Part shown: piece after piece, positions 1-64,000 of the stretch
Layout of the letters: each line of letters opens with the position of its first letter
Numbering within the stretch: position 1 is the stretch's first letter
Notes under the pieces: generated by a model
Databases searched by the model: none
What the model was told of the DNA's origin: nothing
The model's input: only the letters and a program-made list of their open reading frames with translations
NCBI GenBank assembly: GCA_034435995.1
Contig: DAOTWC010000081.1
Coordinates: forward strand, 12,795 to 76,794
Reading direction: 5' to 3'
DNA: 64,000 nucleotides
Origin: Anaerolineae bacterium
GTDB lineage: Bacteria; Chloroflexota; Anaerolineae; Aggregatilineales; Phototrophicaceae
Program-made: the position numbers and the translations under genes

Positions 1-1
1 G

Positions 2-1078
2 CTCGACCGGGGCCTGCTGGACCGGCTGCCGCGCGACGCGCTGCTGCGCCAGGCGCTGCCCGCCGCGGCCGCCTGTCTGCCCGACGCGCGCGCCCTGCGC
101 GTTTACCGCGTGCATGACGATGTCGCCGTGCTGGAAGCCGCCACGGACTGGCCCGACAGCGCGCGTGTCCCGCTGGCTGGAACCGCCCTGGGCGCGGCGC
201 TCGACGCGGACGGCCCGCTGTTTGCAGCCGAAGACAGCGCCTGGGTCGTCCCCCTGACGGCCGGCGGCGTGCTGTACGGCCTGCTCAAAATCACCGCCGA
301 CGCCAACGCCGCCATCGCCGCCGAACGCGCGGCGCTGGTGGCCCTGCACCTGGCTGGGGCCGTGCGCCAGGCCGCGCTGGCGGACATCAACGCCCGCCTG
401 AGCAAAGCGGCTGACCGTCACGGCGAACAGCTCGCCCGCGTGACCGGCTACGGCCAGCGGATTCAGGCCTCGCTGGATACCGCCGCTGTGCTGGAGGCCA
501 CGCTGCAGGCCATCAGCGAGGTTGTCCCGGCTGACCGCATCGAGATCGCCCTGTTCGACGCCGCTGATGGCAAGCTGCGCACCGTCGCACTGTACACCGG
601 CGGCGAACGCTTCATCACGCTGCGCGGCGGCAGCGTCGTGCCGCTGGAGGGGACGCTGGCCGGCAGGGTGTGGAACGCGCGCGCGGGGCGCTATATCCCC
701 GACGCGCAGGCTGCGCCAGAGCTGGCGACCGGCGGCCTGCAGGGCCTGCGCGCGCTGCTGGCGCTGCCGGTTTTCTCGCGCGTGGGGGTGCTGGCCGTGG
801 CCACGCTGGGCAGCGCCCAGCCCGACGCCTACGCCCCTGCCGACATCGCCCTGGTAGAGCAGATGCTGGGCCTGCTGGCCAACGCGCTGGAGAACGCTAT
901 CGTCTACGACCGCAGCCAGCACGCCGCCCGCAACGAGGCGTTGGTCAACGTGATCTCCGAGCGCCTGCAGCAGCAGATGGATGTTCAGTCCATGTTCGAC
1001 GTCGCCCTGACCGAGCTGGGCCGGGCCATCGGCGCGCAGCGCGCGCAGGTGCGCCTGCGCCCGCCCGCCGACCAGTGA
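2..1078 (+). CDS. GAF-domain protein, 5' end lies outside the window
   Basis: Frame 2 is open from the first bases of the window, with no stop before the GTG at 110 used by the ORF track. The translation shows GAF-type elements (VVPLTAGGVLYGLLKI; LANALENAIVYDRSQ). It carries the same C-terminal tail (VNVISERL...ELGRAIGAQRAQVRLRP) as the next four genes. Stop is TGA at 1076-1078. Confidence 0.7.
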   Translation, partial: LDRGLLDRLPRDALLRQALPAAAACLPDARALRVYRVHDDVAVLEAATDWPDSARVPLAGTALGAALDADGPLFAAEDSAWVVPLTAGGVLYGLLKITADANAAIAAERAALVALHLAGAVRQAALADINARLSKAADRHGEQLARVTGYGQRIQASLDTAAVLEATLQAISEVVPADRIEIALFDAADGKLRTVALYTGGERFITLRGGSVVPLEGTLAGRVWNARAGRYIPDAQAAPELATGGLQGLRALLALPVFSRVGVLAVATLGSAQPDAYAPADIALVEQMLGLLANALENAIVYDRSQHAARNEALVNVISERLQQQMDVQSMFDVALTELGRAIGAQRAQVRLRPPADQ

Positions 1079-1088
1079 GGTGCGCCCC

Positions 1089-2786
1089 ATGAACCACCTG
1101 CGCCGCCTGCTCGACACCCTATTCCCCGTTGAACGCTACGGCCCAACCGACCGCGACCGCGCGCGCGCTGTCTACACCATCAGCGTTCTCATGCTGGCCA
1201 GCGTCACCGCCCTGGTGCTGATGGCGCTGGCCGCGCCCAACACTCCCGAGCTGCTGGGCGTCTTTGCCTCCGCGCCGCTGCTGACTGCCACGATGGCGCT
1301 GTTCTACGCCAGCCTGGTGGCTGCCGTCGTTCTCGTGCGCCGGGGGCGGCTGCGCTGGGGCGCGGCCATCGTGATCCTGCTGTGGGCCTTCACCATGCTT
1401 CTGCCCGGCGCGCTCAACGGCCTGAGCAACCTGTTTCACGGCCAGCTTGTCGCCATCACCGTGCTGCTGCCAGCGCTGCTGCTGCGGCGGGCCGGCCTGC
1501 TGCTTGGCACGGGGATAGCGGCGGCCACTGTTTTTGCTGTTTACGCTGGCAGCTCCGATCAACTGGGTTTGATCATCCCCAGCAACCTGGTCAGCATTGG
1601 TATGACGGCTGCGCTTGCCTACTCGCTGCTGCGCCTGTCGTCGCTGGGCCGCGAGGAAGGCCTCAACCAGGCGCTGGCCGAGCGCCTCAAGCTGGCCGAG
1701 CTGACCGCCGAGATCGCCCAGCGCATCTCCAGCCGCAGCGCCCTGGCCGACGTGCTCAGCGAAACGGTGGAGGACATCGTCGCCAACTACCCTGACATCT
1801 ACCACGCGCAGATTTTCCTGGTGGACAGCGTCGGTCTGCGCGCCCGGCTGGCCGCCAGCACTGGCCCAGTGGGCGGCGAACTGCTGGCGCGCGGCCACAG
1901 CCTAGAGGTAGGCAGCCGCAGCGTCATCGGCCAGGTGACCGGCCAGGGGCGCGTCGTGGTGGCCCGCGCCGGCGGGCAGGATGCCACCGTCCACCGCCGC
2001 AACGAGTACCTGCCGGAAACCCGCGTCGAGGCGGCTTTCCCGCTGCGCAGCGGCGGCCGCGTGATCGGCGCGCTGGATTTGCAGAGCAAGCTGGACGACG
2101 CCTTCCCAGAGCGCGACCTGCTGGTGTTCCAGACGCTGGCTGACCAGATCGCCATCGCCATTGACAACGCCCGCCTGTTCGAGGAAGCCCAGCGCAGCCT
2201 GGCCGAAAACCGCGCGCTGCTGGCCCAGAACGAGCGCGCGCTGCGCGATGTCGAGCGCTACGCTGCCCGCCTCGCCGGGCAGGCCTGGAGCCAGTTCCTC
2301 GACGGGCGGCCGTCTGCCGCCGGCCTCAGCCTGGACCTGGCCCGCGGCACGGCCAGCGATCAGGACGCCTGGCTGCCTGTGCTGGAGCGCGCCTTGGAAT
2401 CCGGCCAGGTGGAGCAGGAGCGCGACAACGGCCACCTGCAGGTGGCCGTGCCGCTGCGCGTGCGCGGCGCTGCGCTGGGCGCGATGGCCTTCCAGGTGCC
2501 GGGGCTGGAGGCGCTGGCGCCGGAGGACCTCGCCCTGGCGCAGACCGTCGGCGATCGGCTGGGCCTGGCGCTGGAGAACGCCCGTCTGTTCGACGAAAGC
2601 CAGCGCGCCGCCCAGCGGCAGGCCTTCATCAACGAGATCAGCGCGCAGCTTCAAACCAGCACCAACGTGGAGGCGACGCTGCGCGCGGCCGCCCACAGCC
2701 TGCGCGATGTGCTGGGCGCGGGCCGCGTGACGATCCGCCTGGGCCAACCGCCTGGCGCTGACACCAGAAAGGACGGTGGCGCATGA
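1089..2786 (+). CDS. Membrane-anchored GAF-repeat sensor protein without recognisable output domain
   Basis: ATG at 1089 has GAGG 8 nt upstream; GTG at 1080 from the ORF track is an alternative start. The N-terminal ~170 aa are strongly hydrophobic with several TM-like stretches. A full GAF follows (YHAQIFLVD...GSRSVIGQV...RVIGALDLQS...IAIAIDNARLFEE), then a half-GAF and the conserved tail. Confidence 0.8.
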   Translation: MNHLRRLLDTLFPVERYGPTDRDRARAVYTISVLMLASVTALVLMALAAPNTPELLGVFASAPLLTATMALFYASLVAAVVLVRRGRLRWGAAIVILLWAFTMLLPGALNGLSNLFHGQLVAITVLLPALLLRRAGLLLGTGIAAATVFAVYAGSSDQLGLIIPSNLVSIGMTAALAYSLLRLSSLGREEGLNQALAERLKLAELTAEIAQRISSRSALADVLSETVEDIVANYPDIYHAQIFLVDSVGLRARLAASTGPVGGELLARGHSLEVGSRSVIGQVTGQGRVVVARAGGQDATVHRRNEYLPETRVEAAFPLRSGGRVIGALDLQSKLDDAFPERDLLVFQTLADQIAIAIDNARLFEEAQRSLAENRALLAQNERALRDVERYAARLAGQAWSQFLDGRPSAAGLSLDLARGTASDQDAWLPVLERALESGQVEQERDNGHLQVAVPLRVRGAALGAMAFQVPGLEALAPEDLALAQTVGDRLGLALENARLFDESQRAAQRQAFINEISAQLQTSTNVEATLRAAAHSLRDVLGAGRVTIRLGQPPGADTRKDGGA

Positions 2787-4450
2787 TCGCCTGGCTGCGA
2801 AACCTGCTGGCACAGGTTGAAATCCCTGAAAACGATCCCCTAGCGCGGCTGCGGCAGCGCTTTCTGCAGGGCGCAGCCGGGGCAGCCGCCCTGACGGCGC
2901 TTGTCGGCATACTCGCTCAGCTGGCCGTCCGTCCCACAGCGCCCGCCATGTTATCCGGCGCTGGCGTGTTCCTGGTGGGCATCACGCTGTTGGCGCTGAC
3001 GCAGCAGCGGCGGCTGCGCATCGCCGCGCCGCTGCTCTTGGTCACGCTGATTGCCGCAACGTTCGCCGCCTCAGCCGTGCGCTACGCGTTCTTGCTCTAT
3101 CTGCTGCTTGGCACGCTGGCGCTGTTCAGCGCGGCCACCCTGCTGCCGCGTTGGGCGTTCATCCTGACCAACGCAGTCATTTTCGCGCGCGGCTTCACCC
3201 TGCTGGGCACAGCGCTGGCCAGCGTGCCGCCCGACGCGCCCGAAGCGTTTTTTATCGAAACTGTGACCAATGCTGCGCTGATTCTATCGGTTCTGCTGAT
3301 CGTAAGCGCGGTTTCCCGTTACATCGTCGAGCAGCTGCAAGGCGCAGTCCAGCAGACACAGCGCGCCGCCGACCGGCTGGCCGCCACCGCGCAGATCGCC
3401 CAGATCACGGCCGCCACGCTCGACCTGACCGAGCTGTTCAACCGCTCGGTCGAGCTGATCCGCGACTACTTCGGCTTCTACCACGTGCAGGTGTTCATGC
3501 TGGACGCGCGCGGCGAGTTCGCGGCGCTGGCCGCCAGCACCGGCGACGTCGGCCAGCAGCTCATGGCGCGCCAGCACCGGCTTCCAGTGGGGTCTACCAG
3601 CGTGATCGGGCGCGTGACCTACTTCGGCGAGCCAGTTATCGCCGCCGACACCGACCTCGACCCGCTGCATCGCCCCAACGACCTGCTGCCCGACACGCGC
3701 AGTGAAATGGCCGTGCCGATTTTCGACGGCGAGCGCGTCATCGGCGCGCTGGACGCGCAGAGCACCGTGCCGCGCGCCTTCACGCCGCTGGATGCGCAGG
3801 TGCTGCAAACACTGGCCGACCTGCTGGCAGTGGCCATCCGCAACGCGCGCCTGTTCGAGGAGAAAACGCGCGCCCTGGCCGAACAGGAGCGGCTTGTCCA
3901 GCAGGCGGACATCAACGTGCGCGAAATCCAGCGCCTGAACCAGCAGCTCACCCGCATCGGCTGGTCGCAGTTCCTGGAGCAGCGGCCGGACACCGCCGGC
4001 GTGACCCTGCGCGACGGCATCGTGCGCGCTGAGGCCGAGTGGAGCCAGCCGCTGATCGCGGCGGCCCGCACCGCGCAGCCGGTGGCCGACCGCGCTGGCG
4101 GCAGCCCCGGCTCAGTGGCTGTGCCCGTGACGCTGCGCGGCGAGGTGATCGGCGCAATCGAGGTTGAGCCAGGCAGTCTTATGCCTCCCGCCGACGTGGT
4201 CGCTGTCTTGGAGGCCGTGGCGCAGCGCCTGGCCCTCAGCCTAGACAACGCCCGCCTGTTTGAAGAAGCCAACCTGGCCACCGCCCAGGAGCAGCGCATC
4301 AACGCCATCGCCACGCAGTACCAATCGGTGAACAGCGTGGACGACCTGCTGCGCGTCACACTGACCGAGCTGAGCGAGACGCTGGGCGCGCGGCGCGGCG
4401 CGATCCGCCTGGGCAGCGTTGGCTCCACTAACGGAGACACGGCCCAATGA
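2783..4450 (+). CDS. Membrane-anchored GAF-repeat sensor protein without recognisable output domain
   Basis: ATGA start/stop overlap with the upstream gene (2783-2786). Hydrophobic N-terminus, then a GAF (YHVQVFMLD...GSTSVIGRV...RVIGALDAQS...LAVAIRNARLFEE), then WSQFL, a half-GAF and the conserved tail. Confidence 0.8.
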   Translation: MIAWLRNLLAQVEIPENDPLARLRQRFLQGAAGAAALTALVGILAQLAVRPTAPAMLSGAGVFLVGITLLALTQQRRLRIAAPLLLVTLIAATFAASAVRYAFLLYLLLGTLALFSAATLLPRWAFILTNAVIFARGFTLLGTALASVPPDAPEAFFIETVTNAALILSVLLIVSAVSRYIVEQLQGAVQQTQRAADRLAATAQIAQITAATLDLTELFNRSVELIRDYFGFYHVQVFMLDARGEFAALAASTGDVGQQLMARQHRLPVGSTSVIGRVTYFGEPVIAADTDLDPLHRPNDLLPDTRSEMAVPIFDGERVIGALDAQSTVPRAFTPLDAQVLQTLADLLAVAIRNARLFEEKTRALAEQERLVQQADINVREIQRLNQQLTRIGWSQFLEQRPDTAGVTLRDGIVRAEAEWSQPLIAAARTAQPVADRAGGSPGSVAVPVTLRGEVIGAIEVEPGSLMPPADVVAVLEAVAQRLALSLDNARLFEEANLATAQEQRINAIATQYQSVNSVDDLLRVTLTELSETLGARRGAIRLGSVGSTNGDTAQ

Positions 4451-6123
4451 ACATTGTTCGCCGCTGGACTCGGCGCATTCACGTCACCTATCCCAACCCG
4501 CTTGACCGGGGCAGTGCGCTGGCCCTGATGTGGATCAACCTGGCGGCGGGGGCCGTCTGGCTGCCGCTCGCTGTCTTTTACCTGGTGCCGCGGTTTAGCG
4601 CTGGCGCTGACCGCAGCCTGCTGGCTGCCCTGGCGATTGTTGGCACGCCGATTGCGGTGTACGCCGTCCATTCGCTGGTGCTGAACAACCGGCTGGAGTG
4701 GGCGCAGCGGCTGGCGGTGGCCGGGCTGTTGGGCGTTACGCTTGGCCCACTGATGATCAACCAAGGGCAGGAAACGCCGCTGGCGCTGCTGCTGCTGCCG
4801 GTGGCGGCCGCCGGCGTGATGCGCCGGCGGGCCGAACTGCTGCTGGTGACGCTGTTGGTGACGGCTGGCGCGGCGCTTGGCACGCTCGGCGGCCCGCTGG
4901 CCAGCCGCGCCCAGCCCGATCCAGCAGCCGTAGAGGAGCTGGCAGCGGCGCTGGCCAGCGCCTGGCTGGTCGCCCTGCTGGCCAGCGCGTTCAAAGGGCA
5001 CGAGGGCGGCGTGGTGACGGGCGCGCTGCGCGCCAGCGGGCAGACCGCTCTGCTGGGCGAGCTGAGCGACCGCCTGAACACCGCCGACGACGAAAACGCT
5101 GTGTTGGTGGCCGTCGCCGAAACGATCACCGACAAAATGCTGTACACCGCCTGCCATTTCTATCTGTTCGACGGCCAGAACCGGCTCAACCGGCACGTGC
5201 GCACCGGCATGGGCACGCGCCACGCCGTCAGCCCAGCGCGTTTTGAGGGCGAGCGCGAGAACGCCATCGGCCAGGCGCTGCACGCCCGCGAGACGGTGGT
5301 CGTCTCTGCCGCCGAGCCGCTGGCGCGGCGCAGCCACCTGCTGTCCTCGGCGCGCTGTGGGGCCGCTGTGCCGCTGCTGGCCGGCGAGCGCGTGCTGGGC
5401 GCGCTGGACGTGCAGAGCAGCCAAGCCGATCCGCCGCCGTTCGAGGGCCTGAACCTGGCCCTGCTGGAGCTGACCGCGCGCATGGCGGCGGGGGCGCTGG
5501 CGCGCGTGCGCGAGGCTGCGCTGCTGCAGCGCACACTGGCCGAGCAGGAGGACACACTGGCGGGCCTGCGCGCCGAAGTGGGCCAACTGCGCCAGCGCGC
5601 CCTGGCCGGCGGCGGCGATTGGGCCAGCTACATCCAAGGGCGCGGCCAGAGCGCGTTCGGTTTCGACCTGCGGCGCGAGGGCATGACGATCACGCCCGCC
5701 GCCGACCTGCCCGACACGCTGCGCCCCGCGCTGGCGCGCGGCGAGCCGGTGGTGCTCACCCAGGGCAGCGTGCAGGTTGTCAATGTGCCGATCCGCCTGC
5801 GCGACGAGGTGCTGGGCGCGATGGCCTTCACCCTGCCGCCCGGCCGCCAGGCGACTGAGCGCCAGATGGACACCGTGCGGGCGGTGGCCGAGCGTCTGGC
5901 GCTGGCGCTGGAAAACGTCCGGCTGATCGAGCAGAGCCAAGCCCAGGCCACCCGCGAACGGCGCGCCAGTGAGGTCTCCAACCTGCTGATCGGCCAGCAG
6001 GACGTGAACGCAGTGCTGAAGCTTGCCGCTGAGCGCTTTAATGAGGCGCTGGGCGCGGTCTACACCCACATCTATCTGGAACCGGCTGCCAGCCCGGCGC
6101 CAGACGAGGAGGCGGCCCGATGA
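4447..6123 (+). CDS. Membrane-anchored GAF-repeat protein, the divergent paralog of the array
   Basis: ATGA overlap at 4447-4450. Hydrophobic N-terminal third. Divergent GAF (CHFYLFDGQN...ERVLGALDVQSS), a half-GAF (VNVPIRLRDEVLGAMAF...LALALENVRLIEQSQ) and the conserved tail. Confidence 0.75.
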   Translation: MNIVRRWTRRIHVTYPNPLDRGSALALMWINLAAGAVWLPLAVFYLVPRFSAGADRSLLAALAIVGTPIAVYAVHSLVLNNRLEWAQRLAVAGLLGVTLGPLMINQGQETPLALLLLPVAAAGVMRRRAELLLVTLLVTAGAALGTLGGPLASRAQPDPAAVEELAAALASAWLVALLASAFKGHEGGVVTGALRASGQTALLGELSDRLNTADDENAVLVAVAETITDKMLYTACHFYLFDGQNRLNRHVRTGMGTRHAVSPARFEGERENAIGQALHARETVVVSAAEPLARRSHLLSSARCGAAVPLLAGERVLGALDVQSSQADPPPFEGLNLALLELTARMAAGALARVREAALLQRTLAEQEDTLAGLRAEVGQLRQRALAGGGDWASYIQGRGQSAFGFDLRREGMTITPAADLPDTLRPALARGEPVVLTQGSVQVVNVPIRLRDEVLGAMAFTLPPGRQATERQMDTVRAVAERLALALENVRLIEQSQAQATRERRASEVSNLLIGQQDVNAVLKLAAERFNEALGAVYTHIYLEPAASPAPDEEAAR

Positions 6124-8410
6124 CCCGTCACTGGAATATCCTGGCCTGGCCTATCTGGGCCAAGCTGCTGGCTGGATTCGTCGTTGCGGTGGTTGTGCCG
6201 GTGGTGCTGCTGCTGGTGCTGGTCGTGCGCGGCATCCGCGAAATTGACCTCGCCAACGCCGAATCGGCCGTTGCCCAGTTCGGCGCGCAGCAGGCTCAGG
6301 CGCTGGCCAGCGCGTTTGCCCTGGCCAGCAACAGCCTGAACGACTACATCCAGACGCCTACCTTCCGCTCGCTGCTGCTGGAGCTGATCCCAGCCGGGCG
6401 CGCTGGCGACGCCGTCGTTGACCCGCTCGATCAGGCGCGCCTGGTGGGCAACATGCAGGACGGCCTGCTCAACCGGTCGGCCAGCACGTTCACGCGGCTG
6501 ACCCTGCTCAACTCCAGCGGGCAGGTGATGGCGCAGGCCGCGCCGGGGCGCAGCATCGAGGTGACGATGGGCGAGAGCATGGCGCTCAGCGCGGCCTACC
6601 GCGCCGCCACGCTGGCCTACACGCGCGGCCAGACGCAGGCCGTCGTCGTGAGCGAGGAGGGCGGCCAGCCGGTGATCGAGATCGTCAACGTGCTGTTCCG
6701 CTACAACGTCGTCGAGTTCCGCCAGTTCCAACTGCCCATCGCCTACCTGGTGGCGCGGCTGAACCCGGCCTTCACCGTTTACGACAAGCTGCCGCCTGTT
6801 ACTGCGCCTGATCAGCCGCGCGCCTACCTGGTGTCGCGCGGTGGCGTGGTCATCGCCGACGGCGCGGCCCGCTCTGGCGCGACCGACCTGGCCACCTCGG
6901 AGCTGGTGCGCGCCGCGCTCGCCGGCGCGCCGCAGGTGGCGCGGGCCAGCGAAGGCACAGCCGATGAGGTAGTGCGCTACGCCGTCCTCATCGAAAACAC
7001 GCCGCTCGTTCTCATCAGCGAGCGCGCGACCAACTCCGTCGCCAGCCAGATGCACGGCTACCTGCTGACGCGCGGCTTCCCGCTGCTGATGGGCCTCACG
7101 CTGCTGGCCCTGCTGCTGGCGCTACTGTTCAACCAGTTCCTCACGCCGCCGCTGCGCCGCCTGACGCAGGCCATGCAGACCACAGGCCGCGTCAGCTTCG
7201 ACAGCCCTGTGCCCGACGTTAACCGCGGCGACGAAATCGGCGACCTGGCGCGCGCCTTTGCCGACATGCGCCGCGAAATCGCCGAGCTGGTGCACGGCCT
7301 AACGCTGAGCGTCTCCGAGCGCGAACGCGACATCAGCGCCACCCAGGACATCAGCCGCTTCGCCGCCGCTCAGCGCGATCTGCAGCACTTGATTGACCGC
7401 GTGGTTAACCTGATCGTGGATCGCTTCCCCAACATTTACCACGCCCAGATTTTCCTGCTCGACGACGAAGGCCGCTACGCTGTGCTGCGCGCCAGCACCG
7501 GCGAGGCTGGTGCACAGCTGCTGGCGCGCGGCCACCGCCTGGAGGTGGGCAGCCGCAGCGTTATCGGCCAGGTGACCAGCTTGGGGCAGACGATAGTGGC
7601 CCGCGACATCGGCGCCAGCGACATTCACCGCCGCAACGAATTCCTGCCCGACACGCGCGCCGAGCTGGCCGTCCCCCTGCGCGTCGGCAACCGCGTGATC
7701 GGCGCGCTGGACGTGCAGAGCTTCCTGCGCGACACCTTCAGCGCCGACCAGACGCGCGTGCTGCAGACCATGGCGGATCAGATCGCCATCGCCATCGAGA
7801 ACGCGCGCCTCTACCAGGAAGCGCAGCGCAGCGCCAGCGACGAGGCGCGCCGCCAGCGCGCGCTCACCCGCTACGCCTGGCGCCAGTACCTCTACGACGA
7901 GCGCGCCGCCCGCCTGGAGAGCGCAGCCGGCCGCGCGTCCAGCCTGGAAGCCCTCGACGACCTGCGCCGCGCCGCCGCCGCGCGCGGCGAGGCAGTGGTA
8001 GGCCAGCCCACGCCGCACCACACCGTCGCCTTCGCCGTGCCCATTCGCCTGCGCGGCGAGACGCTGGGCGCGGTGGCCTGGGAGGTGGCCCAGGCCGGCT
8101 TCGACCGCAACAAGGTGCTGCTGGCCCAAGAGCTGACCGACCGCCTCGCCGTCAGCCTGGAGAACGCCCGCCTGTTCACCCAGAGCCAGCGCGCTGCCGA
8201 GCGCGAGCGCTTGGTCAACGAGATCAGCGCGCGCCTGACCGGCCAAACCGACATTGACCACATCCTGCGCACTGCAGTGCGCGAGGTAGGCCAGGCGCTG
8301 CGCGCGCCGCAGGTGACTATCAGCCTGCGCCCCGCCCCCAACAACAGCCCAGAGAGCGCCAACGGCCGCTCCAACGGCCAAACGGGCGAACACACGGAGG
8401 CCAGTGACGT

Positions 8411-8414
<4 letters not shown>
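6120..8414 (+). CDS. Transmembrane sensor protein: extracytoplasmic domain + HAMP + GAF repeats, no kinase domain
   Basis: ATGA overlap at 6120-6123. TM1 is ILAWPIWAKLLAGFVVAVVVPVVLLLVLVV, followed by a ~290-aa non-hydrophobic segment and TM2 (FPLLMGLTLLALLLALLF). A HAMP-like segment follows (PPLRRLTQAMQ...GDEIGDLARAFADMRREI). Then a GAF (YHAQIFLLDDEG...GSRSVIGQV...RVIGALDVQS...IAIAIENARLYQE), a half-GAF and the conserved tail. Confidence 0.8.
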
Positions 8415-16603
<8,189 letters not shown>

Positions 16604-16613
16604 ATCTCACAAA

Positions 16614-16682
16614 CCTCGCCGCGGCCCTCTCCACTGGCGAGGGGCTTTCCCCGTGTCCGCGTGGAGAGGGTGGGCGGTGAGG
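16614..16682. repeat. REP-like nested palindromic element / possible terminator after the kinase gene
   Basis: Three nested stems. CCTCGCCGC (16614-16622) pairs with GCGGTGAGG (16674-16682) with one G-T pair. CCCTCTCCA (16625-16633) pairs with TGGAGAGGG (16662-16670). The inner stem is GGGGctttCCCC (16641-16652). It shares the TGGAGAGGG...GGTGAGG core with the element at 35633-35698. Confidence 0.45.
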
Positions 16683-16719
16683 CCGGCATGGATCGCAATT
16701 CGACAACCACGAGGACGTT

Positions 16720-18390
16720 TTGACCAGCACAGCCAAACACATCGAACTCGAATGCATCAACTGCCGCGCGCGCGTCCCGCTGGACAAGAACGTCTCCGGC
16801 TGCCCGCGCTGCGGCGAGAACATCTTAGAGGCGCGCTACGACCTCAGCGGCCTGGACCCGGCCGCCTGGATGGAGGCGCTGCGGGCGCGGCCAGTCGGCC
16901 TGTGGCGCTATCACGAAGTGCTGCCGATTTACGACACGGGGAACATCGTCTCGTTGGGCGAGGGCGGCACACCGCTGGTGAAATCGCGCGCGCTGGCCGC
17001 CAGCCTGGGCCTGAAGCACCTGTACATCAAGGACGAGCGCCAGATGCCCACCGGCAGCTTCAAGGACCGGCAGGCCACCGTCGCCATCTCCGCCCTGCGC
17101 GAGATGGGCGTGGACGAGCTGGTGGTGGCCAGCACCGGCAACGTGGCCATCGCCTACGCCGCCTACTGCGCCCGCGCCGGCATCAAGCTGTGGGCCTTCT
17201 TCCCCAGCCTGGCCCCCGCCGACAAGATGCGCGAGGCCGCGCTCTACGGCGCAGAGGTGATGAAGATCACCGGCACATACGACCAGACCAAAGAGCTGGC
17301 CGCGCGCTTCGCCCGCACCAAGGGCGTCTTTCTGGACCGGGGCATCAAGAGCGTGGCGGCTATCGAGGCGATGAAGACGATGGCCTATGAGATCGCCGAG
17401 CAGCTCGGTCACGAGCTGGAGGGCGGCAGGCGCTGGCGCGCGCCGGACTGGTTCCTGCAGGGCGTCAGCGGGGGCATGGGGCCGATCGGCGTGGGCAAGG
17501 GCTTCCGCGAGATGCTCGACTTCGGCATGGTGGACAGCATGCCGAAGATGGGCATCGTCCAGTCCGCCGGCTGCGCGCCGATGGTGGAGGCGTGGCAGCG
17601 CGGCCAGCGCATCGCCACGCCCATCGAACGGCCGGAGACGATCATCGCCACGCTGGCCACCGGCAACCCCGGCCGCGCCTACGAGCTGCTCTACGACTAT
17701 GTGCAGGCCTACGGCGGCTATTTCGTCAGCGCCAACGACCAGGAGGCCTTCAGCGCCATCCGCATCCTGGCGCGCAACGACGGCATGTCCGTTGAGCCGG
17801 CGGTGGGCGTGACGTTCGCCGGGCTGTTCAAGATGGTGCAGAAAGGCATCATCAAGCCGGACGACGTGGTGGTGGTCAACGGCTCTGGCCACACGATGCC
17901 GGTGGAAACGCAGATTCTCGATGAACAGTGGCAGCGCTCGATTGACCTGTCGGTGCGCTCAGCCGCGCCGGTGCTGCCGGAGGAGGGCCTGCTGGCGGCG
18001 CTGGAGCAGATGGACGCGCTGGTGCGGCGCGTCGTGCTGGTGGAGGACAACGCCGACGCCGCCCGCCTCATCAGCCGCATCCTGCAGGCGCGCGGCAGCT
18101 GCGACGTGCGCGTGGCCGCTAACGGCGCGGATGGCTTGGCGCTCATCCGCGAGACGCGCCCGGACCTGGTCATCACCGACCTGATGATGCCTGGCGTAGA
18201 CGGTTTCACGCTGATTGACGCCATGAAGGCCGACTCAACCATGAACCACATTCCCATCATCGTAGTGACGGCCAAGGAGCTGACCGCCAAAGAGCGCGCG
18301 CGCCTCGGTGGGCAGATCAACCTGCTGCTGCAGAAAGGCTCGTTCATTGACGAGGACTTTGTGGCCAGCTTGATCAGCGAGCTGAGCTGA
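16720..18390 (+). CDS. Threonine-synthase-like PLP enzyme with N-terminal Cys4 zinc ribbon, fused to a C-terminal response-regulator receiver domain
   Basis: TTG start with GAGGA 4 nt upstream. Zinc ribbon is CINCRARVPLDKNVSGCPRCG. The PLP-lysine motif TGSFKDRQ (~nt 17051-17074) and the fold-type II pattern STGNVAIAYAAY match the ThrC family. The last ~125 aa form an intact receiver (VVLVEDN...DLVITDLMMPGVDGF...IIVVTAKE). Confidence 0.85.
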   Translation: MTSTAKHIELECINCRARVPLDKNVSGCPRCGENILEARYDLSGLDPAAWMEALRARPVGLWRYHEVLPIYDTGNIVSLGEGGTPLVKSRALAASLGLKHLYIKDERQMPTGSFKDRQATVAISALREMGVDELVVASTGNVAIAYAAYCARAGIKLWAFFPSLAPADKMREAALYGAEVMKITGTYDQTKELAARFARTKGVFLDRGIKSVAAIEAMKTMAYEIAEQLGHELEGGRRWRAPDWFLQGVSGGMGPIGVGKGFREMLDFGMVDSMPKMGIVQSAGCAPMVEAWQRGQRIATPIERPETIIATLATGNPGRAYELLYDYVQAYGGYFVSANDQEAFSAIRILARNDGMSVEPAVGVTFAGLFKMVQKGIIKPDDVVVVNGSGHTMPVETQILDEQWQRSIDLSVRSAAPVLPEEGLLAALEQMDALVRRVVLVEDNADAARLISRILQARGSCDVRVAANGADGLALIRETRPDLVITDLMMPGVDGFTLIDAMKADSTMNHIPIIVVTAKELTAKERARLGGQINLLLQKGSFIDEDFVASLISELS

Positions 18391-18403
18391 GAGGTCACGC
18401 GCC

Positions 18404-19570
18404 GTGCGCGCCCGCGCGTCTGTTTACCTGCCAGCCTTGGCGGCGGCTGTCCTCACGCCGCTGTTCCTGGGCGTTGCGCCGGTTTTCGGCAAGCTGGCCA
18501 TCACCGCCGGCGCGGCTCCGTTCGGCGTGGCGGCGCTGCGCACGGCGGGTGCGGTGCTGCTGCTGTGGGCGGTGTACCTGGCGCTGTTCCGGCGCTTTAT
18601 TTACATCTACCCGGCCGGCTTGCTCGGCTGCGTCGTGATCGGCGTGGTGAACGGCATTGGCTCGCTGTTTTACTACGGCGGGCTGGGTCTGCTGGACGCC
18701 TCGCTGACGCAGCTGCTCAACGGCACGTACCTAGTGTTCGCTGTGCTGCTCACGCGCATTGGCGGCGAGCGCCTGGACCGCCGGATGCTGCTGCGCGTGG
18801 CGCTGGCGCTGGCCGCGCTGGTGCTGCTTACCGGCTTCGGCAGCAGACCGGTGGACTGGCTGGGCGTGGGCCTGATGCTGGGCAGCGCCATCACCTTCGC
18901 CGGCACGGTCATCCTCAGCCAGTACGTGCTGCTGGAGATGCCCGCGCCCACCATGACACTCTACTCGCTCAGCACAATGGCGGTGCTGGTGCTGATGGTG
19001 TGGCTGGCGGCGGGCGCGCCGGGGCTGGCCGCCGCCGCCGGCCCGGCGCTGACGCCGATCGCGCTGCTGGCGGTGACGACGGCGCTGTCGCGGCTGGCGA
19101 TGTACAGCGGCATCAAAATCCTGGGCGGCATGCAGACGGCTGTCCTGGCGGTGGCCGAGATCGGCGTGGCACTGGTGCTGGCCTTTCTACTGCTGGGCGA
19201 GCGCCTGACGGCAATGCAGGTGGTGGGCGTAGGGCTGCTTACGGCCAGCCTGCTGCTGGTGCGCGCCCGCGACCTGGCCTCGGCCCGCTTCAACCCCGGC
19301 GCGCTGTTGGTGCAGAACATGGCCGCCCAACAGTTCCAGTGGATCGCCTTTCACCGCGCTTTCGCCCGCGCCCCGCTGGACGCCGATGACGACGTGATGG
19401 CCAAAGTGACCACGCGCGAGATGCGCGCCATCCAGCGCATGATGGGCGTGGACACCGGCCCGCTCAATCCCTTCCCCATCGTCAACCCGACGGCGCACTA
19501 CAGCGTGGACCTGCGCGCTTTCCTGGACGAAACGCAGCCGCCAGACGACGAAAAACCGCCGTCGCCCTAG
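18404..19570 (+). CDS. EamA/DMT-superfamily transporter with ~90-aa soluble C-terminal tail
   Basis: GTG start 13 nt after the upstream stop, with GAGG upstream. About ten hydrophobic helices form two five-helix halves, typical of the drug/metabolite transporter (EamA) fold. The C-terminal tail is hydrophilic. Confidence 0.75.
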   Translation: MRARASVYLPALAAAVLTPLFLGVAPVFGKLAITAGAAPFGVAALRTAGAVLLLWAVYLALFRRFIYIYPAGLLGCVVIGVVNGIGSLFYYGGLGLLDASLTQLLNGTYLVFAVLLTRIGGERLDRRMLLRVALALAALVLLTGFGSRPVDWLGVGLMLGSAITFAGTVILSQYVLLEMPAPTMTLYSLSTMAVLVLMVWLAAGAPGLAAAAGPALTPIALLAVTTALSRLAMYSGIKILGGMQTAVLAVAEIGVALVLAFLLLGERLTAMQVVGVGLLTASLLLVRARDLASARFNPGALLVQNMAAQQFQWIAFHRAFARAPLDADDDVMAKVTTREMRAIQRMMGVDTGPLNPFPIVNPTAHYSVDLRAFLDETQPPDDEKPPSP

Positions 19571-19579
19571 CGCCTGCGT

Positions 19580-19585
19580 TATAAT
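19580..19585 (+). promoter_or_regulatory. Consensus -10 hexamer TATAAT placed for a leaderless transcript of the downstream ThrC-like gene
   Basis: TATAAT at 19580-19585 sits 8 nt upstream of the ATG at 19594. No Shine-Dalgarno sequence lies between them. Confidence 0.3.
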
Positions 19586-19593
19586 TCGCGGCC

Positions 19594-20685
19594 ATGAATG
19601 CGCACGCTGCATCGCCCACCCTGATCTGTGCCGACTGCGGGCAGGCCGCCGGGCCGCTGGACTGGCACTGCGACGGCCACCCGCTGGAGATCGCCGGCGC
19701 GCCGCCGTTCGACGCCGCCGCCATTGACGCGGGCGCGTGGAGCATGTGGCGCTACGCCGCCGCGCTGCCGGTGGCGCGGCGCGTCTCGCTGGGCGAGGGC
19801 CTGACGCCGCTCGTCCCAGTGCAGGCCGGCGGGATGCGCTTTCACGCCAAGCTGGAGTACCTCAACCCGACCGGCTCGTACAAGGACCGCGGCACGGCTG
19901 CGCTGCTCAGCCACATGCTGGCGCACGGCGTGGCGGCCGTCGTCGAGGACTCATCGGGCAACGCGGGCGCATCGCTGGCGGCCTACTGCGCCGCCGCTGG
20001 CGTGCGGGCGCGGGTGTACGTCCCGGCGGGCGCGCCGGCGGGCAAGAAGCGCCTGATCGAGCGCTTTGGCGCGGCGCTGGTCGAAATCCCCGGCCCGCGC
20101 GCCGCCGCCGCTGACGCCGTGCGCCAGGCCGCCCAAAACACCCCCTACGCCAGCCACGCCTGGAGTCCCTATTTCATTGCCGGGCAGATGACGTGCGCCT
20201 GGGAAATCTGGGAGCAGTTGGGGCGGCGCGCGCCGGACGCGATCGTGTGCCCAGTGGGCTACGGCGGGCTGCTGCTGGGGCTGGCGCGCGGCTTCCGCGC
20301 CCTGCTGGACGCGGGGTTGATCGAGCGACTGCCGCGCCTGTACGCGGCCCAATCAGCCGCCTGCGACCCGCTGGTGCGCGCGTGGGAGCGCGGCGGGCCG
20401 GTGGAGGCGGTCGAGCAGGGCCAGACGGTGGCCGACGGCATCGCGGTGACGCTGCCGCAGCGCGCCGCCGAGCTGCTGGCCGCGCTGCGCGACAGCGGCG
20501 GCGGCGCGCTGCGCGTCTCTGATGAGGCGGCGCTGGCGGCCCAGGCGGCGCTGGCCCGGCGCGGTCTGCTGGTGGAGCCAACCGGCGCGGTGGGCGCAGC
20601 AGCGCTGGCGGACGCCCGGCGGCTGGCCGGCGCGAACGCGGCGTTCGTTGTGCCGCTGACCGGCAGCGGACTCAAGGCGCTGTAG
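19594..20685 (+). CDS. Threonine synthase-like PLP-dependent enzyme (short form)
   Basis: N-terminal Cys-rich segment (LICADCGQAAGPLDWHCDGH). WRY...SLGEGLTPLV. PLP-lysine motif TGSYKDRG (~nt 19870-19893). SSGNAGASLAAY. Confidence 0.8.
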   Translation: MNAHAASPTLICADCGQAAGPLDWHCDGHPLEIAGAPPFDAAAIDAGAWSMWRYAAALPVARRVSLGEGLTPLVPVQAGGMRFHAKLEYLNPTGSYKDRGTAALLSHMLAHGVAAVVEDSSGNAGASLAAYCAAAGVRARVYVPAGAPAGKKRLIERFGAALVEIPGPRAAAADAVRQAAQNTPYASHAWSPYFIAGQMTCAWEIWEQLGRRAPDAIVCPVGYGGLLLGLARGFRALLDAGLIERLPRLYAAQSAACDPLVRAWERGGPVEAVEQGQTVADGIAVTLPQRAAELLAALRDSGGGALRVSDEAALAAQAALARRGLLVEPTGAVGAAALADARRLAGANAAFVVPLTGSGLKAL

Positions 20686-20768
20686 CCGGCTGACCTAACG
20701 AAAACAGCCCTTTGTGTTACAATCGCCGCTAACCGCAGAGGGCATAGGGCAAGTGGGGGGCAGTGCAG

Positions 20769-21104
20769 ATGCCCGACTATAACCTGAGCGAGAAGGAGCA
20801 CCGTCTGGCGCTGCGGGCGGCGCTGGTGATTGACGCCGTGCGCGAGGCGCTGGACGCCCTCACCGGCTTGGCGCTGCGCTACGCCGAGCGCGGCCTGGAT
20901 CAGGAGGCCGCTAAACTGCTGACGTTCGTGCTGCGCCACCCGGACGTGCGTTACGACACCTTCGACTACGCCGAAGACCTGTTTCTCGATCTCGAAGCGC
21001 GCGTGTGCCCGCGGGTGATCGAGGACGCGCGCGCGTTCGCGCTGGGCAAGTCGCTTAAGAGCGTGGCCGATTACGTCTTTGCGCTGGCCGACGACGATGA
21101 GTAG
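20769..21104 (+). CDS. Hypothetical small acidic protein
   Basis: ATG at 20769 has a GGGGGG run 8 nt upstream; GTG at 20763 is an alternative start. The composition is protein-like with no recognisable motif. Confidence 0.5.
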   Translation: MPDYNLSEKEHRLALRAALVIDAVREALDALTGLALRYAERGLDQEAAKLLTFVLRHPDVRYDTFDYAEDLFLDLEARVCPRVIEDARAFALGKSLKSVADYVFALADDDE

Positions 21105-21110
21105 CGCAGC

Positions 21111-22310
21111 TCATTCGCCTCGTTCGCCTGCGTACAGCGCCGCATAGCGCGCAGCGGCTCTCGCCCAACTGTGATCGCGCGCCACCAGCGCCGGGCCGGC
21201 CGCGCTCAACTTGGCGCGCAGCGCTGGATCGGCCAGCAGGCGGATCACCGCCGCCGCCAGCGCGCCGCCCTCCACCGGCGCGACCAGCGCGTCGCGTTCG
21301 TTTTGAACGGCGATGCCGTCCACGCTCAGCGGCGTGGCCGCCAGCGGGCAGCCCATTGCCAGCGCCTCCAGCACCTTGTTCTTGATGCCGGCCCCCAGCC
21401 GCAGCGGGCTGACAAAGACCGCCGCCCGCGCCAGGTAGGGGCGCAGGTCGTCCACGCGCCCGGTGACCGTTACGCGGTCCGAAGCCAGCGCCTGCACCTC
21501 CGGCGGCGGGTCTGCGCCCACCAGCCACAGCCGCGCATCCGGAAAGCGCGCCTGCACCTGCGGCAGCAGCGTCTGCGCCAGATAACGCGCGGCGTCGGCG
21601 TTGGGCGCGTAGGCGAAGTTGCCGGTGAACAGCAGCGCGGCTGGCTCGCGCGCGGCTGGCTGCGGCTGGAAATACGCCAAGTCTACGCCGTTGGGGATCA
21701 CCTCGACGCGCAGCGCCGGGTTGAGCGCCAGCAGCTCGGCGCGGTCCGGCGGCGAGACGACCACCGCCGCCCGGTAGGGCGCGAACATAAACGCCTCGTA
21801 GCGGCGCGCCGCCCACAACTGCGCCCAGTGAGACAGGCGCGGCTCGCGCGCGGCCAGCCGCCGCAGGTACAGGCTGTAGGACTCGTAGGGCGTGATGATG
21901 GCCGGCAGGCCGCCCAGCGCGCCAGCGTATTCATAGACCTGCACGCCGCCGAAAAAGTGCGCGACATCGTATCGGCCGGAGGCGGCGCGCGCGGCGACGC
22001 GCGCCCACATCGCCGGCGACCAGGCGTCGGCGGCGCGGCGCGGGAAACGCGCCCGCGGCAGCGCCAGCCGCCGGGCATACGCGGCGGCCGTGCGGCGCGG
22101 CTCTGGCAGCGCCTCGATCGTGCGAAAGCCAGCGCGGACGCCCGGCGCGGCCCAGTCCACGGCGGCGTCCTCAGGCCGGTCAGCGAAGGCCAGCAGGTCG
22201 AGTTCAACGCCGATCTGCGCCAGCGCGCGCGACAGATGCCAGATGATGAGCCGGTCGCCCAGGTGCAGCGGGTGCGGCGGGCAGCGCGAGACCATCAGGA
22301 CGCGGGTCAC
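21111..22310 (-). CDS. Glycosyltransferase, GT4/GT-B family
   Basis: GT-B pattern: an N-terminal RVLMVS...P..GD start and a C-terminal sugar-donor motif region (VFVSPLRLGAGIKNKVLEALAMGCPLAAT). GTGA overlap with the upstream gene at 22307-22310. Confidence 0.8.
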   Translation of the reverse strand: MTRVLMVSRCPPHPLHLGDRLIIWHLSRALAQIGVELDLLAFADRPEDAAVDWAAPGVRAGFRTIEALPEPRRTAAAYARRLALPRARFPRRAADAWSPAMWARVAARAASGRYDVAHFFGGVQVYEYAGALGGLPAIITPYESYSLYLRRLAAREPRLSHWAQLWAARRYEAFMFAPYRAAVVVSPPDRAELLALNPALRVEVIPNGVDLAYFQPQPAAREPAALLFTGNFAYAPNADAARYLAQTLLPQVQARFPDARLWLVGADPPPEVQALASDRVTVTGRVDDLRPYLARAAVFVSPLRLGAGIKNKVLEALAMGCPLAATPLSVDGIAVQNERDALVAPVEGGALAAAVIRLLADPALRAKLSAAGPALVARDHSWARAAARYAALYAGERGE

Positions 22311-23446
22311 AGCAGGCGCTCCAGCGTGCGCGTGAACTGCAGCGCGCTGGCCTGCGCGGAGAAGCGCTCCAGGACGCGCGCCCGGCCCGCCGCGCCCAGG
22401 CGCGCGCGCAGCGCCGGATCGCGCAGCAGGGTGATAACCCGTCCGGCCAGCGCGCCGGGGTCGTCCGGCGGAACAAGACAGCCGGTTACGCCATCAACGA
22501 CGGTTTCCGCCGGGCCGCCGCGGTTGGTGCTGACGACGGGCCGCGCGCAGGCCATCGCCTCAACGACGGCCATGCCGAAGCCCTCGAAGCGCGAGGCGCA
22601 CACCACGACATCGGCGGCGGCCAGCACGCGCTCGACGTCAGGGCGGAAGCCGAGGTATTTCAGCCGCCGCTGGAGCAGGCTGTCGGCCTGCGCCGCCGCC
22701 AGCACCCGCTGCTTGTAGGCGCTGTCCGCGCCGGTCTGGATGTTCTCGCCGGCGACGATAAAGCGCGCCTCCGGGATTTGCAGCGCCACCTGGCGCGCCA
22801 TCGCCTGAAACGTGTCGTGGCCCTTCACGTCCTGGAAGCGGGCCACCAGCGCCACCACTGGCGCGTCGGCGGGGATGCCTGCCTCAAAGCGGACGCGCAG
22901 GCCGTCCACGCCGGGGTGAAAGCGTTCGGTGTCCACACCGGGGTAGAGCACTTCGACGCGCTCCGGCGGCATGAACGGCGGGCTGCCCAGGAAGCCGTCC
23001 TTGATGGCCTGCGAGTGGGCGAAGGCGGCGGCGCTGCGGCGGAAGAACGCGCGCTGCCAAGGCCGCGGCCGGAACCACCAGCCCATGCACGTCCACAGCG
23101 CGGGCACGCCGGCGCGCGCGGCGGCGGGCTGGGCGAACGGCAGCGCGTGGTATTCGCTGTGCACAGCGCGGATGTCGTGGGCGCGGATCAAGCGCTCGAT
23201 GCGGCGGACAACGGGCAGGCGCGCCCACAGCGCCGGGACGAAATACACACTGGCAGCGCGCCAGGGAAACACGTGGGCCGGCCAGCCGTGCGACTGCCAG
23301 CGCGCGGCAAGCTGGCCGGGGCGCGGCGTGAGCAGGTGCAGCCGCCAGCGGGCCGGATCAAGCTGCTCGGCCAGGTTGAGCAGAGCCGTTTCGCCGCCGC
23401 CCAGGTCGGCATAGCTGGTGATGAACAGGATGCTGCGCGGACTCAT
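22307..23446 (-). CDS. Glycosyltransferase, GT4/GT-B family
   Basis: I trimmed the 484-aa ORF to the internal ATG at 23446 (MSPRSILFITSYADLGGGETALLNL). That ATG forms an ATGA overlap with the stop of the upstream PFK-like gene. The discarded N-terminal 105 aa are Arg/Ala-rich and overlap that gene. C-terminal motif: VVVCASRFEGFGMAVVEAMACARPVVSTNRGG. Confidence 0.8.
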   Translation of the reverse strand: MSPRSILFITSYADLGGGETALLNLAEQLDPARWRLHLLTPRPGQLAARWQSHGWPAHVFPWRAASVYFVPALWARLPVVRRIERLIRAHDIRAVHSEYHALPFAQPAAARAGVPALWTCMGWWFRPRPWQRAFFRRSAAAFAHSQAIKDGFLGSPPFMPPERVEVLYPGVDTERFHPGVDGLRVRFEAGIPADAPVVALVARFQDVKGHDTFQAMARQVALQIPEARFIVAGENIQTGADSAYKQRVLAAAQADSLLQRRLKYLGFRPDVERVLAAADVVVCASRFEGFGMAVVEAMACARPVVSTNRGGPAETVVDGVTGCLVPPDDPGALAGRVITLLRDPALRARLGAAGRARVLERFSAQASALQFTRTLERLL

Positions 23447-24660
23447 CACAGCTGCAGCCGCCGCGCGACCAGCGGCCCGCGCAGGCGCGCCAGCGGCGGC
23501 AGCGGCCCGCCGATCAGCGGCAGGGCGTAATCCGCAAAGGCCGGCGTGACCATGTTCCCGGCGGCGTTCATGTATTCGCGCGGCAGCAGCTTCTCGCGCC
23601 CGGCGCAGGCGTCCAGCGGCTGCGCGCCGGCGACGCAGCGGTAGGGCGCGGCGGACACGCGCTCCAGCGTGACCATGAAGCCGCTCGCGCCTGCCGCCAG
23701 CCGTTCGACGGCGGCGGCGCCCGCCAGCTCCGCCTCTGCGCGATCGGTTTCGGAGACGCACGCCGAGAACGACCGCCCAACCAGCCCCGGCCGCAGCGCC
23801 CGCGCCTGCCAGCCGAAGCGCTCGCGCGCCAGCGCCGCCAGGTGCGACGACGCCCCCGCGCCGATCGAGTGTAAGGCACGGCCCATCACGTCGCGCGCTT
23901 CAACCTGGGCCTGCCCGATGAACGCGCCGGCGGCGTCGCGGATGCCTTCCCCCACCACGACGAACACGTACCCCAGCCGGGCGTGCACCCGCGCCGCGTC
24001 GTCCAGAAACTGCGCCTCGTCGAATGGAATCTCCGGCACGTAGACCAGGTGCGGCGCGTCGTCATCCGACTCCTTGCCCAGCGCCGCAGCCGCCGCCAGC
24101 CAGCCGGCGTTGCGCCCCAACGCCTCCAGGATGAGCATATCGTCGAATGTGGCCATTGCCTCCAGGTCACGGCCGGTGTCGCGGGCGGCCAGCGCCAGGA
24201 AGCGCGCCGCGCTGCCGTAGCCAGGCGCGTGATCCGTGCCCCACAGGTCGTTGTCAATTGTCTTGGGCACGCCGGCTGCGCGCAGCGGCCAGCCGGCTGC
24301 CTGGGCCGCCGCGCTGATGCGGGCGCACACCGTCATCGAGCCGTTGCCGCCGATGTAGACGAACGCCCCTACGTCGTGGGCGCGCAGTGTGTCTACGACG
24401 CGCGCGTACTCGTCGTCTGCCAGCCGGCGGCGGCTCGAACCGAGCGCCGCCCCCGGCGTGCGCGCCAGCAGCGCGAGGTTCTCCGGCGGCTCGGCGCTGA
24501 GGTCGCGCAGCGTCTCGCTGAGCGCGCCCTCCAAGCCGTGCGCCAGGCCGTACACGCGCGCGAACCCGGCGCGCTGCGCCGCGCGGATCACGCCGGCCAG
24601 GCTGGCGTTGACCACTGCGGACGGCCCGCCGGACTGCGCTACTGCCAGCGCGCCAGTCAT
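23446..24660 (-). CDS. Phosphofructokinase-family (PfkA / PPi-PFK-like) sugar-phosphate kinase
   Basis: PFK-family motifs SGGPSAVVN, IGGNGS, PKTIDNDL and LEALGRNAGW. Start chosen at ATG 24660 (MTGALAVAQSGG). The ORF-track start at 24762 would add a 34-aa basic extension and cannot be excluded. Confidence 0.75.
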   Translation of the reverse strand: MTGALAVAQSGGPSAVVNASLAGVIRAAQRAGFARVYGLAHGLEGALSETLRDLSAEPPENLALLARTPGAALGSSRRRLADDEYARVVDTLRAHDVGAFVYIGGNGSMTVCARISAAAQAAGWPLRAAGVPKTIDNDLWGTDHAPGYGSAARFLALAARDTGRDLEAMATFDDMLILEALGRNAGWLAAAAALGKESDDDAPHLVYVPEIPFDEAQFLDDAARVHARLGYVFVVVGEGIRDAAGAFIGQAQVEARDVMGRALHSIGAGASSHLAALARERFGWQARALRPGLVGRSFSACVSETDRAEAELAGAAAVERLAAGASGFMVTLERVSAAPYRCVAGAQPLDACAGREKLLPREYMNAAGNMVTPAFADYALPLIGGPLPPLARLRGPLVARRLQL

Positions 24661-24818
24661 GTGGTTCGCGGCGTTGGCCGGCCGCCCTGCGCTGCGCTCA
24701 TCGCTGACGCCCTTTCGTTCTGCGCCCGCCCCGCGCCTGGCACGCTGGGGATAAACGGGCATGCATTCAGGGGATGTTTCTCTCTTTAAGTATATAAGGT
24801 AGCAGTCTTAGTAGGGGC

Positions 24819-25198
24819 TGTGCAAATGTCGAAAAGTCGGTAACGCGGGTTGTAATGCGGGATATTTATCCCAGGTTAGCGGCGGCTGGCGCGCCATAAC
24901 CCAGGTTTATCACCGGCAGCCGCACCGCTGTGGGATTGTGTGGGAAAAAAGTTATGCACAGGCCGTGTTGATAACTGGCGGGCGTTTTGCACAGCTTCGA
25001 CAGGCCTCCATGCCGAGGTGTGCAAAAGGGGCTGTCTGCGCTGTATTTGGGTTAAGTTATGAACAGTTTTCGACAGGCTGCGCACAGGTTTTGCACAGGC
25101 TGTCTACAGGTGTTTTGGGATAACCGGCTGGAATCGCTGCGATACTGGGGATATATCGCAGAAAATTTGTTCTTTATCCCAAGGTCGCTTTGGGATAA
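24819..25198. promoter_or_regulatory. Cluster of DnaA-box-like 9-mers in an AT-richer non-coding region (candidate oriC or DnaA-binding regulatory region)
   Basis: Scored against TTATCCACA. One mismatch: TTATGCACA 24952-24960 (+) and TTATCAACA 24966-24974 (-). Two mismatches: TTTCCCACA 24939-24947 (-); TTTTGCACA 24985-24993 (+), 25019-25027 (-) and 25089-25097 (+); TTATGAACA 25057-25065 (+); TTATCCCAA 25115-25123 (-), 25174-25182 (+) and 25190-25198 (-). An AT-rich stretch lies at 24781-24815. The region sits between divergently transcribed gene blocks. Confidence 0.4.
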
Positions 25199-25310
25199 CG
25201 GCGCGCGAGGGCTGCCATTCAAAATCGCAGTATGCGCTGCGAGTTGCCAGCGGCGCGCGCGGGGGATATGGTAGAAGCAGCAGATACAGCCAGCGGGAGA
25301 GGGGGCGAAC

Positions 25311-26294
25311 ATGTTCACCACAGAAGACGAACGGGTGCGCGCGGCGGCCTTCGCTATCACGGCGCGCTTCGAGGGCGGCGCTTACGACGCCTACCAGAAC
25401 CACGACCGGGGCATCGTCAGCTACGGGCGCTTCCAGTTCACGCTGGCGGCGGGCACGCTGGGCACGGTCGTCACGCGCTACTTGCAGCGGTCGCAGTCGG
25501 CGGCGGCAGAGCGGCTGCGCCCGTATCAGGCGCGCATCCTTAACCGCGACCCGACGCTGCGCGGCGACGGCGAGCTGCGGGCGGCGCTGGTGGCAGCCGC
25601 GCGCGAGCCGGCTATGCAGCAGGTGCAGGACGAGCTGGCGACCGAGGCCTACTGGGATCGCACACACCAGATCGCCATCGCGCCACGCGGCATCCGCCTG
25701 CCGCTGAGCCGGGCGCTGCTGTTCGACGTGAGCATCAACTTCGGCGTGGGCGATGGCTTCCTGCGCATGGCCGAGCGCGACTTCGGCGTGGCGCAGCGCT
25801 CGCGGCTGGGCGACAACGGCCTCAGCGAGGAGCAGCTCATCCGCCGCGTGACCGAGCTGCGCAAACGCTCGCACGACCGCCAGGCCGAGCGCGACCGGCT
25901 GCCCGGCCTAAGTGTGCGCGGCGATTTCTGGGTGGCGCGCGTGGCGGCCGGCGACTGGCAGCTTCAGGGCGACGCCAACGGCAATGTCAACGTCAACGGC
26001 GCGCTGGTGCAGGTGCGCAATCCGCTCAGCGCTGGCGCAGCGCCGCCCCCGCCCGGCCCGCTGCGCATCACGCCGGCGGGCGGCCCGGTCAACCTGCGCG
26101 ACCAGCCCACCACTGTCGGCAGCGCTGTGCGCGCCCTCGTGCGCCCCGGCGACGTGCTGACGGTGATCGAGGACCCCGATGCGGCGCGGCCGAAGATCGG
26201 CAGCACGGCCAGCCAGCAGTGGGTAGCCGTGCGCACCGCCGACGGCGTCACCGGCTTCACCGCTGCCTGGCTCTACCGGGTGCACGAAGACTGA
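25311..26294 (+). CDS. Lysozyme-like / GH46 (chitosanase)-superfamily domain protein with C-terminal SH3b domain, no signal peptide
   Basis: GGGAGAGGGGG lies upstream of the ATG. The N-terminal domain has the pattern FEGG..DAYQN.D.GIVSYGRFQFTLAAGTLG, which resembles GH46-like lytic domains. The C-terminal ~70 aa match the SH3b pattern (VNLRDQPTTVGSAVRALVRPGDVLTVIE...WVAVRTADGVTGFTAAWL). Confidence 0.65.
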   Translation: MFTTEDERVRAAAFAITARFEGGAYDAYQNHDRGIVSYGRFQFTLAAGTLGTVVTRYLQRSQSAAAERLRPYQARILNRDPTLRGDGELRAALVAAAREPAMQQVQDELATEAYWDRTHQIAIAPRGIRLPLSRALLFDVSINFGVGDGFLRMAERDFGVAQRSRLGDNGLSEEQLIRRVTELRKRSHDRQAERDRLPGLSVRGDFWVARVAAGDWQLQGDANGNVNVNGALVQVRNPLSAGAAPPPPGPLRITPAGGPVNLRDQPTTVGSAVRALVRPGDVLTVIEDPDAARPKIGSTASQQWVAVRTADGVTGFTAAWLYRVHED

Positions 26295-26523
26295 TTAACG
26301 GCCGCGCATTTCGAATCTAACGCCGCCGGCGGATCTGTAAGCATCTTGCAAGGTAAGCCAGCCTAGAATTCTTACAAATTACGCAATTTCTCAATGCAGC
26401 GCTGCGGGCACTTGGCTGCTTCCGGGCGCTTGCCGCGTGATGCATATTGTCTCAACAGCGCAGCCAATCATGTCACGAACCCCACCACCACGGCAGGTGC
26501 TGGGGACAGCGGGGAGAACAAAG

Positions 26524-29500
26524 ATGGTCGGGGACAGATTAAAAGGCTTTCTTGTCGTCCTGGTGCTTCTAGCGCTGCTGGCCCCGCTGGGCCTGGGCGG
26601 CCTAACGGCACAAGCCCAGGTATTCGCGCCCACGCCGATCCTGGTAGTAGTCAACGACAGCGCGCCCTACCAGTTTGGCCGCTACCTGGGGGAAATTCTC
26701 ACGGCTGAGGGCATTACCAGCTTTGTGACGGTTCAGATCGGCGCGCTGACCGCGGCCGATCTAACGAACCGCGACCTGGTTATCGTGGCCGAGACGCCGC
26801 TGACGCCTGGCCAGGCTGCGCTCCTCACAGACTATTACAACGCCGGCGGGCGGCTGCTGGCGATGCGGCCCGACGCGCAGATCGCCGGGCTGTTCGGCCT
26901 GGGCGCTGCCGTGGGGACGCAGGAGCGCGCCTACCTGCGCATCCTTAACGGCGCAGTTGTCAACGGTGAAGCGCCCGGCCAGGGCATCACTGGCCAGACG
27001 ATTCAGTATCACGGCACGGCCACGCTGCACAACACCCTGGGCGGCGCTGTCACTGTTGCCGAGCTGTACAGCAGCGCCACCGCGCCCACCGGCTTCCCAG
27101 CAGTGGTGGCCACCAGCGATGGCCGCGCCGCCGCCTTCACCTACGATCTAGCGCGCAGCGTTGTGCTGATGCGCCAAGGCAACCCAGCCAACGCCAACGT
27201 GGACGTTGACGGCGACGGCGTCTTCCGCACGCGCGACCTGTATCTGAGCGCCGACGGCAACCACTGGGTGGACCGCACCCGCCTGCCCATCGTGCAGGCT
27301 GACGAGCAGCAGCGCCTGTTCGCGCGGCTGGTGCGCCAGGCCGTCGAGCAGGTGCGCCCGCTGCCGCGCCTGTGGTATTTCCCCGGCACAGCCCGCACCC
27401 TGCTTATCGCCACCAGCGACTCGCACGCCAACCCGGCGAGCTACCACGTCGAGCTGCAGAACGCGGTAGCTGATTACGGCGGCACGCTCACAACCTATCT
27501 CTCGATTGGCGCGCCGGACAACGCAACGATTCAAAGCTGGCGGGCGCAGGGGCACGAGTTCGGCATGCACCCGTATGTCTACCGCGCTGATCCGTTCCCG
27601 CCGTTCAACGTAGAAAACATTGTAGAGGGGTACTACGTCGCCAACTACTGGTTCGAGAACACGTATACCAGCCCGAAATCGCGCACGGTGCGCGCGCACG
27701 ATATCGGCTGGCTGGGCTGGACCGACGCCGCTGAGCTGGGGCTGCAGTACAACATCAACCTCAACCTAGACCTGTTCACTGTTGGCCGCTGGCTGCAGCT
27801 CCCTGATGGGAGCTGGCCGCACGGCTACATGAACGGCAGCGGCCAGCCGATGCGCATGGTGCGCGCCGACGGCGTGATTCTGAATTATTACCAGCAGGCG
27901 ATGCCGCTGATTGACATCCAGCTTCTGTGCCAGCTTGCATACGAGGGCCTCAACAACACGACTGCCATGGCCGTCTCGCGCGAGCTGATTGACAACAGCC
28001 AGGCCGGCGGCTATTCCGCCATTGGGGCGTTCTTCCAGGTGGACTGTGTTCAATATGGCACCACGCCCTGGGTGCGCGACACGCTGGCCTACGCCCAGAG
28101 CGTGGGCGCGCCGATCTGGAACGCCGACCGCTTCCTGGCGTTCACCGAGACGCGCTACGACAGCGAATACACCGACATCGTCTGGAACGGGGCGACCAGC
28201 ACGCTCACGTTCAACTTGATCGCGCCCGCCAGCGGTTTCGACCTGAGCACGATCATACCAGCCAGCTACAACGGCAGCGGTTTGTCGTCGGTGCTGGTGG
28301 ACGGCAGTCCTGTGGCGTTCAGCGTGCAGCCGATCAAGGGCCGGAACGAGGCTTTTGTTACCGTTCAGGCAGGCAGCCGCAGCTTTGTGGCCGTTTACGA
28401 CGGCCCGGTGAGCACACCGACGCCAACCTGGACGCCGTCGGCCACGCCCACCAACACCCCAACCCCCACCCCGACAGCGACAGAAGGCCCGTCGCCAACG
28501 CCGACTGACACGCCGACCAACACCCCGACTCCTTCGCCAACGCCGGCGCCGCTGCCTGGGACGTACACACAGACGCTGCAGGTGAACGCGGGCAGCGACG
28601 ACGTCAACGAAGACGGCGCTGACCTGGAGGTGAACAACGCCACGATCTGGGTGGGCAGCGGCGAGAGCGCCAGCGCCAGCTACCTGGGGCTGCGGTTTAA
28701 CAACGTGCCAGCCCCGGCCGGCGCGACGATTGACAGCGCCTACCTGCAGTTCTACTCGCCCACCGGCGGCTGGACGGTCGTTGCCGCGGAGATCGCGGCG
28801 GAAGCCGTTGACAGCAGCGTCACGTTCACGCTGGCCAACCGGCCGTCGCAGCGGCCGCTGACCGCCGCGCGCGTGCAGCACAACTCGAACGCGCAGTGGC
28901 TGGCGGGCAATTGGTACAACTTCGACGAAATGCGCACCGTGGTGCAGGAAGTCGTTGACCGGCCCGGCTGGCAGGTTGGCAACAGCCTGTCCATCATCCT
29001 GCGCGGCACAGCCGGCGCGTGGGCGCGCAAGTTCGCGGCGGCCTTCGAGAGCAGCCCGGTTAACGCGGCGCGGCTGGTGATCACCTACACTATCCCCGGC
29101 CCGACGGCCACGCCAACCGACCTGCCGACCAATACCCCGACTCCAACGCCAACGCTGACGCCGACCGACGGCCCATCGCCGACGTCAACCGACACGCCAA
29201 GCGTTCCGACCAACACGCCCACGCCGACGCCCACGCCGACGCCGGAGTCGCTGACGACGCTGTTCGGGCACAACGGGCGGTTCTTCCACGGGAACATGTT
29301 CAACGTGACGGTGACGAACCCGCTGGAGATCACCAGCTTCGACGTGAACATTGGGGCGGGGAACACGACGGTGAGCGTGTACTACCGGATTGGCGGCTAC
29401 GCGGGGGTGGAGGCGAACCCGGCGGCGTGGACGCTGATGGGGTCGGCGGCGGTGGTGGGCGCTGGCCCGAACAACCGGACGGCTTTAGCAGTGAGCAGCC

Positions 29501-30399
29501 CGGTGCTGCAGCCGGGGACGTACGGGTTCTACGTGACGGTGGACCCGGCGGGGCCGGTGGACATGTACTACACGTCGGGGAGCGGGACGTTTGCCAACGC
29601 CGACCTGGCGATCACGACGGGGATCGGCGTGGGCGGGCTGTTCGGCGACCCGGCGGCGTGCGCGGCGCGGAACTTCAGCAACAACCCGTGCATCTTCCTG
29701 GATCGGACGTGGAACGGGACGATCTACTACCGGACGATCGCGCCGACGGCGACGCCGACGGCCACAGCCACTGCTACGCCGACTGATACACCAACAAACA
29801 CGCCGACGCCGACGGCCACGGCCACTGACGTCCCAACCAACACACCGATCCCGACCGAGACGCCGACTGATACGCCAACAAACACGCCAACGCCGACAGC
29901 CACCGACATTCCGACCGAGACGCCGACGGCCACAGCCACCGCTACGCCGACTGATACACCAACAAACACGCCGACGCCGACGGCCACGGCCACCGACGTC
30001 CCGACCAACACACCGATCCCGACCGAGACGCCGACGGCCACAGCCACCGCTACGCCGACTAATACGCCAACAAACACGCCGACGCCGACACCAACGAACA
30101 CGCCGGCCCCCAACAGAGCGCCCTATGTGATCCCGAATCAAACGACAGTGACGGCGGTCAACGGCCAGATGGTCACTAACACCGGCCAGGTGATTGACCT
30201 TGACGGCGACTTTGTGACGCTGACGGCCTCGGTGGGCACAGTCGTTAACAACGGCAACGGCACTTGGACGTGGACGTTCACGCCGGCCAACGGCCCGGCT
30301 GACAGCCAGACGGTGATCATCACCGGCAGCGACGGGCGCGGCGGCATCGGCCAGGGGCTGTTCTCGCTGACCGTCGTCTGGCCGACGCCGACGCCGTAA
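26524..30399 (+). CDS. Large secreted multidomain protein with Thr/Pro-rich linkers and C-terminal cadherin/Ig-like domain
   Basis: ATG at 26524 has GGGGAG 8 nt upstream, and the ORF-track start at 26437 is less likely. Signal/anchor sequence is [28 protein letters not shown]. Globular segments are separated by PTPT/TPTN low-complexity linkers at about nt 28400-28560, 29095-29250 and 29740-30110. The terminal ~90 aa look like a cadherin-like beta domain ([18 protein letters not shown]...). Confidence 0.8.
29761..30090 (+). repeat. Near-identical 105-nt direct repeats inside the linker-coding region
   Basis: Copy 1 (29761-29865) and copy 2 (29929-30033) differ at about 3 positions. A partial third copy starts at 30037. 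A 63-nt related segment separates copies 1 and 2. The repeats encode [36 protein letters not shown]. Confidence 0.85.
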
Positions 30400-30429
30400 T
30401 GGTTGAGAACAGCTGAAAACGAGCGAAGC

Positions 30430-30469
30430 GCGCGGGCGAGTCTTTAGTCTTTAACGGACTCGCCCGCGC
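30430..30469. terminator. Bidirectional hairpin terminator between convergent genes
   Basis: Perfect 13-bp stem: GCGCGGGCGAGTC (30430-30442) pairs with GACTCGCCCGCGC (30457-30469). The loop is 14 nt and T-rich. It lies between the stop at 30399 (+) and the stop at 30496 (-). Confidence 0.6.
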
Positions 30470-30495
30470 TGCCTCGGCAGAGCGTCGGGCGCGTG

Positions 30496-31029
30496 TCACG
30501 CGCCGGTCATGATGCTGCGCAGCAGGATGCCGGCCAGCAGCGCGAACCCCCAGATATAGCTGCCCATTGCCGGGCGCTTCTTGGCGGTGACTTCCACGAA
30601 AATAAAGAACGGCAGCGCCAGCACCGACCCCGCGCCGTAGATCAGGTGAACTTCTTCAGCGGGCCGCGTGCCGTTGATGTACATCAGCAGGCCCACCAGC
30701 GCCTGAAACAGCACCGTGCCGAACACGACGTACACGCCGCGCCGAAACCACGGCGTAACATCGCCCTTGCGCACGAGGCCGATATAGGCGGCGATGCCGG
30801 CCATCAGCAGCGCCACGGCCAAGCCGTAGCGCGCGAACTGGTAGTGCAGGTCGAAAGGCAGAATGTACGCCCACACCAGCGGCACGCGGCGGACGGTGTC
30901 CAGCGCCACAACGGCGCCGAAACCCACTGTGAGCGCGATCAGCAGCGTGTCGAAGCGGAACAGCAGGCGGCGCCAGCGCGGCTGATCCGCGCGGGCGGCG
31001 GGCGTGGCGGGCAGCGGCTGATCGGTCAC
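30496..31029 (-). CDS. Hypothetical integral membrane protein
   Basis: About five hydrophobic helices. The start overlaps the upstream gene's stop by 4 nt (31026-31029). No recognisable family motif. Confidence 0.6.
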   Translation of the reverse strand: MTDQPLPATPAARADQPRWRRLLFRFDTLLIALTVGFGAVVALDTVRRVPLVWAYILPFDLHYQFARYGLAVALLMAGIAAYIGLVRKGDVTPWFRRGVYVVFGTVLFQALVGLLMYINGTRPAEEVHLIYGAGSVLALPFFIFVEVTAKKRPAMGSYIWGFALLAGILLRSIMTGA

Positions 31030-31778
31030 AGCGCGGCCTGTCTTTCTGGCAGCTGCTCGCGCTGCGCGTCGTGCAGTTCAGCAGCGGCGCTGGTGGCCAA
31101 CAGGAAGCCGGCGAAGATCAGGATCGCGCCAGCCATTTCGCCGAAGTACTTGAACGACGGGTCGCCCAAGCGGATGAGCGCGCCGCCCAGGGCTGGCAGC
31201 AGCCCGCCGGCGGCAATCAGCCAGTTGCCGATCATGCGGCTGCGCATGATCTGCTTGCGGCGGAACAGCCGGGCGGAGTAGATGGCGCCGCCCACCAGCG
31301 CAATCGTCCCCCACGTGTTCATAACCGGCGAGAACGACCGCACTGTGCCGCTGCCCTGCGGCATGATATCACGGTAAATCTGCGTCATGTCCGCCCCGGG
31401 ATGCCACGGGCTGGGATCGAGCGGGGTGAGGAACAGCGCCCAGGGCAGCGTCATCACCGTGACCAGCAGCAGCGCCATCTGGATGTTGCGGGCGATGTTG
31501 CCGCGCCGCCACAGCAGGTACACCGTTCCCTGGCCTAACCAGGGGGCTACCATCAGCGCGCCGGTCCAATACCACAACATGAAAAAGAACGGACTCCACG
31601 CCAGCGATAGAATCACCTGGCTGAGCGTGCCCAGGAAGTAGAACAGCAGGCCGATGCCCCAGGCCAGCAGGTGCGGGCGGCGTTTCTGCCACCAGCGGCG
31701 CAGCACCAGCGCAGCAAACACGCCGGTTACGGCAGCGGCGATCACGGAAACAACAAAGGCGACGGTCAGGGTTGGCAT
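31026..31778 (-). CDS. Hypothetical integral membrane protein
   Basis: About seven hydrophobic helices, Trp/Leu-rich. Translationally coupled to the downstream membrane protein. Confidence 0.65.
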   Translation of the reverse strand: MPTLTVAFVVSVIAAAVTGVFAALVLRRWWQKRRPHLLAWGIGLLFYFLGTLSQVILSLAWSPFFFMLWYWTGALMVAPWLGQGTVYLLWRRGNIARNIQMALLLVTVMTLPWALFLTPLDPSPWHPGADMTQIYRDIMPQGSGTVRSFSPVMNTWGTIALVGGAIYSARLFRRKQIMRSRMIGNWLIAAGGLLPALGGALIRLGDPSFKYFGEMAGAILIFAGFLLATSAAAELHDAQREQLPERQAAL

Positions 31779-31921
31779 GGTCGTGCTCGCTTGCAGAACG
31801 TAAAAAGGTGATCGGATTGTAACATGCGCAGGCGCTGCCAGCTACAGAAAATCTCAGAGGATTCTTAGTAAATCTAAGTCAATATGCAGTGCTGCGGCGG
31901 CTGTTTTTAACTTGCTCTTGA

Positions 31922-31950
31922 TTGACATAATTACATTTTTATAGTAATTT
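31922..31950 (+). promoter_or_regulatory. Sigma-70-like promoter in a strongly AT-rich island
   Basis: Consensus -35 TTGACA (31922-31927), a 17-nt spacer, then TAATTT (31945-31950). It is ~25 nt upstream of the ATG at 31976. Confidence 0.4.
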
Positions 31951-31975
31951 AATTTTATTAAAAGAATGAACGCAT

Positions 31976-32890
31976 ATGGAAAGCGTAATGAGTCTAGAAA
32001 AAATAGATCGGAAATACGAAACCAACCTGACGAAAGCCCTGCGCATGCTCACCACCGACCCGGCCGCGCTGGTGCAGGTGGGTTTGAGCAAGACGCTGAC
32101 CAACTTGCGGCCGCTGCCCACGCTGCCGGCTGAGCGCGTCATCAACGGCGTGCGCTACCGTTTCGAGTTTGACTTTACGCTGGTGGACAGCGAGGAGACC
32201 GCGGCCTTCCGCCGCCAGCTCATCAAGGACATGTACTACGAGACCTACCGGCTGCTGCTCGTCAGGACGCTCAAGCGCTGTCTTAGGCCGGGAGACGTGT
32301 TCTTTGACCTGGGGGCCAGCCTGGGCTACATCTCGGCATTGGCGGCTGGCTTTGTCGGCAAAACCGGCCAGGTGCACGCCTTCGAGCCGATGCCGCAGTA
32401 CTTCCGCACCATCCAGACACTCGTCGAACTCAACCCCGCGTACCAGATTGTGGCCAACCAGTGCGCAGTGGGCGAGGCCGCTGGCGAGGCGACGATCGCG
32501 GTAGACAAAACGGTCTTCAGCGGCAGCTCGCTGGCGGCAGCGGCAGACGACCACACGCAGGAATATATCACCGTGCCGGTGGTCAGCTTGGATGACTACA
32601 TCGAGGCGCGCGCGCTGGAGCAGGTGTCCCTGCTCTTCATCGAAGTCGAGGGGTATGAGCTGCCGGCGCTCAAAGGCATGCAGCGCTACCTGAACCGCAC
32701 CGGTCACCGCCCGCCGATCATCTGCACCGTGCACCCGTATTACTATCCGGTCAACGGCTGTACGCTGGACGACCTGGCTGCGTTTATCGAGACCTACGGC
32801 TATAGGGCGCACTTGGTCTCGCAGCCAGGCGTTGACATTGACGTGCGCGACCTTGACGCGCTCACCAGCGTGCTGCTGACCCCGCGCTGA
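31976..32890 (+). CDS. FkbM-family SAM-dependent methyltransferase
   Basis: Motif block VFFDLGASLGYISALAA...VHAFEP...A.GEA.GEATI and a C-terminal FIEVEGYELPALKG are typical of the FkbM family. The first ~20 codons are unusually AT-rich for this window. Confidence 0.7.
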   Translation: MESVMSLEKIDRKYETNLTKALRMLTTDPAALVQVGLSKTLTNLRPLPTLPAERVINGVRYRFEFDFTLVDSEETAAFRRQLIKDMYYETYRLLLVRTLKRCLRPGDVFFDLGASLGYISALAAGFVGKTGQVHAFEPMPQYFRTIQTLVELNPAYQIVANQCAVGEAAGEATIAVDKTVFSGSSLAAAADDHTQEYITVPVVSLDDYIEARALEQVSLLFIEVEGYELPALKGMQRYLNRTGHRPPIICTVHPYYYPVNGCTLDDLAAFIETYGYRAHLVSQPGVDIDVRDLDALTSVLLTPR

Positions 32891-33026
32891 TCAGCGCGCC
32901 GCTGGCGCGCTGCGGCGAACTGCTCTCCGCGGTGGACTCTCATCCCCCGCGGCCAGCTTGCCTCGTCCGCAGGCCTTCGGTACACTGGGTGACACGAACC
33001 AGCTGCACCTGTTACACGAGGTTGCG

Positions 33027-33911
33027 ATGAGAGTGCGACGCGCGCTGTTGTTTGTCCCCGGCGATGACCGGCACAAGATAGAGAAAGCCGCCGCGCTGGA
33101 CGTGGACGCGGTGATCCTGGACCTGGAGGACGGCGTGGCCGCCAGCCGCAAGGAGGCCGCCCGCGAGATCACCGCCGCTGCCCTGCGCGAACTCGATTTT
33201 GGCCGCGCCGAGCGGCTCGTGCGGATCAATTGGGTGGGCGCTGAGACCGGCTACGAGGCCGACATCGCCGCGACGGTTGGCTGGCGGCCAGACGGCTACG
33301 TGATTCCTAAAGTCGAGTCGGCGGTTGAGATCAACCAGGTGGCGCGCCTGGTGGTGGCCACCGAACACGAGCGCGGCTGGCCTGGCGGTTCGATCCTGCT
33401 CTTTCCCATCGTTGAGACGGCCCGCGGCGTAATCAACCTGCGCGATATCGTGGAGAGCACGCCGCGGCTGGGCGGCTTGATGTTTGGCGCAGAGGACTTG
33501 GCTGGCGATATGGGCGCTACCCGCACGCCCGACGGCTGGGAAGTGTTCTACGCCCGCAGCGCAGTCGTGATGCATGCGCGCGCTATGGGCCTGGACGCGA
33601 TTGACACGCCGTACGTTCACCTGGAAAATCTGACCGGGCTGGTGGCCGACGCCGAACAGGCCCACTACATGGGCTACACCGGCAAGCTGGCTGTGCATCC
33701 CCGCCAGGTGGAGCCGATCCAGCGGGTGTTCACGCCGCGCCCGGAGGAGATCGAGCGCGCCCGGCGCGTGATCGCCGCTTATCACGAGCACCAGCGTGCC
33801 GGCCAGGGCGTGTTCGTGCTGGACGGCCGGATGATTGACCTGCCGATGGTGCGCCACGCCGAGGGCGTGCTGGCCCGCGCCCAAGCAGCCGGTGTGCTGA
33901 GCGTGGAATAG
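33027..33911 (+). CDS. CitE / HpcH-HpaI family acyl-CoA lyase (citrate lyase beta-subunit-like)
   Basis: ATG at 33027 (MRVRRALLFVPGDD). Motifs LFVPG.D, DAVILDLEDGVA, and FGAEDLAGDMG, and a length of ~294 aa, match CitE-like (citryl/malyl/citramalyl-CoA) lyases. Confidence 0.75.
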   Translation: MRVRRALLFVPGDDRHKIEKAAALDVDAVILDLEDGVAASRKEAAREITAAALRELDFGRAERLVRINWVGAETGYEADIAATVGWRPDGYVIPKVESAVEINQVARLVVATEHERGWPGGSILLFPIVETARGVINLRDIVESTPRLGGLMFGAEDLAGDMGATRTPDGWEVFYARSAVVMHARAMGLDAIDTPYVHLENLTGLVADAEQAHYMGYTGKLAVHPRQVEPIQRVFTPRPEEIERARRVIAAYHEHQRAGQGVFVLDGRMIDLPMVRHAEGVLARAQAAGVLSVE

Positions 33912-33947
33912 CGCCCCTGTAAGCAGCAGGCCCTCAAGGAGAGCATC

Positions 33948-34361
33948 ATGGCTGTTTCCATCCCTGACTCGCACCGCGATTTGTTCGACCGCCCGGTTGT
34001 CGTGACGCTGGTCACGGTGATGCCGGACGGCCAGCCCCAGGCGACGCCGGTGTGGATCAAGTACGACGGCACGCACCTGCTGGTCAACACGGCGCGCGGG
34101 CGGCAGAAAGACCGCAACATGACGCGCGACAGCAAGGTTACCGTGCTCTCAATTGACCCGGACAACCCGTACCGCTACGTTGAAGTGCGCGGCGTGGTGG
34201 ACGAGATCACCGAGGAAGGCGCGCTGGAGCTGATCAACGAGCTGGCCCGCAAGTACCGCGGGGCCGAACAGTACTACGGCGGCGTGGCCCCGGCGGAGCT
34301 GCGCCAGCGCGAGACGCGCGTCACGTACAAGATCAGGCCTGTGCGCGTGCTCGCGCATTAG
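33948..34361 (+). CDS. PPOX-class (pyridoxamine-5'-phosphate oxidase-like) probable F420/FMN-binding protein
   Basis: 137 aa with the pattern LVTVMPDGQPQATPVWIKYDGTHLLVNTARGRQKDRNM...V.V..VDP.NPYRY.EVRG, typical of the split-barrel PPOX family. Confidence 0.65.
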   Translation: MAVSIPDSHRDLFDRPVVVTLVTVMPDGQPQATPVWIKYDGTHLLVNTARGRQKDRNMTRDSKVTVLSIDPDNPYRYVEVRGVVDEITEEGALELINELARKYRGAEQYYGGVAPAELRQRETRVTYKIRPVRVLAH

Positions 34362-34373
34362 CGCGGCCCACCC

Positions 34374-34949
34374 GTGGACGATGAGCGCCTGCTCCAGCCT
34401 GTGCCGCACCCCAGCCGGGCCGACGCGGTCAAGAACCGCGAGCTGCTGCTGGCGGCGGCGCGCGCCCTGTTCGCCCGGCAGGGTGTGGAAGCCGTCTCGA
34501 TGTCGGCCATCGCCGAGGCCGCCGGCGTGGGCAAGGGCACGCTCTACCGCAATTTCGACAACAAGGCTGAGCTGTGCAACGCCCTGCTCGACCACGACAT
34601 GCGCGCCCTGCAGGAGCGCGTGCTGCTGCGCCTGCGCCAGCAGGGCGACGCCCGCGCCGACCTGGCCTGGTTCGTGGAAGAGGTGGCGCGCTTTGTAATC
34701 TCCAACGCCGACCTGCTCATGGCCAGCCCCGGCCTAATGCTGGCGCACCCGGCGCACCTGTGGTGGCGGCAGACAGTGCGGGGCCTGCTGCAGCGCGCCG
34801 GCTTCGACGGCGATCTCGACTATTTCGCCGACGCCATCTACGTCCTGCTTGACGTGCGCGCCATCAATTTCCAGCGCCGCGCCCTCAACGACGACCCTGA
34901 GCGCATAGTGGCTGGCCTGCGCCGCCTCGTCGCGCTTATCACCTCTTAA
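34374..34949 (+). CDS. TetR-family transcriptional regulator
   Basis: N-terminal HTH signature: NRELLLAAARALFARQGVEAVSMSAIAEAAGVGKGTLYRNFDNKAEL. Confidence 0.85.
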   Translation: MDDERLLQPVPHPSRADAVKNRELLLAAARALFARQGVEAVSMSAIAEAAGVGKGTLYRNFDNKAELCNALLDHDMRALQERVLLRLRQQGDARADLAWFVEEVARFVISNADLLMASPGLMLAHPAHLWWRQTVRGLLQRAGFDGDLDYFADAIYVLLDVRAINFQRRALNDDPERIVAGLRRLVALITS

Positions 34950-35048
34950 GCGGACTATCGTCCGTTTCTAATTCGCTGTTCAGCTTTTCCTGCCGGTTCC
35001 GGTATATACTTTCGCTATGAACCTTAAACGGACTATAGTCCACTTAAG
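34945..35048. promoter_or_regulatory. Two related palindromic operator-like sites between the TetR gene and the YceI-like gene
   Basis: Site 1 is CTTAAGCGGACTATCGTCCG (34945-34964). Site 2 is CTTAAACGGACTATAGTCCACTTAAG (35023-35048), which contains the perfect 12-bp palindrome GGACTATAGTCC. The shared core is CTTAAnCGGACTATnGTCC. Confidence 0.55.
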
Positions 35049-35065
35049 ACAGGAGAGGAGCAGTT

Positions 35066-35611
35066 ATGGCAACCTGGAATCTTGACCCCGCTCACACCAG
35101 CGCCGAGTTTTCCGTCCGGCACATGATGATCACCACCGTGCGCGGCGGCTTCCGCAACATCACTGGCACGCTGGAGTTTGACCCGGCCAACCCTGCCGCT
35201 GCCCGCGTCGAGGCTGTCATCCAGACCGCCGAAATGACCTCTACCGGCCTGGCCGACCGCGACAATCACCTGAAGAGCGCCGACTTCCTGGATGTAGCCA
35301 ATTACCCGACGATCACGTTCAAGAGCACGCGCGTCGAACCAGCCGGCGAAAACCGCGCCAAGATTTATGGCGATTTAACGATTCGCGGCGTCACGCGCCA
35401 AGTCGTGATTGACGCGGAGTACCTGGGCGAGGTAGCCAGCCCCTGGGGCGACCAGCGCGCCGGCTTCACCGGCAGCACCACCATCAACCGCGAGGACTTC
35501 GGCCTCACGTGGAACATGGCGCTTGAGGCTGGCGGCTGGTTGGTGGGCAAAGAAGTCAAGATCGCGCTGGACGTGGAGGCAATCAAAGTGACCGAGCCGG
35601 TCACGGCTTAA
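35066..35611 (+). CDS. YceI-family (polyisoprenoid-binding-like) protein
   Basis: W.LDPAHTSAEFSVRHMMITTVRGGF...G.LEFD, L.S.DFLDV..YPTITFKS, and GDLTIRGVT match the YceI-like domain. Confidence 0.85.
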   Translation: MATWNLDPAHTSAEFSVRHMMITTVRGGFRNITGTLEFDPANPAAARVEAVIQTAEMTSTGLADRDNHLKSADFLDVANYPTITFKSTRVEPAGENRAKIYGDLTIRGVTRQVVIDAEYLGEVASPWGDQRAGFTGSTTINREDFGLTWNMALEAGGWLVGKEVKIALDVEAIKVTEPVTA

Positions 35612-35632
35612 GCGCCTTATCGCGCTTTCCCC

Positions 35633-35698
35633 ACCTCACCCCCGCTCGCTGCGCGCGTTACCCCCTTTCCACTTGGAGAGGGGGTTAGGGGGTGAGGT
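35633..35698. repeat. REP-like nested palindrome / bidirectional terminator between convergent genes
   Basis: Outer stem: ACCTCACCCCC (35633-35643) pairs with GGGGGTGAGGT (35688-35698). Inner 10-bp stem: CCCCCTTTCC (35661-35670) pairs with GGAGAGGGGG (35675-35684), with loop ACTT. It shares its core with the 16614-16682 element. Confidence 0.5.
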
Positions 35699-37917
35699 CA
35701 GCCGCCGATCGTGCCGCCCTCTGGGGCTTGCAGCGGGACATACGGCCCCTGCGCCCAGAACGGCGGGTAACCGAAGCGCGGCTCGCCGTAGTAGTCTTCT
35801 AAGATGCGGCGCGTGATGGGCGCGGCGATCTGCGACCCCTCCAGCGACTGCTCAACCATCACCACCACCGCGATCTGCGGGTTCTCTGCCGGCGAATAGG
35901 CGACGAACCAGGCCTGCGGGTAGCGCGCTGTTTGGGCCGTGCCGGTCTTGCCGCACACGGTAAACCCGGCTCGCTCGAACGGCCACACGGCCGTGCCCAG
36001 CTCAGGATCGGTGGTGACGGCGCACATGCCCTCGCGCAGCATGGCCAGCGTCTCCGGGCGCATCTGCAGGCTGCCCACCGCCTGCGGCTCGGCCTCAAAC
36101 GCGACCGGCGTGCCGTCGGCCCCGCCCACGCGCTGCACCAGGTAAGGCTGATAGACCGTGCCGCCGTTGGCCACTGCCGCTGTCAGCTTGGCCATCTGGA
36201 TGGGCGACACCTTCACGTCGCCCTGGCCGATCGCCTCGTTGATGGCGGCGGCCACGCTGTTCGGCAGCGGAATCTCGCCGGGGGCCTCGGCCCCGTAGTA
36301 GTTGATGCCGGTGCGCGTGAGGCCCATGCGCTGGCCGTAGTCAATGAGGGTGGTGGGGCCGCGCCGGTTGAACAGCTCGGCGCCCATCTGGTAGAAGAAC
36401 GGGTCGCACGACGACGTGAGCGCCTGGGCCATTGTGATCTCGCCGGCGGGGTCTAGGCCGTCGGTGAAACGCCAGTCCTTGCGCTCAAAGCCGACCGTGT
36501 CGCCGAACGGCGCGCCGTCCCAGCTCAGGCCGCAGTAGAACGTGTCGTCCAGGCCGAAGATGCCCTCCTCGGCGGCGGCGGCGGCGGTGACGATCTTGAA
36601 GATCGAGCCGGGCGCGTACTGGCCCTGGAATACGCGGTTGAACAGCGGGGTGCGCGGGTCGTTGAGCATTTCGGCGATGCGGTCGCCGGCGGTGATGATT
36701 GTGCAGCAGTAGGTGTCCGGGTTGAACAGGTCCGGCTCGAACAGCGGGTAGCTGGCGGCGGCCAGGATCGCGCCCGTGTTGACGTCCAGCACCACCGCCG
36801 CGCCGCCAGGCGAGACGTCGCGGCTGCCCCAGTTTGGCTCGGCGTAGTTGAAGGCGTCGGCCAGGGCCTGCGCCACGATCAGCTGCAGGTCGCGGTCAAT
36901 CGTCAGGGTGACGGGGCGGGCCGGCTGGCCCTCGGTGGCGGAAAGCTCGCGCACGACCGTGCCGCCTGGCTCGATGATGCTGAGCACGCGCCGCGCCTGC
37001 CCGCTCAGCTCGGCCTCAAAGGCCAGCTCAACGCCGCTGCGGCCTACCAGGTCGCCGCTCTGATAGCCCCGATCCTGCCACTGTTCAAGCTGGTCAGCGG
37101 GAATCTGGCCGATGTAGCCGGTCACGTGGGAGACGGCGTTGCCGCGGTAGTAGCGGCGCGTCTGGCGTTCGAGCGTGTTCTGCGGCTGGATGCCGCACAC
37201 CTCGCTCAACTGCTGGCCCCGCGCGGCGTACTCGTCAGTGTCAATCTCGCCCACGTAGAACACCGTCTCCAGCGTGGGGTAGCGGTTGAAGAAGGCCTGC
37301 AGGTCCTGGCGCTGGCGGCGCAGCAGGCCGGCCAGCAGGTCCAGGCAGTTGGCCTCGTTGGGGATGGTGGCGCGGCGGATGTAGAGCGCCGTCACTGTGC
37401 CGTTCTGCTCGGCCAGCACCTCGCCGTCGCGGTCGTAGATGTTGGCGCGCTGGCTGCGCTGGCCGGCAGCGCGCAGCTGCGCGCCGGCAGCCATGCCGTC
37501 GAAGATGTCCATGCTGGACCAGGCCACGCGCCAACCCTCTGGCGACTGCACCAGCCGCATGATGCGGCCGCGGTCCACGATCGGCTCGAAGAAAGCGGAT
37601 TCCAGCGACAGGTCGTAGATCACCGCCGCCGACGCGCCCTGAAGCTGCGTCTCGATGATGGTATAGGCCAGGCCGGTCCGGCCAGTTGCGCCATCGGCGT
37701 CGCTGTACATGGCGCGGAACACGTTGACGTCGTAGAGCGCCTGGCTGCGCGAGCTGATGCGGCTGTACATGGCGTCGTAATCGCCGCTGGCCCAGGCGTC
37801 GAGGAAGGCGGCAGCGACATCAGCGGGCGCGCCGCCTTGGGCCGCCGCGCCTGCGCCGGCGCTCAGCGCCAGCGCCAGCAGGCCGCCGATCAGCACACGC
37901 TTAACAATACGCCTCAT
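35698..37917 (-). CDS. Penicillin-binding protein 2-type transpeptidase with N-terminal NTF2-like domain
   Basis: N-terminal signal anchor. The leading domain is NTF2/MecA_N-like (AAFLDAWASGDYDAMY). It is followed by a PBP dimerisation region and a transpeptidase domain with SxxK (PGSIFK) and KTGTA motifs. Confidence 0.85.
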   Translation of the reverse strand: MRRIVKRVLIGGLLALALSAGAGAAAQGGAPADVAAAFLDAWASGDYDAMYSRISSRSQALYDVNVFRAMYSDADGATGRTGLAYTIIETQLQGASAAVIYDLSLESAFFEPIVDRGRIMRLVQSPEGWRVAWSSMDIFDGMAAGAQLRAAGQRSQRANIYDRDGEVLAEQNGTVTALYIRRATIPNEANCLDLLAGLLRRQRQDLQAFFNRYPTLETVFYVGEIDTDEYAARGQQLSEVCGIQPQNTLERQTRRYYRGNAVSHVTGYIGQIPADQLEQWQDRGYQSGDLVGRSGVELAFEAELSGQARRVLSIIEPGGTVVRELSATEGQPARPVTLTIDRDLQLIVAQALADAFNYAEPNWGSRDVSPGGAAVVLDVNTGAILAAASYPLFEPDLFNPDTYCCTIITAGDRIAEMLNDPRTPLFNRVFQGQYAPGSIFKIVTAAAAAEEGIFGLDDTFYCGLSWDGAPFGDTVGFERKDWRFTDGLDPAGEITMAQALTSSCDPFFYQMGAELFNRRGPTTLIDYGQRMGLTRTGINYYGAEAPGEIPLPNSVAAAINEAIGQGDVKVSPIQMAKLTAAVANGGTVYQPYLVQRVGGADGTPVAFEAEPQAVGSLQMRPETLAMLREGMCAVTTDPELGTAVWPFERAGFTVCGKTGTAQTARYPQAWFVAYSPAENPQIAVVVMVEQSLEGSQIAAPITRRILEDYYGEPRFGYPPFWAQGPYVPLQAPEGGTIGG

Positions 37918-38067
37918 ATCATTCCGCTTGTTATAAAACGCGCGCGCTCCACTATATCACCGACCGGCGGCGGGCGTCCAGAGGCGGCGCGGGCGGGGCG
38001 CTGGTAAAACTTTTCGTTTCCGACTATTATTACCAACAGCACGTCACCGCGCGCCGATGGAGGTTCC

Positions 38068-39090
38068 ATGACGACGATCTGGCCCCTGCCGACTATCGAG
38101 TTTAAAGACCTGTCTCAGGTCGAGGAGCGGCGCCCGGTGGCGCTGGTGACCAGCGAACCCGCCTGGAGCATTGCCGGACAGTTCCTCAACCTGCCGCTGG
38201 TGGTGCAGGCCGAGCCGGTCAAGGCCGATCTAGCGTACCTGCAGTCGTTGGCGGACAACCTGCCGCCCCAGGTGGAGGTTGTCTACGGCGTAGGCGGCGG
38301 GCTGGCCTGCGACACAGCCAAGTACATCGGCAAGACGCGCGGCCTGCCGGTAGTGCTGATCCCCACAGCGCTGAGCGTGGACGGCTTTTTCACGGCCATC
38401 GTGGCTGTGCGCAAGCAGGGGTCAGTGCGCTATGTGGACACCGGCCCAGCCGACTGGCTGATCGTTGACTGGGAAATTGTGCGCAACGCGCCGGCCAGCC
38501 TGCGCGGGACCGGCATTGTCGAGCTGCTGAGCATTGTCACCGGCCTGAAGGACTGGCAGTACGCGGCGGCCCACAACAAGAACACGCCGGAGACGCGCTT
38601 CCTGCCCTGGGCGGCCAGCCTGGCGGCGGGCATCGCCCAGCAGGCGTTTAAGATCGCGCGCGGCGTGGGCCAGGGCAACGTCGAGGCGCTGCGCAACCTG
38701 CTGGACCTGATCTGCATGGAGGTGCGGCTCACCAATCAATTGGGCCACAACCGGCCGCAGGAGGGCAGCGAGCAGTACTTCGCCTACGCCGTCGAGTCGC
38801 GGGTGGCTGTCGAACGCGGCGTTCCCTTCGCCGACCTGGTGGGGCCGGGCCTGCTCATCGCCGCCGCGCTGCACGATCAGGACATCAACCCGATCCGCGA
38901 GACGATGGTCTCCGCCGGCGTGCGCCTTGACCAGCTTCGGCCAGCCGACATCGCCGAGACGCTCAAGATCATGCCGCAGTACGTGGTCGAACACAACCTG
39001 CCCTACAGCATCCTGCACGATTTCGACCCCACTCACGAACGCATCAACGAGCTGCTTCGCGTAACGCGGCTGGACGGCAGCGGCAGCTAG
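38068..39090 (+). CDS. Fe-ADH / dehydroquinate-synthase-like superfamily oxidoreductase (glycerol-1-phosphate-dehydrogenase-like)
   Basis: The nucleotide-binding pattern VYGVGGGLACDTAKYIG followed by PVVLIPTALSVDGFFT is typical of this superfamily. Finer assignment is uncertain. Confidence 0.6.
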   Translation: MTTIWPLPTIEFKDLSQVEERRPVALVTSEPAWSIAGQFLNLPLVVQAEPVKADLAYLQSLADNLPPQVEVVYGVGGGLACDTAKYIGKTRGLPVVLIPTALSVDGFFTAIVAVRKQGSVRYVDTGPADWLIVDWEIVRNAPASLRGTGIVELLSIVTGLKDWQYAAAHNKNTPETRFLPWAASLAAGIAQQAFKIARGVGQGNVEALRNLLDLICMEVRLTNQLGHNRPQEGSEQYFAYAVESRVAVERGVPFADLVGPGLLIAAALHDQDINPIRETMVSAGVRLDQLRPADIAETLKIMPQYVVEHNLPYSILHDFDPTHERINELLRVTRLDGSGS

Positions 39091-39121
39091 CGCGCACCAC
39101 TGACAAAGGATTTTGGGCCAC

Positions 39122-40558
39122 ATGATCGGATTTGGCACGGACGGCTGGCGCGCAGTTATAGCCGACACGTTCACGTTCTCTAATCTGCGCCTGATCGCGC
39201 AGGCGGTGGCCGACGCCATCAACAAGCAGCGCAGCGGCAGCCGCCAGCCGTCGGTGGTCGTCGGCTACGACACGCGCTTCCTCTCGGATCGCTTCGCTAT
39301 GGAGACGGCGCGCGTGCTGGCGGCCAACGGCATCATCACCTGGCTGACGCGCTCCGACGCGCCCACGCCGGCCATTTCGTTCAACGTCAAGCACCGCGGG
39401 GCCGACGCCGGCATCGTCATCACCGCCAGCCACAACCCGCCGCGCTACAACGGCTTCAAGCTGAAAGCGCCCTACGGCGGCAGCGCCACCGCCGAACAGT
39501 GCGCGCTGGTAGAGGAGGAGCTGCGCCTGATGGAGCGCCAGGGGCGCGGCCCCAACATGATGGACTTCCAGCAGGCGCTGGATCAGGAGCTGATCCGCCG
39601 CTTCGACCCCGGCTGGGACTATTACAGCCACCTGGGCGAGCTGATCAACCTGGACCAAATCTCCGAGCGCGAGCTGACGGTGGTGGCCGACGCCATGTGG
39701 GGCGCGGGGCGCGGCGCGTTCAGCACCATCCTCTCGCGCACGCGCAGCCACGTCAGCGAGATCCGCGCCGTGCTCAACCCCGGCTTCGGCGGCATCCACC
39801 CGGAGCCAATCGCGCGCTACCTCAACGAGCTGGTGGCCGCCGTGCAGCGCGTCCAGGCCGACGTGGGCCTAGCCACCGACGGCGATGCCGACCGCATCGG
39901 CGCGATTGACGCCCAGGGGAACTTCGTGGACCCGCACACGATCTTCGCGCTGGCGCTGCGCCATCTGGTGGAGAAGCGCGGCCAGCGCGGGGCGGTTGTC
40001 AAAACCGTCTCGACCACCTTCATGATCAACAAGCTGGCGGAGAAATACGACCTGCCGCTGCACGAGACGCCGGTGGGCTTTAACCACATCGCCGATCTGA
40101 TGATGAGCACCGACGTCCTCATCGGCGGCGAGGAGAGCGGCGGCATCAGCATTCGCGGCCACATCCCGGAGGGCGACGGCATCCTGATGGGCCTGCTGCT
40201 GCTGGAGATCATGGCGCAGACGCGCGCCCCGCTGCACGAGATCATCGCCGACCTGCAGGCCAGCTACGGCCCGGCCCACTACGCCCGCATTGACGCGGCC
40301 CTGGCGCGCCAGCTGCCCAAAAAGCAGATCGTGCGCATGCTGGCCGACAGCGCGCCGCCCCAGCTCAACGGCGAGACGGTGGCCCGCGTGGACACGCTGG
40401 ACGGCATCAAATTCTACCTGGCGGACGACAGTTGGCTGCTTATCCGGCCCAGCGGGACCGAGCCGCTGCTGCGCATCTACGCTGAGGCGCGCTCTGGCGC
40501 GGCGGTGCAGGCGCTGCTGCAGGCTGGCGTGGCGATGGGCAACCGCGTCACCGGCTGA
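39122..40558 (+). CDS. Phosphoglucomutase / phosphomannomutase family protein
   Basis: ATG at 39122 has AAGGA 11 nt upstream. Active-site Ser loop is TASHNPPRYNGFK, the metal loop is DGDADR, and the sugar-binding loop is GGEESGG. Confidence 0.85.
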   Translation: MIGFGTDGWRAVIADTFTFSNLRLIAQAVADAINKQRSGSRQPSVVVGYDTRFLSDRFAMETARVLAANGIITWLTRSDAPTPAISFNVKHRGADAGIVITASHNPPRYNGFKLKAPYGGSATAEQCALVEEELRLMERQGRGPNMMDFQQALDQELIRRFDPGWDYYSHLGELINLDQISERELTVVADAMWGAGRGAFSTILSRTRSHVSEIRAVLNPGFGGIHPEPIARYLNELVAAVQRVQADVGLATDGDADRIGAIDAQGNFVDPHTIFALALRHLVEKRGQRGAVVKTVSTTFMINKLAEKYDLPLHETPVGFNHIADLMMSTDVLIGGEESGGISIRGHIPEGDGILMGLLLLEIMAQTRAPLHEIIADLQASYGPAHYARIDAALARQLPKKQIVRMLADSAPPQLNGETVARVDTLDGIKFYLADDSWLLIRPSGTEPLLRIYAEARSGAAVQALLQAGVAMGNRVTG

Positions 40559-40574
40559 GCGTGCCGCGCCCGGC

Positions 40575-41813
40575 TCAGCCGCTGCCGCCGCGGCTGGTGA
40601 GGCGGCGCAGGAAATCGAACCAGAAGGGCGCCCCCTGGGCGACAGCGATTGTCGTTACGATCAGGCCGATCGCCTTGCGCAGCCACAACCCCAGCCAGTC
40701 CGGGTTGTTAGCCGGGCCGAACAGCCACAGGTTGCGGCCGTCGTCGCGGATGGCAGCGGGTGCGCCGCCGTCCAGCGGCGTGAAGCTCCAGCCGAGCGGC
40801 AGGCGCAGGTTCAGCAGTGTGCTGAAGATATCGCGCGCGGCCTGGGTTGCCTCGCCCAGGTCCTGCTGGGGCGGCTGTGTCGGGTCGGGCTGGCCCAGCT
40901 CGATCTGCTCCTGCAGCGTGGGCACGCTGGCCTCGGCGGCTGCCGCCACGGCAGCGCGCAGCGCCGGGTCCTCCCACAGCACGCGCCCTACGTACAGCGT
41001 ATCCACGTTCAGGATGACCGCCAGCAGCAGGCCAATCACGATGGAGATACGCTGCATCTGGCGCGCGTAGACCTCGCGCGCGCGGCTGATGCCGTTGTCG
41101 AACCACTGGCCCAGCTTGGCCTGGGCGTCTTGCAGTGAGTGGGCGGTGTTGAGCACGGCCTCCAGCGCGGCCTGCAAATACGGATCGCGGATTTGGCGCA
41201 CGCCCAGGTGCAGCGGGATCAGGTCGCTGCTCTCCACCTGCAGCTTGTCCAGCGCGGCGTCCACCAGGTTGAGCGCCACCAGCATCTTCTTCTTCATGTC
41301 GGGGTCGTCCATGGCGGCGATTAGGTCGCGCAGCTCGGCAATGCCGGTGCCCTTGAGCTGTATCTGGCGGATCAGATCGCGGAACACCGATTTCTCGACG
41401 CTCGGCTCCATGCGATCCACCACGCGGTTCAGCTCGTCGTACAGCTTCTGGCCGGTGTTGGCCGTCAGCACGTCCACCAACACGTCTACAAACGTCTCGG
41501 TGGGGATGTACGACACGCGCGCCCGCTTGCCCTCGGTAAGTTCCTGGGCAGCCTGCGCCGTGATGCGCTCGGCGGGGCTGGTCAGAACGATCTCGCTGCC
41601 CGGCGTCTCCACCATGCCGATGAGGGGGTGCGTCAGGATTTTGGTGCGCACCACAGGATCGGTGAGCATGATGTCGAGCTGCTCTTTGAGCCGCCTGGCC
41701 TTGAGGTTGAGCAGGTTGATGATGATGTTGTTGATCTGGGTGACGAGGATGCTCAGCAGGATGAAGATGAACACCAGCCCGATGACAACCTCGATGATGG
41801 CGGCTCCGATCAT
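40575..41813 (-). CDS. Hypothetical membrane protein (N- and C-terminal TM segments flanking a helical soluble region)
   Basis: Start chosen at ATG 41813 (MIGAAIIEVVIGLVFIF), with AGGGGG about 10 nt upstream. ATG 41846 is an alternative. No family motif recognised. Confidence 0.6.
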   Translation of the reverse strand: MIGAAIIEVVIGLVFIFILLSILVTQINNIIINLLNLKARRLKEQLDIMLTDPVVRTKILTHPLIGMVETPGSEIVLTSPAERITAQAAQELTEGKRARVSYIPTETFVDVLVDVLTANTGQKLYDELNRVVDRMEPSVEKSVFRDLIRQIQLKGTGIAELRDLIAAMDDPDMKKKMLVALNLVDAALDKLQVESSDLIPLHLGVRQIRDPYLQAALEAVLNTAHSLQDAQAKLGQWFDNGISRAREVYARQMQRISIVIGLLLAVILNVDTLYVGRVLWEDPALRAAVAAAAEASVPTLQEQIELGQPDPTQPPQQDLGEATQAARDIFSTLLNLRLPLGWSFTPLDGGAPAAIRDDGRNLWLFGPANNPDWLGLWLRKAIGLIVTTIAVAQGAPFWFDFLRRLTSRGGSG

Positions 41814-42017
41814 AGTGCGCTGCCCCCTGCGGCTCGGCCCGTGCAACGTTCTGCCGGAGACATTATAGACCAGAACGGCCGCCGCTGCCCACTCAAGGCG
41901 CGGTGCGACTGGGGCAGACTAAAGTCATACCTCGCTCACGCTTATATTATGCATATAATATGATAAGTTGTCGCGGGTTTAAGCCGCCCCTGAGCGCAGG
42001 AGACGTGTACGCTGCCT

Positions 42018-42461
42018 ATGCCTAACCCCAAATCGCCGCAGCCGGAGGCCCAGCCAGCGGGCGCGCCAGTGACATCTGTTAAAGTGCTGGTGGTGGACGA
42101 CGAAGAGTTAACACGCACACTGCTGGGGCAGGTGCTGCGCCGAGTTCAGGTGGACCGCATGGCGGTGTTCTACGCCGAGGACGGCGAGGAAGCGCTGCGC
42201 ATCGCCCAAGCTGAACGCCCTGATCTGATCCTGCTCGACCTGCTGCTGCCGAAGATGGACGGCTACGAGGTGTGCCGCCGCCTGCAGGCGCTGCCGGATT
42301 ACCATCCGCACATCATTATGCTGACGGCTCGCGGCCAGGCCAACGACCGCGACGCGGCCCGCGCCGCAGGCGTGGATCGCTTCATGACCAAGCCGTTTAA
42401 TCCAACGCGGCTGATCGCCGACCTGAACGCGCTGTGGGCCGGCCCCGGCGGCGGCCCTTGA
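42018..42461 (+). CDS. Single-domain response regulator (CheY-like receiver)
   Basis: VLVVDDEE...DLILLDLLLPKMDGYEV...IIMLTARG...KPF, with no output domain. Confidence 0.85.
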   Translation: MPNPKSPQPEAQPAGAPVTSVKVLVVDDEELTRTLLGQVLRRVQVDRMAVFYAEDGEEALRIAQAERPDLILLDLLLPKMDGYEVCRRLQALPDYHPHIIMLTARGQANDRDAARAAGVDRFMTKPFNPTRLIADLNALWAGPGGGP

Positions 42462-42514
42462 TCGCCGGGCTGCGCGCTGGCCCCAGAACGCGGAGCCAGC
42501 GGCAGCGTGAGCGT

Positions 42515-42850
42515 CTACGCGCTGGCGTCTGTCAGCTCGCCTTCGAGAACCACAGCTGACGTGCTGCGCCCGTAGAAGCCGATCTGATCCTGAATAAACT
42601 CGTAGCCGGGCTTTGGCGCGCGGTAGACCCAGGCGACGTTGCGCGCCTGCGTGCCGGGCGCTTCCAGGTCAATCCAATAGCACACGCCTTTGTACGGGCA
42701 GGTATAGGTGCGCTCGGTGACCTTGAGGTAGGCCATATTGACTGCTTCCGGCGCAAAGTACAGGTTGCCTTCAAATGACCGGACGGCGGCGGCGTCGGCG
42801 CTGACCGCGAGCACGGCTCCGGTTTCGCGGGCTTTGAGCGTGATGGGCAT
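42515..42850 (-). CDS. DUF427-domain protein
   Basis: Start at ATG 42850, with GGAGG 9 nt upstream. The longer ORF-track start would run through a strong hairpin. Motifs NLYFAPE..N..YL......T.CPYKG...YW and VAWVYR.P match DUF427. Confidence 0.7.
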   Translation of the reverse strand: MPITLKARETGAVLAVSADAAAVRSFEGNLYFAPEAVNMAYLKVTERTYTCPYKGVCYWIDLEAPGTQARNVAWVYRAPKPGYEFIQDQIGFYGRSTSAVVLEGELTDASA

Positions 42851-42895
42851 AGCGGTGAGCCTCCAGATAAACCCGAATTGTCCTAGTGACATTGG

Positions 42896-42944
42896 CATAC
42901 GCCGCGCCAGGGAACGGATTTGTCCCCTGGCGCGGCGGCGTATG
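42896..42944 (-). terminator. Long imperfect hairpin downstream of the OsmC-like gene
   Basis: CATACGCCGCGCCAGGG (42896-42912) pairs with CCCTGGCGCGGCGGCGTATG (42925-42944), with a 3-nt bulge. There is no clear U-tract. Confidence 0.35.
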
Positions 42945-42966
42945 TGGCTGGCAGCGGCTGCCGCCG

Positions 42967-43404
42967 TTAGTCGGCGGGCAGCGCTTCCAGCAGATCAGTT
43001 TTGAAAAAGGCGGGCGTTTCGATAGCGCGGTGCACCGGGCACTTGCCGGCGATGTCGAGCAGGCGCTCGCGCTGCTCGGCGTCCAGCGGGCCGCGGAAGG
43101 CCAGCCGCACGCGGAACTCGTGCACGAACTGGGCGTCGCCCTGGTAGCCAGGGTAGTCCGCGGCCTTCATGCGCTCGATCTCCACGCTCACATCCACGCC
43201 CTCCAGGGGCCACTTCTTGCGCTCGGCGTAGAGGCGCGTGGTGATAGCCATGCAGCCGGCTAACGCGCCGGCCAGCATCTCCATCGGGGTGGGCGCGCTG
43301 TCGGAGCCGCCGGTTTCCTCTGGCTCGTCGGCGTAGAAGGTGTGGCTGCGGGTCTTGATCTCGGTGCGGTAGCCGTCAAGGGTGCGGGCAGTAACAGTGG
43401 GCAT
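42967..43404 (-). CDS. OsmC/Ohr-family protein
   Basis: 145 aa with the patterns GG.DSAPTPMEMLAGALAGC and LDIAGKCPVHRAI, typical of OsmC-like peroxiredoxins. Confidence 0.8.
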   Translation of the reverse strand: MPTVTARTLDGYRTEIKTRSHTFYADEPEETGGSDSAPTPMEMLAGALAGCMAITTRLYAERKKWPLEGVDVSVEIERMKAADYPGYQGDAQFVHEFRVRLAFRGPLDAEQRERLLDIAGKCPVHRAIETPAFFKTDLLEALPAD

Positions 43405-43484
43405 AGGTGTCCTTCAAGGGTTAAAACGATGCGTTCACGGCACGGACGCGCTGAGAGCGGCCATCCTTACCGCGCGGCGCGGCT

Positions 43485-43886
43485 TTAATCCTTGCGCAGC
43501 CGGCGCAGTCCCTGGAAGTGTGGATCGCCCTGGATGGCCTTCCAGCGGGCCGCCCCGCCGTCGGTGTGCCACTCGACGACGTGCATGCCGTCGGGGTTTT
43601 CGTAGGCGAAGGCCGGGCGCATCATGAGCATCTGGCGCACAACGCCGATGAACTCCTTGCTCTCCTGGCCCAACGTGAGCGTGAACCACTGGCCCGGCTG
43701 CCATTCGAACACGACTGGGCTGCCGCGCCACGTGCCCTCCATCCGGATTGGCGGCGTGGGGCGGGTGCAAACCATGTAGAGCGACTGCAGGCGGTTGCGC
43801 CACAGGGTGTGGTTCACCCGCTCCTCGATGTAATAGGGGCGCGGTTCAGGGGTGGTGTAGAACCAGGTGCGCGCGTCGGTGGCCAT
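43485..43886 (-). CDS. Hypothetical protein (Trp/aromatic-rich, no recognised motif)
   Basis: 133-aa ORF with protein-like composition, divergently oriented to the TIR gene. Confidence 0.5.
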   Translation of the reverse strand: MATDARTWFYTTPEPRPYYIEERVNHTLWRNRLQSLYMVCTRPTPPIRMEGTWRGSPVVFEWQPGQWFTLTLGQESKEFIGVVRQMLMMRPAFAYENPDGMHVVEWHTDGGAARWKAIQGDPHFQGLRRLRKD

Positions 43887-44052
43887 CGGCTGGTATCTCT
43901 CCGGTCAGGGTGGGTGTCTCAAACAGCGCGTAGTGTACCCTAAAAGCGGCGCGCGCTCTAGATTCGACGCGCCAGGGCGCGGGTGGTTTTCGCCTTTAGC
44001 GCAGCGGTGTTATGATACGCTAAGAGCCAGCGCACAGCGGGAAGCCAGACCG

Positions 44053-44970
44053 ATGACCGAGCAGTCCGGATACGTTTTCATCAGCTACAGCCACCACGAC
44101 CGCGAGATGGCCCAGTACATCAACCAGGGGCTGCGCGCGGCCGGCTTCCAGACGTGGTTCGACCAGGAACGCCTGAGGCCGCCGGCCAAGTTCCCGCGCG
44201 CGATCGAGCGCGCCATCGAGGGCTGCGGCGCGTTCGTGGTGGTGATGTCGAAGCACGCGCGCGACAGCGACTGGGTGGAGAACGAAACGCTGTTCGCGCA
44301 GGACCGCGACAAGCCGATCTTCACGGCGTTGATTGACGACACGCGGCGGCCGATCTACCTGATGAACATCCACTACGAAGACTTCCGGCACGACCGCGAC
44401 GCTGCGCTGGCGCGCCTGGTCGAGGCGCTGCGGGCGACGGCCTTTGCCGCGCCCCAGGCCGCAGCCGCGGCCGCTGCGCTGCCCGCCAGCCGCCTGCGCC
44501 CTCAGTTCGGGGCCGACGAGTTCCTAGCCTATCTGCAGCAGGGGCCGGATGGCGCGGCCGCCGCGGCTGTCGCCGGAGAGCTGGTCGCGTGGGCGCGCCA
44601 GCACGCCGACGCGGTGGATTTCCGCGGCAGCGACCTGCCGGTGTTGCACGCGCGCGTGTCGGTGGCCGGGGGCGAGGTGGCGCTGTTCTCGGTGTGGGCG
44701 CACAGCCAGCGCCCCACTGTCGAAGTTCCGCTGCAGTACTTAAGCGCCGCGCCGCCGTTCGACCAGCGCGAGCAGCGCCTGGCGGTGCTGGAGCAGCTCA
44801 ACGCGCTGCTGCCGGAGGGCGAGCGCTTTGCCCCCGACCGCGCCGACAAGCGCCCAGGGCTGGCGCTGGCCGGGGCGCTGGTTGACGCCGGCCGCCGAGC
44901 GGCGTTTCTGGCGCTGTTGGCGGAGATGGCGGCGGCGCTGCGCCGGGCCGATCAGGACGGCGGCGCGTAG
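44053..44970 (+). CDS. TIR-domain protein with uncharacterised C-terminal domain
   Basis: ATG at 44053. The N-terminal ~130 aa match the bacterial TIR pattern: YVFISYSHHD, ...IERAIEGCGAFVVVMSKHARDSDWVENE, including the conserved Trp-x-x-Glu catalytic-type motif. The C-terminal ~170 aa are Ala-rich with no motif I recognise. Confidence 0.7.
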   Translation: MTEQSGYVFISYSHHDREMAQYINQGLRAAGFQTWFDQERLRPPAKFPRAIERAIEGCGAFVVVMSKHARDSDWVENETLFAQDRDKPIFTALIDDTRRPIYLMNIHYEDFRHDRDAALARLVEALRATAFAAPQAAAAAAALPASRLRPQFGADEFLAYLQQGPDGAAAAAVAGELVAWARQHADAVDFRGSDLPVLHARVSVAGGEVALFSVWAHSQRPTVEVPLQYLSAAPPFDQREQRLAVLEQLNALLPEGERFAPDRADKRPGLALAGALVDAGRRAAFLALLAEMAAALRRADQDGGA

Positions 44971-45758
44971 CGGTGCTGGCGGATGAACGTCTGCTCGGCC
45001 GTGATAGTGACGACGTTGAAGCCTGGCTCGGCGTCCAGCTCGCGCACGGTGTCGGTCTGCCCTGGCCAGGCGTGAATCTGATACCAGGGGCTGAGGACGC
45101 TGGCGTAGAGGATGCCGTCGCGCACGGTCTGCGTGTTCTGGTGGATGTGGCCGAAGAACACGCCGCGCAGCCGGTGGCGGGCCGGCAGCAGGGCGCGGTG
45201 CAGCGCCGCGCCGTTGGTCAGGCCCATGTAACCGTCTAGCCAGGGGATGCCGGTGGGCAGCACGTTGTGGTGCACCGCCACCACCAGCGGGCGCGGGTCG
45301 GCGCTGGCGCACAGGTCTGACAGGCGCGCCAGCTGCGCCGAACGCAGCGAGCCGGCGGGCGGCTCGGCCGGGCCGCAGCTGTCTAAACACACCACCTGCA
45401 CGCCGTTGACTTCGAGCACGCAGTCGAACGGGCTGGCGGGCTGTTCTACGCCCAGCAGCTCGCGCTGAAGCATGACGGCGTCGTCGTGGTTGCCGGCCAA
45501 ATAGCGCACCGGGTAGGGGATGCGGCCCAGCAGCTCGCGCGCCAGGCGGTAGGCGGCTGGGTCGGGGGCAGCGGCGACGTCGCCGGTGTGCAGCACGAAA
45601 TCGGGCGCGAAGGGCAGCGCGCTGATCTGTTCGACCAGCGCTTCGGCCCCGCGGTTGGGGTGGTACGGCGCCCAGTCGCGGGCGTATTCGGGGTCAGGGC
45701 TGATGTGCGTGTCGCTGATGTGGACAAAGCGCAGCAGCGGATCGGTCATGGTATTCAC
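44952..45758 (-). CDS. Calcineurin-like metallophosphoesterase (CpdA-type cyclic-nucleotide phosphodiesterase-like)
   Basis: Canonical motif series: ISDTH, HTGD, GNHD, VHH and GHIH. Its 3' end overlaps the TIR gene's 3' end by 19 nt in convergent orientation. Confidence 0.85.
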   Translation of the reverse strand: MNTMTDPLLRFVHISDTHISPDPEYARDWAPYHPNRGAEALVEQISALPFAPDFVLHTGDVAAAPDPAAYRLARELLGRIPYPVRYLAGNHDDAVMLQRELLGVEQPASPFDCVLEVNGVQVVCLDSCGPAEPPAGSLRSAQLARLSDLCASADPRPLVVAVHHNVLPTGIPWLDGYMGLTNGAALHRALLPARHRLRGVFFGHIHQNTQTVRDGILYASVLSPWYQIHAWPGQTDTVRELDAEPGFNVVTITAEQTFIRQHRYAPPS

Positions 45759-45772
45759 CCTATAGGCAGCGG

Positions 45773-47125
45773 TTACTGGCCGGGGCGGCTGGGATCGGGG
45801 AAGGCGTTGCCGAACGACCCCGGGATGCGCGTGGGCGGCGGCGGCGGGGGCACGTCGAAATCAACCGGCAGGGCGTCAATGAGCGCTTGGGTCTCCAGCG
45901 TGATGAGCGCCGCCCAGCCGACGGCTTCGCCGGCGCGCACCTTGACCCACGGGCTGTACGGGCTGCGCGCCAGCAGCGTGACTTCCGTGCCCAGCGGCAG
46001 CGTGAGCAGGACGGCGAACGAGACATCGGGCGCGGCGCGCAGGTTGAGGCCGGCCGGCGCGATGACGCGGGCGGTCTGGCCCAGCACACCGTAGCGCTGC
46101 GGCGGCTGCGGCGTGGCCTCGTAGACAGCCTGGATGCTGCCGGTGAACTGCTGCAGCAGCTCGGCGAACATCCAGCCGGTTTCGCCGCTGTCCAGGCGCA
46201 CGTGCAGCCAGTCGCCCGCCGGGTTGCGGCCCAGCACGCTCAGCACAGCGCCGGCCGGGACCTGCAGCAGCAGGTCAGCCGCGGTGGAGGGCGCGGCGCG
46301 CAAGTTGACCTGGCCGGCGGTGGTCACATAGCCGGGCTGCGGCAGCGCCACCGGCTGATCCAGCAGGGCCACCGGAAAGCCCTGAATCAGCGCGGCGTCC
46401 AGCGGCTGCGGGGCAGATGGCGCGCCGGTGGGCGTGTTGTACGCGCCGGGCGCGTGCGGCACTGCCACCTGCTGCCCGGTGATGAGCGGCTGCTCCTGGC
46501 CCAGCGCCACTACGCGCGATTGGCCGGCCAGCGCGATGAACTGGGTGGCAGCCTCGCTCGTCTGCACCATCACCGTGCCGCTGAGCAGCAGCGATGCCCC
46601 GTTAATCACGATGCCCGCGCTCACGCCCGGCGGAGTTTGCACCACAAACGCGCTGCGCGGCGCGCCGGGGCACACCGGCGGCTCTGGCGCAGTGACGACC
46701 AGCGTGGACTTCCAGGCGGGGAAATCGGGCGGGGTCACATCCTGGACAGCCACGCCGCCCACCAGCAGCGCCGTGACGCGCTCCGGCGCTGGCAGGCGCA
46801 GCCAGGCCACGCCGCCGGCCTGCGCCTCCAGGTTTACGGCGGGCGTCTGGAGCGCGTCCACCACGCTCAGCTCAACCAGCGCGCCCGTGGCGGCCAGCGC
46901 AGCGGCCACCGGCCCAGCCGGCTCGACGGCGGGGGCGCTGCCGCCGTTGCACACGTAGCCCACCGGCCCGGCAACGCAGGCGGCGGTGGCGGTGCTCCAG
47001 ATGGTGTTGAGCAGCGCTGCGCAGGCGGCGTCGCTGGCGGCTGGCGCGGCGGACTGGGCGGTGCTGGCCGCTGGGCAGCACAGCAGCGCGGCGGCAAACA
47101 GAACAAGAGACAGACGGGCGGGCAC
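45773..47125 (-). CDS. Secreted protein with two C-terminal SH3b-like domains
   Basis: Signal peptide is MPARLSLVLFAAALLCCPAASTAQS. SH3b-type repeats are GQVNLRAAPSTAADLLLQVPAGAVLSVLGRNPAGDWLHVRL and GLNLRAAPDVSFAVLLTLPLGTEVTLLARSPYSPWVKVR. Confidence 0.75.
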   Translation of the reverse strand: MPARLSLVLFAAALLCCPAASTAQSAAPAASDAACAALLNTIWSTATAACVAGPVGYVCNGGSAPAVEPAGPVAAALAATGALVELSVVDALQTPAVNLEAQAGGVAWLRLPAPERVTALLVGGVAVQDVTPPDFPAWKSTLVVTAPEPPVCPGAPRSAFVVQTPPGVSAGIVINGASLLLSGTVMVQTSEAATQFIALAGQSRVVALGQEQPLITGQQVAVPHAPGAYNTPTGAPSAPQPLDAALIQGFPVALLDQPVALPQPGYVTTAGQVNLRAAPSTAADLLLQVPAGAVLSVLGRNPAGDWLHVRLDSGETGWMFAELLQQFTGSIQAVYEATPQPPQRYGVLGQTARVIAPAGLNLRAAPDVSFAVLLTLPLGTEVTLLARSPYSPWVKVRAGEAVGWAALITLETQALIDALPVDFDVPPPPPPTRIPGSFGNAFPDPSRPGQ

Positions 47126-47166
47126 GCGCTTTTCCTGAGGCTAAAAATGCGAACGAATGCGCCGAT

Positions 47167-47214
47167 TGTACCAGAGGGCAGCGCGGTTGGTAAACAGGGC
47201 TGCCCTCTGGTACA
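47167..47214. promoter_or_regulatory. Perfect 16-bp inverted repeat with 16-nt spacer in a divergent intergenic region
   Basis: TGTACCAGAGGGCAGC (47167-47182) and GCTGCCCTCTGGTACA (47199-47214). The repeat lies between the start of the minus-strand gene (47125) and the plus-strand ORF start (47270/47294). Confidence 0.5.
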
Positions 47215-47293
47215 CTCCGGCTGGAGCAGGACCCTGGCGTTAAGCGTTTTCAAGAAAGGCGGCCGTAACGTGGCGATTGCTGGCGATCCGCCG

Positions 47294-47734
47294 ATGCGTC
47301 TGCTGCTGGCGTTCCAGCAGCTTTACCCGGCGCAGGCCGCGCCAGAGTGGGTGATCCAAGCGCCGGGGCGCGAGATGTGGGCGGCGGCGGCGCGCCATCC
47401 GGGCCACGAGTTCACCATCGGCGCGCCGGACCTGGACGCGCGCGTGACGTTCAGCTACCGCAGCGCCCGCGGCGGCCTGAGCGTGCTCAACCGGCCGCTG
47501 CCGCGCTGGGCGCGCTACGCCGCAGGGGCGCTGCTGGCCCTGCGCGACAGCGGCGTAGAGTGCGGCGGCCTGCTGGCGGCGGTGATGGGCAGCGAGCCGC
47601 CGGGGCCGCGCTACGAGCACGCGGTGGGCATCGCGGTGGCGGCGCTGGCGTGCAGCTGCCAGGGCCGGGCCTACACCGCCGGCGAGCTGATCGAGCTGGT
47701 GGAGCGCGTGCGCCGCGAGTATGTCGAGGCGTAG
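47294..47734 (+). CDS. Short galactokinase-N-terminal-like protein with degenerate catalytic motifs (possible gene relic)
   Basis: This is the in-frame tail of a mostly antisense 615-aa ORF, and only the part beyond the upstream gene is plausible. Start is ATG 47294 or GTG 47270. VIQAPGRE matches the galactokinase IQAPGR signature. The GEHTDY and GLSSSA positions read AARHPG and PRYEHA, and the protein ends after ~147 aa. Confidence 0.4.
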   Translation: MRLLLAFQQLYPAQAAPEWVIQAPGREMWAAAARHPGHEFTIGAPDLDARVTFSYRSARGGLSVLNRPLPRWARYAAGALLALRDSGVECGGLLAAVMGSEPPGPRYEHAVGIAVAALACSCQGRAYTAGELIELVERVRREYVEA

Positions 47735-47785
47735 CGCTGTTGTGAGGGCTGCAACTTTGCACATCTGCACACAGGAGTGTGACGC

Positions 47786-49198
47786 ATGCTTGACCTGGCG
47801 TTGATCCGCGAGAAGCCCGCCTGGGTGAAGGAGCGCTTGGCGCTGCTCAACGACCCGCCCGCGCTGGCCCGCGTGGACGCGATCTTGGAGCTGGACGCGC
47901 GCCGGCGCGCCCTGCTCAGCGAGGCCGAGGCGCTGCAGGCCCAGCGCAACCGCCTCAACAAGAGCGTGGGCCGGCTGCGCGGCGACAAGGCCTTAGACGA
48001 CGCCCGCCGCGCCGCCCTGGCGCAGCGCGCCGCCAACCTGATCGCCGGTGGCGACTACGAGGCCGCCGCGCAGACGCTCGAAGCCCAGCCAGACGCCCCG
48101 CCCGCCACTGACGCCGAACGCGCCGCGGCCGCCCTCACCGACGCGCTGCGCGCGCTGGGCGAGCGCGTGGAGGCGCTCAACGCGCAGATCGCCGAGGTGG
48201 ACGCGCAGTTGGAGGAGAACATGCTGTGGGTCCCCAACCTGCCGCACGAGAGCGTGCCGGTGGCCATGAGCGAGGCAGGCAACATGCCCTGGGAGCCAGA
48301 GGGCGCTTTCCGCGCGTTCGACTTTGAGCCGCTGCCCCACTGGGACCTCGGCCCGGCGCTGGGCATCATTGACTTCGAGCGCGGCGTCAAGCTGGCCGGC
48401 ACGCGCAGCTACGTGCTGGTGGGGGCCGGGGCGCTGCTGCAGCGGGCGCTCATTCAGTTCTTCCTGGAGATGGCGCGGCAGAAGGGCTTCGTTGAGGTCT
48501 ACCTGCCGCTGATGGTGCACGAGGCCATGATGACCGGCGCCGGCCAGTTCCCCAAGTTCCGCGACAACGTCTACTGCGACCCCGACGCGGGCGTGTACAT
48601 GCTGCCCACTGCCGAGGTGGCCATCACCAACCTGCACCGTGACGAGATTCTGGACGAGGCGCAGCTCCCGCTCTATTACGTGGGCCACACGCCGTGCTTC
48701 CGGCGCGAGCGCATGAGCGCCGGGCGCGACGTGCGCGGTATCAAGCGCGTGCACCAGTTCGAGAAGGTAGAGATGTACAAGTTCACCACGCCGGACACCA
48801 GCTACGCCGAGCTGGAGACGATGGTAGAGGCCGCCTGCGATATCTGCCGCGCCCTGCAGATTCCCTTCCGCCGCCTAGAGATCGCCACCGGCGACTTGGG
48901 CTTCAGCGCCACCAAGAAGTACGACATCGAGATGTGGTCGCCTGGCTGCCAAGAGTGGCTGGAGGTGAGTTCGTGCAGCAACACCGAAGCCTTCCAGGCG
49001 CGCCGCGCCAACATCAAATACCGGCCCGCGGGCGGCGGCCGGGCGCAGTTCGTCCACACGCTCAACGGCAGCGGCCTGGCGACGCCGCGCGTGCTGATCG
49101 CCATTCTCGAAAACTACCAGCAGGCCGACGGCAGCGTGGTTGTGCCGGATGTGCTGCGGCCCTACATGGGCGGCCTAGATGCCATCCGGAGGGCGTAG
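47786..49198 (+). CDS. serS: Seryl-tRNA synthetase
   Basis: N-terminus is MLDL.LIRE. Class II motifs are LPTAEVAITNLH, YVGHTPCFRRE, RVHQFEKVE and SSCSN...FQARR...VHTLNGSGLA. 470 aa, with an Ala-rich insertion in the coiled-coil arm. Confidence 0.9.
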   Translation: MLDLALIREKPAWVKERLALLNDPPALARVDAILELDARRRALLSEAEALQAQRNRLNKSVGRLRGDKALDDARRAALAQRAANLIAGGDYEAAAQTLEAQPDAPPATDAERAAAALTDALRALGERVEALNAQIAEVDAQLEENMLWVPNLPHESVPVAMSEAGNMPWEPEGAFRAFDFEPLPHWDLGPALGIIDFERGVKLAGTRSYVLVGAGALLQRALIQFFLEMARQKGFVEVYLPLMVHEAMMTGAGQFPKFRDNVYCDPDAGVYMLPTAEVAITNLHRDEILDEAQLPLYYVGHTPCFRRERMSAGRDVRGIKRVHQFEKVEMYKFTTPDTSYAELETMVEAACDICRALQIPFRRLEIATGDLGFSATKKYDIEMWSPGCQEWLEVSSCSNTEAFQARRANIKYRPAGGGRAQFVHTLNGSGLATPRVLIAILENYQQADGSVVVPDVLRPYMGGLDAIRRA

Positions 49199-49201
49199 GC
49201 G

Positions 49202-49498
49202 GTGGAAAAGCTGTTCGTCTACGGTACGCTGGCCGCGCCTGCCGTCCAGCGCGCGGTGATCGGCCGCGTGATCGCCGGCGCGCCCGACACGCTGAACGGC
49301 TACTACAAGGACGAGATCAGGCTGGGCCTGCGCACCTACCCCATCGCCCGGCCGCGCGCCGGCGCCAGCATCGCTGGGCTGGTGCTGGAAGTGACACCGG
49401 AGGAGCTGGCGCTGTGCGACCGCTACGAAACCGACGCTTACCGCCGCGTGCGCGTGACGCTGGTCAGCGGTGTCGAAGCTTGGGTGTACAGCGGCTGA
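49202..49498 (+). CDS. Gamma-glutamylcyclotransferase-like (AIG2/GGACT-fold) protein
   Basis: GTG start 3 nt after the serS stop. The N-terminal LFVYGTL signature and ~98-aa size fit the family. Confidence 0.65.
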   Translation: MEKLFVYGTLAAPAVQRAVIGRVIAGAPDTLNGYYKDEIRLGLRTYPIARPRAGASIAGLVLEVTPEELALCDRYETDAYRRVRVTLVSGVEAWVYSG

Positions 49499-49513
49499 CA
49501 TGCAAACTGTAAT

Positions 49514-49542
49514 TTGTGCTGCAAGGCGATATGCGCTATAGT
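49514..49542 (+). promoter_or_regulatory. Sigma-70-like promoter
   Basis: TTGTGC (49514-49519), a 17-nt spacer, then TATAGT (49537-49542). Confidence 0.4.
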
Positions 49543-49548
49543 CGCTGT

Positions 49549-49944
49549 ATCGTCCGGTGAGCGAAAGGAGGTGGTCCAGTGAACGACGGTATGGTGGAGG
49601 TGCGCCTCTAACCCTGTTCACCACCCTTTCGAGGGGGGCCTCGGCGCGAGGCGCACCCCACCCGCTGCTAAGCAAGCTACTCAAGACGGCCCGGAGCAAT
49701 CCGGGCTGTCGCGCTTTATGAGCCAAAAGGCCCCTGGCAGCAGCGCCAGCGTCACCCAAGGCTAGGGCGACATGGTGATCGGCTCGCCGGCCTGCCTCCC
49801 GCCGGAGCAGGCGCGCGGCGGGCTGGTCGCGCCGCTGGCCAACATCTGCGGGCTGGGCGCGAAGTATCGCTTGCCGCCGGCCTGATTAGCGAGTACCATG
49901 ACGCCTGTGATGAGCGATGCCGCACTTGAGGAGCGCGCTGCCCG
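49549..49944 (+). other. Long GC-rich structured leader / unclassified ncRNA candidate upstream of the nucleotidyltransferase gene
   Basis: This 446-bp non-coding gap is unusually long for the window and is not AT-rich. It has a 10-bp stem, GGTGCGCCTC (49599-49608) pairing with GAGGCGCACC (49648-49657). It has a 7-bp hairpin with a GNRA loop, GCCCGGA-GCAA-TCCGGGC (49689-49706). It also has CCCGCCG (49798-49804) pairing with CGGCGGG (49816-49822). A strong AAAGGAGG (49564-49571) lies 7 nt before a 10-codon mini-ORF (49579-49611). Confidence 0.35.
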
Positions 49945-51018
49945 ATGAAAGCCGTTATTCTCGCCGCTGGCCAAGGAACCCGCCTGCGCCCTGTCACGCT
50001 GACCATGCCCAAACCGCTCGTGCCGGTGGCCAACAAGTCGCTGATCGCCTACGCCATTGACGTGCTCAAGGAATCCGGTTTCAACCACATCGGCGTTGTC
50101 GTCAACGATCTCAGCTCCGCAATCCCGCACCAGCTTGGCGACGGCGCGAAGTTGGGCGTGCGGCTGGAGTACGTGGTGCAGGCCGAACAGCGCGGGCTGG
50201 CCCACGCCCTCAGCCTGTGCCGCGATTTTGTGGGCGACGAGCCGTTCTGCATGTTTCTGGGCGACAACATCTTCCAAGACAAGATGAAGAGCGTGCTCAC
50301 CGGCTTTGAGCACAGCGGTGACGAGGCGGCTGTTGTGCTGGGCGAGGTCTCGGACCCGTCGCGCTACGGCATCGCTGATGTGCAGGGCGACCGCATCGTG
50401 CGCGTGGTGGAGAAGCCGAAAGACTCCCCGTCTAACCTGGCGATCGCCGGCGTGTACCTGTTCCGCAAGTCCATCTTCGACGCCATCAGCCACATCAAAC
50501 CGTCGTGGCGCAACGAGCTGGAGATCACCGACGCCATCCAGTACCTGATCACACAGGGCCACACGGTGCGCCCGTACATTCTCACCGGCTGGTGGATTGA
50601 CGCCGGCAAGCCAGACGCTATCATCCAGGCCAACCAGCTTGTGCTGGGCGAGCTGCCCTACACCCCCGCCCCGGAGAACCCGGAGCAGATTCTGGGCAGC
50701 TCGGAGGTGTCGCATCGCGTGCTGCTGGGCGAGGGCAGCCGCATCATTGACAGCGTCGTGCGCGGCCCGGTGATCATCGGCAGGAACGTGACGATCAAGC
50801 ACAGCTATATCGGCCCGTACACTTCGCTGGGCGACAACGTGATCGTGGAGAACAGCGAGATTGAGGCCAGCATCGTGATGAAAGACTGTGTCATCCGCAA
50901 CATGCCGGGCCGCATTGACTCCAGCCTGCTGGCGGACAACACGCAGGTGGTGGCGGCGCAGCACGTGCCGGCCGCCCACCGTTTCATCCTGGCGGAGAAC
51001 AGCTACGTCAACCTGTAA
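49945..51018 (+). CDS. Sugar-1-phosphate nucleotidyltransferase (glucose-1-phosphate thymidylyltransferase-like, long form with C-terminal left-handed beta-helix)
   Basis: N-terminus is MKAVILAAGQGTRLRPVT...PKPLVPV. The central motif is GLAHAL, and the C-terminus carries hexapeptide-repeat-like segments. Confidence 0.85.
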   Translation: MKAVILAAGQGTRLRPVTLTMPKPLVPVANKSLIAYAIDVLKESGFNHIGVVVNDLSSAIPHQLGDGAKLGVRLEYVVQAEQRGLAHALSLCRDFVGDEPFCMFLGDNIFQDKMKSVLTGFEHSGDEAAVVLGEVSDPSRYGIADVQGDRIVRVVEKPKDSPSNLAIAGVYLFRKSIFDAISHIKPSWRNELEITDAIQYLITQGHTVRPYILTGWWIDAGKPDAIIQANQLVLGELPYTPAPENPEQILGSSEVSHRVLLGEGSRIIDSVVRGPVIIGRNVTIKHSYIGPYTSLGDNVIVENSEIEASIVMKDCVIRNMPGRIDSSLLADNTQVVAAQHVPAAHRFILAENSYVNL

Positions 51019-51079
51019 AGCCCGCCGCGCCAAACGAACGACCGAAGACTGCAGATTAAGCGAAAAGAGACTGACAAAA

Positions 51080-51562
51080 ATGCCTTCAGAACGCATCGAA
51101 CAGATCAAACAGCAGTTAGCCGAAGCGCGCCACCGCCTGGATCGTGTGCTGGACGCTGCCGAAGCGCATCAGGATGCCGTCGTGTTCAGCGACGGCCAGG
51201 GCTGGACGGTGCGCCATCTGGCCGTGCACCTGGCCGACGCCGACCGCGGCAACACCCGCCAGGTAATGGGGATCGCCGCCGGCCAGGAGGTCATCCCGCC
51301 GGATTTTGACCTGGATCGCTACAACCGCCGCGCCGTTGAGAAACGCGCCGACATGACCTACGCCGAGGCGCGCGCGGCGCTGGCTGCCAGCCGCACCGAA
51401 CTGCTGGCCTGGTTGGACACGATAGACGACGCCGCGCTGGACGCGCAGGGCCGCCACGCTTCGCTCGCCATCATGTCGGTAGAGAAAATCCTGGGCGTGA
51501 TGGCTTGGCACGAGCGCGCCCACGCCGACGACATCGCCCGCGCCGCCGGCCTAGAGGCCTGA
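51080..51562 (+). CDS. DinB-family (DinB_2 / four-helix-bundle metal-binding) protein
   Basis: ATG at 51080; the earlier part of the ORF overlaps the upstream gene in another frame. The His triad context (WTVRHLAVHLADAD ... MAWHERAHADDI) is typical of the DinB superfamily. Confidence 0.7.
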   Translation: MPSERIEQIKQQLAEARHRLDRVLDAAEAHQDAVVFSDGQGWTVRHLAVHLADADRGNTRQVMGIAAGQEVIPPDFDLDRYNRRAVEKRADMTYAEARAALAASRTELLAWLDTIDDAALDAQGRHASLAIMSVEKILGVMAWHERAHADDIARAAGLEA

Positions 51563-51666
51563 GCGGGAACCTCGCAGCACACGCAGTACAACTGAACGGA
51601 AAACGGCCCCGTCTGGAGGGCAGATAGCCGAAAGCTGGCAGCTTTCACAAGGAGTCTCAGGCAAAG

Positions 51667-52200
51667 ATGAACGTACTGGTTGCATATGCCAGCGCGCACG
51701 GCTCAACGGCTGAAGTGGCCGAGTACATCGGCGCGCGCCTGCGCGAACGGCGCTTTGACGTCACGGTGATGAACGCCGAGCGTGTGCAGACGCTGGACGG
51801 CTTTGACGCATTTGTGCTCGGCTCGGCTGTTCACGGCGGGCTGTGGCTGACGCCCATGGTGCGCTTGATAGACCACTTCAGCGCCGATTTCGGCGCGCGG
51901 CCGGTGTTCGTGTTCTTCACGTGCATTCGCGTGCTGGAGCCGGACGGACCGGAGCACGTCTTGGCCCAATACGTCAACTACAGCGCGCTGGAGCCGCTCA
52001 ACGTGCGCGATATCCAGCCGTTCGCCGGCAAGCTGGAGATGAGCAGCATTGACTGGAACGAGCGCTGGACGCTGGCCGCGCGCTACGACGGCAGCGCCGC
52101 GCCTGGCAGCTTCAACCGCGATTTCCGCGACTGGAACGCCATCCGCGCCTGGGCCGACAAAGTGGCCGATTCGCTGTTGATAGGCGCGCAGAAGCGGTGA
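51667..52200 (+). CDS. Flavodoxin-domain protein (HemG-like)
   Basis: MNVLVAYASAHGSTAEVAEYI...FDAFVLGSAVHGG matches the flavodoxin_5 / HemG-type pattern. Confidence 0.7.
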   Translation: MNVLVAYASAHGSTAEVAEYIGARLRERRFDVTVMNAERVQTLDGFDAFVLGSAVHGGLWLTPMVRLIDHFSADFGARPVFVFFTCIRVLEPDGPEHVLAQYVNYSALEPLNVRDIQPFAGKLEMSSIDWNERWTLAARYDGSAAPGSFNRDFRDWNAIRAWADKVADSLLIGAQKR

Positions 52201-52207
52201 GGCGCTG

Positions 52208-53155
52208 CTATTCTGTCGGCACGACGACGCGCACGCGCCCGCGCGGGATAATCACAGCGAAGCGCATCACGATGTCGGCGGTGGTGATGTTGGCCGCCTG
52301 CAGCACATCCCCTACCAGGTAGTTGTAGAGCGCGGGGTCGAACTCTGGCTCGATACCGCTGCCGCCGCGGTCGAGTTCCAGGCGGGCGGCCACCGCCCGC
52401 GGGATGAACAGCGTCAGGTCGCCGCTGCGCACCGCCAGCGTGCCCAGCAGGTCCTGCGGGCCGGAAGCAATCGGCTTGTGCTCTGGCAGCGTGACCAGCG
52501 CGCTGCCCTGGCGCAGGTCCAGGTTGAGGCGCTCCACCGCCACGCCGGTGAGGTCCAAGCGCGTGTCGCCGTCGGCCCCGCGCACCTCGATGTCGAGCGG
52601 CAGGTCGGGCGGCAGGGCCAGCCGCAGCGCGCCGCGCCCCACGTTTTCCAGCAGCGGGACCTGCGCCGGGCGCGTCTCGCGCACGATCAGGTTGGCCGCC
52701 GGCCCTTCCTCGACGTATTCGACTTCGACAGCGCTCTCCAGGCTGCCGGTGAACTGGCCCGCTACGCGCCGGTCGGCGCTGGCTGCCGGTTCCAGGGCAA
52801 TGCTGGTGGCCAGCGTCTCGATGCGCAGGCGCAGCAGCGTGACCTGGGGGGCGATCGGCTGGTCAATCGCTGCGCGGTAGTCGCTGCGTTCCTGGCCGGC
52901 GCGGGTGGAGAACGCCAGCGCGGCCACGCCGCCCACCAGCGCCACCGTGACAATCAGCGCGAGGGCAGAGCCGAACGGCAGGCGCGGGCGCAGGAAGATG
53001 CCCAGGCCGGCCGCGATCAGCAGGGCGGGCCAGGAACGCGTAAGCAGGTCGTGGACGCCGGGCGGCAGCAGGTCGAGCGCGTGCAGCAGCAGCGCCGCGG
53101 CCAACGCCAGCGCGATCACGCCCCACAGCAGGTTAGTGCGCCGCCGTGCCCGCAT
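52208..53155 (-). CDS. Membrane protein with C-terminal LiaF/DUF4097-like beta-rich (toast-rack) domain
   Basis: Three N-terminal TM helices are followed by a repetitive beta-strand region (LRLALPPDLPLDIEVRGADGDTRLDLTGVAVERLNLDLRQGSALVTLP). It lies directly downstream of a PspC-domain gene, with a 1-nt gap. Confidence 0.6.
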   Translation of the reverse strand: MRARRRTNLLWGVIALALAAALLLHALDLLPPGVHDLLTRSWPALLIAAGLGIFLRPRLPFGSALALIVTVALVGGVAALAFSTRAGQERSDYRAAIDQPIAPQVTLLRLRIETLATSIALEPAASADRRVAGQFTGSLESAVEVEYVEEGPAANLIVRETRPAQVPLLENVGRGALRLALPPDLPLDIEVRGADGDTRLDLTGVAVERLNLDLRQGSALVTLPEHKPIASGPQDLLGTLAVRSGDLTLFIPRAVAARLELDRGGSGIEPEFDPALYNYLVGDVLQAANITTADIVMRFAVIIPRGRVRVVVPTE

Positions 53156-53156
53156 G

Positions 53157-53519
53157 TTAACCTCGCACCTGGCGCAGGAAGAAAATCAGCGCCACGCCCA
53201 ACAGCAGCGCCGGCCAGTACAGGTCTACGCCGGCCGGGCCGCGCAAGCCGCCGCTGGCCCAAGCCGCCCAGCCGCCGAACGTGACGGCGGCCAGCACAAT
53301 CGTCAGCAGCAGCAGGCCTGCGCCGCCGCGCGGCCGCCGCGTCGGCGACGCCTGCGGCACGAGCATCCACAGCGCCAAGTACAGCAGCGCCGCCGCCCCC
53401 AGTGTGAGCGGCGTCAGCGCGATGAACGCGGCCCGCAGCCACCACGCGCTGACCCGCAGCAGCGCGGCCAGCCCGCCGCACACGCCGCCCAGCACGCGGT
53501 CGTCAAAACTTCGGTACAT
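53157..53519 (-). CDS. PspC-domain membrane protein
   Basis: Start at ATG 53519 (MYRSFDDRVLGGVCGGLAALLRVSAWWLRAAF, the PspC signature). The longer ORF-track version runs into the tRNA gene and was rejected. Confidence 0.75.
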   Translation of the reverse strand: MYRSFDDRVLGGVCGGLAALLRVSAWWLRAAFIALTPLTLGAAALLYLALWMLVPQASPTRRPRGGAGLLLLTIVLAAVTFGGWAAWASGGLRGPAGVDLYWPALLLGVALIFFLRQVRG

Positions 53520-53644
53520 GGCCCTTCCCCGTTGTTGCAGGCTAACTATAACCCCGCAGGCGAACCTGGCGCAAGCGCCGGCGCAGCCCGCGGTGTTGAC
53601 TCCGCTGGTGGACGGGGCTATTATCCTGGCAAGCGGCAGACACA

Positions 53645-53675
53645 AACAAAAAACCAGGGCTGCTTCCAGCCCTGG
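53645..53675 (-). terminator. Rho-independent terminator downstream of tRNA-Leu
   Basis: On the minus strand: CCAGGGCTGGAAGCAGCCCTGG, a 9-bp stem with a 4-nt loop (53654-53675), followed by TTTTTTGTTTG. Confidence 0.6.
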
Positions 53676-53682
53676 CGTGGTG

Positions 53683-53766
53683 TGCCGATGGTGGGAGTCG
53701 AACCCACACGCCCTCGCGGGCAATGCTTTTTGAGAGCATCACGTCTGCCTGTTCCGTCACATCGGC
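53683..53766 (-). tRNA. tRNA-Leu (anticodon CAA), class II with long variable arm; CCA not encoded
   Basis: Minus-strand sequence: GCCGATGTGACGGAACAGGCAGACGTGATGCTCTCAAAAAGCATTGCCCGCGAGGGCGTGTGGGTTCGACTCCCACCATCGGCA. Acceptor stem is GCCGATG/CATCGGC. The D-arm is ACG-GAACAGGCAGA-CGT. The anticodon stem ATGCT/AGCAT carries the loop CTCAAAA. The T-arm is GTGGG-TTCGACT-CCCAC. The variable arm is 15 nt. Confidence 0.85.
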
Positions 53767-53824
53767 GTAAGCAGGCCGCAGACCGCACACCTTTAATCCT
53801 AGAAACAAACGGCGTGATTGTCAA

Positions 53825-54457
53825 TTGGCAATGGCTGGTCACACACAGGACGACGCAGCGCTGATCCGTCGGGCGCAGAACGGCAGCCTGGACGCCTTTA
53901 ACGCGCTGGTGCTGCGCCACCAAGACATGGTCTACAGCGTGTGCTACCGCATTATGGGCGACGCGGCCAGCGCCGCTGACGCTGCGCAGGAGACGTTCAT
54001 TGCCGCGTTCAAGCGCATCACCACTTACCGGGGCGGCAGCTTCCGCGCCTGGCTGCTGCGCATTGCCACCAACGCCTGCTACGACGAGCTGCGCCGTCGC
54101 CGCCGCCGCCCGGTGGACTCGCTGGAGGCGCTGGCCGGGCCGGACGCCGACGACGGCCCGCCCATCGCCGACGACGCGCCCACGCCGGAGCAGGCGGCCC
54201 AGCAGCGCGAGCTGGCCCGCGCCATCCAGAGCTGCATCAACGCGCTGGCGGACTCGCAGCGCGTGGTGCTGGTGCTGAGCGACATCGAGGGCCTCAGCTA
54301 CCAGGAGATCGTCGAGATCACCGGCGCTAACCTGGGCACAGTCAAATCGCGGCTGAGCCGGGCGCGGCTGGCCGTGCGCGATTGTTTGCAGGGCGCGCGG
54401 GAACTTTTGCCCGCTGCCTATCGTCTTATTACTGAGTCTAACGAGCCGAACGCCTGA
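53825..54457 (+). CDS. ECF-type RNA polymerase sigma factor
   Basis: Region 2 (FNALVLRHQDMVYSVCYRIMGD...AQETFIAAF) and region 4 (LSDIEGLSYQEIVEITGANLGTVKSRLSRAR) signatures. Confidence 0.85.
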   Translation: MAMAGHTQDDAALIRRAQNGSLDAFNALVLRHQDMVYSVCYRIMGDAASAADAAQETFIAAFKRITTYRGGSFRAWLLRIATNACYDELRRRRRRPVDSLEALAGPDADDGPPIADDAPTPEQAAQQRELARAIQSCINALADSQRVVLVLSDIEGLSYQEIVEITGANLGTVKSRLSRARLAVRDCLQGARELLPAAYRLITESNEPNA

Positions 54458-54475
54458 GCTTGTGCCGGAAGTCCG

Positions 54476-55315
54476 ATGTCTGACCTGAACGACCGCAACG
54501 TAGAGCAGCTCTCCGCCTATTTAGACGGAGCGCTAAGCGAGCGCGAGCGCGCCACGCTGGAGGTCCGCCTGCAGGCGGAGCCAGCGCTGCGCGCCGAACT
54601 CGACTCGCTGCGGCAGACGGTCGCGCTGGTGCGCGGGCTGCCCCGGCTGCAAGCGCCGCGCAGTTTCGCGCTCACGCCGGAGCAGGCCGGGCTGGCCGAA
54701 CAAGCGCGCCGTCTGCCGTTCTACCTGTCGGGCGCGTTCAGCGCGCTCAGCGCCGCCGCTGCCGTCGTGCTGGTGGCGCTGGGCGGCTATCTGCTGCTGG
54801 GTGCGCCGGCACAGCCAGCGCCGGCGGCCGCGCCTGTGCTGCTGCAGGCGGAGGCCGCGCCCACAGTGCCGCTGCCCAGCGAGCGGCTGGGCATCACACC
54901 GCTGCCCACGCTGGCCCCGGCCAACGTGCAGGGGGCCGATACCTACAACGCCGGCCGCGGCGCGCCGCAGACAGCGCAAATCCCGCAAGCCGGCGCTGTG
55001 CCCGGCGCAGCCGGAGAGGCAGACGCGGTCTACAGCGCGCCCGCGCTGGAGGCGGCCCCAGAGGTGAGCGCCGCCGAGGCGCTGCCGACCCAGACGCCCG
55101 CGCTGCCGGACGCTCCGGCCGAGGCGGCTGTTGAGGCGGCGGAAGCGCTGCCTACACTGGCCTCCACGCCGGCCCCGCTGCCGGATGCAGCGCTGTTCGA
55201 GACAGCGCCGCCGCTGCCGCTGACCGCCGCCGCGCTGGTGGCCGGCGGGCTGGGCCTGCTGCTGCTGGCCGCCGTCACCACGCTGGCGCGCCGTCACCGC
55301 CTCACTCGGCTGTGA
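54476..55315 (+). CDS. Anti-sigma factor (zf-HC2-like N-terminus, TM, Ala/Pro-rich extracytoplasmic region, C-terminal TM)
   Basis: It lies immediately downstream of the ECF sigma gene. The N-terminus LSAYLDGALSERERATLEVRLQAEPALRAELDSL is typical of anti-sigma N-domains. Hydrophobic segments sit at about aa 90-115 and 250-270. Confidence 0.7.
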   Translation: MSDLNDRNVEQLSAYLDGALSERERATLEVRLQAEPALRAELDSLRQTVALVRGLPRLQAPRSFALTPEQAGLAEQARRLPFYLSGAFSALSAAAAVVLVALGGYLLLGAPAQPAPAAAPVLLQAEAAPTVPLPSERLGITPLPTLAPANVQGADTYNAGRGAPQTAQIPQAGAVPGAAGEADAVYSAPALEAAPEVSAAEALPTQTPALPDAPAEAAVEAAEALPTLASTPAPLPDAALFETAPPLPLTAAALVAGGLGLLLLAAVTTLARRHRLTRL

Positions 55316-55818
55316 GCCAGCCCCGCGCCGCCTACTTCTGCCCGCGCTGCGGCGCGCGCCTGGAGCAGCGCCAGCGCAGCGGCGCGCTGCGGCCGGTGTG
55401 CCCGGCCTGCGACTACACCGTCTACTTTGACCCCAAAGTGGCCGCCGCTGTGCTGGTTTGCAGCGCCGACCGCGTGCTGCTGGTGCGGCGCGCCAACGAC
55501 CCGTTTCAAGGGCGCTGGACGCTGCCCGCCGGCTTTGTGGACGCCGGCGAGGATCCGGCAGCGGCTGCCGCCCGCGAGGCGCTGGAGGAGACCGGCCTGA
55601 CGGTGACGATTGACCGGCTACTGGATGTCTTTCACACGCCGGACGACGGCGGCCTGGCCGACATCGTCATTGTGTACCGGGCCAGCGTCGTCGGCGGGGC
55701 GCTGCGCGCCGCTGACGATGCCGACGCAGCCGCCTGGTTCAGCCCAGCCGACGTGCCGGCGCTGGCCTTCCTGCCGTCGCAGGCGATTGTCGGGCGCTGG
55801 CAGCGCGGCGAGCTGTAG
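55312..55818 (+). CDS. NUDIX hydrolase with N-terminal zinc ribbon
   Basis: GTGA overlap with the anti-sigma stop. Zinc ribbon is CPRCG...CPAC. The Nudix box is GFVDAGEDPAAAAAREALEETGL. Confidence 0.8.
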   Translation: MSQPRAAYFCPRCGARLEQRQRSGALRPVCPACDYTVYFDPKVAAAVLVCSADRVLLVRRANDPFQGRWTLPAGFVDAGEDPAAAAAREALEETGLTVTIDRLLDVFHTPDDGGLADIVIVYRASVVGGALRAADDADAAAWFSPADVPALAFLPSQAIVGRWQRGEL

Positions 55819-55900
55819 CGGGGGCGGCGGCGCGGGCCGCGCGCGCTATAATCCCGCGCTGGCGCAGCGCGCCAACTTAGCGCGAAGGACGGGAGACACC

Positions 55901-56839
55901 ATGACGGCATATGCAGGCAGCCTTTTCAGCACTTACAGCGTGGTCGCGCGCGACCCCGAAACCGGCGATCTAGGCGTGGCGGTGCAGACACACCAGATGT
56001 GCGTAGGGCGCATTGTCCCGTGGCTGCTGCCAGGGGTCGGCGCGCTGGCGACGCAGTCGCTGGTCAACATCGGTTTTGGCCCAGCAGGGCTGGCGCTGCT
56101 GCGCGAGGGCGTGCCTGCGCCGCACGTCGTGGCGGCGCTGGTAGCGTCGGACAATCTGGCACACCGCCGGCAGGTCGCTGTGGTGGACGCGCACGGGCGG
56201 GCGGCGGCCCACACCGGCGCGGGCTGCATCGCCGCCGCCGGTCACCGCGTGGGCGAAGGCTACAGCGTGCAGGCCAACATGATGACCAACCCAACGGTAG
56301 TAGACGCGATGGCCGCCGCCTACGAACAGGCCAGCGGCTACCTGGCGCAGCGGATGCTGGCGGCGCTGGCGGCGGCGCAGGCCGAAGGCGGCGACATTCG
56401 GGGGATGCAGTCGGCGGCGCTCAAGGTCGTGCCGGGGGACGCCGCTCAACCAGAGTGGGCAGCGCGCTACGACTTGCGAGTGGACGAGCACAACAACCCG
56501 CTGGCGGAGCTGGCGCGGCTGGCGCGGCTGCGCGGCGCGCAGCTCACCGACGCGCGCGGCCACGAGGCGCTTCAAGCCGGCGACCGGGCCAGCGCGCTGG
56601 CGCTGTGGGCGCAGGCGCGCGCCCAGGCCCCAGAGCTGGAGGAGATGGCGTTCTGGCAGGCGCTGGCGCTGGCCGACGCGCACGCCGACGTTGAAGCTGC
56701 TGCTGCGATTCTGCGGCCGGCGCTGGCGGACGACCCGCGCCGCGACCACTGGCTAGACCTGATCCAGCGGCTGAGCGTGTGCGGCTTGATCGAGCGCGAG
56801 GGGGCGGGCGAGGATTTGATCGCGGCGCTGCTGGCGTAG
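55901..56839 (+). CDS. DUF1028-family (Ntn-hydrolase-fold) protein
   Basis: ATG at 55901 has AAGGACGGGAG upstream. TYSVVARDPETGDLGVAVQTHQ..VG..VPW..PGVGA.ATQS matches DUF1028. The ORF-track start at 55610 overlaps the NUDIX gene and was rejected. Confidence 0.7.
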   Translation: MTAYAGSLFSTYSVVARDPETGDLGVAVQTHQMCVGRIVPWLLPGVGALATQSLVNIGFGPAGLALLREGVPAPHVVAALVASDNLAHRRQVAVVDAHGRAAAHTGAGCIAAAGHRVGEGYSVQANMMTNPTVVDAMAAAYEQASGYLAQRMLAALAAAQAEGGDIRGMQSAALKVVPGDAAQPEWAARYDLRVDEHNNPLAELARLARLRGAQLTDARGHEALQAGDRASALALWAQARAQAPELEEMAFWQALALADAHADVEAAAAILRPALADDPRRDHWLDLIQRLSVCGLIEREGAGEDLIAALLA

Positions 56840-56843
56840 CGGC

Positions 56844-58061
56844 CTACTGCTGCGCCGCCGGGCCGGGGAAGGCCCAGGCCAGCGCCTCGGGCAGGGCGGC
56901 GCGGTAGCCCACCAGGCCGTGGCCTGTGCCCAGCTCGACGAAGCGGTAGTCCAGGTCGCGCTGAGCGGCGCGCGCCTCCAGCGCGGCGCGCAGGGCGCGC
57001 GCCGGGTTGACGAAGCGGGCGGCAGTCTCGTGCCGCCCCACCGATTGGAACACGCGCTCCGGCAGGCGTTCCTGCTGCTCGAAGCGGCGCACCAGCCCGG
57101 CAAGCTGCGTCTCGAACGGCCCCTTGCCCAACGGCGGCGACACCATCACCAGCCGTTCGAACACGACCGGGTTCATCAGCGCGGCGTGCGCCGCCGCCAC
57201 CGCGCCCAGGTCAACGCCGCCCACGCCCAGGCTGGTGGGGTCAATGCGGTAGTGGGTCTGCACGAAGGGCAGCAGCTCGGTGAGCAGGAAGGTGTAGTGG
57301 CGGTCGTTGGCGGCGTACTCGCGGGCGCGCTCGTCCGGCGTGCCGCTCTGCACCATGGCGATGACCACCGGCTGCATCTGCCCGTGCTTGATCAGCGCGT
57401 CGGCGATGTAGGGCACCTGCAGCGGGCCGGTGCACCACAGCGCATCGTGCAGAATCAGCAGCGGGTACTCGTCATCGGGGGTGGCGTCTTGGCGGTAGCC
57501 GGGCGGGGTGTAGACCCACAGCTTGCGCCCTTTGAAACCGAGCTGGCGGCTGTCCACGCGCTCGTGCTGGATGACGCGGCCGCGCGGCACGTTGGGCATG
57601 GCGGCCCAATCGGCAAACGGGCGGGCCTGCGGCATGCGCAGCACCGACACCGAAATCTGCGGCGTTTCCAGGCGCAGCGGATTGAGCGGGTCTACCCGCC
57701 AGTAGCGGCTGATGCGCCCCACCAGATCGCGCTCGCCGGCCAGCGGCGTCATCGGGTCGTTGATGGCCAGCATGTAGTCCAGCAGGTCGTCTGGGGCGAA
57801 AGCGTGGGCCGCGTACCACAGCGTAGTGCCGGGCAGGTTGGCCATCGGGTGGAAGGGCGGGTCGTCCTTGATGACGTCCAGGTTGACCGCCGCTGCCTGC
57901 GTGCCTGGTTCGTTAAAGATGAAGGTAGCCCGGTTGGCTTCAATCCAGGGCCAGGCTGGGCGTTCCTGCAGCAGCGCATCAACCATGTGCTGGCGCTGCT
58001 CGTCGCTGTCTGTCTGAAGCGCCGCCGTCAGAAAGGCCTGGAATGACTGCCACTCTGGCAT
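56844..58061 (-). CDS. Enterochelin-esterase-like alpha/beta-hydrolase family protein with N-terminal beta-sandwich domain
   Basis: RKLWVYTPPGY......YPLLILHD and the downstream elbow region are typical of the putative esterase family. The elbow here reads GGVDLGA where G-x-S-x-G is expected. Confidence 0.65.
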   Translation of the reverse strand: MPEWQSFQAFLTAALQTDSDEQRQHMVDALLQERPAWPWIEANRATFIFNEPGTQAAAVNLDVIKDDPPFHPMANLPGTTLWYAAHAFAPDDLLDYMLAINDPMTPLAGERDLVGRISRYWRVDPLNPLRLETPQISVSVLRMPQARPFADWAAMPNVPRGRVIQHERVDSRQLGFKGRKLWVYTPPGYRQDATPDDEYPLLILHDALWCTGPLQVPYIADALIKHGQMQPVVIAMVQSGTPDERAREYAANDRHYTFLLTELLPFVQTHYRIDPTSLGVGGVDLGAVAAAHAALMNPVVFERLVMVSPPLGKGPFETQLAGLVRRFEQQERLPERVFQSVGRHETAARFVNPARALRAALEARAAQRDLDYRFVELGTGHGLVGYRAALPEALAWAFPGPAAQQ

Positions 58062-58155
58062 CGCCCTGCTCCCGTGTGCACGTGCTCCGGACTCTTTCGG
58101 TATTGTAGCATCAACACAAATACGCTGCTATTCGCGCGCGGGCGGCGGCTGGGCT

Positions 58156-59184
58156 TCAGCGCCGTGCGCTCTTGTCGCGGTCGCCCAGCAGGCGCTTGGC
58201 CAGGTAGCCGCCCATCAGGCCGGTCATGATCGTCTCGCCGGTGGTGGGGCGCGGCGCGGGGGCCTGCTGCTCCCAGCTACCGCTGAAGCGCCGGTTAACC
58301 CACGCGCTGTAAGCGTCAGCCGCGTCAATGACAGCCGCCTCGACGGCGGCGCGGTCGCCGGCGGCCAGGACGTCGCGCAGCGCCTGCAGCGTGGCGATCA
58401 GGTGGTCGGTGTGGCGCACCAGGGCGTCGCGGTTGTTCAGCCACAGGTCGCGCAGGTCGTCGGGGTGGGTGTCGAACAGGTGGTGGGTGGCGCGGCCAAA
58501 ATCCGGGTTGGTCATGCGCTGCAGGTCGTCCCAGCCCGGGCTGGTCAGGGCGGCGCGAAACAGCGCCACGCCCAGCAGGGCCGGCAGCCCAGCGACCGCG
58601 CCCACCAGGCTGTCGTGTTCGGCGGGGTCCATGAAGCGCACGTTCGCGCCCAACAGGGTGGCGAAATCAGAGGCCAGCTCGACGGCGGCGGGGACGCAGT
58701 TGGCCGCGGGCATGAGCAGCAGCGTGCCTCTGTCGAACAGGTCAGCGGCGGCGTAGCCGGTGTCGTCCAGGCCGTCGAACAGATACTGCGGGTTGAGCAC
58801 GGGCGTCACGCCCACCTGGTGCGCCTCGGCGTTGAGGTACTCAGCGGCCCAGGCCGCTGACGGCAGCTTGAGCGGCGCCATGTCCAGCACTACGCCGCCG
58901 GGGCGCACCGCCGGGCCGCCCTCGCGGTAGACGCGGCGCAGCTCGGCGTAGGGTGGCGCCAGCACGACGATGTCGCGGTCGCGGGCAGCTTCGGCCAGGC
59001 TGCGCGCCAGGCGGTCTACGGCGCCCAGCTTCTCCACGTCCTTGAGCACGCCGGGCCGGTCCTCCACGCCGGTGATGTCGAACTGGTGGCGGGCATCCGG
59101 CCTGGCGTTGTAGCGCTTGAGCGCCAGCCCGACTGAAGCGCCCATGCGCCCCAGGCCGGCAATTGTTACAGTAATCTTGGCCAT
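58156..59184 (-). CDS. Prephenate/arogenate dehydrogenase-family oxidoreductase
   Basis: N-terminal Rossmann motif (ITVTIAGLGRMGASVGLAL). The central HQVGVTPV... region fits a TyrA-like layout. Assignment is moderate. Confidence 0.55.
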   Translation of the reverse strand: MAKITVTIAGLGRMGASVGLALKRYNARPDARHQFDITGVEDRPGVLKDVEKLGAVDRLARSLAEAARDRDIVVLAPPYAELRRVYREGGPAVRPGGVVLDMAPLKLPSAAWAAEYLNAEAHQVGVTPVLNPQYLFDGLDDTGYAAADLFDRGTLLLMPAANCVPAAVELASDFATLLGANVRFMDPAEHDSLVGAVAGLPALLGVALFRAALTSPGWDDLQRMTNPDFGRATHHLFDTHPDDLRDLWLNNRDALVRHTDHLIATLQALRDVLAAGDRAAVEAAVIDAADAYSAWVNRRFSGSWEQQAPAPRPTTGETIMTGLMGGYLAKRLLGDRDKSARR

Positions 59185-59305
59185 CGTACATTACGCTCCG
59201 TGTATACGCACGCCTAATCATACCGCAGACTTACGCGGGGCACAGCGCCGCACGGTATACTTGAATCGAGAAAAGCTGGATAAAGCACACATGGAGGCAA
59301 GCGGT

Positions 59306-60388
59306 ATGATAACCCTGGACAGCGTGCGCGAACTGCTGGCTGAAGCCGACGACCAGACCCTGACCATTACGCTGGAAGTCAACCCGGCGCTGCCGGAGAA
59401 CCAGGCCGCGACCCCTGGCTGGCGCATCTGGCTGAAGAACGCCCTGAAAGATGTGGAGGCCGGCCTGCAGCCGGAACAGATGGAGGCCTGGCGCGCTATC
59501 CGCCCGCGGGTGGACGCCTTCTTTCAGGATTACCTGCCGAAGAGCCGGGGCCTGGCCTTGTACATGGGCCGCAGCCTGGAGCGGGTCTACGAGCTGTCGG
59601 TTGCGTTTGAGAACCGGGCTGTGTTCGGGCCGCCGGTGGTGGCCCCGCTGCTGTGGGCGGTGGACGAGTACGAGCCGTATCTGATCATCCAAGTAGACCA
59701 GGAAAAGGCCCAGTTCCTCAGCGCATACCTGGGCGGCGCAGGCACGGAAGAGACGATCACGCTGGAGCTGGCCTCGGAGGACTGGCGGCAGTACACGATG
59801 GCCCCGACGATGGCGCCGGTCACGGCCGGCGGCGGCACAATACAGGGCAGCCACCGCGACCGGTTTATGGATCGCGTGGACGAGCAGATCGAGCGCTTTC
59901 ACCGCCAGGTTGTGAGCCAAGCTCAGGAGCTGGTGAAGAAGAACGGGGCACAGCGCATTATCTTGGCGGGGCCAGAGGAGGCGGCCCACGCTGTGCGGCG
60001 GCTGATGCCAGAATCGCTGGCGCAGGCGGTGGTGGCTATCCTGCCCATCCCGCTGCGCGCCGCCCCGCACGAGGTGCTGGCCCAGGCGCTGCCGGTGGCG
60101 TTGGAATACGAGCGCCAGCGCGAAGTCGCCCTGGTGGATCAGGTGATCGGGCTGGCGAGGGCCGGCGGGCGCGGCGCGGTGGGCCGCGACGACGTGCTGG
60201 CCGCGCTGGAGCAGCGGCGCGTCGAGGTGCTGCTGGTCCCCTGGCCGCTGACTGACCGCGACCTGCGGGCGCGGCTGTCGGTGCAGGCGTTCGAGGCGGG
60301 CAGCGATGTTGAGATGGTGCGCGGCGCGGCGGCGGAGAAGCTGGAGGCAGTGGGCGGGCTGGCCGCCCGTCTGTACTACGCCGTGTGA
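59306..60388 (+). CDS. eRF1-like protein (bacterial archaeo-eukaryotic release-factor, baeRF-type)
   Basis: ATG at 59306 has GGAGG 8 nt upstream. The central loop AGGGTIQGSHRDRF aligns by eye with the eRF1 GGQ loop (GRGGQSALRF). The C-terminal part follows eRF1 domain-3-like patterns (RIILAGPEE..., GRGAVGRDDVLAALEQRRVEVLLV, GLAARLYY). Confidence 0.6.
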   Translation: MITLDSVRELLAEADDQTLTITLEVNPALPENQAATPGWRIWLKNALKDVEAGLQPEQMEAWRAIRPRVDAFFQDYLPKSRGLALYMGRSLERVYELSVAFENRAVFGPPVVAPLLWAVDEYEPYLIIQVDQEKAQFLSAYLGGAGTEETITLELASEDWRQYTMAPTMAPVTAGGGTIQGSHRDRFMDRVDEQIERFHRQVVSQAQELVKKNGAQRIILAGPEEAAHAVRRLMPESLAQAVVAILPIPLRAAPHEVLAQALPVALEYERQREVALVDQVIGLARAGGRGAVGRDDVLAALEQRRVEVLLVPWPLTDRDLRARLSVQAFEAGSDVEMVRGAAAEKLEAVGGLAARLYYAV

Positions 60389-60411
60389 CGCGCTGACGCG
60401 CGCCGCCGGCG

Positions 60412-61266
60412 TCAGCTCCAGTCGTTGTGCGCCTTGATGAGCGCGTAGGCGGCGTTGAGCGCCTTGAAGCGCGCCTCGGCCTCGGCCTTGTCCAGCGGGC
60501 TGACATCCGGGTGCAGCGCCAGCGCCTGGCGGCGAAAAGCCGCTTTGACCTCCTCGCGGCTGGCCTCGCGGCTGACGCCCAGCAGGGCGTAGCTGCGCTC
60601 CAGCGGCGTGAGGGCGCGCGGCGGTGGCGGCGGTGGCGGCGCGCTGCCGTTGGCTGGGGCGGCGCGCGGGCGCGGGGGGGGCGTGTGGGCGGCGCGGCGC
60701 GCCTGCCGTGTGCCGTCGTCGCGCCAGAACGGATCCGCACCGAAGTGCGCCACCAGCCAGAAGCCCTTGACGAAGTGCGGCTTGATGGTGGTGCGCTGGT
60801 AGTGCAGCCGGTCGAACGCCACCGGCGGGCCGTAGACGGCGCGGAAGCGGCTGGCGATGGTCGTTGGCTCCAGATGCACCTGCGCCAAGCAGAGATCAGG
60901 GCCGGCGCAGAAGGTGTAGATGCGCTCGGCGCTGAGGGCGTGCACGGCCAGCAGCCACTCCGGCGCTGGCCCGACTGAGTCAGGCGCGGGCAGCAGCGCA
61001 GGGTGGACGATGAACAGCGCGCCAACCCCGCCGTCGGTGTCGGCCCGGACGGCGTCGCGCACTTGGCGCGTCTTGACCGGCTGCTCCAGCAGGTAGACGT
61101 GAATCCTGACGCCGGTCCACATGTGAATAGTGAGGGCGGCGTCCAGCGGGCGCAGCGTGAGGCTTGCCGGCCCGCCAAATGTGCAGCGCTGCACCCCCAT
61201 CAGCTCTTCCAGGCGCGCTTTCAGCCAGTGTTCAAATCTGCCGCTCATCGTCCTTGTCGTCCGCAT
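60412..61266 (-). CDS. Protein with uncharacterised N-terminal domain, Pro/Ala linker and C-terminal J domain
   Basis: The C-terminal 65 aa form a J domain with an HPD motif (SYALLGVSREASREEVKAAFRRQALALHPDVS...FKALNAAYALI). The start is uncertain: ATG 61266 or 61248. Confidence 0.65.
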   Translation of the reverse strand: MRTTRTMSGRFEHWLKARLEELMGVQRCTFGGPASLTLRPLDAALTIHMWTGVRIHVYLLEQPVKTRQVRDAVRADTDGGVGALFIVHPALLPAPDSVGPAPEWLLAVHALSAERIYTFCAGPDLCLAQVHLEPTTIASRFRAVYGPPVAFDRLHYQRTTIKPHFVKGFWLVAHFGADPFWRDDGTRQARRAAHTPPPRPRAAPANGSAPPPPPPPRALTPLERSYALLGVSREASREEVKAAFRRQALALHPDVSPLDKAEAEARFKALNAAYALIKAHNDWS

Positions 61267-61687
61267 CGCCCGACGGTGCGCGCAGCGCCAGCCACGCCAG
61301 CCCCGCTCCCAGCCCCAGCAGCGCGCCGGCCAGTGTCCAGGCGGGGCCGCGCCCCAGCAGCGCGCCGATCAGGCCTGGGGGGTAATCGGGGAAAACGTGG
61401 GCGTGCAGCGCGTTCTTAAAGAACATCAGCCCAGCGCTGGCTACTGCCGCGCCCAAGCCAATGGCCGCGCCCAGCAGCGCCCCCGCCAGCGGGACGGCGT
61501 GCGCTGCAATGCGCCTACCACCTAGTTTATCCGCAGTGGTTAAGACCAGCATGAGCGCTGCTAAGCCCAGCCCCAGCGCGGCCGCTGCGGCCACGCTGTT
61601 CTCCTCCAGCGACAGCCACAGCATCAGTCCGCCGCCGTAAGCCAGGGCAATCAGGCGGGCGCGCGGCCCAGCTGCGGGTATGCGCAT
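61232..61687 (-). CDS. Hypothetical small membrane protein (about four TM helices, Gly/Ala-rich)
   Basis: The ORF starts directly after the stop of the upstream amylase gene. It is hydrophobic and Gly/Ala-rich with an acidic C-terminus. Confidence 0.55.
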   Translation of the reverse strand: MRIPAAGPRARLIALAYGGGLMLWLSLEENSVAAAAALGLGLAALMLVLTTADKLGGRRIAAHAVPLAGALLGAAIGLGAAVASAGLMFFKNALHAHVFPDYPPGLIGALLGRGPAWTLAGALLGLGAGLAWLALRAPSGDADDKDDERQI

Positions 61688-63223
61688 CTACAGCCGGCGG
61701 AAGCGGAACATGTGCGCTTCATACGGCCCTAAGTCAATATACAGGCCAGGATCAACCATGCTCGCGCCGGTGCGGATGTAGCGATGGCCGCTGAGCGCGT
61801 CGTCCAGGCTCCAAGTGGCCTGGGCGATGCCGTGCCACGGGCTGAGGTTGATCAGCGCCTGCGCCTGCTGGCCGGTCAGGTTGACGACAACCAGCCGGTG
61901 GTCGTCGTCCTCGCTCCAGCCGTGCGCCACCAAACTCTCGTGCGAGTGGTTGGCCCCCCAGGCCGGCGACAGGTTGAACAGCCGCCAGCGCCCGCGCCCG
62001 TAGATCGGGTCCTGCACTTCGGCCAGCAGGCGGCGGTAGAAAATCTCCAGGCCGTGATCTGCCGGCTCGTCTGGCTGGCGGCCGATCTGCACCGGCAGTT
62101 TGACGCGCCGGCCGCTGAACTGGCCGTCGTGCAGCAGCGTGGCGCCGGGCAGCGTGACCACCAGCACGGCCGCGGGGCGCTGACGCTGCCCACCGAAAAC
62201 ACTGTAAGCGCGCGGCTCGTCGTGGTTTTCGATAAAGCGCACCAGCCGCCGCTGGTATTCGATGGCAGCGATCAGGTGCACGCGCACGTCGCGCGGGGCG
62301 CCGCCGGTCAGCCGGTCGTAGAGCGTCTTGTCATAGCAGTAGTCGAAACCCTGCTGCTGCATCTCGTATTCCATGTTCCAGTAGACTTCGGCGATAAACA
62401 GGAACTCCGGGTGCTGCGCCCGCACCTGGGGGATGATCTCCTCCCAGAACTCGGTTTCAGGCACGTAGTCCTCCAAGTAGTAGCCCTGCCAGGTGTGGCC
62501 GAACACGCGGTTGGTCAGCAGCATGGCCATGTCGCAGCGCACGCCGTCGCACTGGCTGGCGATGTCCAGCAGCGTTTCCAGCGCTGCCTGGCGGAACTCT
62601 GGGCTGAAGGCGTTGACCTGGGCGGTGTCGGCCCAGCCGGGGAAGTACGGGTCGCGGCCGTGGGCGATTACCAGGCTGCGGCCCCAAGCGTCGGTGGCTT
62701 GGAAAAAATCGGAGCGGCGGCGCTTGAGGTCGCGCGGCGTGCCCTGGATCAGACAGGCGGGCCGCTCCCGCACCCAGGGGTGATCGAGCGCCACGTGATT
62801 GGGCACGTAGTCTAAAATCAAGCGCAGGCCGCGCGCCTTGAGGCGGCGGCGCAGGGCGGCCAGCCCCTTGCGCCCGCCTATACGCTGGTCTACCTGGTAG
62901 TCGTGGATGGCGTAGGCCGAGCCGATCACATCCTCATCGGTCAGGTCAGGCAGGGCAGGCTTGTACTCGTGCGCCCACTGGCGGGCGTGGGCGGCAGCGG
63001 CGGGGCTGCGCGCCCACACACCCATCAGCCACACGGTGTTGATGCCGCTGCGCGCCAGGTCTTCCAGGGCGTCGTCGGGCACAGTGGAGAGGGTGATCGG
63101 TCTGCCATAGCGGCGGCTGAGCGTGTTCAGCCAGACCCAGGTGTTGATCTCGTAGATCAGCGGCTTGGGGTGCCAGAGCGTCAAGGCGGAGTCCTCGTTG
63201 GGCGTGGGCGTCACGCGGGCCAT
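61688..63223 (-). CDS. GH13-family alpha-amylase-like glycoside hydrolase
   Basis: Conserved GH13 regions are recognisable: LILDYVPNH (region I), GVRCDMA (II), FIAEVYW (III) and FIENHDEPR (IV). Confidence 0.8.
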   Translation of the reverse strand: MARVTPTPNEDSALTLWHPKPLIYEINTWVWLNTLSRRYGRPITLSTVPDDALEDLARSGINTVWLMGVWARSPAAAAHARQWAHEYKPALPDLTDEDVIGSAYAIHDYQVDQRIGGRKGLAALRRRLKARGLRLILDYVPNHVALDHPWVRERPACLIQGTPRDLKRRRSDFFQATDAWGRSLVIAHGRDPYFPGWADTAQVNAFSPEFRQAALETLLDIASQCDGVRCDMAMLLTNRVFGHTWQGYYLEDYVPETEFWEEIIPQVRAQHPEFLFIAEVYWNMEYEMQQQGFDYCYDKTLYDRLTGGAPRDVRVHLIAAIEYQRRLVRFIENHDEPRAYSVFGGQRQRPAAVLVVTLPGATLLHDGQFSGRRVKLPVQIGRQPDEPADHGLEIFYRRLLAEVQDPIYGRGRWRLFNLSPAWGANHSHESLVAHGWSEDDDHRLVVVNLTGQQAQALINLSPWHGIAQATWSLDDALSGHRYIRTGASMVDPGLYIDLGPYEAHMFRFRRL

Positions 63224-63334
63224 GTTAACGCATGAATAGGTGAAAATAAAGAACTTGTCTTTTTAGGCGCAGTCAAGGCCGGTGTGCCATAACAGGCGCA
63301 GAACCTGCCAACTACGGCTGATGAGGGAGCTGCC

Positions 63335-64000
63335 ATGCCGCTGCGCCGGCTGTCACTGCCGTTTGATATTCTCATGCTTGTGTTCATGCTCAGCGCCGGC
63401 CTGAGCCTGCTGGTCGCCTACGATCGCGATCTGGGCCTGGGCACGCTGATAACAGTGCTGGTCTCTGGCGGGGTGTATTTCGCCGCTGCCCACCTGATCG
63501 GCTCGTGGGAGTGCGTCCGCCGCTTCGGTCTGCTGGTGGTGATCGCAGGCCTGATCTACATCCTCGTTTTCATCCTGCTGTACGGCCACCAGAACTACAT
63601 CGAGACGCCGGGCCTCATCCTGCGCCTGGGCGCGCTCACGACTGCGCTGCCCGCCTTTCCGGTGCACATCCACCCCAACAGCGCGGCGACGGTGGCCGCC
63701 GGCGTGCTGCCGCTGGCGGTGGCGCTGGCGCTGTCCACGCGCCGCAGCGGGGGCCGGGCGCTGTGGTGGATGGGCGTCGCGGCGCTGGCCTACGGGCTGC
63801 TGCTGGCCTTCTCGCGCGGGGCGTTCATCGCGCTGGCGCTGACGCTGCTGCTGGCGCTGGTGACGCTGGTGCTGCCGCGCCGGGCCGCGCTGGCGCTGCT
63901 GGCGCTGATCGCGCTGGGCGCAGCGGCGGCGCTGCTGGTGGGCGGGCCGGCCCTGGAGCGCGCCCTCGATTGGACTTACAGCCGCTACGAGCTGTACCGC
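63335..64000 (+). CDS. O-antigen-ligase/Wzy-like polytopic membrane protein, 3' end outside the window
   Basis: ATG at 63335 has GAGGGAG 5 nt upstream. The frame stays open to the window end (222 codons), so it is absent from the ORF track. It has multiple TM helices, and the segment LLAFSRGAFIALALTLLL is typical of the O-antigen ligase family. Confidence 0.6.
   Translation, partial: MPLRRLSLPFDILMLVFMLSAGLSLLVAYDRDLGLGTLITVLVSGGVYFAAAHLIGSWECVRRFGLLVVIAGLIYILVFILLYGHQNYIETPGLILRLGALTTALPAFPVHIHPNSAATVAAGVLPLAVALALSTRRSGGRALWWMGVAALAYGLLLAFSRGAFIALALTLLLALVTLVLPRRAALALLALIALGAAAALLVGGPALERALDWTYSRYELYR

Follow-up and report, generated by a model that had tools for sequence, protein, structure and literature searches.

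Six consecutive genes (g1–g6) in the window, by which we mean the whole stretch of 64,000 nucleotides of Anaerolineae DNA that was analysed, form the core of a signalling cluster of 10–11 genes, a functional link among which is strongly supported. Five of the six encode GAF proteins that lack a kinase (g1–g5) and the last a giant hybrid histidine kinase (g6); our best explanation, to which we assign about an even chance, is that g1–g5 are co-sensors converging on g6, which would in turn control a threonine synthase (ThrC)-like enzyme fused to a receiver domain. Chloroflexota and cyanobacteria abound in giant multi-GAF kinases and in GAF proteins that lack an output; the cluster provides a strictly conserved natural case of one kinase and five separately encoded copies of its sensor module, which could show sensor modules combining in trans.

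Organization of the locus

ORF analysis of the window places the six genes on the + strand between positions 2 and 16603:

2–1078, + strand: g1, soluble kinase-less GAF protein (5' end cut; 374 aa in full)
1089–2786, + strand: g2, membrane-GAF protein (ORF, domain and topology analysis)
2783–4450, + strand: g3, membrane-GAF protein (AlphaFold2 model, mean pLDDT 85)
4447–6123, + strand: g4, membrane-GAF protein with the layout of g2 and g3 (domain and conservation analysis)
6120–8414, + strand: g5, protein with dCache-like, HAMP and GAF domains (domain and topology analysis)
8411–16603, + strand: g6, 2730-aa hybrid histidine kinase (profile matches and motif reading)

These coordinates confirm the run of six consecutive same-strand genes given in the preliminary description, together with the exact positions of its four ATGA start/stop overlaps (2783, 4447, 6120 and 8411) and the 10-nt gap at the fifth junction, where the g1 stop codon ends at 1078 and the g2 ATG lies at 1089. 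A GAGG element is found 8 nt 5' of this ATG, and the alternative g2 start is a GTG at 1080; more generally, Shine-Dalgarno-like sequences (GGAG, GAGG or AAGGA) precede each start by 8–14 nt, and the GC3 of the six frames is 0.85–0.90. In scans that were themselves uninformative, promoter-like and terminator-like sites within the g1–g6 unit were no more numerous than expected by chance, and the earlier picture of a tightly packed same-strand unit was borne out. Its extent was not, as further genes flank the six on both sides: two CheY-like receiver genes lie 5' of g1, outside the window, and g6 is followed by a gene for a receiver-fused ThrC-like enzyme, one for an EamA exporter and another ThrC-like gene. 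The upstream receivers, the ThrC-receiver enzyme and the exporter had escaped the first reading. The sole signal from the promoter and terminator scans was an AT-rich spacer with TATAAT 5' of the first receiver gene.

Conservation across Anaerolineae

Gene order, which had been named beforehand as a point on which the idea of a multi-gene unit might fail, speaks strongly in its favour, as it is kept in each of the 80 species-level genomes of Anaerolineae. The string receiver-receiver-g1-g2-g3-g4-g5-g6 is complete in 46 of them, and the remaining 34 carry unbroken sub-strings of this eight-gene order that are ended by contig edges; neither a break in the order nor the loss of any member was seen among the 80, and four further genomic contexts match the same order. 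Moreover, when compared with 6 other genomes, each of g1–g5 is most similar to its positional counterpart (32–74% identity), and the duplications must therefore be old, with none of the copies lost since. g1–g5 are ancient paralogues, each retained at its own position. At most of the g2/g3 (40/77), g3/g4 (58/75) and g4/g5 (50/69) junctions the genes overlap by 4 or 1 nt, whereas g5 and g6 are less tightly joined in other genomes. The overlaps, and terminator-like sites at no more than chance frequency, lend indirect support to a single operon. The carriers are Anaerolineae recorded as Aggregatilineales and Phototrophicaceae and come from metagenomes of reactors, groundwater and other environments; since the system occurs in most assemblies examined, it is probably important to their physiology. 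We found no published account of GAF operons of Anaerolineae or Chloroflexi, of output-less membrane GAF proteins or of ThrC-receiver fusions.

Because the kinase-less proteins stop partway into a would-be further GAF domain, as truncated copies might, they could also be read as gene fragments or decaying tandem duplicates without joint function, or as artefacts of assembly or gene calling. We give this a very slim chance, considering that boundaries, lengths and overlaps recur in 80 genomes, that identical proteins are encoded on 7 independent contigs, that a separate ribosome-binding site and separate membrane helices mark the start of each gene, and that the truncated ends are strongly conserved; recurrence, position-specific orthology and conserved ends refute it in practice.

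Architecture of the kinase-less proteins

GAF, GAF_2 and GAF_3 score above the Pfam gathering cut-off across all six proteins, and Pfam and NCBIfam profile searches of g1–g5 found no enzymatic or other known output domain, in agreement with the preliminary description. g1, which had been taken for a 5'-truncated protein with GAF-type elements only, is both of these things but is just 15 codons short in the window, the missing codons lying upstream; in full it is a soluble protein of 374 aa, laid out as a degenerate GAF, a GAF and a C-terminal junction module. The membrane helices ascribed to g2–g5 are present, although those of g2–g4 are not mere anchors and make up a six-helix membrane domain, and the view that the four proteins consist only of GAF modules had to be abandoned: each contains one canonical GAF and a reduced GAF, after which only the initial helix and strand of another GAF follow.

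In g2, the membrane domain is followed by the canonical GAF-A (aa 209–368), a 38-residue signalling helix, a reduced GAF-B and a junction stub. The AlphaFold2 model of g3, for which 635 homologues were found, shows six membrane helices (aa 19–146) and a helix reaching into the cytoplasm (154–211), then GAF-A (205–362), a 65-residue helix (335–399), a small alpha/beta GAF-B (408–461), helices 469–515 and 519–534 and a disordered tail; in this monomer model the final ~20 residues lack an ordered structure, and pLDDT in the stub is only 50–73. Foldseek matches it to GAF structures with TM-scores of 0.7–0.86, and comparisons with PDE5A, PDE2A and phytochrome GAF-PHY span 350–450 alignment columns at TM-scores of 0.2–0.4 and rmsd values of ~27–37 Å; only single-GAF matches superpose well. 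g4 has a divergent GAF-A (~45% column conservation, TRxE motif gone) and, despite this, a C-terminal module that is still highly conserved. The one upstream protein described as combining an extracytoplasmic domain with a HAMP is g5, whose N-terminal half comprises a transmembrane (TM) helix (aa 18–36), a dCache-like periplasmic domain (37–318), a second TM helix (319–337) and, directly after it, the HAMP (344–387; PF00672, 38.3 bits, cut-off 25), and whose C-terminal half comprises GAF-A (411–569), a 24-residue helix, GAF-B and the stub; g5 essentially duplicates the N-terminal ~740 aa of g6.

A known membrane sensor family was considered for the six-helix domain of g2–g4 and dropped, as Pfam gave no consistent match to MASE, 5TMR-LYT, 7TMR-DISM, PilS 6TM or the ethylene-binding domain; among 40 orthologous N-terminal domains, MASE6, 6TM_PilS and MASE11 were matched sporadically, by one member each (E ~1e-3 to 1e-2).

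The closest solved relatives of GAF-A are free methionine-R-sulfoxide reductase (fRMsr) and PtsP-type GAF domains (3mmh: E 2e-9, 28% identity, TM-score 0.84), with which it has the motifs R.P.G..V.G, SRSE..VP and IG.LD..S in common. Reductase activity of GAF-A was ruled out because g3 has other residues at all three cysteine positions of fRMsr. The substrate of fRMsr is a free amino acid (PMC6211008), and binding of an amino acid by GAF-A is a lead and only that.

The giant kinase

The main parts of g6 are as follows:

8474–9478, + strand: TM1, dCache-like extracytoplasmic domain and TM2, aa 22–356 (topology, profile comparison)
9692–14986, + strand: sensor array (profile matches, alignment)
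15023–15709, + strand: kinase core, HisKA aa 2205–2272 and HATPase_c aa 2318–2433 (Pfam)
15860–16507, + strand: two receiver domains (Pfam, alignment)

Domain matches uphold the earlier statement that g6 alone carries HisKA/HATPase and two receivers, after about ten GAF modules and a PAS. The first part of the array consists of GAF1 (A-type, aa 428–583), a reduced GAF2 (~600–690), GAF3–6 and the PAS (1383–1503), and the second of GAF7–8, GAF9 (A-type, 1860–2018) and GAF10 (2030–2192); Pfam delimits 9 GAF stretches, ten GAF-terminal helix motifs can be counted, and the PAS and dCache_1 matches are weak. The kinase core is clear, with HisKA (PF00512) at 69.6 bits (cut-off 26.9), HATPase_c (PF02518) at 90.1 bits (cut-off 26.4), a readable H-box (SHELRTP) and readable N, G1, F and G2 boxes (NLVSNAAKFT, DTGIGI, FEAF and GGTGLGL). 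Response_reg matches two stretches (122.8 bits summed), both with the acceptor Asp; in the first, a His replaces the conserved Lys. No NCBIfam model scores above its cut-off for g6, the best partial matches being BarA, HrmK and TorS. HPt domains and a separate REC-HisKA-HATPase gene were looked for within the window and neither was found, the HPt scan covering g1–g6, neighbouring genes and other window ORFs. The lack of an HPt in the cluster counts against the preferred explanation, as it bears on how the hybrid kinase would reach separate receivers, but an HPt protein may be encoded in another part of the genome.

Within the window, dCache_1 (PF02743) reaches 29.8 bits in g6 (cut-off 45) and has no match in g5; among orthologues it is matched at E <= 0.1 by 25/38 g5 and 11/20 g6 proteins (best 1.2e-12), and profile-profile comparison indicates that the periplasmic domains of g5 and g6 are homologous (96% probability, E 4e-9).

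A signalling module common to g1–g6

What all five kinase-less proteins have in common is the N-terminal signalling module of g6, in which a helix that never varies in length links a GAF to a reduced GAF and a GAF-junction stub comes last. The cytoplasmic parts of g2–g5 align with residues 370–742 of g6 and also with residues 1843–2223, and GAF9 of the kinase is 41–48% identical to the GAF-A domains of g2 and g3. The C-terminal modules of g1–g5 are mutually homologous (hhalign probability 98.5–99.9%; g1 against g2–g5, 98.5–99.6%) and are the best-conserved part of the proteins, with a column conservation of 70–85% versus 20–45% for the membrane domain. From GAF-A to a conserved Trp there are 38 residues in g2 (46/46) and g3 (46/46) and 24 residues in g5 (46/46) and g6 (63/63), so that the two linker classes differ by exactly two heptads; the equal lengths in g5 and g6 could come from mere common descent.

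A profile search shows that multi-GAF proteins in their tens of thousands contain the junction module, each with 10–21 repeats of it, the profile matching ~70,000 cluster representatives; being generic and widespread, it is therefore not a dedicated docking domain. The idea of a circularly permuted, self-complementing C-terminal GAF, which arose from the g3 monomer model with its final strand unfolded, was dropped, the module being an ordinary GAF-to-GAF junction of the kind repeated in multi-GAF proteins.

The same features lend themselves to a different reading, in which g1–g5 are kinase-less decoys that inhibit or buffer g6, by forming non-productive heterodimers with it or by taking up the GAF-A ligand, and thereby set a threshold without providing inputs. 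Such a role would fit proteins that copy the N-terminal module of g6 and end just inside the next GAF, the pocket motifs YH.Q[IV]F, TRxE and GALDxQS that are common to g2, g3, g5 and GAF9 of g6, and the linker length common to g5 and g6. We nevertheless consider it unlikely: the separate retention of four membrane paralogues across a divergence down to ~40% identity is more than a buffer needs, the membrane domain of g2–g4 is unlike that of g6 and suggests distinct inputs, and g1 and g4 are conserved even though their pockets are degenerate.

It is similarly improbable, in our estimate, that g1–g5 are independent homodimeric sensors with nothing but the operon in common, which would not assemble with g6 and would signal to some other partner, such as the ThrC-receiver enzyme, the single-domain receivers or the product of a distant gene. 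Their best-conserved part, the C-terminal module, could bind a partner other than a kinase, several other GAF-only proteins of 1100–2100 aa appear to end likewise (the best-matching stretch lying within ~30 residues of the C-terminus), and the looseness of the g5/g6 junction in other genomes points the same way. However, gain, loss and reshuffling would be expected of sensors that act independently, and the invariant order of g1–g5, with no member lost in 80 genomes, counts for a functional unit; in addition, their module is identical in kind to that of g6 itself, and the neighbourhood holds no other conserved candidate partner.

Flanking genes and putative output

The genes on the 3' side of g6 are:

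16720–18390, + strand: threonine-synthase-like PLP enzyme with a C-terminal receiver, aa 436–530 (profiles, PDB relatives)
18404–19570, + strand: EamA-family (drug/metabolite transporter) membrane protein (conserved 3' of the ThrC-receiver gene)
19594–20685, + strand: second threonine-synthase-like PALP protein, without a receiver (here and in locus L011, not in all clusters)

The receiver-fused ThrC-like enzyme and the EamA exporter are most likely the output of the cluster. The ThrC-receiver gene lies directly 3' of g6 in 8/8 loci that cover the 3' end of g6, EamA is reached in 7/10 downstream loci, and 2 further short contigs carry matching downstream genes; a metagenome scan with the ThrC-receiver alignment yielded at least 4 true loci, and all 4 fit the pattern. 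The gap between g6 and this gene measures 116 nt and contains an inverted repeat. Starting from a TTG with GAGGA 6 nt upstream, the enzyme has a zinc ribbon, a PALP domain with the SFKDR lysine and a Response_reg match (69.1 bits, aa 438–528) in which D487, T517 and K539 are, like SFKDR, invariant in 4 orthologues; the acceptor Asp is kept in all receivers of the cluster. It falls just short of the cut-offs of PRK08197 (295.3 bits, cut-off 303) and TIGR00260 (161.3, cut-off 167.1), and its best PDB relatives are all ThrC (2zsj, 1e-45; also 2d1f, 1uim and 6cgq). Orthologues of the enzyme are 73–93% identical where those of g6 are 47–66% identical; given this high conservation, it may be a housekeeping threonine synthase, whose adjacency to g6 would then perhaps be otherwise explained. 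In most lineages a REC-HisKA-HATPase gene is inserted between the ThrC-receiver and EamA genes; it is absent here and in locus L010.

Discussion

Under our preferred explanation, for which we infer the physical association, signal direction, phosphotransfer partners and enzyme chemistry of the cluster proteins, distinct inputs would reach g5 and g6 via their periplasmic dCache-like domains and g2–g4 via their membrane domain of six helices, and a putative cytoplasmic small molecule would be bound in the conserved pocket of GAF-A. A conformational change would then travel along the fixed-length helix to the C-terminal junction module, through which g1–g5 would associate with one another and with the matching region of g6, several inputs thereby converging on a single autokinase. 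From there, phosphoryl groups would pass to the receivers of the cluster, including the one on the ThrC-like enzyme, and a threonine-synthase-type reaction, coupled to the EamA transporter, would thereby come under post-translational control as the output. The fuller proposal that g1–g5 and g6 form a defined hetero-oligomeric membrane receptor via GAF-junction helices, which directly controls a PLP enzyme of the threonine synthase type by phosphorylation, in coupling with the EamA exporter, is possible but rather unlikely. If true, this receptor would be a non-chemotaxis counterpart of the receptor array, with paralogues of the kinase's own sensor end as its components and with an output other than transcription; in filamentous Anaerolineae, production and export of an amino acid, or of a signal derived from one, would then be under the control of a two-component system. 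A receiver on a threonine-synthase-like enzyme beside an amino-acid-type exporter would be an unusual output and would tie two-component signalling directly to amino-acid metabolism.

In matching solved ThrC structures and carrying the SFKDR PLP-lysine motif, the 16720–18390 product resembles bacterial ThrC, from which it differs by its C-terminal receiver and an N-terminal CxxC...CxxC extension. With hybrid phosphorelays of the BarA, TorS and ArcB type, g6 shares a HisKA/HATPase core followed by receivers, with single-domain receivers alongside; the present cluster differs in lacking an HPt, in the ten GAF-like modules of g6 and in containing five kinase-less paralogues of its sensor end. Three-component systems such as LiaF-LiaS, VraT-VraS and YycH/YycI-WalK involve co-transcribed membrane proteins that have no enzymatic domain and modulate a cognate kinase, much as proposed for g1–g5, but there the accessory proteins are unrelated to the kinase, whereas here they are five paralogues of its sensor.

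The GAF, long helix, GAF geometry recalls the tandem-GAF modules of PDE2/5/6, CyaB1/2 and phytochromes. In tandem-GAF proteins the connecting helices are a parallel dimer interface; in the proteins described here, unlike those, the GAF chain itself lacks a catalytic output and the second GAF spans only ~60–90 residues. Neither an NKFDE motif nor a bilin-binding Cys is visible in the GAF sequences of the cluster. Ethylene receptors (ETR1, ERS1, ETR2, EIN4 and ERS2), which combine a membrane domain and a GAF with a kinase that is active or not and for which heteromers via the GAF domains have been reported, offer a parallel in that paralogous membrane-GAF receptors, some of them without kinase function, occur alongside kinase-bearing members. 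The differences are that the membrane domain has six helices here rather than the three of the ethylene-binding domain, that the kinase domain is wholly absent from g1–g5, and that the genes belong to one putative bacterial operon.

Finally, the cluster may be likened to chemoreceptor arrays, where many methyl-accepting chemotaxis proteins (MCPs) without an enzymatic output feed one CheA kinase via CheW: by analogy, several output-less transmembrane receptors with different sensor domains, dCache-like and HAMP among them, are encoded here with one kinase and CheY-like receivers. Neither the cluster nor its flanks contain an MCP signalling domain, CheW, CheA, CheR or CheB, and coupling would use the GAF junction helices and not a hairpin tip.

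Architecture of the GAF gene cluster

Six genes on the same strand, g1 to g6, lie at positions 2-16603 of the window (G+C ~70%), the first five encoding kinase-less GAF proteins and the last a 2730-aa hybrid histidine kinase.

ORF calls of the cluster in the window
2..1078, + strand: g1
1080/1089..2786, + strand: g2
2783..4450, + strand: g3
4447..6123, + strand: g4
6120..8414, + strand: g5
8411..16603, + strand: g6

Third-position G+C in the six frames is 0.85-0.90, and a purine-rich ribosome-binding motif is found 8-14 nt 5' of every start that these genes have in the window. ATGA start/stop overlaps were read at 2783, 4447, 6120 and 8411, with a 10-nt gap between the g1 stop and the g2 ATG (1089). 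All six proteins have a GAF that passes the Pfam threshold, and g5 has a HAMP as well. The Pfam matches of g6 are HisKA, HATPase_c, two receivers, nine stretches of GAF and, weakly, PAS and dCache_1; its kinase core is intact, its PAS spans residues 1383-1503, and it contains ten GAF-terminal helix motifs. No enzymatic domain was found in g1-g5 by Pfam or a further profile search, and the five upstream proteins are thus without known output. The preliminary description, which had reported these six genes, their four overlaps and single gap, and output-less proteins preceding a kinase with two receivers, is therefore correct.

The g3 protein is identical on seven public contigs, one of which (L001, 166 kb) reaches 7.2 kb upstream of the window. 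Comparison with it bears out the earlier reading of g1 as 5'-truncated: only 15 codons are absent from the window, and the full protein has 374 aa and no membrane helices.

Features ahead of g1, upstream of window position 1
L001:6091-6305: AT-rich spacer, 215 nt, ahead of the receiver pair
L001:6306-7120: pair of genes for single-domain CheY-like receivers of 125 and 145 aa

The two receiver genes overlap, both products retain the acceptor Asp, Thr and Lys, and the pair is conserved at this place wherever a locus extends far enough to include it; being outside the window, it could not be seen when the preliminary description was made. The spacer, in a 70% G+C genome, carries a perfect TATAAT (L001:6231-6236) ~70 nt ahead of the receiver pair and is likely the promoter region of the whole cluster. 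Divergently upstream, three distant genomes have a cyclophilin (Pro_isomerase) gene (L007:3277-3765, L008:4383-4877 and L009:4095-4589, all - strand), replaced by a PfkB kinase gene in the window's lineage and in the related locus L010.

Conservation across genomes

At least 635 g3 homologues exist, and all named ones are from Chloroflexota/Anaerolineae. Scanning 185,579 species, each represented by a single genome, gave 368 matching stretches. The 80 best loci, whose ORFs were labeled by best match to reference proteins, come almost entirely from Anaerolineae or Chloroflexota metagenome-assembled genomes (the exceptions being two labeled only 'bacterium' and one Bacteroidetes). The string REC-REC-g1-g2-g3-g4-g5-g6 (REC, receiver) is complete in 46 of the 80, the other 34 showing an uninterrupted part of it ended by contig ends; no deviation from the order was found among the 80, so that the six-gene order of the preliminary description holds in relatives. 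Overlaps of 4 or 1 nt prevail at g2/g3, g3/g4 and g4/g5, with looser spacing at g5/g6 and receiver/g1, figures that are approximate since start-codon choice favours short distances.

In six genomes (32-74% identity), the top-scoring counterpart of each of g1-g5 is the gene of its own position, typically with about twice the score of any other paralogue; the duplications therefore predate the clade, with every copy retained. The cluster is real, ancient and strictly conserved, and its interpretation as duplication debris or artefact is effectively excluded.

A shared junction module and fixed helix lengths

The cytoplasmic parts of g2-g5, which share 30-45% mutual identity, also align to g6 residues 370-742 and 1843-2223, and in g1-g5 the C-terminal stretch of ~125 residues is homologous throughout (98.5-99.9% probability). 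When a profile of this C-terminal module was searched against 1.84 billion representative proteins, 69,672 matched, typically with 10-21 copies each, which identifies the module as the usual junction from one GAF domain to the next. It comprises the closing two strands and helix of a GAF, then a linker, then the opening helix and strand of the GAF that follows, and g1-g5 thus stop just inside a would-be next GAF. These proteins share the kinase's own signalling module.

Column conservation of g1-g5 peaks at this end (70-85%, vs 20-45% for the membrane domains), including in g4, although GAF-A, the canonical GAF of g2-g5, is only ~45% conserved there. Also constrained is the spacing between the Arg of the NARL motif that ends GAF-A and the invariant Trp with which the following reduced GAF opens.

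Distances from NARL Arg to reduced-GAF Trp
g2: 38 residues, 46/46 orthologues
g3: 38 residues, 46/46 orthologues
g4: mostly 40 residues, 39/46 orthologues
g5: 24 residues, 46/46 orthologues
g6: 24 residues, 63/63 orthologues

The strict classes differ by 14 residues, or two heptads. Judged from sequence, such strictness would be expected of a signalling helix whose register matters, and implies that the conformational signal is passed to the junction module, as the part through which these proteins act. With equal lengths, g5 could pair in register with g6, and g2 with g3; inheritance would explain the match just as well, and it is not proof of such pairing.

In many multi-GAF proteins of 1100-2100 aa (e.g. 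P0242, P0244, P0246, P0274, P0278 and P0284) the best module match lies within ~30 residues of the C-terminus, so output-less GAF proteins with a truncated junction may be widespread beyond the cluster; gene-call truncation could account for some of them.

Membrane and sensor domains

Six membrane helices are indicated in g2, g3 and g4 by hydropathy and, for g3, by an AlphaFold2 model (mean pLDDT 85). Their membrane domains are mutually homologous (hhalign 98% and 96%, both via g4) and have no consistent match to any Pfam family. In the model, the last membrane helix of g3 runs on as the first helix of GAF-A (aa 205-362), followed by a 65-residue helix, a small alpha/beta module, two more helices and a disordered tail. 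Free methionine-R-sulfoxide reductase (fRMsr) is the nearest solved relative of GAF-A by sequence (E 2e-9) and a Foldseek match of the g3 domain (3mmh, TM-score 0.84, 28% identity), together with the PtsP GAF and the cAMP-binding GAF of Lcd1; the fRMsr cysteine positions are occupied by other residues in g3. By analogy with fRMsr and the PtsP GAF, and given the metabolic neighbours, binding of a free amino acid by GAF-A is a lead. A longer part of the model matches tandem-GAF proteins, whose junction helices form a parallel dimer spine with which these matches are consistent.

Both g5 and g6 begin with a periplasmic domain between two membrane helices; dCache_1 matches it in 25/38 g5 and 11/20 g6 orthologues, and the two domains are homologous (96% probability, E 4e-9).

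Downstream genes and neighbourhood

Features downstream of g6
16720-18390: ThrC-receiver, a PALP enzyme with a receiver fused at its C-terminus
18404-19570: EamA transporter
19594-20685: second PALP protein
L011:19931-21196, L012:20682-21926, L122:11791-13053, L123:11682-12938: REC-HisKA-HATPase gene of related loci, between ThrC-receiver and EamA

Both PALP proteins are threonine-synthase-like. ThrC-receiver scores 295 bits against PRK08197, slightly below the cut-off of 303, and its nearest solved relatives are all genuine threonine synthases (best 2zsj, E 1e-45). Its gene directly follows g6 in 8/8 loci containing the g6 3' end, and two more short contigs start at it with the same downstream genes. 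The REC-HisKA-HATPase gene follows in 7/10 loci, EamA being present in all seven that extend so far; the former, found in most related clusters, is missing from the window and L010 and was therefore lost or moved in the window's lineage. ThrC-receiver is 73-93% identical across relatives where g6 is 47-66%, and >120 cluster representatives at >=73% identity are called 'threonine synthase' where named at source; by these comparisons it is far more conserved than the sensors and may serve the organisms as their housekeeping ThrC under phospho-control. The 116-nt gap behind g6 (16604-16719) contains an inverted repeat (CCTCGCC from 16614, GGCGAGG to 16643; no T-run) that could form an RNA structure modulating read-through.

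Farther along, the window holds a 1352-aa ORF (26341-30396, +) with coding-like third-position G+C and no Pfam match at E <= 0.001, a baeRF protein (bacterial/archaeo-eukaryotic release-factor-like family 10; 59114-60385, +) and, where no large ORF was called, a weak receiver-like tblastn match (42084-42431, +; 35% identity over ~107-121 residues). Two TIR_2 proteins near the cluster (43861-44967, +; L001:3718-4905, -) may be defence-related; one has a weak ThsB-like match and the other is FHA-FHA-TIR, adjoining a RAMA-domain N6_N4 methylase.

A proposed signalling assembly

That g1-g5 act as co-sensors has, in our estimate, about an even chance. They would associate with g6 and each other via the junction helices, so that periplasmic, membrane and cytoplasmic inputs converge on one kinase. 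Besides those of the kinase, the cluster has three receivers, including that of the ThrC-like enzyme, and phosphate flow to this last one would control a threonine-synthase-type reaction linked to the EamA transporter. Proteins that carry the kinase's module and no known output might instead be inhibitory decoys, which we consider unlikely, and it is similarly improbable that they are independent sensors with another partner, conserved as they are in one string with g6. To a signalling specialist, the notable features are that five kinase-less paralogues are strictly conserved together and that ThrC-receiver is the proposed output.

No description of the cluster or of the ThrC-receiver fusion was found in the full-text literature, a coverage that leaves out most subscription journals and hence is not proof of novelty. 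The component parts (GAF, HAMP, dCache, HisKA kinase, receivers) are all familiar, and the arrangement has only analogies. Chemoreceptor arrays are one, although this cluster has no MCP, CheW or CheA; sensor-kinase accessory proteins are another, but have no sequence relationship to their kinase. Further analogies are multikinase networks and the ethylene-receptor paralogue families, the latter with a membrane domain different from that of the cluster.

Follow-up and report, generated by a model that had tools for sequence, protein, structure and literature searches.

Receiver domains have established roles as switches of DNA binding, of second-messenger enzymes and of chemotaxis proteins. In the enzymatic response regulators, such as the CheB methylesterase, the diguanylate cyclases PleD and WspR, the HD-GYP protein RpfG and the PP2C-type regulators, a receiver is coupled to a catalytic domain and encoded next to a kinase, and phosphorylation acts by activation, relief of inhibition or dimerisation. 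The threonine synthases (ThrC; EC 4.2.3.1) are represented by solved structures from T. thermophilus (1UIM/1V7C), M. tuberculosis (2D1F), A. aeolicus (2ZSJ), B. subtilis (6CGQ) and A. thaliana (1E5X/2C2B). Plant ThrC carries an extra regulatory region and is activated by S-adenosylmethionine. The ThrC family also includes divergent members that catalyse other reactions, namely the homocysteine synthase MetM, cysteate synthase (CapA2, 9K3C) and the deaminase-type cyanobacterial ThrC, all of which are routinely annotated as 'threonine synthase'. Here we describe a gene in which a ThrC-like domain and a receiver form one protein, and on balance we lean towards the view that its product is a response regulator in which a PLP enzyme with the threonine-synthase fold serves as effector.

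The fused gene and its conservation

The target gene lies in a 64-kb window, by which we mean the whole stretch of DNA that was analysed, and consists of a single ORF with a TTG start, a GAGGA motif 4 nt upstream and no internal stops. Its layout is as follows.

16720..18390, + strand: whole gene, comprising zinc ribbon, ThrC-like PLP domain, linker and receiver (556 aa)
16753..16812, + strand: N-terminal 4-Cys zinc ribbon (C12, C15, C28, C31), recognised by sequence and a weak Pfam DUF7129 match
16948..17880, + strand: fold-type II PLP domain of the ThrC family, residues 77-387 (Pfam PALP, E 1.9e-72)
17062-17064, + strand: codon of the PLP lysine K115, in TGSFKDRQ
17926..18015, + strand: interdomain linker, residues 403-432, with a conserved PxEGLLxALEQ motif and low AF2 confidence
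18016..18387, + strand: CheY-like receiver, residues 433-556 (E442/D443, D487, T517, K539)
18178-18180, + strand: codon of the receiver phospho-acceptor D487, in LVITDLMMPG

A sequence-only reading of this DNA had proposed a single-gene fusion of a PLP enzyme and a receiver, with a zinc ribbon and a catalytic lysine in TGSFKDRQ, and each of these elements was recovered. Both Pfam PALP and Response_reg were matched in the one frame, the latter at residues 438-528 (E 4.4e-19, 69.1 bits against a cutoff of 30.2) and over profile positions 1-88 of 111 only. The residue survey covered the target and 79 orthologues with roughly 51-81% identity in the PLP part; in all 80 sequences the four cysteines, spaced C12-x2-C15...C28-x2-C31, and K115 were present, and the latter lines up with the Schiff-base lysine in five solved ThrCs.

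This is a genuine fusion, both ancient and conserved. The 80 best loci, from GTDB species-level genomes, all belong to Chloroflexota/Anaerolineae; 79 of them encode the same in-frame fusion, as proteins of 545-595 aa, and the single exception is cut by a contig end. Beyond these, more than 120 protein clusters at 73-92% identity all carry PALP and Response_reg, fused cluster representatives reach down to 43-52% identity, and at least 582 family matches were confirmed in species-level genomes. One cluster representative apparently joins a kinase ATPase domain straight to the enzyme. In public databases the family is annotated as 'threonine synthase' or 'PLP-dependent enzyme'. Since the gene might in principle be an assembly or sequencing artefact, in which a thrC-like gene and a single-domain response regulator were joined by a lost stop or a frameshift, a frameshift/two-gene check was made and found none. 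This explanation, to which we give virtually no credence and for which no supporting evidence was found, is refuted by the identical ORF, encoding an identical protein, on three independent assemblies, by the 79/80 species-level genomes and by hundreds of clusters, and the linker sequence is itself conserved.

Relationship of the PLP domain to the threonine synthases

The AF2 model, built from 149 diverse sequences (an alignment of 18 close homologues gave a pLDDT of only 57), reached a pLDDT of 83, with values of about 90 for the PLP body, 70-90 for the receiver and below 50 for linker residues 403-432; it gave no confident docking of the receiver on the enzyme. Its top Foldseek matches were solved ThrCs (target-normalised TM 0.82-0.87, 25-32% identity). 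In an alignment to five solved ThrCs K115 corresponds to Thermus K61 and S138-T139-G140-N141 to Thermus S84-N87. The target has an intact PLP lysine, and its carboxylate loop (STGN) and cofactor-phosphate loop are likewise preserved; across the family STGN is invariant (80/80), and conservation is also strict for S/T389-G-H391 and for the Gly-rich loop of the cofactor.

The domain had been taken for a complete ThrC-type enzyme, a description that holds for the fold and fails at the phosphate site and against the curated ThrC models, all of which were missed (NF006050, 295.3 against 303; TIGR00260, 161.3 against 167.1; NF004170, 189.3 against 421), although for NF006050 the gap is a small one of 8 bits, which may in part reflect a profile match cut short at its C-terminus. 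Thermus T88, N154, S155, R160 and N188, which we take to surround the phosphate of O-phosphohomoserine and whose roles were reportedly described by Omi et al. in 2003, are replaced in the target by V142, R207, G208, A214 and S250, and the replacements are fixed across the fusion family. The motifs 'NSxNPxRxEGQKT' and 'VGNAGN', retained in the five solved ThrCs as well as in representatives of the canonical zinc-ribbon ThrCs, give way in the target clade to LDRGIKSVAAIEAMKT and VSGGMGPIG, which with SFKDRQ make up its specific PLP-domain motifs; compared with solved ThrCs the target also shows insertions at 231-240 and 290-297 and a deletion of about 5 residues ahead of TGNPG. In an NJ tree the domain fell within a separate, monophyletic ThrC-like clade, with the canonical zinc-ribbon ThrCs grouping apart.

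Genomic context was examined in the same light. No hom or thrB was found beside the fusion in the genes scanned (about half of the window), nor as a neighbour at any clade-member locus examined, and APH-fold neighbours at two loci (L006, L094), considered as type-II homoserine kinases, were rejected as they do not score as homoserine kinase. The canonical thrC motif gave 0 matches in 1.37 Mb of Anaerolineae DNA, a sample far too small to establish absence. One setting of unfused clade members is a glycan biosynthesis cluster, where a decarboxylase adjoins; others are flanked by amino-acid uptake genes, at two of the loci (L090, L091) as a set of ThrC-like enzyme, amino-acid transporter (SDF/SBP) and dCache signalling protein; other zinc-ribbon ThrC-like clades are fused to a PadR HTH or a LeuA allosteric domain. 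Several alternative identities were set aside: cysteate synthase (TIGR03844, 124.8 against 324.9; PDB 9K3C, E 2e-19 versus 1e-46 for ThrC), serine/threonine dehydratase of the IlvA/TdcB type (best score 72.3 against 421, NF006390) and, by context, MetM, as no MetO/ThiS-like sulfur-carrier gene flanks the target and the ORF at 20763-21104, considered as such a carrier, has no Gly-Gly C-terminus and no Pfam match. Judged by its sequence, the fused enzyme is unlikely to be the housekeeping threonine synthase, and from its fold a beta- or gamma-replacement or an elimination on an amino-acid-like substrate is expected.

Receiver, kinases and the proposed mechanism

In the AF2 model the receiver forms five strand-helix units, (beta-alpha)5, at residues 437-555. 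Its acidic pair, the phospho-acceptor D487 and the conserved T517 in VVTAKE were identified correctly from the outset, whereas the lysine of VVTAKE (K519) is not the conserved one, the conserved beta5 Lys being K539 in LLQKGS. D443, D487 and K539 were retained in 80/80 sequences, position 517 was T in 72 and S in 8, and position 442 was E in 69 and D in 11, so that a loss of the Asp/Thr/Lys set, for which the target and its 79 orthologues were checked, did not occur. All residues required for Asp phosphorylation are present in the receiver; its aromatic switch position is occupied by Leu (L536).

The neighbourhood of the gene contains the following features.

1080..8414, + strand: four tandem membrane GAF proteins, the last with HAMP, just upstream of the kinase
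8411..16603, + strand: giant hybrid histidine kinase, 2730 aa, candidate phosphodonor (conserved upstream kinase core)
16604..16719, + strand: intergenic region of 116 nt between kinase and target
18404..19570, + strand: EamA/DMT-family transporter, 388 aa, with about 9-10 TM, starting 13 nt past the target stop
19594..20685, + strand: second ThrC-like PALP paralogue, 363 aa, 34% identical to the target

The kinase is organised as TM, extracytoplasmic dCache-like region (about 295 aa), TM, 8 GAF, HisKA, HATPase_c and 2 REC, and its stop at 16603 and the target start at 16720 agree with the 116-nt gap originally noted; a promoter/terminator scan of 16604..16719 found no consensus element inside it. 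A HAMP-GAF protein was also seen upstream of the kinase at two other loci (L004 and L005). Synteny was scored over loci with enough flanking sequence (67 upstream, 64 downstream and 61 for any adjacent kinase). At least one adjacent histidine kinase was present in 58/61 orthologous loci and a same-strand kinase core just upstream of the fusion in 58/67, while a REC-HisKA-HATPase kinase lay directly downstream in 38/64 and an EamA gene within 3 kb downstream in 50/64; no orthologue of the REC-HisKA-HATPase kinase occurs anywhere in the 64-kb window. Synteny therefore favours the proposal that the giant hybrid kinase is the phosphodonor, with the qualification that relatives often have a second, downstream kinase too, and it suggests that an adjacent kinase is the cognate partner of the receiver. 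As the hybrid kinase has two receivers of its own and no HPt domain was detected, the phosphoryl route is ambiguous. The paralogue at 19594..20685 is not a conserved partner, being linked to the fusion in 3/64 loci; considered as a candidate for the housekeeping ThrC, it is found together with the fusion on one 6.2-Mb Phototrophicaceae contig but falls under all ThrC cutoffs and is without hom/thrB context.

We propose that phosphorylation of the receiver sets the activity of the PLP enzyme. A neighbouring kinase, here the 2730-aa hybrid kinase with its extracytoplasmic dCache sensor, would phosphorylate D487, and in most relatives the REC-HisKA-HATPase kinase directly downstream may serve as an additional phosphodonor. 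The phosphorylated receiver would then act through the 30-residue linker, conserved in sequence yet flexible, and shift the activity of the PLP enzyme, normally a dimer, or its oligomeric state. Catalysis is probably linked to transport, with EamA as the route by which the substrate or product of the enzyme would cross the membrane.

A somewhat unlikely alternative is that the protein is a genuine threonine synthase, converting O-phosphohomoserine to threonine, whose flux is throttled by two-component phosphorylation and whose EamA neighbour is an RhtA-like threonine/homoserine exporter, in possible analogy with the activation of plant ThrC by S-adenosylmethionine via its extra domain. The best curated model for the target, NF006050, is after all a 'threonine synthase' model missed by only 8 bits, the best PDB matches by sequence and by structure are all ThrCs, K115 and the STGN loop are conserved, the public annotation reads threonine synthase, no canonical thrC motif appeared in the (small) 1.37-Mb sample, and the ThrC-like paralogue likewise fails all ThrC cutoffs. 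This is opposed by the fixation within the family of all differing positions of 'NSxNPxRxEGQKT' and 'VGNAGN', by the separate grouping of canonical zinc-ribbon ThrCs and by the surroundings, where hom and thrB are missing from the neighbours examined, the APH-fold proteins are not homoserine kinases and unfused clade members occupy a glycan cluster or amino-acid uptake loci and not threonine operons; ThrC-like lineages with other activities, moreover, are documented in MetM, cysteate synthase and the deaminase-type cyanobacterial ThrC.

A further alternative, which we consider distinctly unlikely, is that the PLP domain is a ligand sensor and not a turnover enzyme, comparable to the aminotransferase-like domain of GabR/MocR. 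Formation of an external aldimine with an amino acid would alter the gain or loss of phosphate by the receiver, making the protein a metabolite-gated phosphate sink or a branch point in a multi-kinase relay. The PadR HTH and LeuA allosteric domain fusions of related zinc-ribbon ThrC-like clades would be in keeping with such a role, as would the C-terminal position of the receiver, like that of the relay elements of hybrid kinases, the many receivers and two kinases of a locus with no DNA-binding output, and a substrate site altered in a manner compatible with loss of the ancestral chemistry. Against a sensor stands the strict conservation of the whole catalytic set of the fold, made up of the Lys, STGN, the Gly-rich loop of the cofactor and S/T389-G-H391. 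Metabolite flux is also the easier explanation for a transporter so tightly linked to the gene, and the decarboxylase next to unfused members, within a glycan biosynthesis cluster, suggests that the clade does carry out catalysis. It is highly improbable that the receiver is instead a phosphorylation-independent structural or dimerisation module, with the neighbouring kinases signalling to other, unlinked regulators. Atypical receivers that work without phosphorylation are known, and the partial Pfam match (positions 1-88 of 111) and L536 at the aromatic switch position could be read in this way. Nevertheless, the five residues of phospho-chemistry are kept in 80/80 sequences despite a PLP-part identity of roughly 51-81%, thereby pointing to selection for phosphorylation, since retention of all five would otherwise not be expected; in addition, 58/61 loci have at least one adjacent kinase, and in one representative a kinase ATPase domain seems to be joined to the enzyme itself.

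Returning to the response regulator with a PLP-enzyme effector, a more speculative extension, which taken as a whole we regard as improbable, would make the locus a self-contained post-translational circuit of synthase, exporter and sensor kinase, the latter feeding back on catalysis. The product of the ThrC-like enzyme would be an unusual amino-acid-type molecule, exported by EamA, the dCache region of the kinase would sense the exported molecule or a related external amino acid, and the kinase would phosphorylate the receiver of the synthase itself, thereby closing a loop on catalysis and not on transcription. This extension is suggested by the co-occurrence of a ThrC-like enzyme, an amino-acid transporter and a dCache protein at the two unfused loci mentioned above.

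Comparison with described systems

Among the full texts searched, no paper on a ThrC/PALP-receiver fusion or on a PALP or ThrC output was found, and an enzymatic response regulator with a PLP-enzyme output appears to be new. If the proposed reading is correct, phosphorelays would act at the protein level on amino-acid chemistry as well, whether primary or specialised, and they would do so in a family that is lineage-wide in the Anaerolineae, which are abundant but poorly studied bacteria of sludge, sediments and soils. The conserved kinase-enzyme-transporter module represents a concrete and testable system, and should the feedback circuit hold true, filamentous Anaerolineae would possess a system resembling autoinduction, yet new in both its chemistry and its regulation. 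The fusion family is uniformly mis- or under-annotated, and recognition of the distinct ThrC-like clade matters for metabolic reconstruction because its members may be miscounted as thrC.

Compared with ThrC, the target shares the fold, SFKDR and STGN, and is extended by a zinc ribbon at the N-terminus and a receiver at the C-terminus. MetM and cysteate synthase differ from the target clade, which has its own motif set and is found in a context of kinase and EamA, or of SDF/SBP and a dCache protein. The logic of the enzymatic response regulators is that expected of the target, although its output would be an amino-acid-metabolising PLP-dependent enzyme and not a signalling enzyme, and its receiver follows the enzyme, at the C-terminus, whereas most such regulators have the opposite order. 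The GabR/MocR proteins, like the target, join a PLP-enzyme fold to a signal-transduction module; however, they combine fold-type I with an HTH and use it as an effector sensor, whereas the target combines fold-type II with a receiver and retains its catalytic residues. In Vibrio, the PLP-dependent autoinducer synthase CqsA is encoded beside the hybrid sensor kinase CqsS, and in both systems the kinase senses by way of an extracytoplasmic or membrane region. The likeness of CqsA/CqsS to the target is one of circuit logic only, as CqsA is of fold type I and is itself no phospho-acceptor, while the target is of type II, carries a receiver and is accompanied by an exporter-type gene.

The fused gene and its surroundings

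The target ORF encodes a single protein in which Pfam scored both a PALP domain (residues 77-387, E 1.9e-72) and a Response_reg domain (residues 438-528, E 4.4e-19, 69.1 bits; the gathering score is 30.2), as the sequence-only reading had expected, together with a weak zinc-ribbon match at residues 8-34 that carries the cysteine pattern C12-x2-C15...C28-x2-C31. The motifs named in that reading (the CINC...CPRC ribbon, the TGSFKDRQ lysine, the acidic pair, LVITDLMMPG and the T of VVTAKE) were all recovered: K115 of TGSFKDRQ aligned with the lysine that forms the Schiff base in five solved threonine synthases (ThrCs), the acidic pair is E442-D443, and D487 and T517 lie in LVITDLMMPG and VVTAKE, respectively. 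VVTAKE had been credited with the receiver lysine as well as the threonine, and here only the threonine stood, the conserved lysine at the end of beta5 being K539 in LLQKGS. The sequence GAGGA lies 4 nt 5′ of the start codon, and the 116 nt claimed between the stop of the giant hybrid kinase gene and this codon were found. The features of the region are as follows.

1080-8414, + strand: four tandem membrane GAF proteins, stop and start codons overlapping
8411-16603, + strand: giant hybrid kinase, 2730 aa, with eight GAF domains, HisKA, HATPase_c and two receivers
16720-18390, + strand: target ORF, 556 codons, TTG start
18404-19570: EamA/DMT transporter, starting 13 nt past the target's stop
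19594-20685, + strand: second ThrC-like PALP gene, product 34% identical to the target
20763-21104, + strand: small, acidic ORF of about 111-113 aa past the second PALP gene, called on both source contigs
Beyond the second PALP gene, other strand: two glycosyltransferases and a phosphofructokinase
26437-30399, + strand: 1320-aa ORF with no Pfam match
43867-44970, + strand: 367-aa protein, TIR_2 domain (E 9e-25) and weak Thoeris ThsB-like match

In the N-terminal part of the giant kinase, two transmembrane segments (14-32 and 329-347) enclose a dCache-like region of about 295 aa that is extracytoplasmic. The GAF proteins are paralogous (568, 555, 558 and 764 aa), each with one GAF domain and 3-6 mostly N-terminal hydrophobic segments, the last also with HAMP, and their C-terminal ~200 aa matched no Pfam family; a HAMP-GAF protein likewise precedes the giant kinase at two compared loci (L004 and L005). 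The small acidic ORF had no Pfam match and was rejected as ThiS/MoaD-like, while the TIR_2 gene may be defence-related. In the region of the 1320-aa ORF the gene callers of the source contigs give shorter products, of 952 and 1235 aa, with starts near 26524.

Conservation of the fusion and of its gene context

Gene calls on three independent assemblies give the identical protein, and more than 120 protein clusters of 552-575 aa and 73-92% identity all carry PALP plus Response_reg, with fused members reaching down to 43-52% identity when 50%-identity representatives were searched exhaustively; two distant proteins (P0121, 715 aa, and P0122, 708 aa; 46-47% identity) have two receivers after the ThrC-like domain. 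Scanning genomes with peptide patterns specific to the clade gave at least 600 stretches, of which at least 582 were confirmed, and the best 80 of these, all from Chloroflexota (Anaerolineae, Aggregatilineales, Ardenticatenaceae, Caldilinea aerophila and Thermanaerothrix), were compared as loci. Both domains share one ORF of 545-595 aa in 79 of these 80, the exception being interrupted by a contig end, and neither a frameshift nor a two-gene arrangement was found. Across the target and 79 relatives the four ribbon cysteines, the catalytic K115, D443, D487 and K539 are retained in 80/80, T517 is T in 72 and S in 8, and E442 is E in 69 and D in 11.

At 58 of the 67 loci with enough flank, the fused gene is preceded on the same strand by a kinase core that ends less than 1.6 kb away, and at 38/64 it is directly followed by a kinase of REC-HisKA-HATPase type (about 410 aa), which is absent from the window; at least one kinase is adjacent at 58 of 61 loci. 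EamA lies within 3 kb downstream at 50/64 loci, and the second PALP gene is linked at only 3/64. One 492-aa ORF with both ends apparently cut (P0140) joins HATPase_c (6-117) to a ThrC-like PALP of the target's clade; a kinase may here be fused directly to the enzyme, or the join may be an artefact of gene calling or of a frameshift on a short contig.

The PLP domain relative to threonine synthases

The sequence-only reading of a ThrC-type enzyme held as to the fold, yet the target is not a canonical ThrC. In Foldseek its AF2 model (149-sequence alignment; pLDDT 83, pTM 0.70) came closest to the ThrC structures of M. tuberculosis, A. aeolicus, B. subtilis, T. thermophilus and Arabidopsis, at a target-normalised TM of 0.82-0.87 and 25-32% identity, cysteate synthase CapA2 being more distant. 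These five share 'ASTGNT' and '(V/L)NS(V/L)N(P/S)xR(I/L)EGQKT', and the four bacterial ones 'PVGNAGN', whereas the target has 'ASTGNV', 'LDRGIKSVAAIEAMKT' and 'GVSGGMG' at the corresponding motifs. Thermus ThrC residues T88, N154, S155, R160 and N188, which Omi et al. 2003 reportedly found to hold the phosphate of O-phosphohomoserine, are invariant in the five aligned solved ThrCs and are replaced by V142, R207, G208, A214 and S250 in the target, substitutions that are fixed in the fused family (target and 79 relatives). All curated ThrC models were missed by the target (NF006050, 295.3 against 303; TIGR00260, 161.3 against 167.1), as were, far below cutoffs, the cysteate synthase and dehydratase models.

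A motif table of 150 representatives showed a distinct group with SFKDRQ, xDRGxK...E[AS]MKT, QxVSGGxGPxG and TG[DN]PG, the last with a deletion of about 5 residues, and canonical zinc-ribbon ThrCs (P0155, P0174, P0204 and P0249) retain the ThrC motifs. In a neighbour-joining tree the target's clade is monophyletic, with the fused proteins as an inner subclade and the complete unfused P0126, P0274 and P0345 nested near the target's subgroup, a grouping that is tentative as the tree is without bootstrap support. ThrC homologues of other chemistry, among them MetM (10.1101/2024.10.14.618325) and a cyanobacterial deaminase-type ThrC lineage (PMC12172450), are documented and often mis-annotated.

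P0274 and P0345, which among complete unfused proteins are nearest to the target's subgroup, adjoin at L090 and L091 an SDF transporter, an SBP_bac_3 amino-acid-binding protein and a dCache signalling protein (guanylate-cyclase type at one locus, hybrid kinase at the other), which echoes the enzyme, transporter and dCache theme of the fused loci. Unfused P0273 (432 aa; L088 8001-10717, and L089) directly precedes an Orn/DAP/Arg decarboxylase in a glycan/polysaccharide-biosynthesis cluster; with genes for an AMP-binding enzyme, an acetyltransferase and a carrier protein also close by, the setting hints that an unusual amino acid or amine decoration is made there. The context of unfused P0271 was uninformative. 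The second PALP type (also at L093 8001-9570 and L094) has the motifs SYKDRG, SSGNAG and PYFIAGQMT and falls below all ThrC cutoffs. On a 6.2-Mb Phototrophicaceae contig it occurs 3.8 Mb from a fusion and is directly followed by a stand-alone 139-aa receiver, thus the ThrC-like/receiver pairing exists in this lineage also as separate genes. In other zinc-ribbon ThrC-like clades a C-terminal LeuA allosteric/dimerisation domain was confirmed in P0162 and a PadR HTH is present in P0198, and regulatory fusions at the C-terminus seem to recur in the superfamily. P0168, P0185, P0195, P0201 and P0246 (~611-622 aa) resemble P0162, the one of these that was domain-scanned.

Proposed phospho-control, rival readings and known response regulators

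Receiver and PLP-binding apparatus are intact, and the kinase and transporter neighbours are conserved. We lean towards a phosphorylation-controlled, specialised ThrC-family paralogue whose substrate or product would be moved by EamA: D487 would be phosphorylated by a neighbouring kinase, and the phosphorylated receiver may then act through the linker on the enzyme's activity or quaternary state. In the model the PLP body (pLDDT ~90) and the (beta-alpha)5 receiver (70-90) flank a linker (403-432) with pLDDT below 50, so that the model does not predict the receiver to dock on the enzyme; the linker is conserved in part as PxEGLLxALEQ.

A true threonine synthase under the same control would fit the score close to the NF006050 cutoff and the fact that no other ThrC was identified in the small sample covered, 1.37 Mb of Anaerolineae DNA; it is opposed by the motif evidence and by the genomic context, and we regard it as unlikely. 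Neither hom nor thrB turned up among the scanned genes, which cover about half of the window, or at the loci whose gene tables were inspected, and two APH-fold neighbours were rejected by score as homoserine kinases. That the PLP domain serves as a ligand sensor in the manner of GabR and gates a relay receiver appears distinctly improbable, a receiver working independently of phosphorylation very improbable, given its retained residues, and an artefactual fusion scarcely credible beside the in-frame ORFs of so many loci.

The PALP-receiver architecture is already present in databases as 'threonine synthase' or 'pyridoxal-phosphate dependent enzyme', and a full-text search, with most subscription journals outside its reach, found no literature on a ThrC- or PALP-receiver fusion. 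The target is a response regulator whose output is enzymatic and of unusual type, built on a distinct ThrC-like clade, and it differs from most response regulators of the enzymatic kind in that its domain order is reversed.

Follow-up and report, generated by a model that had tools for sequence, protein, structure and literature searches.

What does a 548-bp gap (24763–25310) crowded with DnaA-box-like 9-mers do between a phosphofructokinase gene on the minus strand and a GH46/SH3 gene on the plus strand? An earlier note on this DNA had proposed a replication origin uncoupled from dnaA, and had listed two other possibilities: a locus that titrates DnaA or has a regulatory role, or binding sites of some unrelated regulator. 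The stretch that we studied, here called the window, is 64,000 nucleotides long (C81:12795-76794) and belongs to an Anaerolineae assembly of 4.01 Mb in 181 contigs with 64% GC (genome G000). We compared it with genomes of its own family (f1) and of other families of the same order (f2, f4, f6, f7 and f8).

We consider it very probable that the gap is the DnaA-dependent chromosomal oriC of this genome, a function to which its anatomy, its conservation and its coarse position on the GC skew all point. The dnaA-uncoupled origin is favored over the other readings by an unwinding core, by the single copy of the element, by its place next to dnaA in sister family f2, and by the coarse skew. It would be an oriC of the known DnaA-box/DnaA-trio type; what is new is its delineation for a large uncultured Anaerolineae family, its site away from dnaA, a box consensus peculiar to the lineage, and a further motif. 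In our search of the literature, no work on the origins or trios of Chloroflexota or Anaerolineae came up. The features discussed below are collected in Table 1.

Table 1. Features of the proposed origin and its flanks, in window coordinates
Feature	Position	Strand	Remark
Phosphofructokinase gene, left flank, outside the origin	23446–24762	-	Pfam PF00365, E = 6.7e-49
Proposed oriC, whole (from left to right: core, then DnaA-box array)	24777–25198	+	Densest box segment; orthologous single-copy element in the family
AT-rich stretch TTTCTCTCTTTAAGTATATAAGG, 23 bp, 26% GC, candidate DNA-unwinding element	24777–24799	+	
Putative DnaA-trios TAG CAG TCT TAG TAG (5'-TAG-3' = 3'-GAT-5')	24800–24814	+	25-genome alignment; definition in PMC8287927
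GC cluster GGGC between trios and boxes	24815–24818	+	GGGC/GGCC conserved in the family
Trio-proximal, weaker DnaA box ATTTGCACA (plus strand TGTGCAAAT), 3 mismatches	24819–24827	-	One base shared with the next box
Trio-distal DnaA box TTTTCGACA (plus strand TGTCGAAAA), 2 mismatches to TTATCCACA, proposed anchor box	24827–24835	-	
Near-palindrome GCGGGATATTTATCCCAGG, second motif class TGGGAT-N-ATCCCA	24858–24876		TGGGATnnnTnTCCCAA kept here in most family members
Convergent boxes, TTATGCACA at 24952–24960 (+) and TGTTGATAA at 24966–24974 (TTATCAACA on the minus strand), 5 bp apart	24952–24974		GTTATGCACAG...CTGTCGATAAC conserved across genera
Boxes TTTTGCACA at 24985 (+) and TTTTGCACA at 25019 (-)	24985–25027		
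Head-to-tail array TTATGAACA, TTTTCGACA, TTTTGCACA (25089) and weaker CTGTCTACA	25057–25108	+	
Three TTATCCCAA motifs: 25115–25123 (-) and the inverted pair 25174–25182 (+) / 25190–25198 (-), arms 7 bp apart	25115–25198		
GH46-like/SH3 protein gene, right flank, outside the origin	25311–26294	+	

Box cluster and candidate unwinding core

The gap is AT-richer than its surroundings, as the earlier note had observed (54% GC versus 64% genome-wide), and it is also rich in boxes: where at least ten 9-mers within two mismatches of TTATCCACA had been claimed, we count 13, with no perfect copy among the sites of the gap. The chance level, taken from 5000 dinucleotide shuffles of the gap itself, is 1.16 ± 1.05 such 9-mers, and none of the 5000 shuffles reached 13. 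Across the assembly, the gap is the densest 550-bp segment, with 14 sites versus 10 for the runner-up and a genome mean of 0.88 per 550 bp. When the lineage consensus TTWTNNACA is counted, 8 of the 351 genome-wide sites fall in the gap, and every other segment contains at most three. The second-densest segment (C69:20950, 10 loose matches) is attributable to chance, as it contains no TTWTNNACA cluster, and a three-box site on contig C20 lies inside a mutL-like coding region. Genome-wide, we found no other locus in G000 with four or more TTWTNNACA boxes, or with a complete core in which tandem boxes, a GC cluster and trios are combined. No RNA family was found in the gap (Rfam). Directly to the right of the origin region, positions 26437–30399 contain a 1320-aa ORF with no Pfam match, in a lower-GC stretch (about 60–66%).

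The left end of the gap has the layout of a known unwinding module. In the basal unwinding system of the B. subtilis oriC, tandem DnaA boxes are followed by a short GC-rich gap, then by 3'-GAT-5' DnaA-trios and an AT-rich region. The system has been defined by a box with at most two mismatches and an optional second with at most four, a spacer of at most 16 bp (13 bp being the commonest) with a GC-rich gap of roughly 4 bp, and a run of three or more trios whose middle base is adenine, 3'-GAT-5' being preferred (Pelliciari 2021, PMC8287927). Both core boxes of the window lie in tandem on the minus strand and fall within the limits of two and four mismatches, and the spacer from the better box to the first trio is 12 bp (8 plus GGGC), compared to 13 bp in most relatives. 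Read outward from the boxes, the trios run TAG TAG TCT CAG TAG: two consecutive trios and then a TCT break, with a central A in four of the five. The same-genus genome G001, in which the third trio is CAT, and about half of 25 aligned relatives reach at least three consecutive NAN trios, whereas G000 does not.

Conservation in that 25-genome alignment follows a 3-nt period, TAG-nnG-nnn-TAG-TAG: counted from the boxes, TAG never varies in trios 1, 2 and 5, trio 4 keeps only its final G, and trio 3 is unconstrained. This pattern, which would be hard to explain otherwise, suggests that the trios are functional, and by analogy it is the plus strand that would be bound there as single-stranded DNA. 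The AT-rich stretch that had been proposed as an unwinding element can be placed directly beside them. Among the 25 relatives its AT-richness is kept but its sequence is not, and it always lies immediately 5' of the trios, the position occupied by the T/A run in the Bacillaceae origin.

To the right of this core, about ten further boxes are spread over 370 bp. The interval 24952–25198 contains seven more TTWTNNACA boxes, several of them 10–11 bp apart, plus three TTATCCCAA motifs; the facing pair of boxes, the three copies each of TTTTGCACA and TTATCCCAA, and the weaker box copies at 24819 and 24866 that had been listed for this gap are all found there or in the part to its left (Table 1). Within the head-to-tail array, successive boxes begin 10, 22 and 11 bp from one another, that is, about one helical turn within each adjacent pair, and the same array recurs in relatives: in G044, for example, it consists of four GTTTTGAACAG copies with an 11-bp period. 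The second motif class is also concentrated here. TWATCCCA has 107 copies genome-wide, and only two segments contain three or more of them: the gap (four) and the region upstream of dnaA (three). Averaged over 25 f1 origins, the TTATCCCAA-type motif occurs about three times per origin, compared to zero to two times elsewhere, and it is absent from G015, an f1 genome of the N type described below.

By analogy with the basal unwinding system of B. subtilis, we infer a mechanism in which DnaA would first bind the tandem boxes (24819–24835). From there, ATP-DnaA would oligomerize across the GGGC cluster onto the plus-strand TAG trios, and the oligomer on the trios would open the AT-rich stretch for helicase loading. 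The roughly ten boxes on the right, some of them about one helical turn apart, may serve to build and stabilize the DnaA oligomer.

A dense cluster of boxes away from dnaA might instead mark a DnaA-titration or -reactivation locus of the datA or DARS kind that does not fire, and the absence of a fine-scale skew step at the element, described below, would fit that as well. We think this very unlikely: the gap has the full trio/GC-cluster/AT-rich core in the Bacillus arrangement, the genome has no comparable cluster or core elsewhere that could be the real origin, the element directly follows dnaA in sister family f2, and in two genomes it lies at the coarse zero-crossing of the skew. The E. coli datA and DARS loci resemble the window's element in being DnaA-box clusters away from dnaA, but they have no trio or DUE core, lie off the skew switch and are lineage-restricted, whereas the element described here includes an unwinding core and is the only strong cluster of its genome.

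Conservation of the element and its distance from dnaA

Conservation of the motif instances in the orthologous regions of relatives had been named as a check on the origin reading, and they proved to be conserved. DNA identity of the gap is 78% to G001 and 67% to G018, which belongs to another genus, and in alignments of 10 and of 25 genomes the boxes and trios are kept and the spacers are free to change. A covariance model of the core (125 nt), built on sequence alone, matched 170 of 201 family genomes, with exactly one match in 168 of them, and covered 41 of 42 genera. In the other families of the order it matched 35 of 59 genomes, all but one in single copy, and there the AT-rich/trio/GC/box part aligned. 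The core model replaced a search of the family with a 24-nt IUPAC pattern, the counts from which were discarded (a reversed control matched equally often); pattern matches in G043, G117:C3 and G080 proved to be chance once aligned.

The genes on either side vary with the genus. The left neighbor is a GAF histidine kinase or phosphofructokinase gene, and the right neighbor encodes PEMT, a radical SAM protein, YceI or GH46 or, in G044, is the 3' end of dnaN. In that last case (G044:C1:1468928) it is the box side of the origin that abuts the dnaN 3' end; this place belongs to dnaA in f2 and in Bacillus, and the dnaA of G044 is 56 kb off. Another variable feature is a short conserved motif, AGTGTAnCAC, that most family members carry about 100–150 bp upstream of their trios, where the GAF histidine kinase gene is the left neighbor; it is missing in G000 (window 24650–24770) and in G001, where phosphofructokinase has taken the left place.

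These flanks bear on two further readings. Because the gap lies between divergently transcribed genes, and because the TTATCCCAA inverted repeats resemble sites for dimeric regulators, it could be a regulatory region of the flanking genes that is bound by an unrelated transcription factor, its likeness to DnaA boxes being coincidental. We judge this highly improbable, given that the element is kept while both neighbors change between genera, that it is present in single copy per genome, and that its boxes co-vary with a DNA-reading residue of DnaA (see below). The variable flanks themselves, together with the lower-GC stretch with a large repeat-rich secreted protein to the right, would be in keeping with an origin that belongs to a mobile element, such as an integrated plasmid or phage. 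This is the alternative to which we give the least credence of all, as no Rep, integrase or partition gene adjoins the element, which nearly all genomes of the family have once, which is also present in sister families, and which adjoins dnaA in f2.

An origin of the chromosome, our preferred reading, raises the matter of dnaA itself. As had been noted, neither dnaA nor dnaN is in the window: in G000 they lie at C63:2269-3654 and C79:5892-7019, on other contigs, and they are not neighbors of each other either. In sister family f2, the element lies 0.4–0.7 kb downstream of dnaA in all seven of seven genomes, in the Bacillus orientation. In the window's own family, the two are separated by 56 kb to about 0.95 Mb: 56 kb in G044, 945 kb in G046, about 0.85 Mb in G015, about 0.65 Mb or more in G136, and at least 390 kb in G001, where they are on different contigs. 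The simplest reading is that an ancestral dnaA–oriC arrangement was broken up in f1 and that dnaA moved off.

A rival box cluster at dnaA or dnaN would speak against an origin in the gap, and no better one exists there in G000. The region upstream of dnaA (C63:1590-2250) nevertheless deserves attention as a candidate for the true origin, with the window's element as the secondary or accessory half of a split origin. It is AT-rich (51–58% GC) and contains four to five TTATCCCA motifs, conserved in four genera as TTATCCCAATGTTAAA and TTWTCCCAACCTTAAAAT, and C63:1772-2031 is the sole other TTATCCCAA cluster in the genome. The chance that replication starts there appears very slim. When the two intergenic regions were compared, the one upstream of dnaA showed neither a cluster of TTWTNNACA boxes nor an unwinding core (trios, GC cluster and boxes); the skew does not change sign at dnaA in either G046 or G015; and the distances given above are too great for a bipartite origin. 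The region is moreover promoter-like, with a conserved TATACT and a long leader. It reads as a promoter with regulatory sites rather than an origin, one that would keep only the TTATCCCAA-type motif. The small divergent gene upstream of dnaA appears, from its translation as read by eye, to be SpoVS-like.

GC skew around the element and around dnaA

GC skew, also suggested in the earlier note as a check, agreed with an origin at the element on a coarse scale, with a sign change there in the near-complete relatives G046 and G015, but near the origin it is too weak to pinpoint the site. On G046:C3 (6.25 Mb, sampled in 20-kb pieces), the skew is positive from 0.1 to 2.0 Mb and negative from 2.5 to 5.27 Mb, passing dnaA (4.37 Mb) unaltered (-0.032 and then -0.031); it fades to -0.002 just left of the element (5.313 Mb), and is about zero or weakly positive from there to the end of the contig. 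On G015:C1 (3.63 Mb), the values flanking dnaA (0.2 Mb) are +0.045 and +0.038; the skew then climbs to +0.107 at 1.0 Mb and flips to -0.096 at 1.5 Mb, which puts the terminus between 1.0 and 1.5 Mb. By 2.1–2.7 Mb it is about -0.01, the crossing from minus to plus falls at about 2.7–3.2 Mb, with the element at 2.974 Mb, and a value of +0.027 is reached at 3.58 Mb. Both genomes thus have, at coarse resolution, an origin-type sign change at the element to within about ±250 kb, roughly opposite the terminus, and dnaA is excluded as its location.

In contiguous 10-kb bins extending ±200 kb, no skew step is present at the element in G015, G046 or G001; because the skew is flat over that range, it can place the origin only to about ±250 kb. 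The skew of G001 as a whole is uninformative. On the window's own 84-kb contig, the skew is -0.008 to the left of the gap and +0.016 to the right, and the cumulative curve has its minimum 11 kb rightward of the gap; this is compatible with an origin in the gap, yet uninformative. Gene-strand bias was absent on this contig according to a crude GC3-based gene caller, and is likewise uninformative.

Two other aspects of the skew caught our attention. On both G015:C1 and G046:C3 its amplitude is graded: it stays at about zero for several hundred kb around the origin and reaches about ±0.1 toward the terminus. Rearrangements, if frequent close to the origin, are a possible cause, and would fit the variable flanks. 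Among the G000 contigs longer than 50 kb, 15 of 17 have a net positive GC skew, which is odd if contig orientation is arbitrary.

Box consensus, DnaA residue 433 and comparison with known origins

The boxes of this family depart from the canonical sequence in a particular way. In 222 TTWTNNACA boxes from 25 family origins, positions 5-6 are GA, CG, GC or CT and never CC (0/222), and position 10 is G in 183 of them. The DnaA protein departs as well: that of the clade reads GGR-S-HTT, where those of E. coli (1J1V), B. subtilis (8BTG) and M. tuberculosis (3PVP) read GGR-D-HTT (the DnaA of G000 is L001:1483-2904). The changed position is D433 in E. coli numbering: most of the family has S or A there, and several sister families have N (K in G236). 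This position is among the helix-5 residues 432–435 described as making base-specific contacts (PMC5043019), and on the contacts of D433 we found nothing useful in the literature beyond that source.

Across the order, residue and boxes vary together: where the residue is D (8 genomes, f6 and f7), positions 5-6 are CC in 49 of 62; where it is N (16 genomes, from f2, f4 and f8 plus G015 within f1), they are CA in 95 of 137 and CC in 9; where it is S or A (10 genomes, f1), CC is found in 0 of 88 and CA in 2, the A-type genomes favoring CT/CG; and in the one genome with K (G236) they are CG in 7 of 9, although the clades in this comparison are not independent, making the co-variation a lead rather than a proven code. 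Since box positions 5-6 co-vary with a residue of DnaA that contacts bases, they provide independent support for DnaA as the reader of the boxes.

We tentatively suggest, with somewhat less than even confidence, that DnaA and its boxes co-evolved in this order, D going with TTATCCACA, N mostly with TTATCAACA, and S or A never with CC, and that the second motif, TTATCCCAA, found in the oriC and the dnaA promoter of the S/A clade, may be an alternative site read by the altered DnaA, or else one for some other factor through which dnaA transcription is coupled to origin firing. If so, these genomes form a natural specificity series for a direct test of the DnaA recognition code at positions 5-6, and the co-variation offers a specific and testable way into the question of how DnaA recognizes its boxes. 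One f4 genome, G039, contains two full-length dnaA genes above the family cut-off (C35:55454-56797 and C41:518-1888), one S-type and the other N-type; contamination, strain mixing or a real duplication could account for the pair.

How does this element compare with origins already described? Lineage-specific boxes are known from Helicobacter and other Epsilonproteobacteria (TCATTCACN), from Mycobacterium and Streptomyces (TTGTCCACA) and from Thermotoga, which has a 12-mer (PMC5043019, PMC10316083). The window's element is like these in having a divergent consensus in an otherwise standard origin, with helix 5 of DnaA domain IV as the suspected cause. It differs in that the consensus here forms a graded series within one order, one that points to a single residue and two box positions.

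The unwinding core can be set beside that of Bacillus almost letter by letter. On the minus strand, the window reads TTTTCGACA-TTTGCACA-GCCC-CTACTA... followed by AT-rich sequence, and the dnaA–dnaN spacer of Bacillaceae, read directly from one genome, is TTATCAACA-TATCCACA-GCCC-CTACTACTATTACTACGA-T8A7: the elements, their order, their orientation and their spacing are alike, and the GCCC cluster is identical. The B. subtilis system, reportedly described by Richardson in 2016, is said to comprise DnaA-boxes 6/7, a GC cluster, the DnaA-trios and an AT-rich element. Such close agreement supports the unwinding module as ancestral in bacteria. The differences from B. subtilis lie around and within this core: the element of the window's family is not between dnaA and dnaN; its boxes are TTWTNNACA(G), and CC, the canonical pair, is never found at their positions 5-6; among its trios, only 1, 2 and 5 are fixed, and trio 3 of G000 has no central A; and TTATCCCAA adds a further class of motif.

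For a large uncultured Anaerolineae family in which "look next to dnaA" fails, a sequence-defined origin has practical uses, as its position helps with genome orientation, with coverage-based estimates of growth rate and with the finishing of MAGs. Origins uncoupled from dnaA are familiar in other bacteria: the E. coli oriC lies at gidA-mioC, the Caulobacter Cori by hemE, and cyanobacterial origins by dnaN. The element described here is like them in being a probable DnaA-dependent origin far from dnaA, and in that dnaA keeps regulatory sites of its own. The difference is that here the transition is visible within one order, which displays the stepwise separation of dnaA and oriC: the two are adjacent in f2, they are far apart among reshuffled neighbors in f1, and in one genus of the latter dnaN is found beside the origin.
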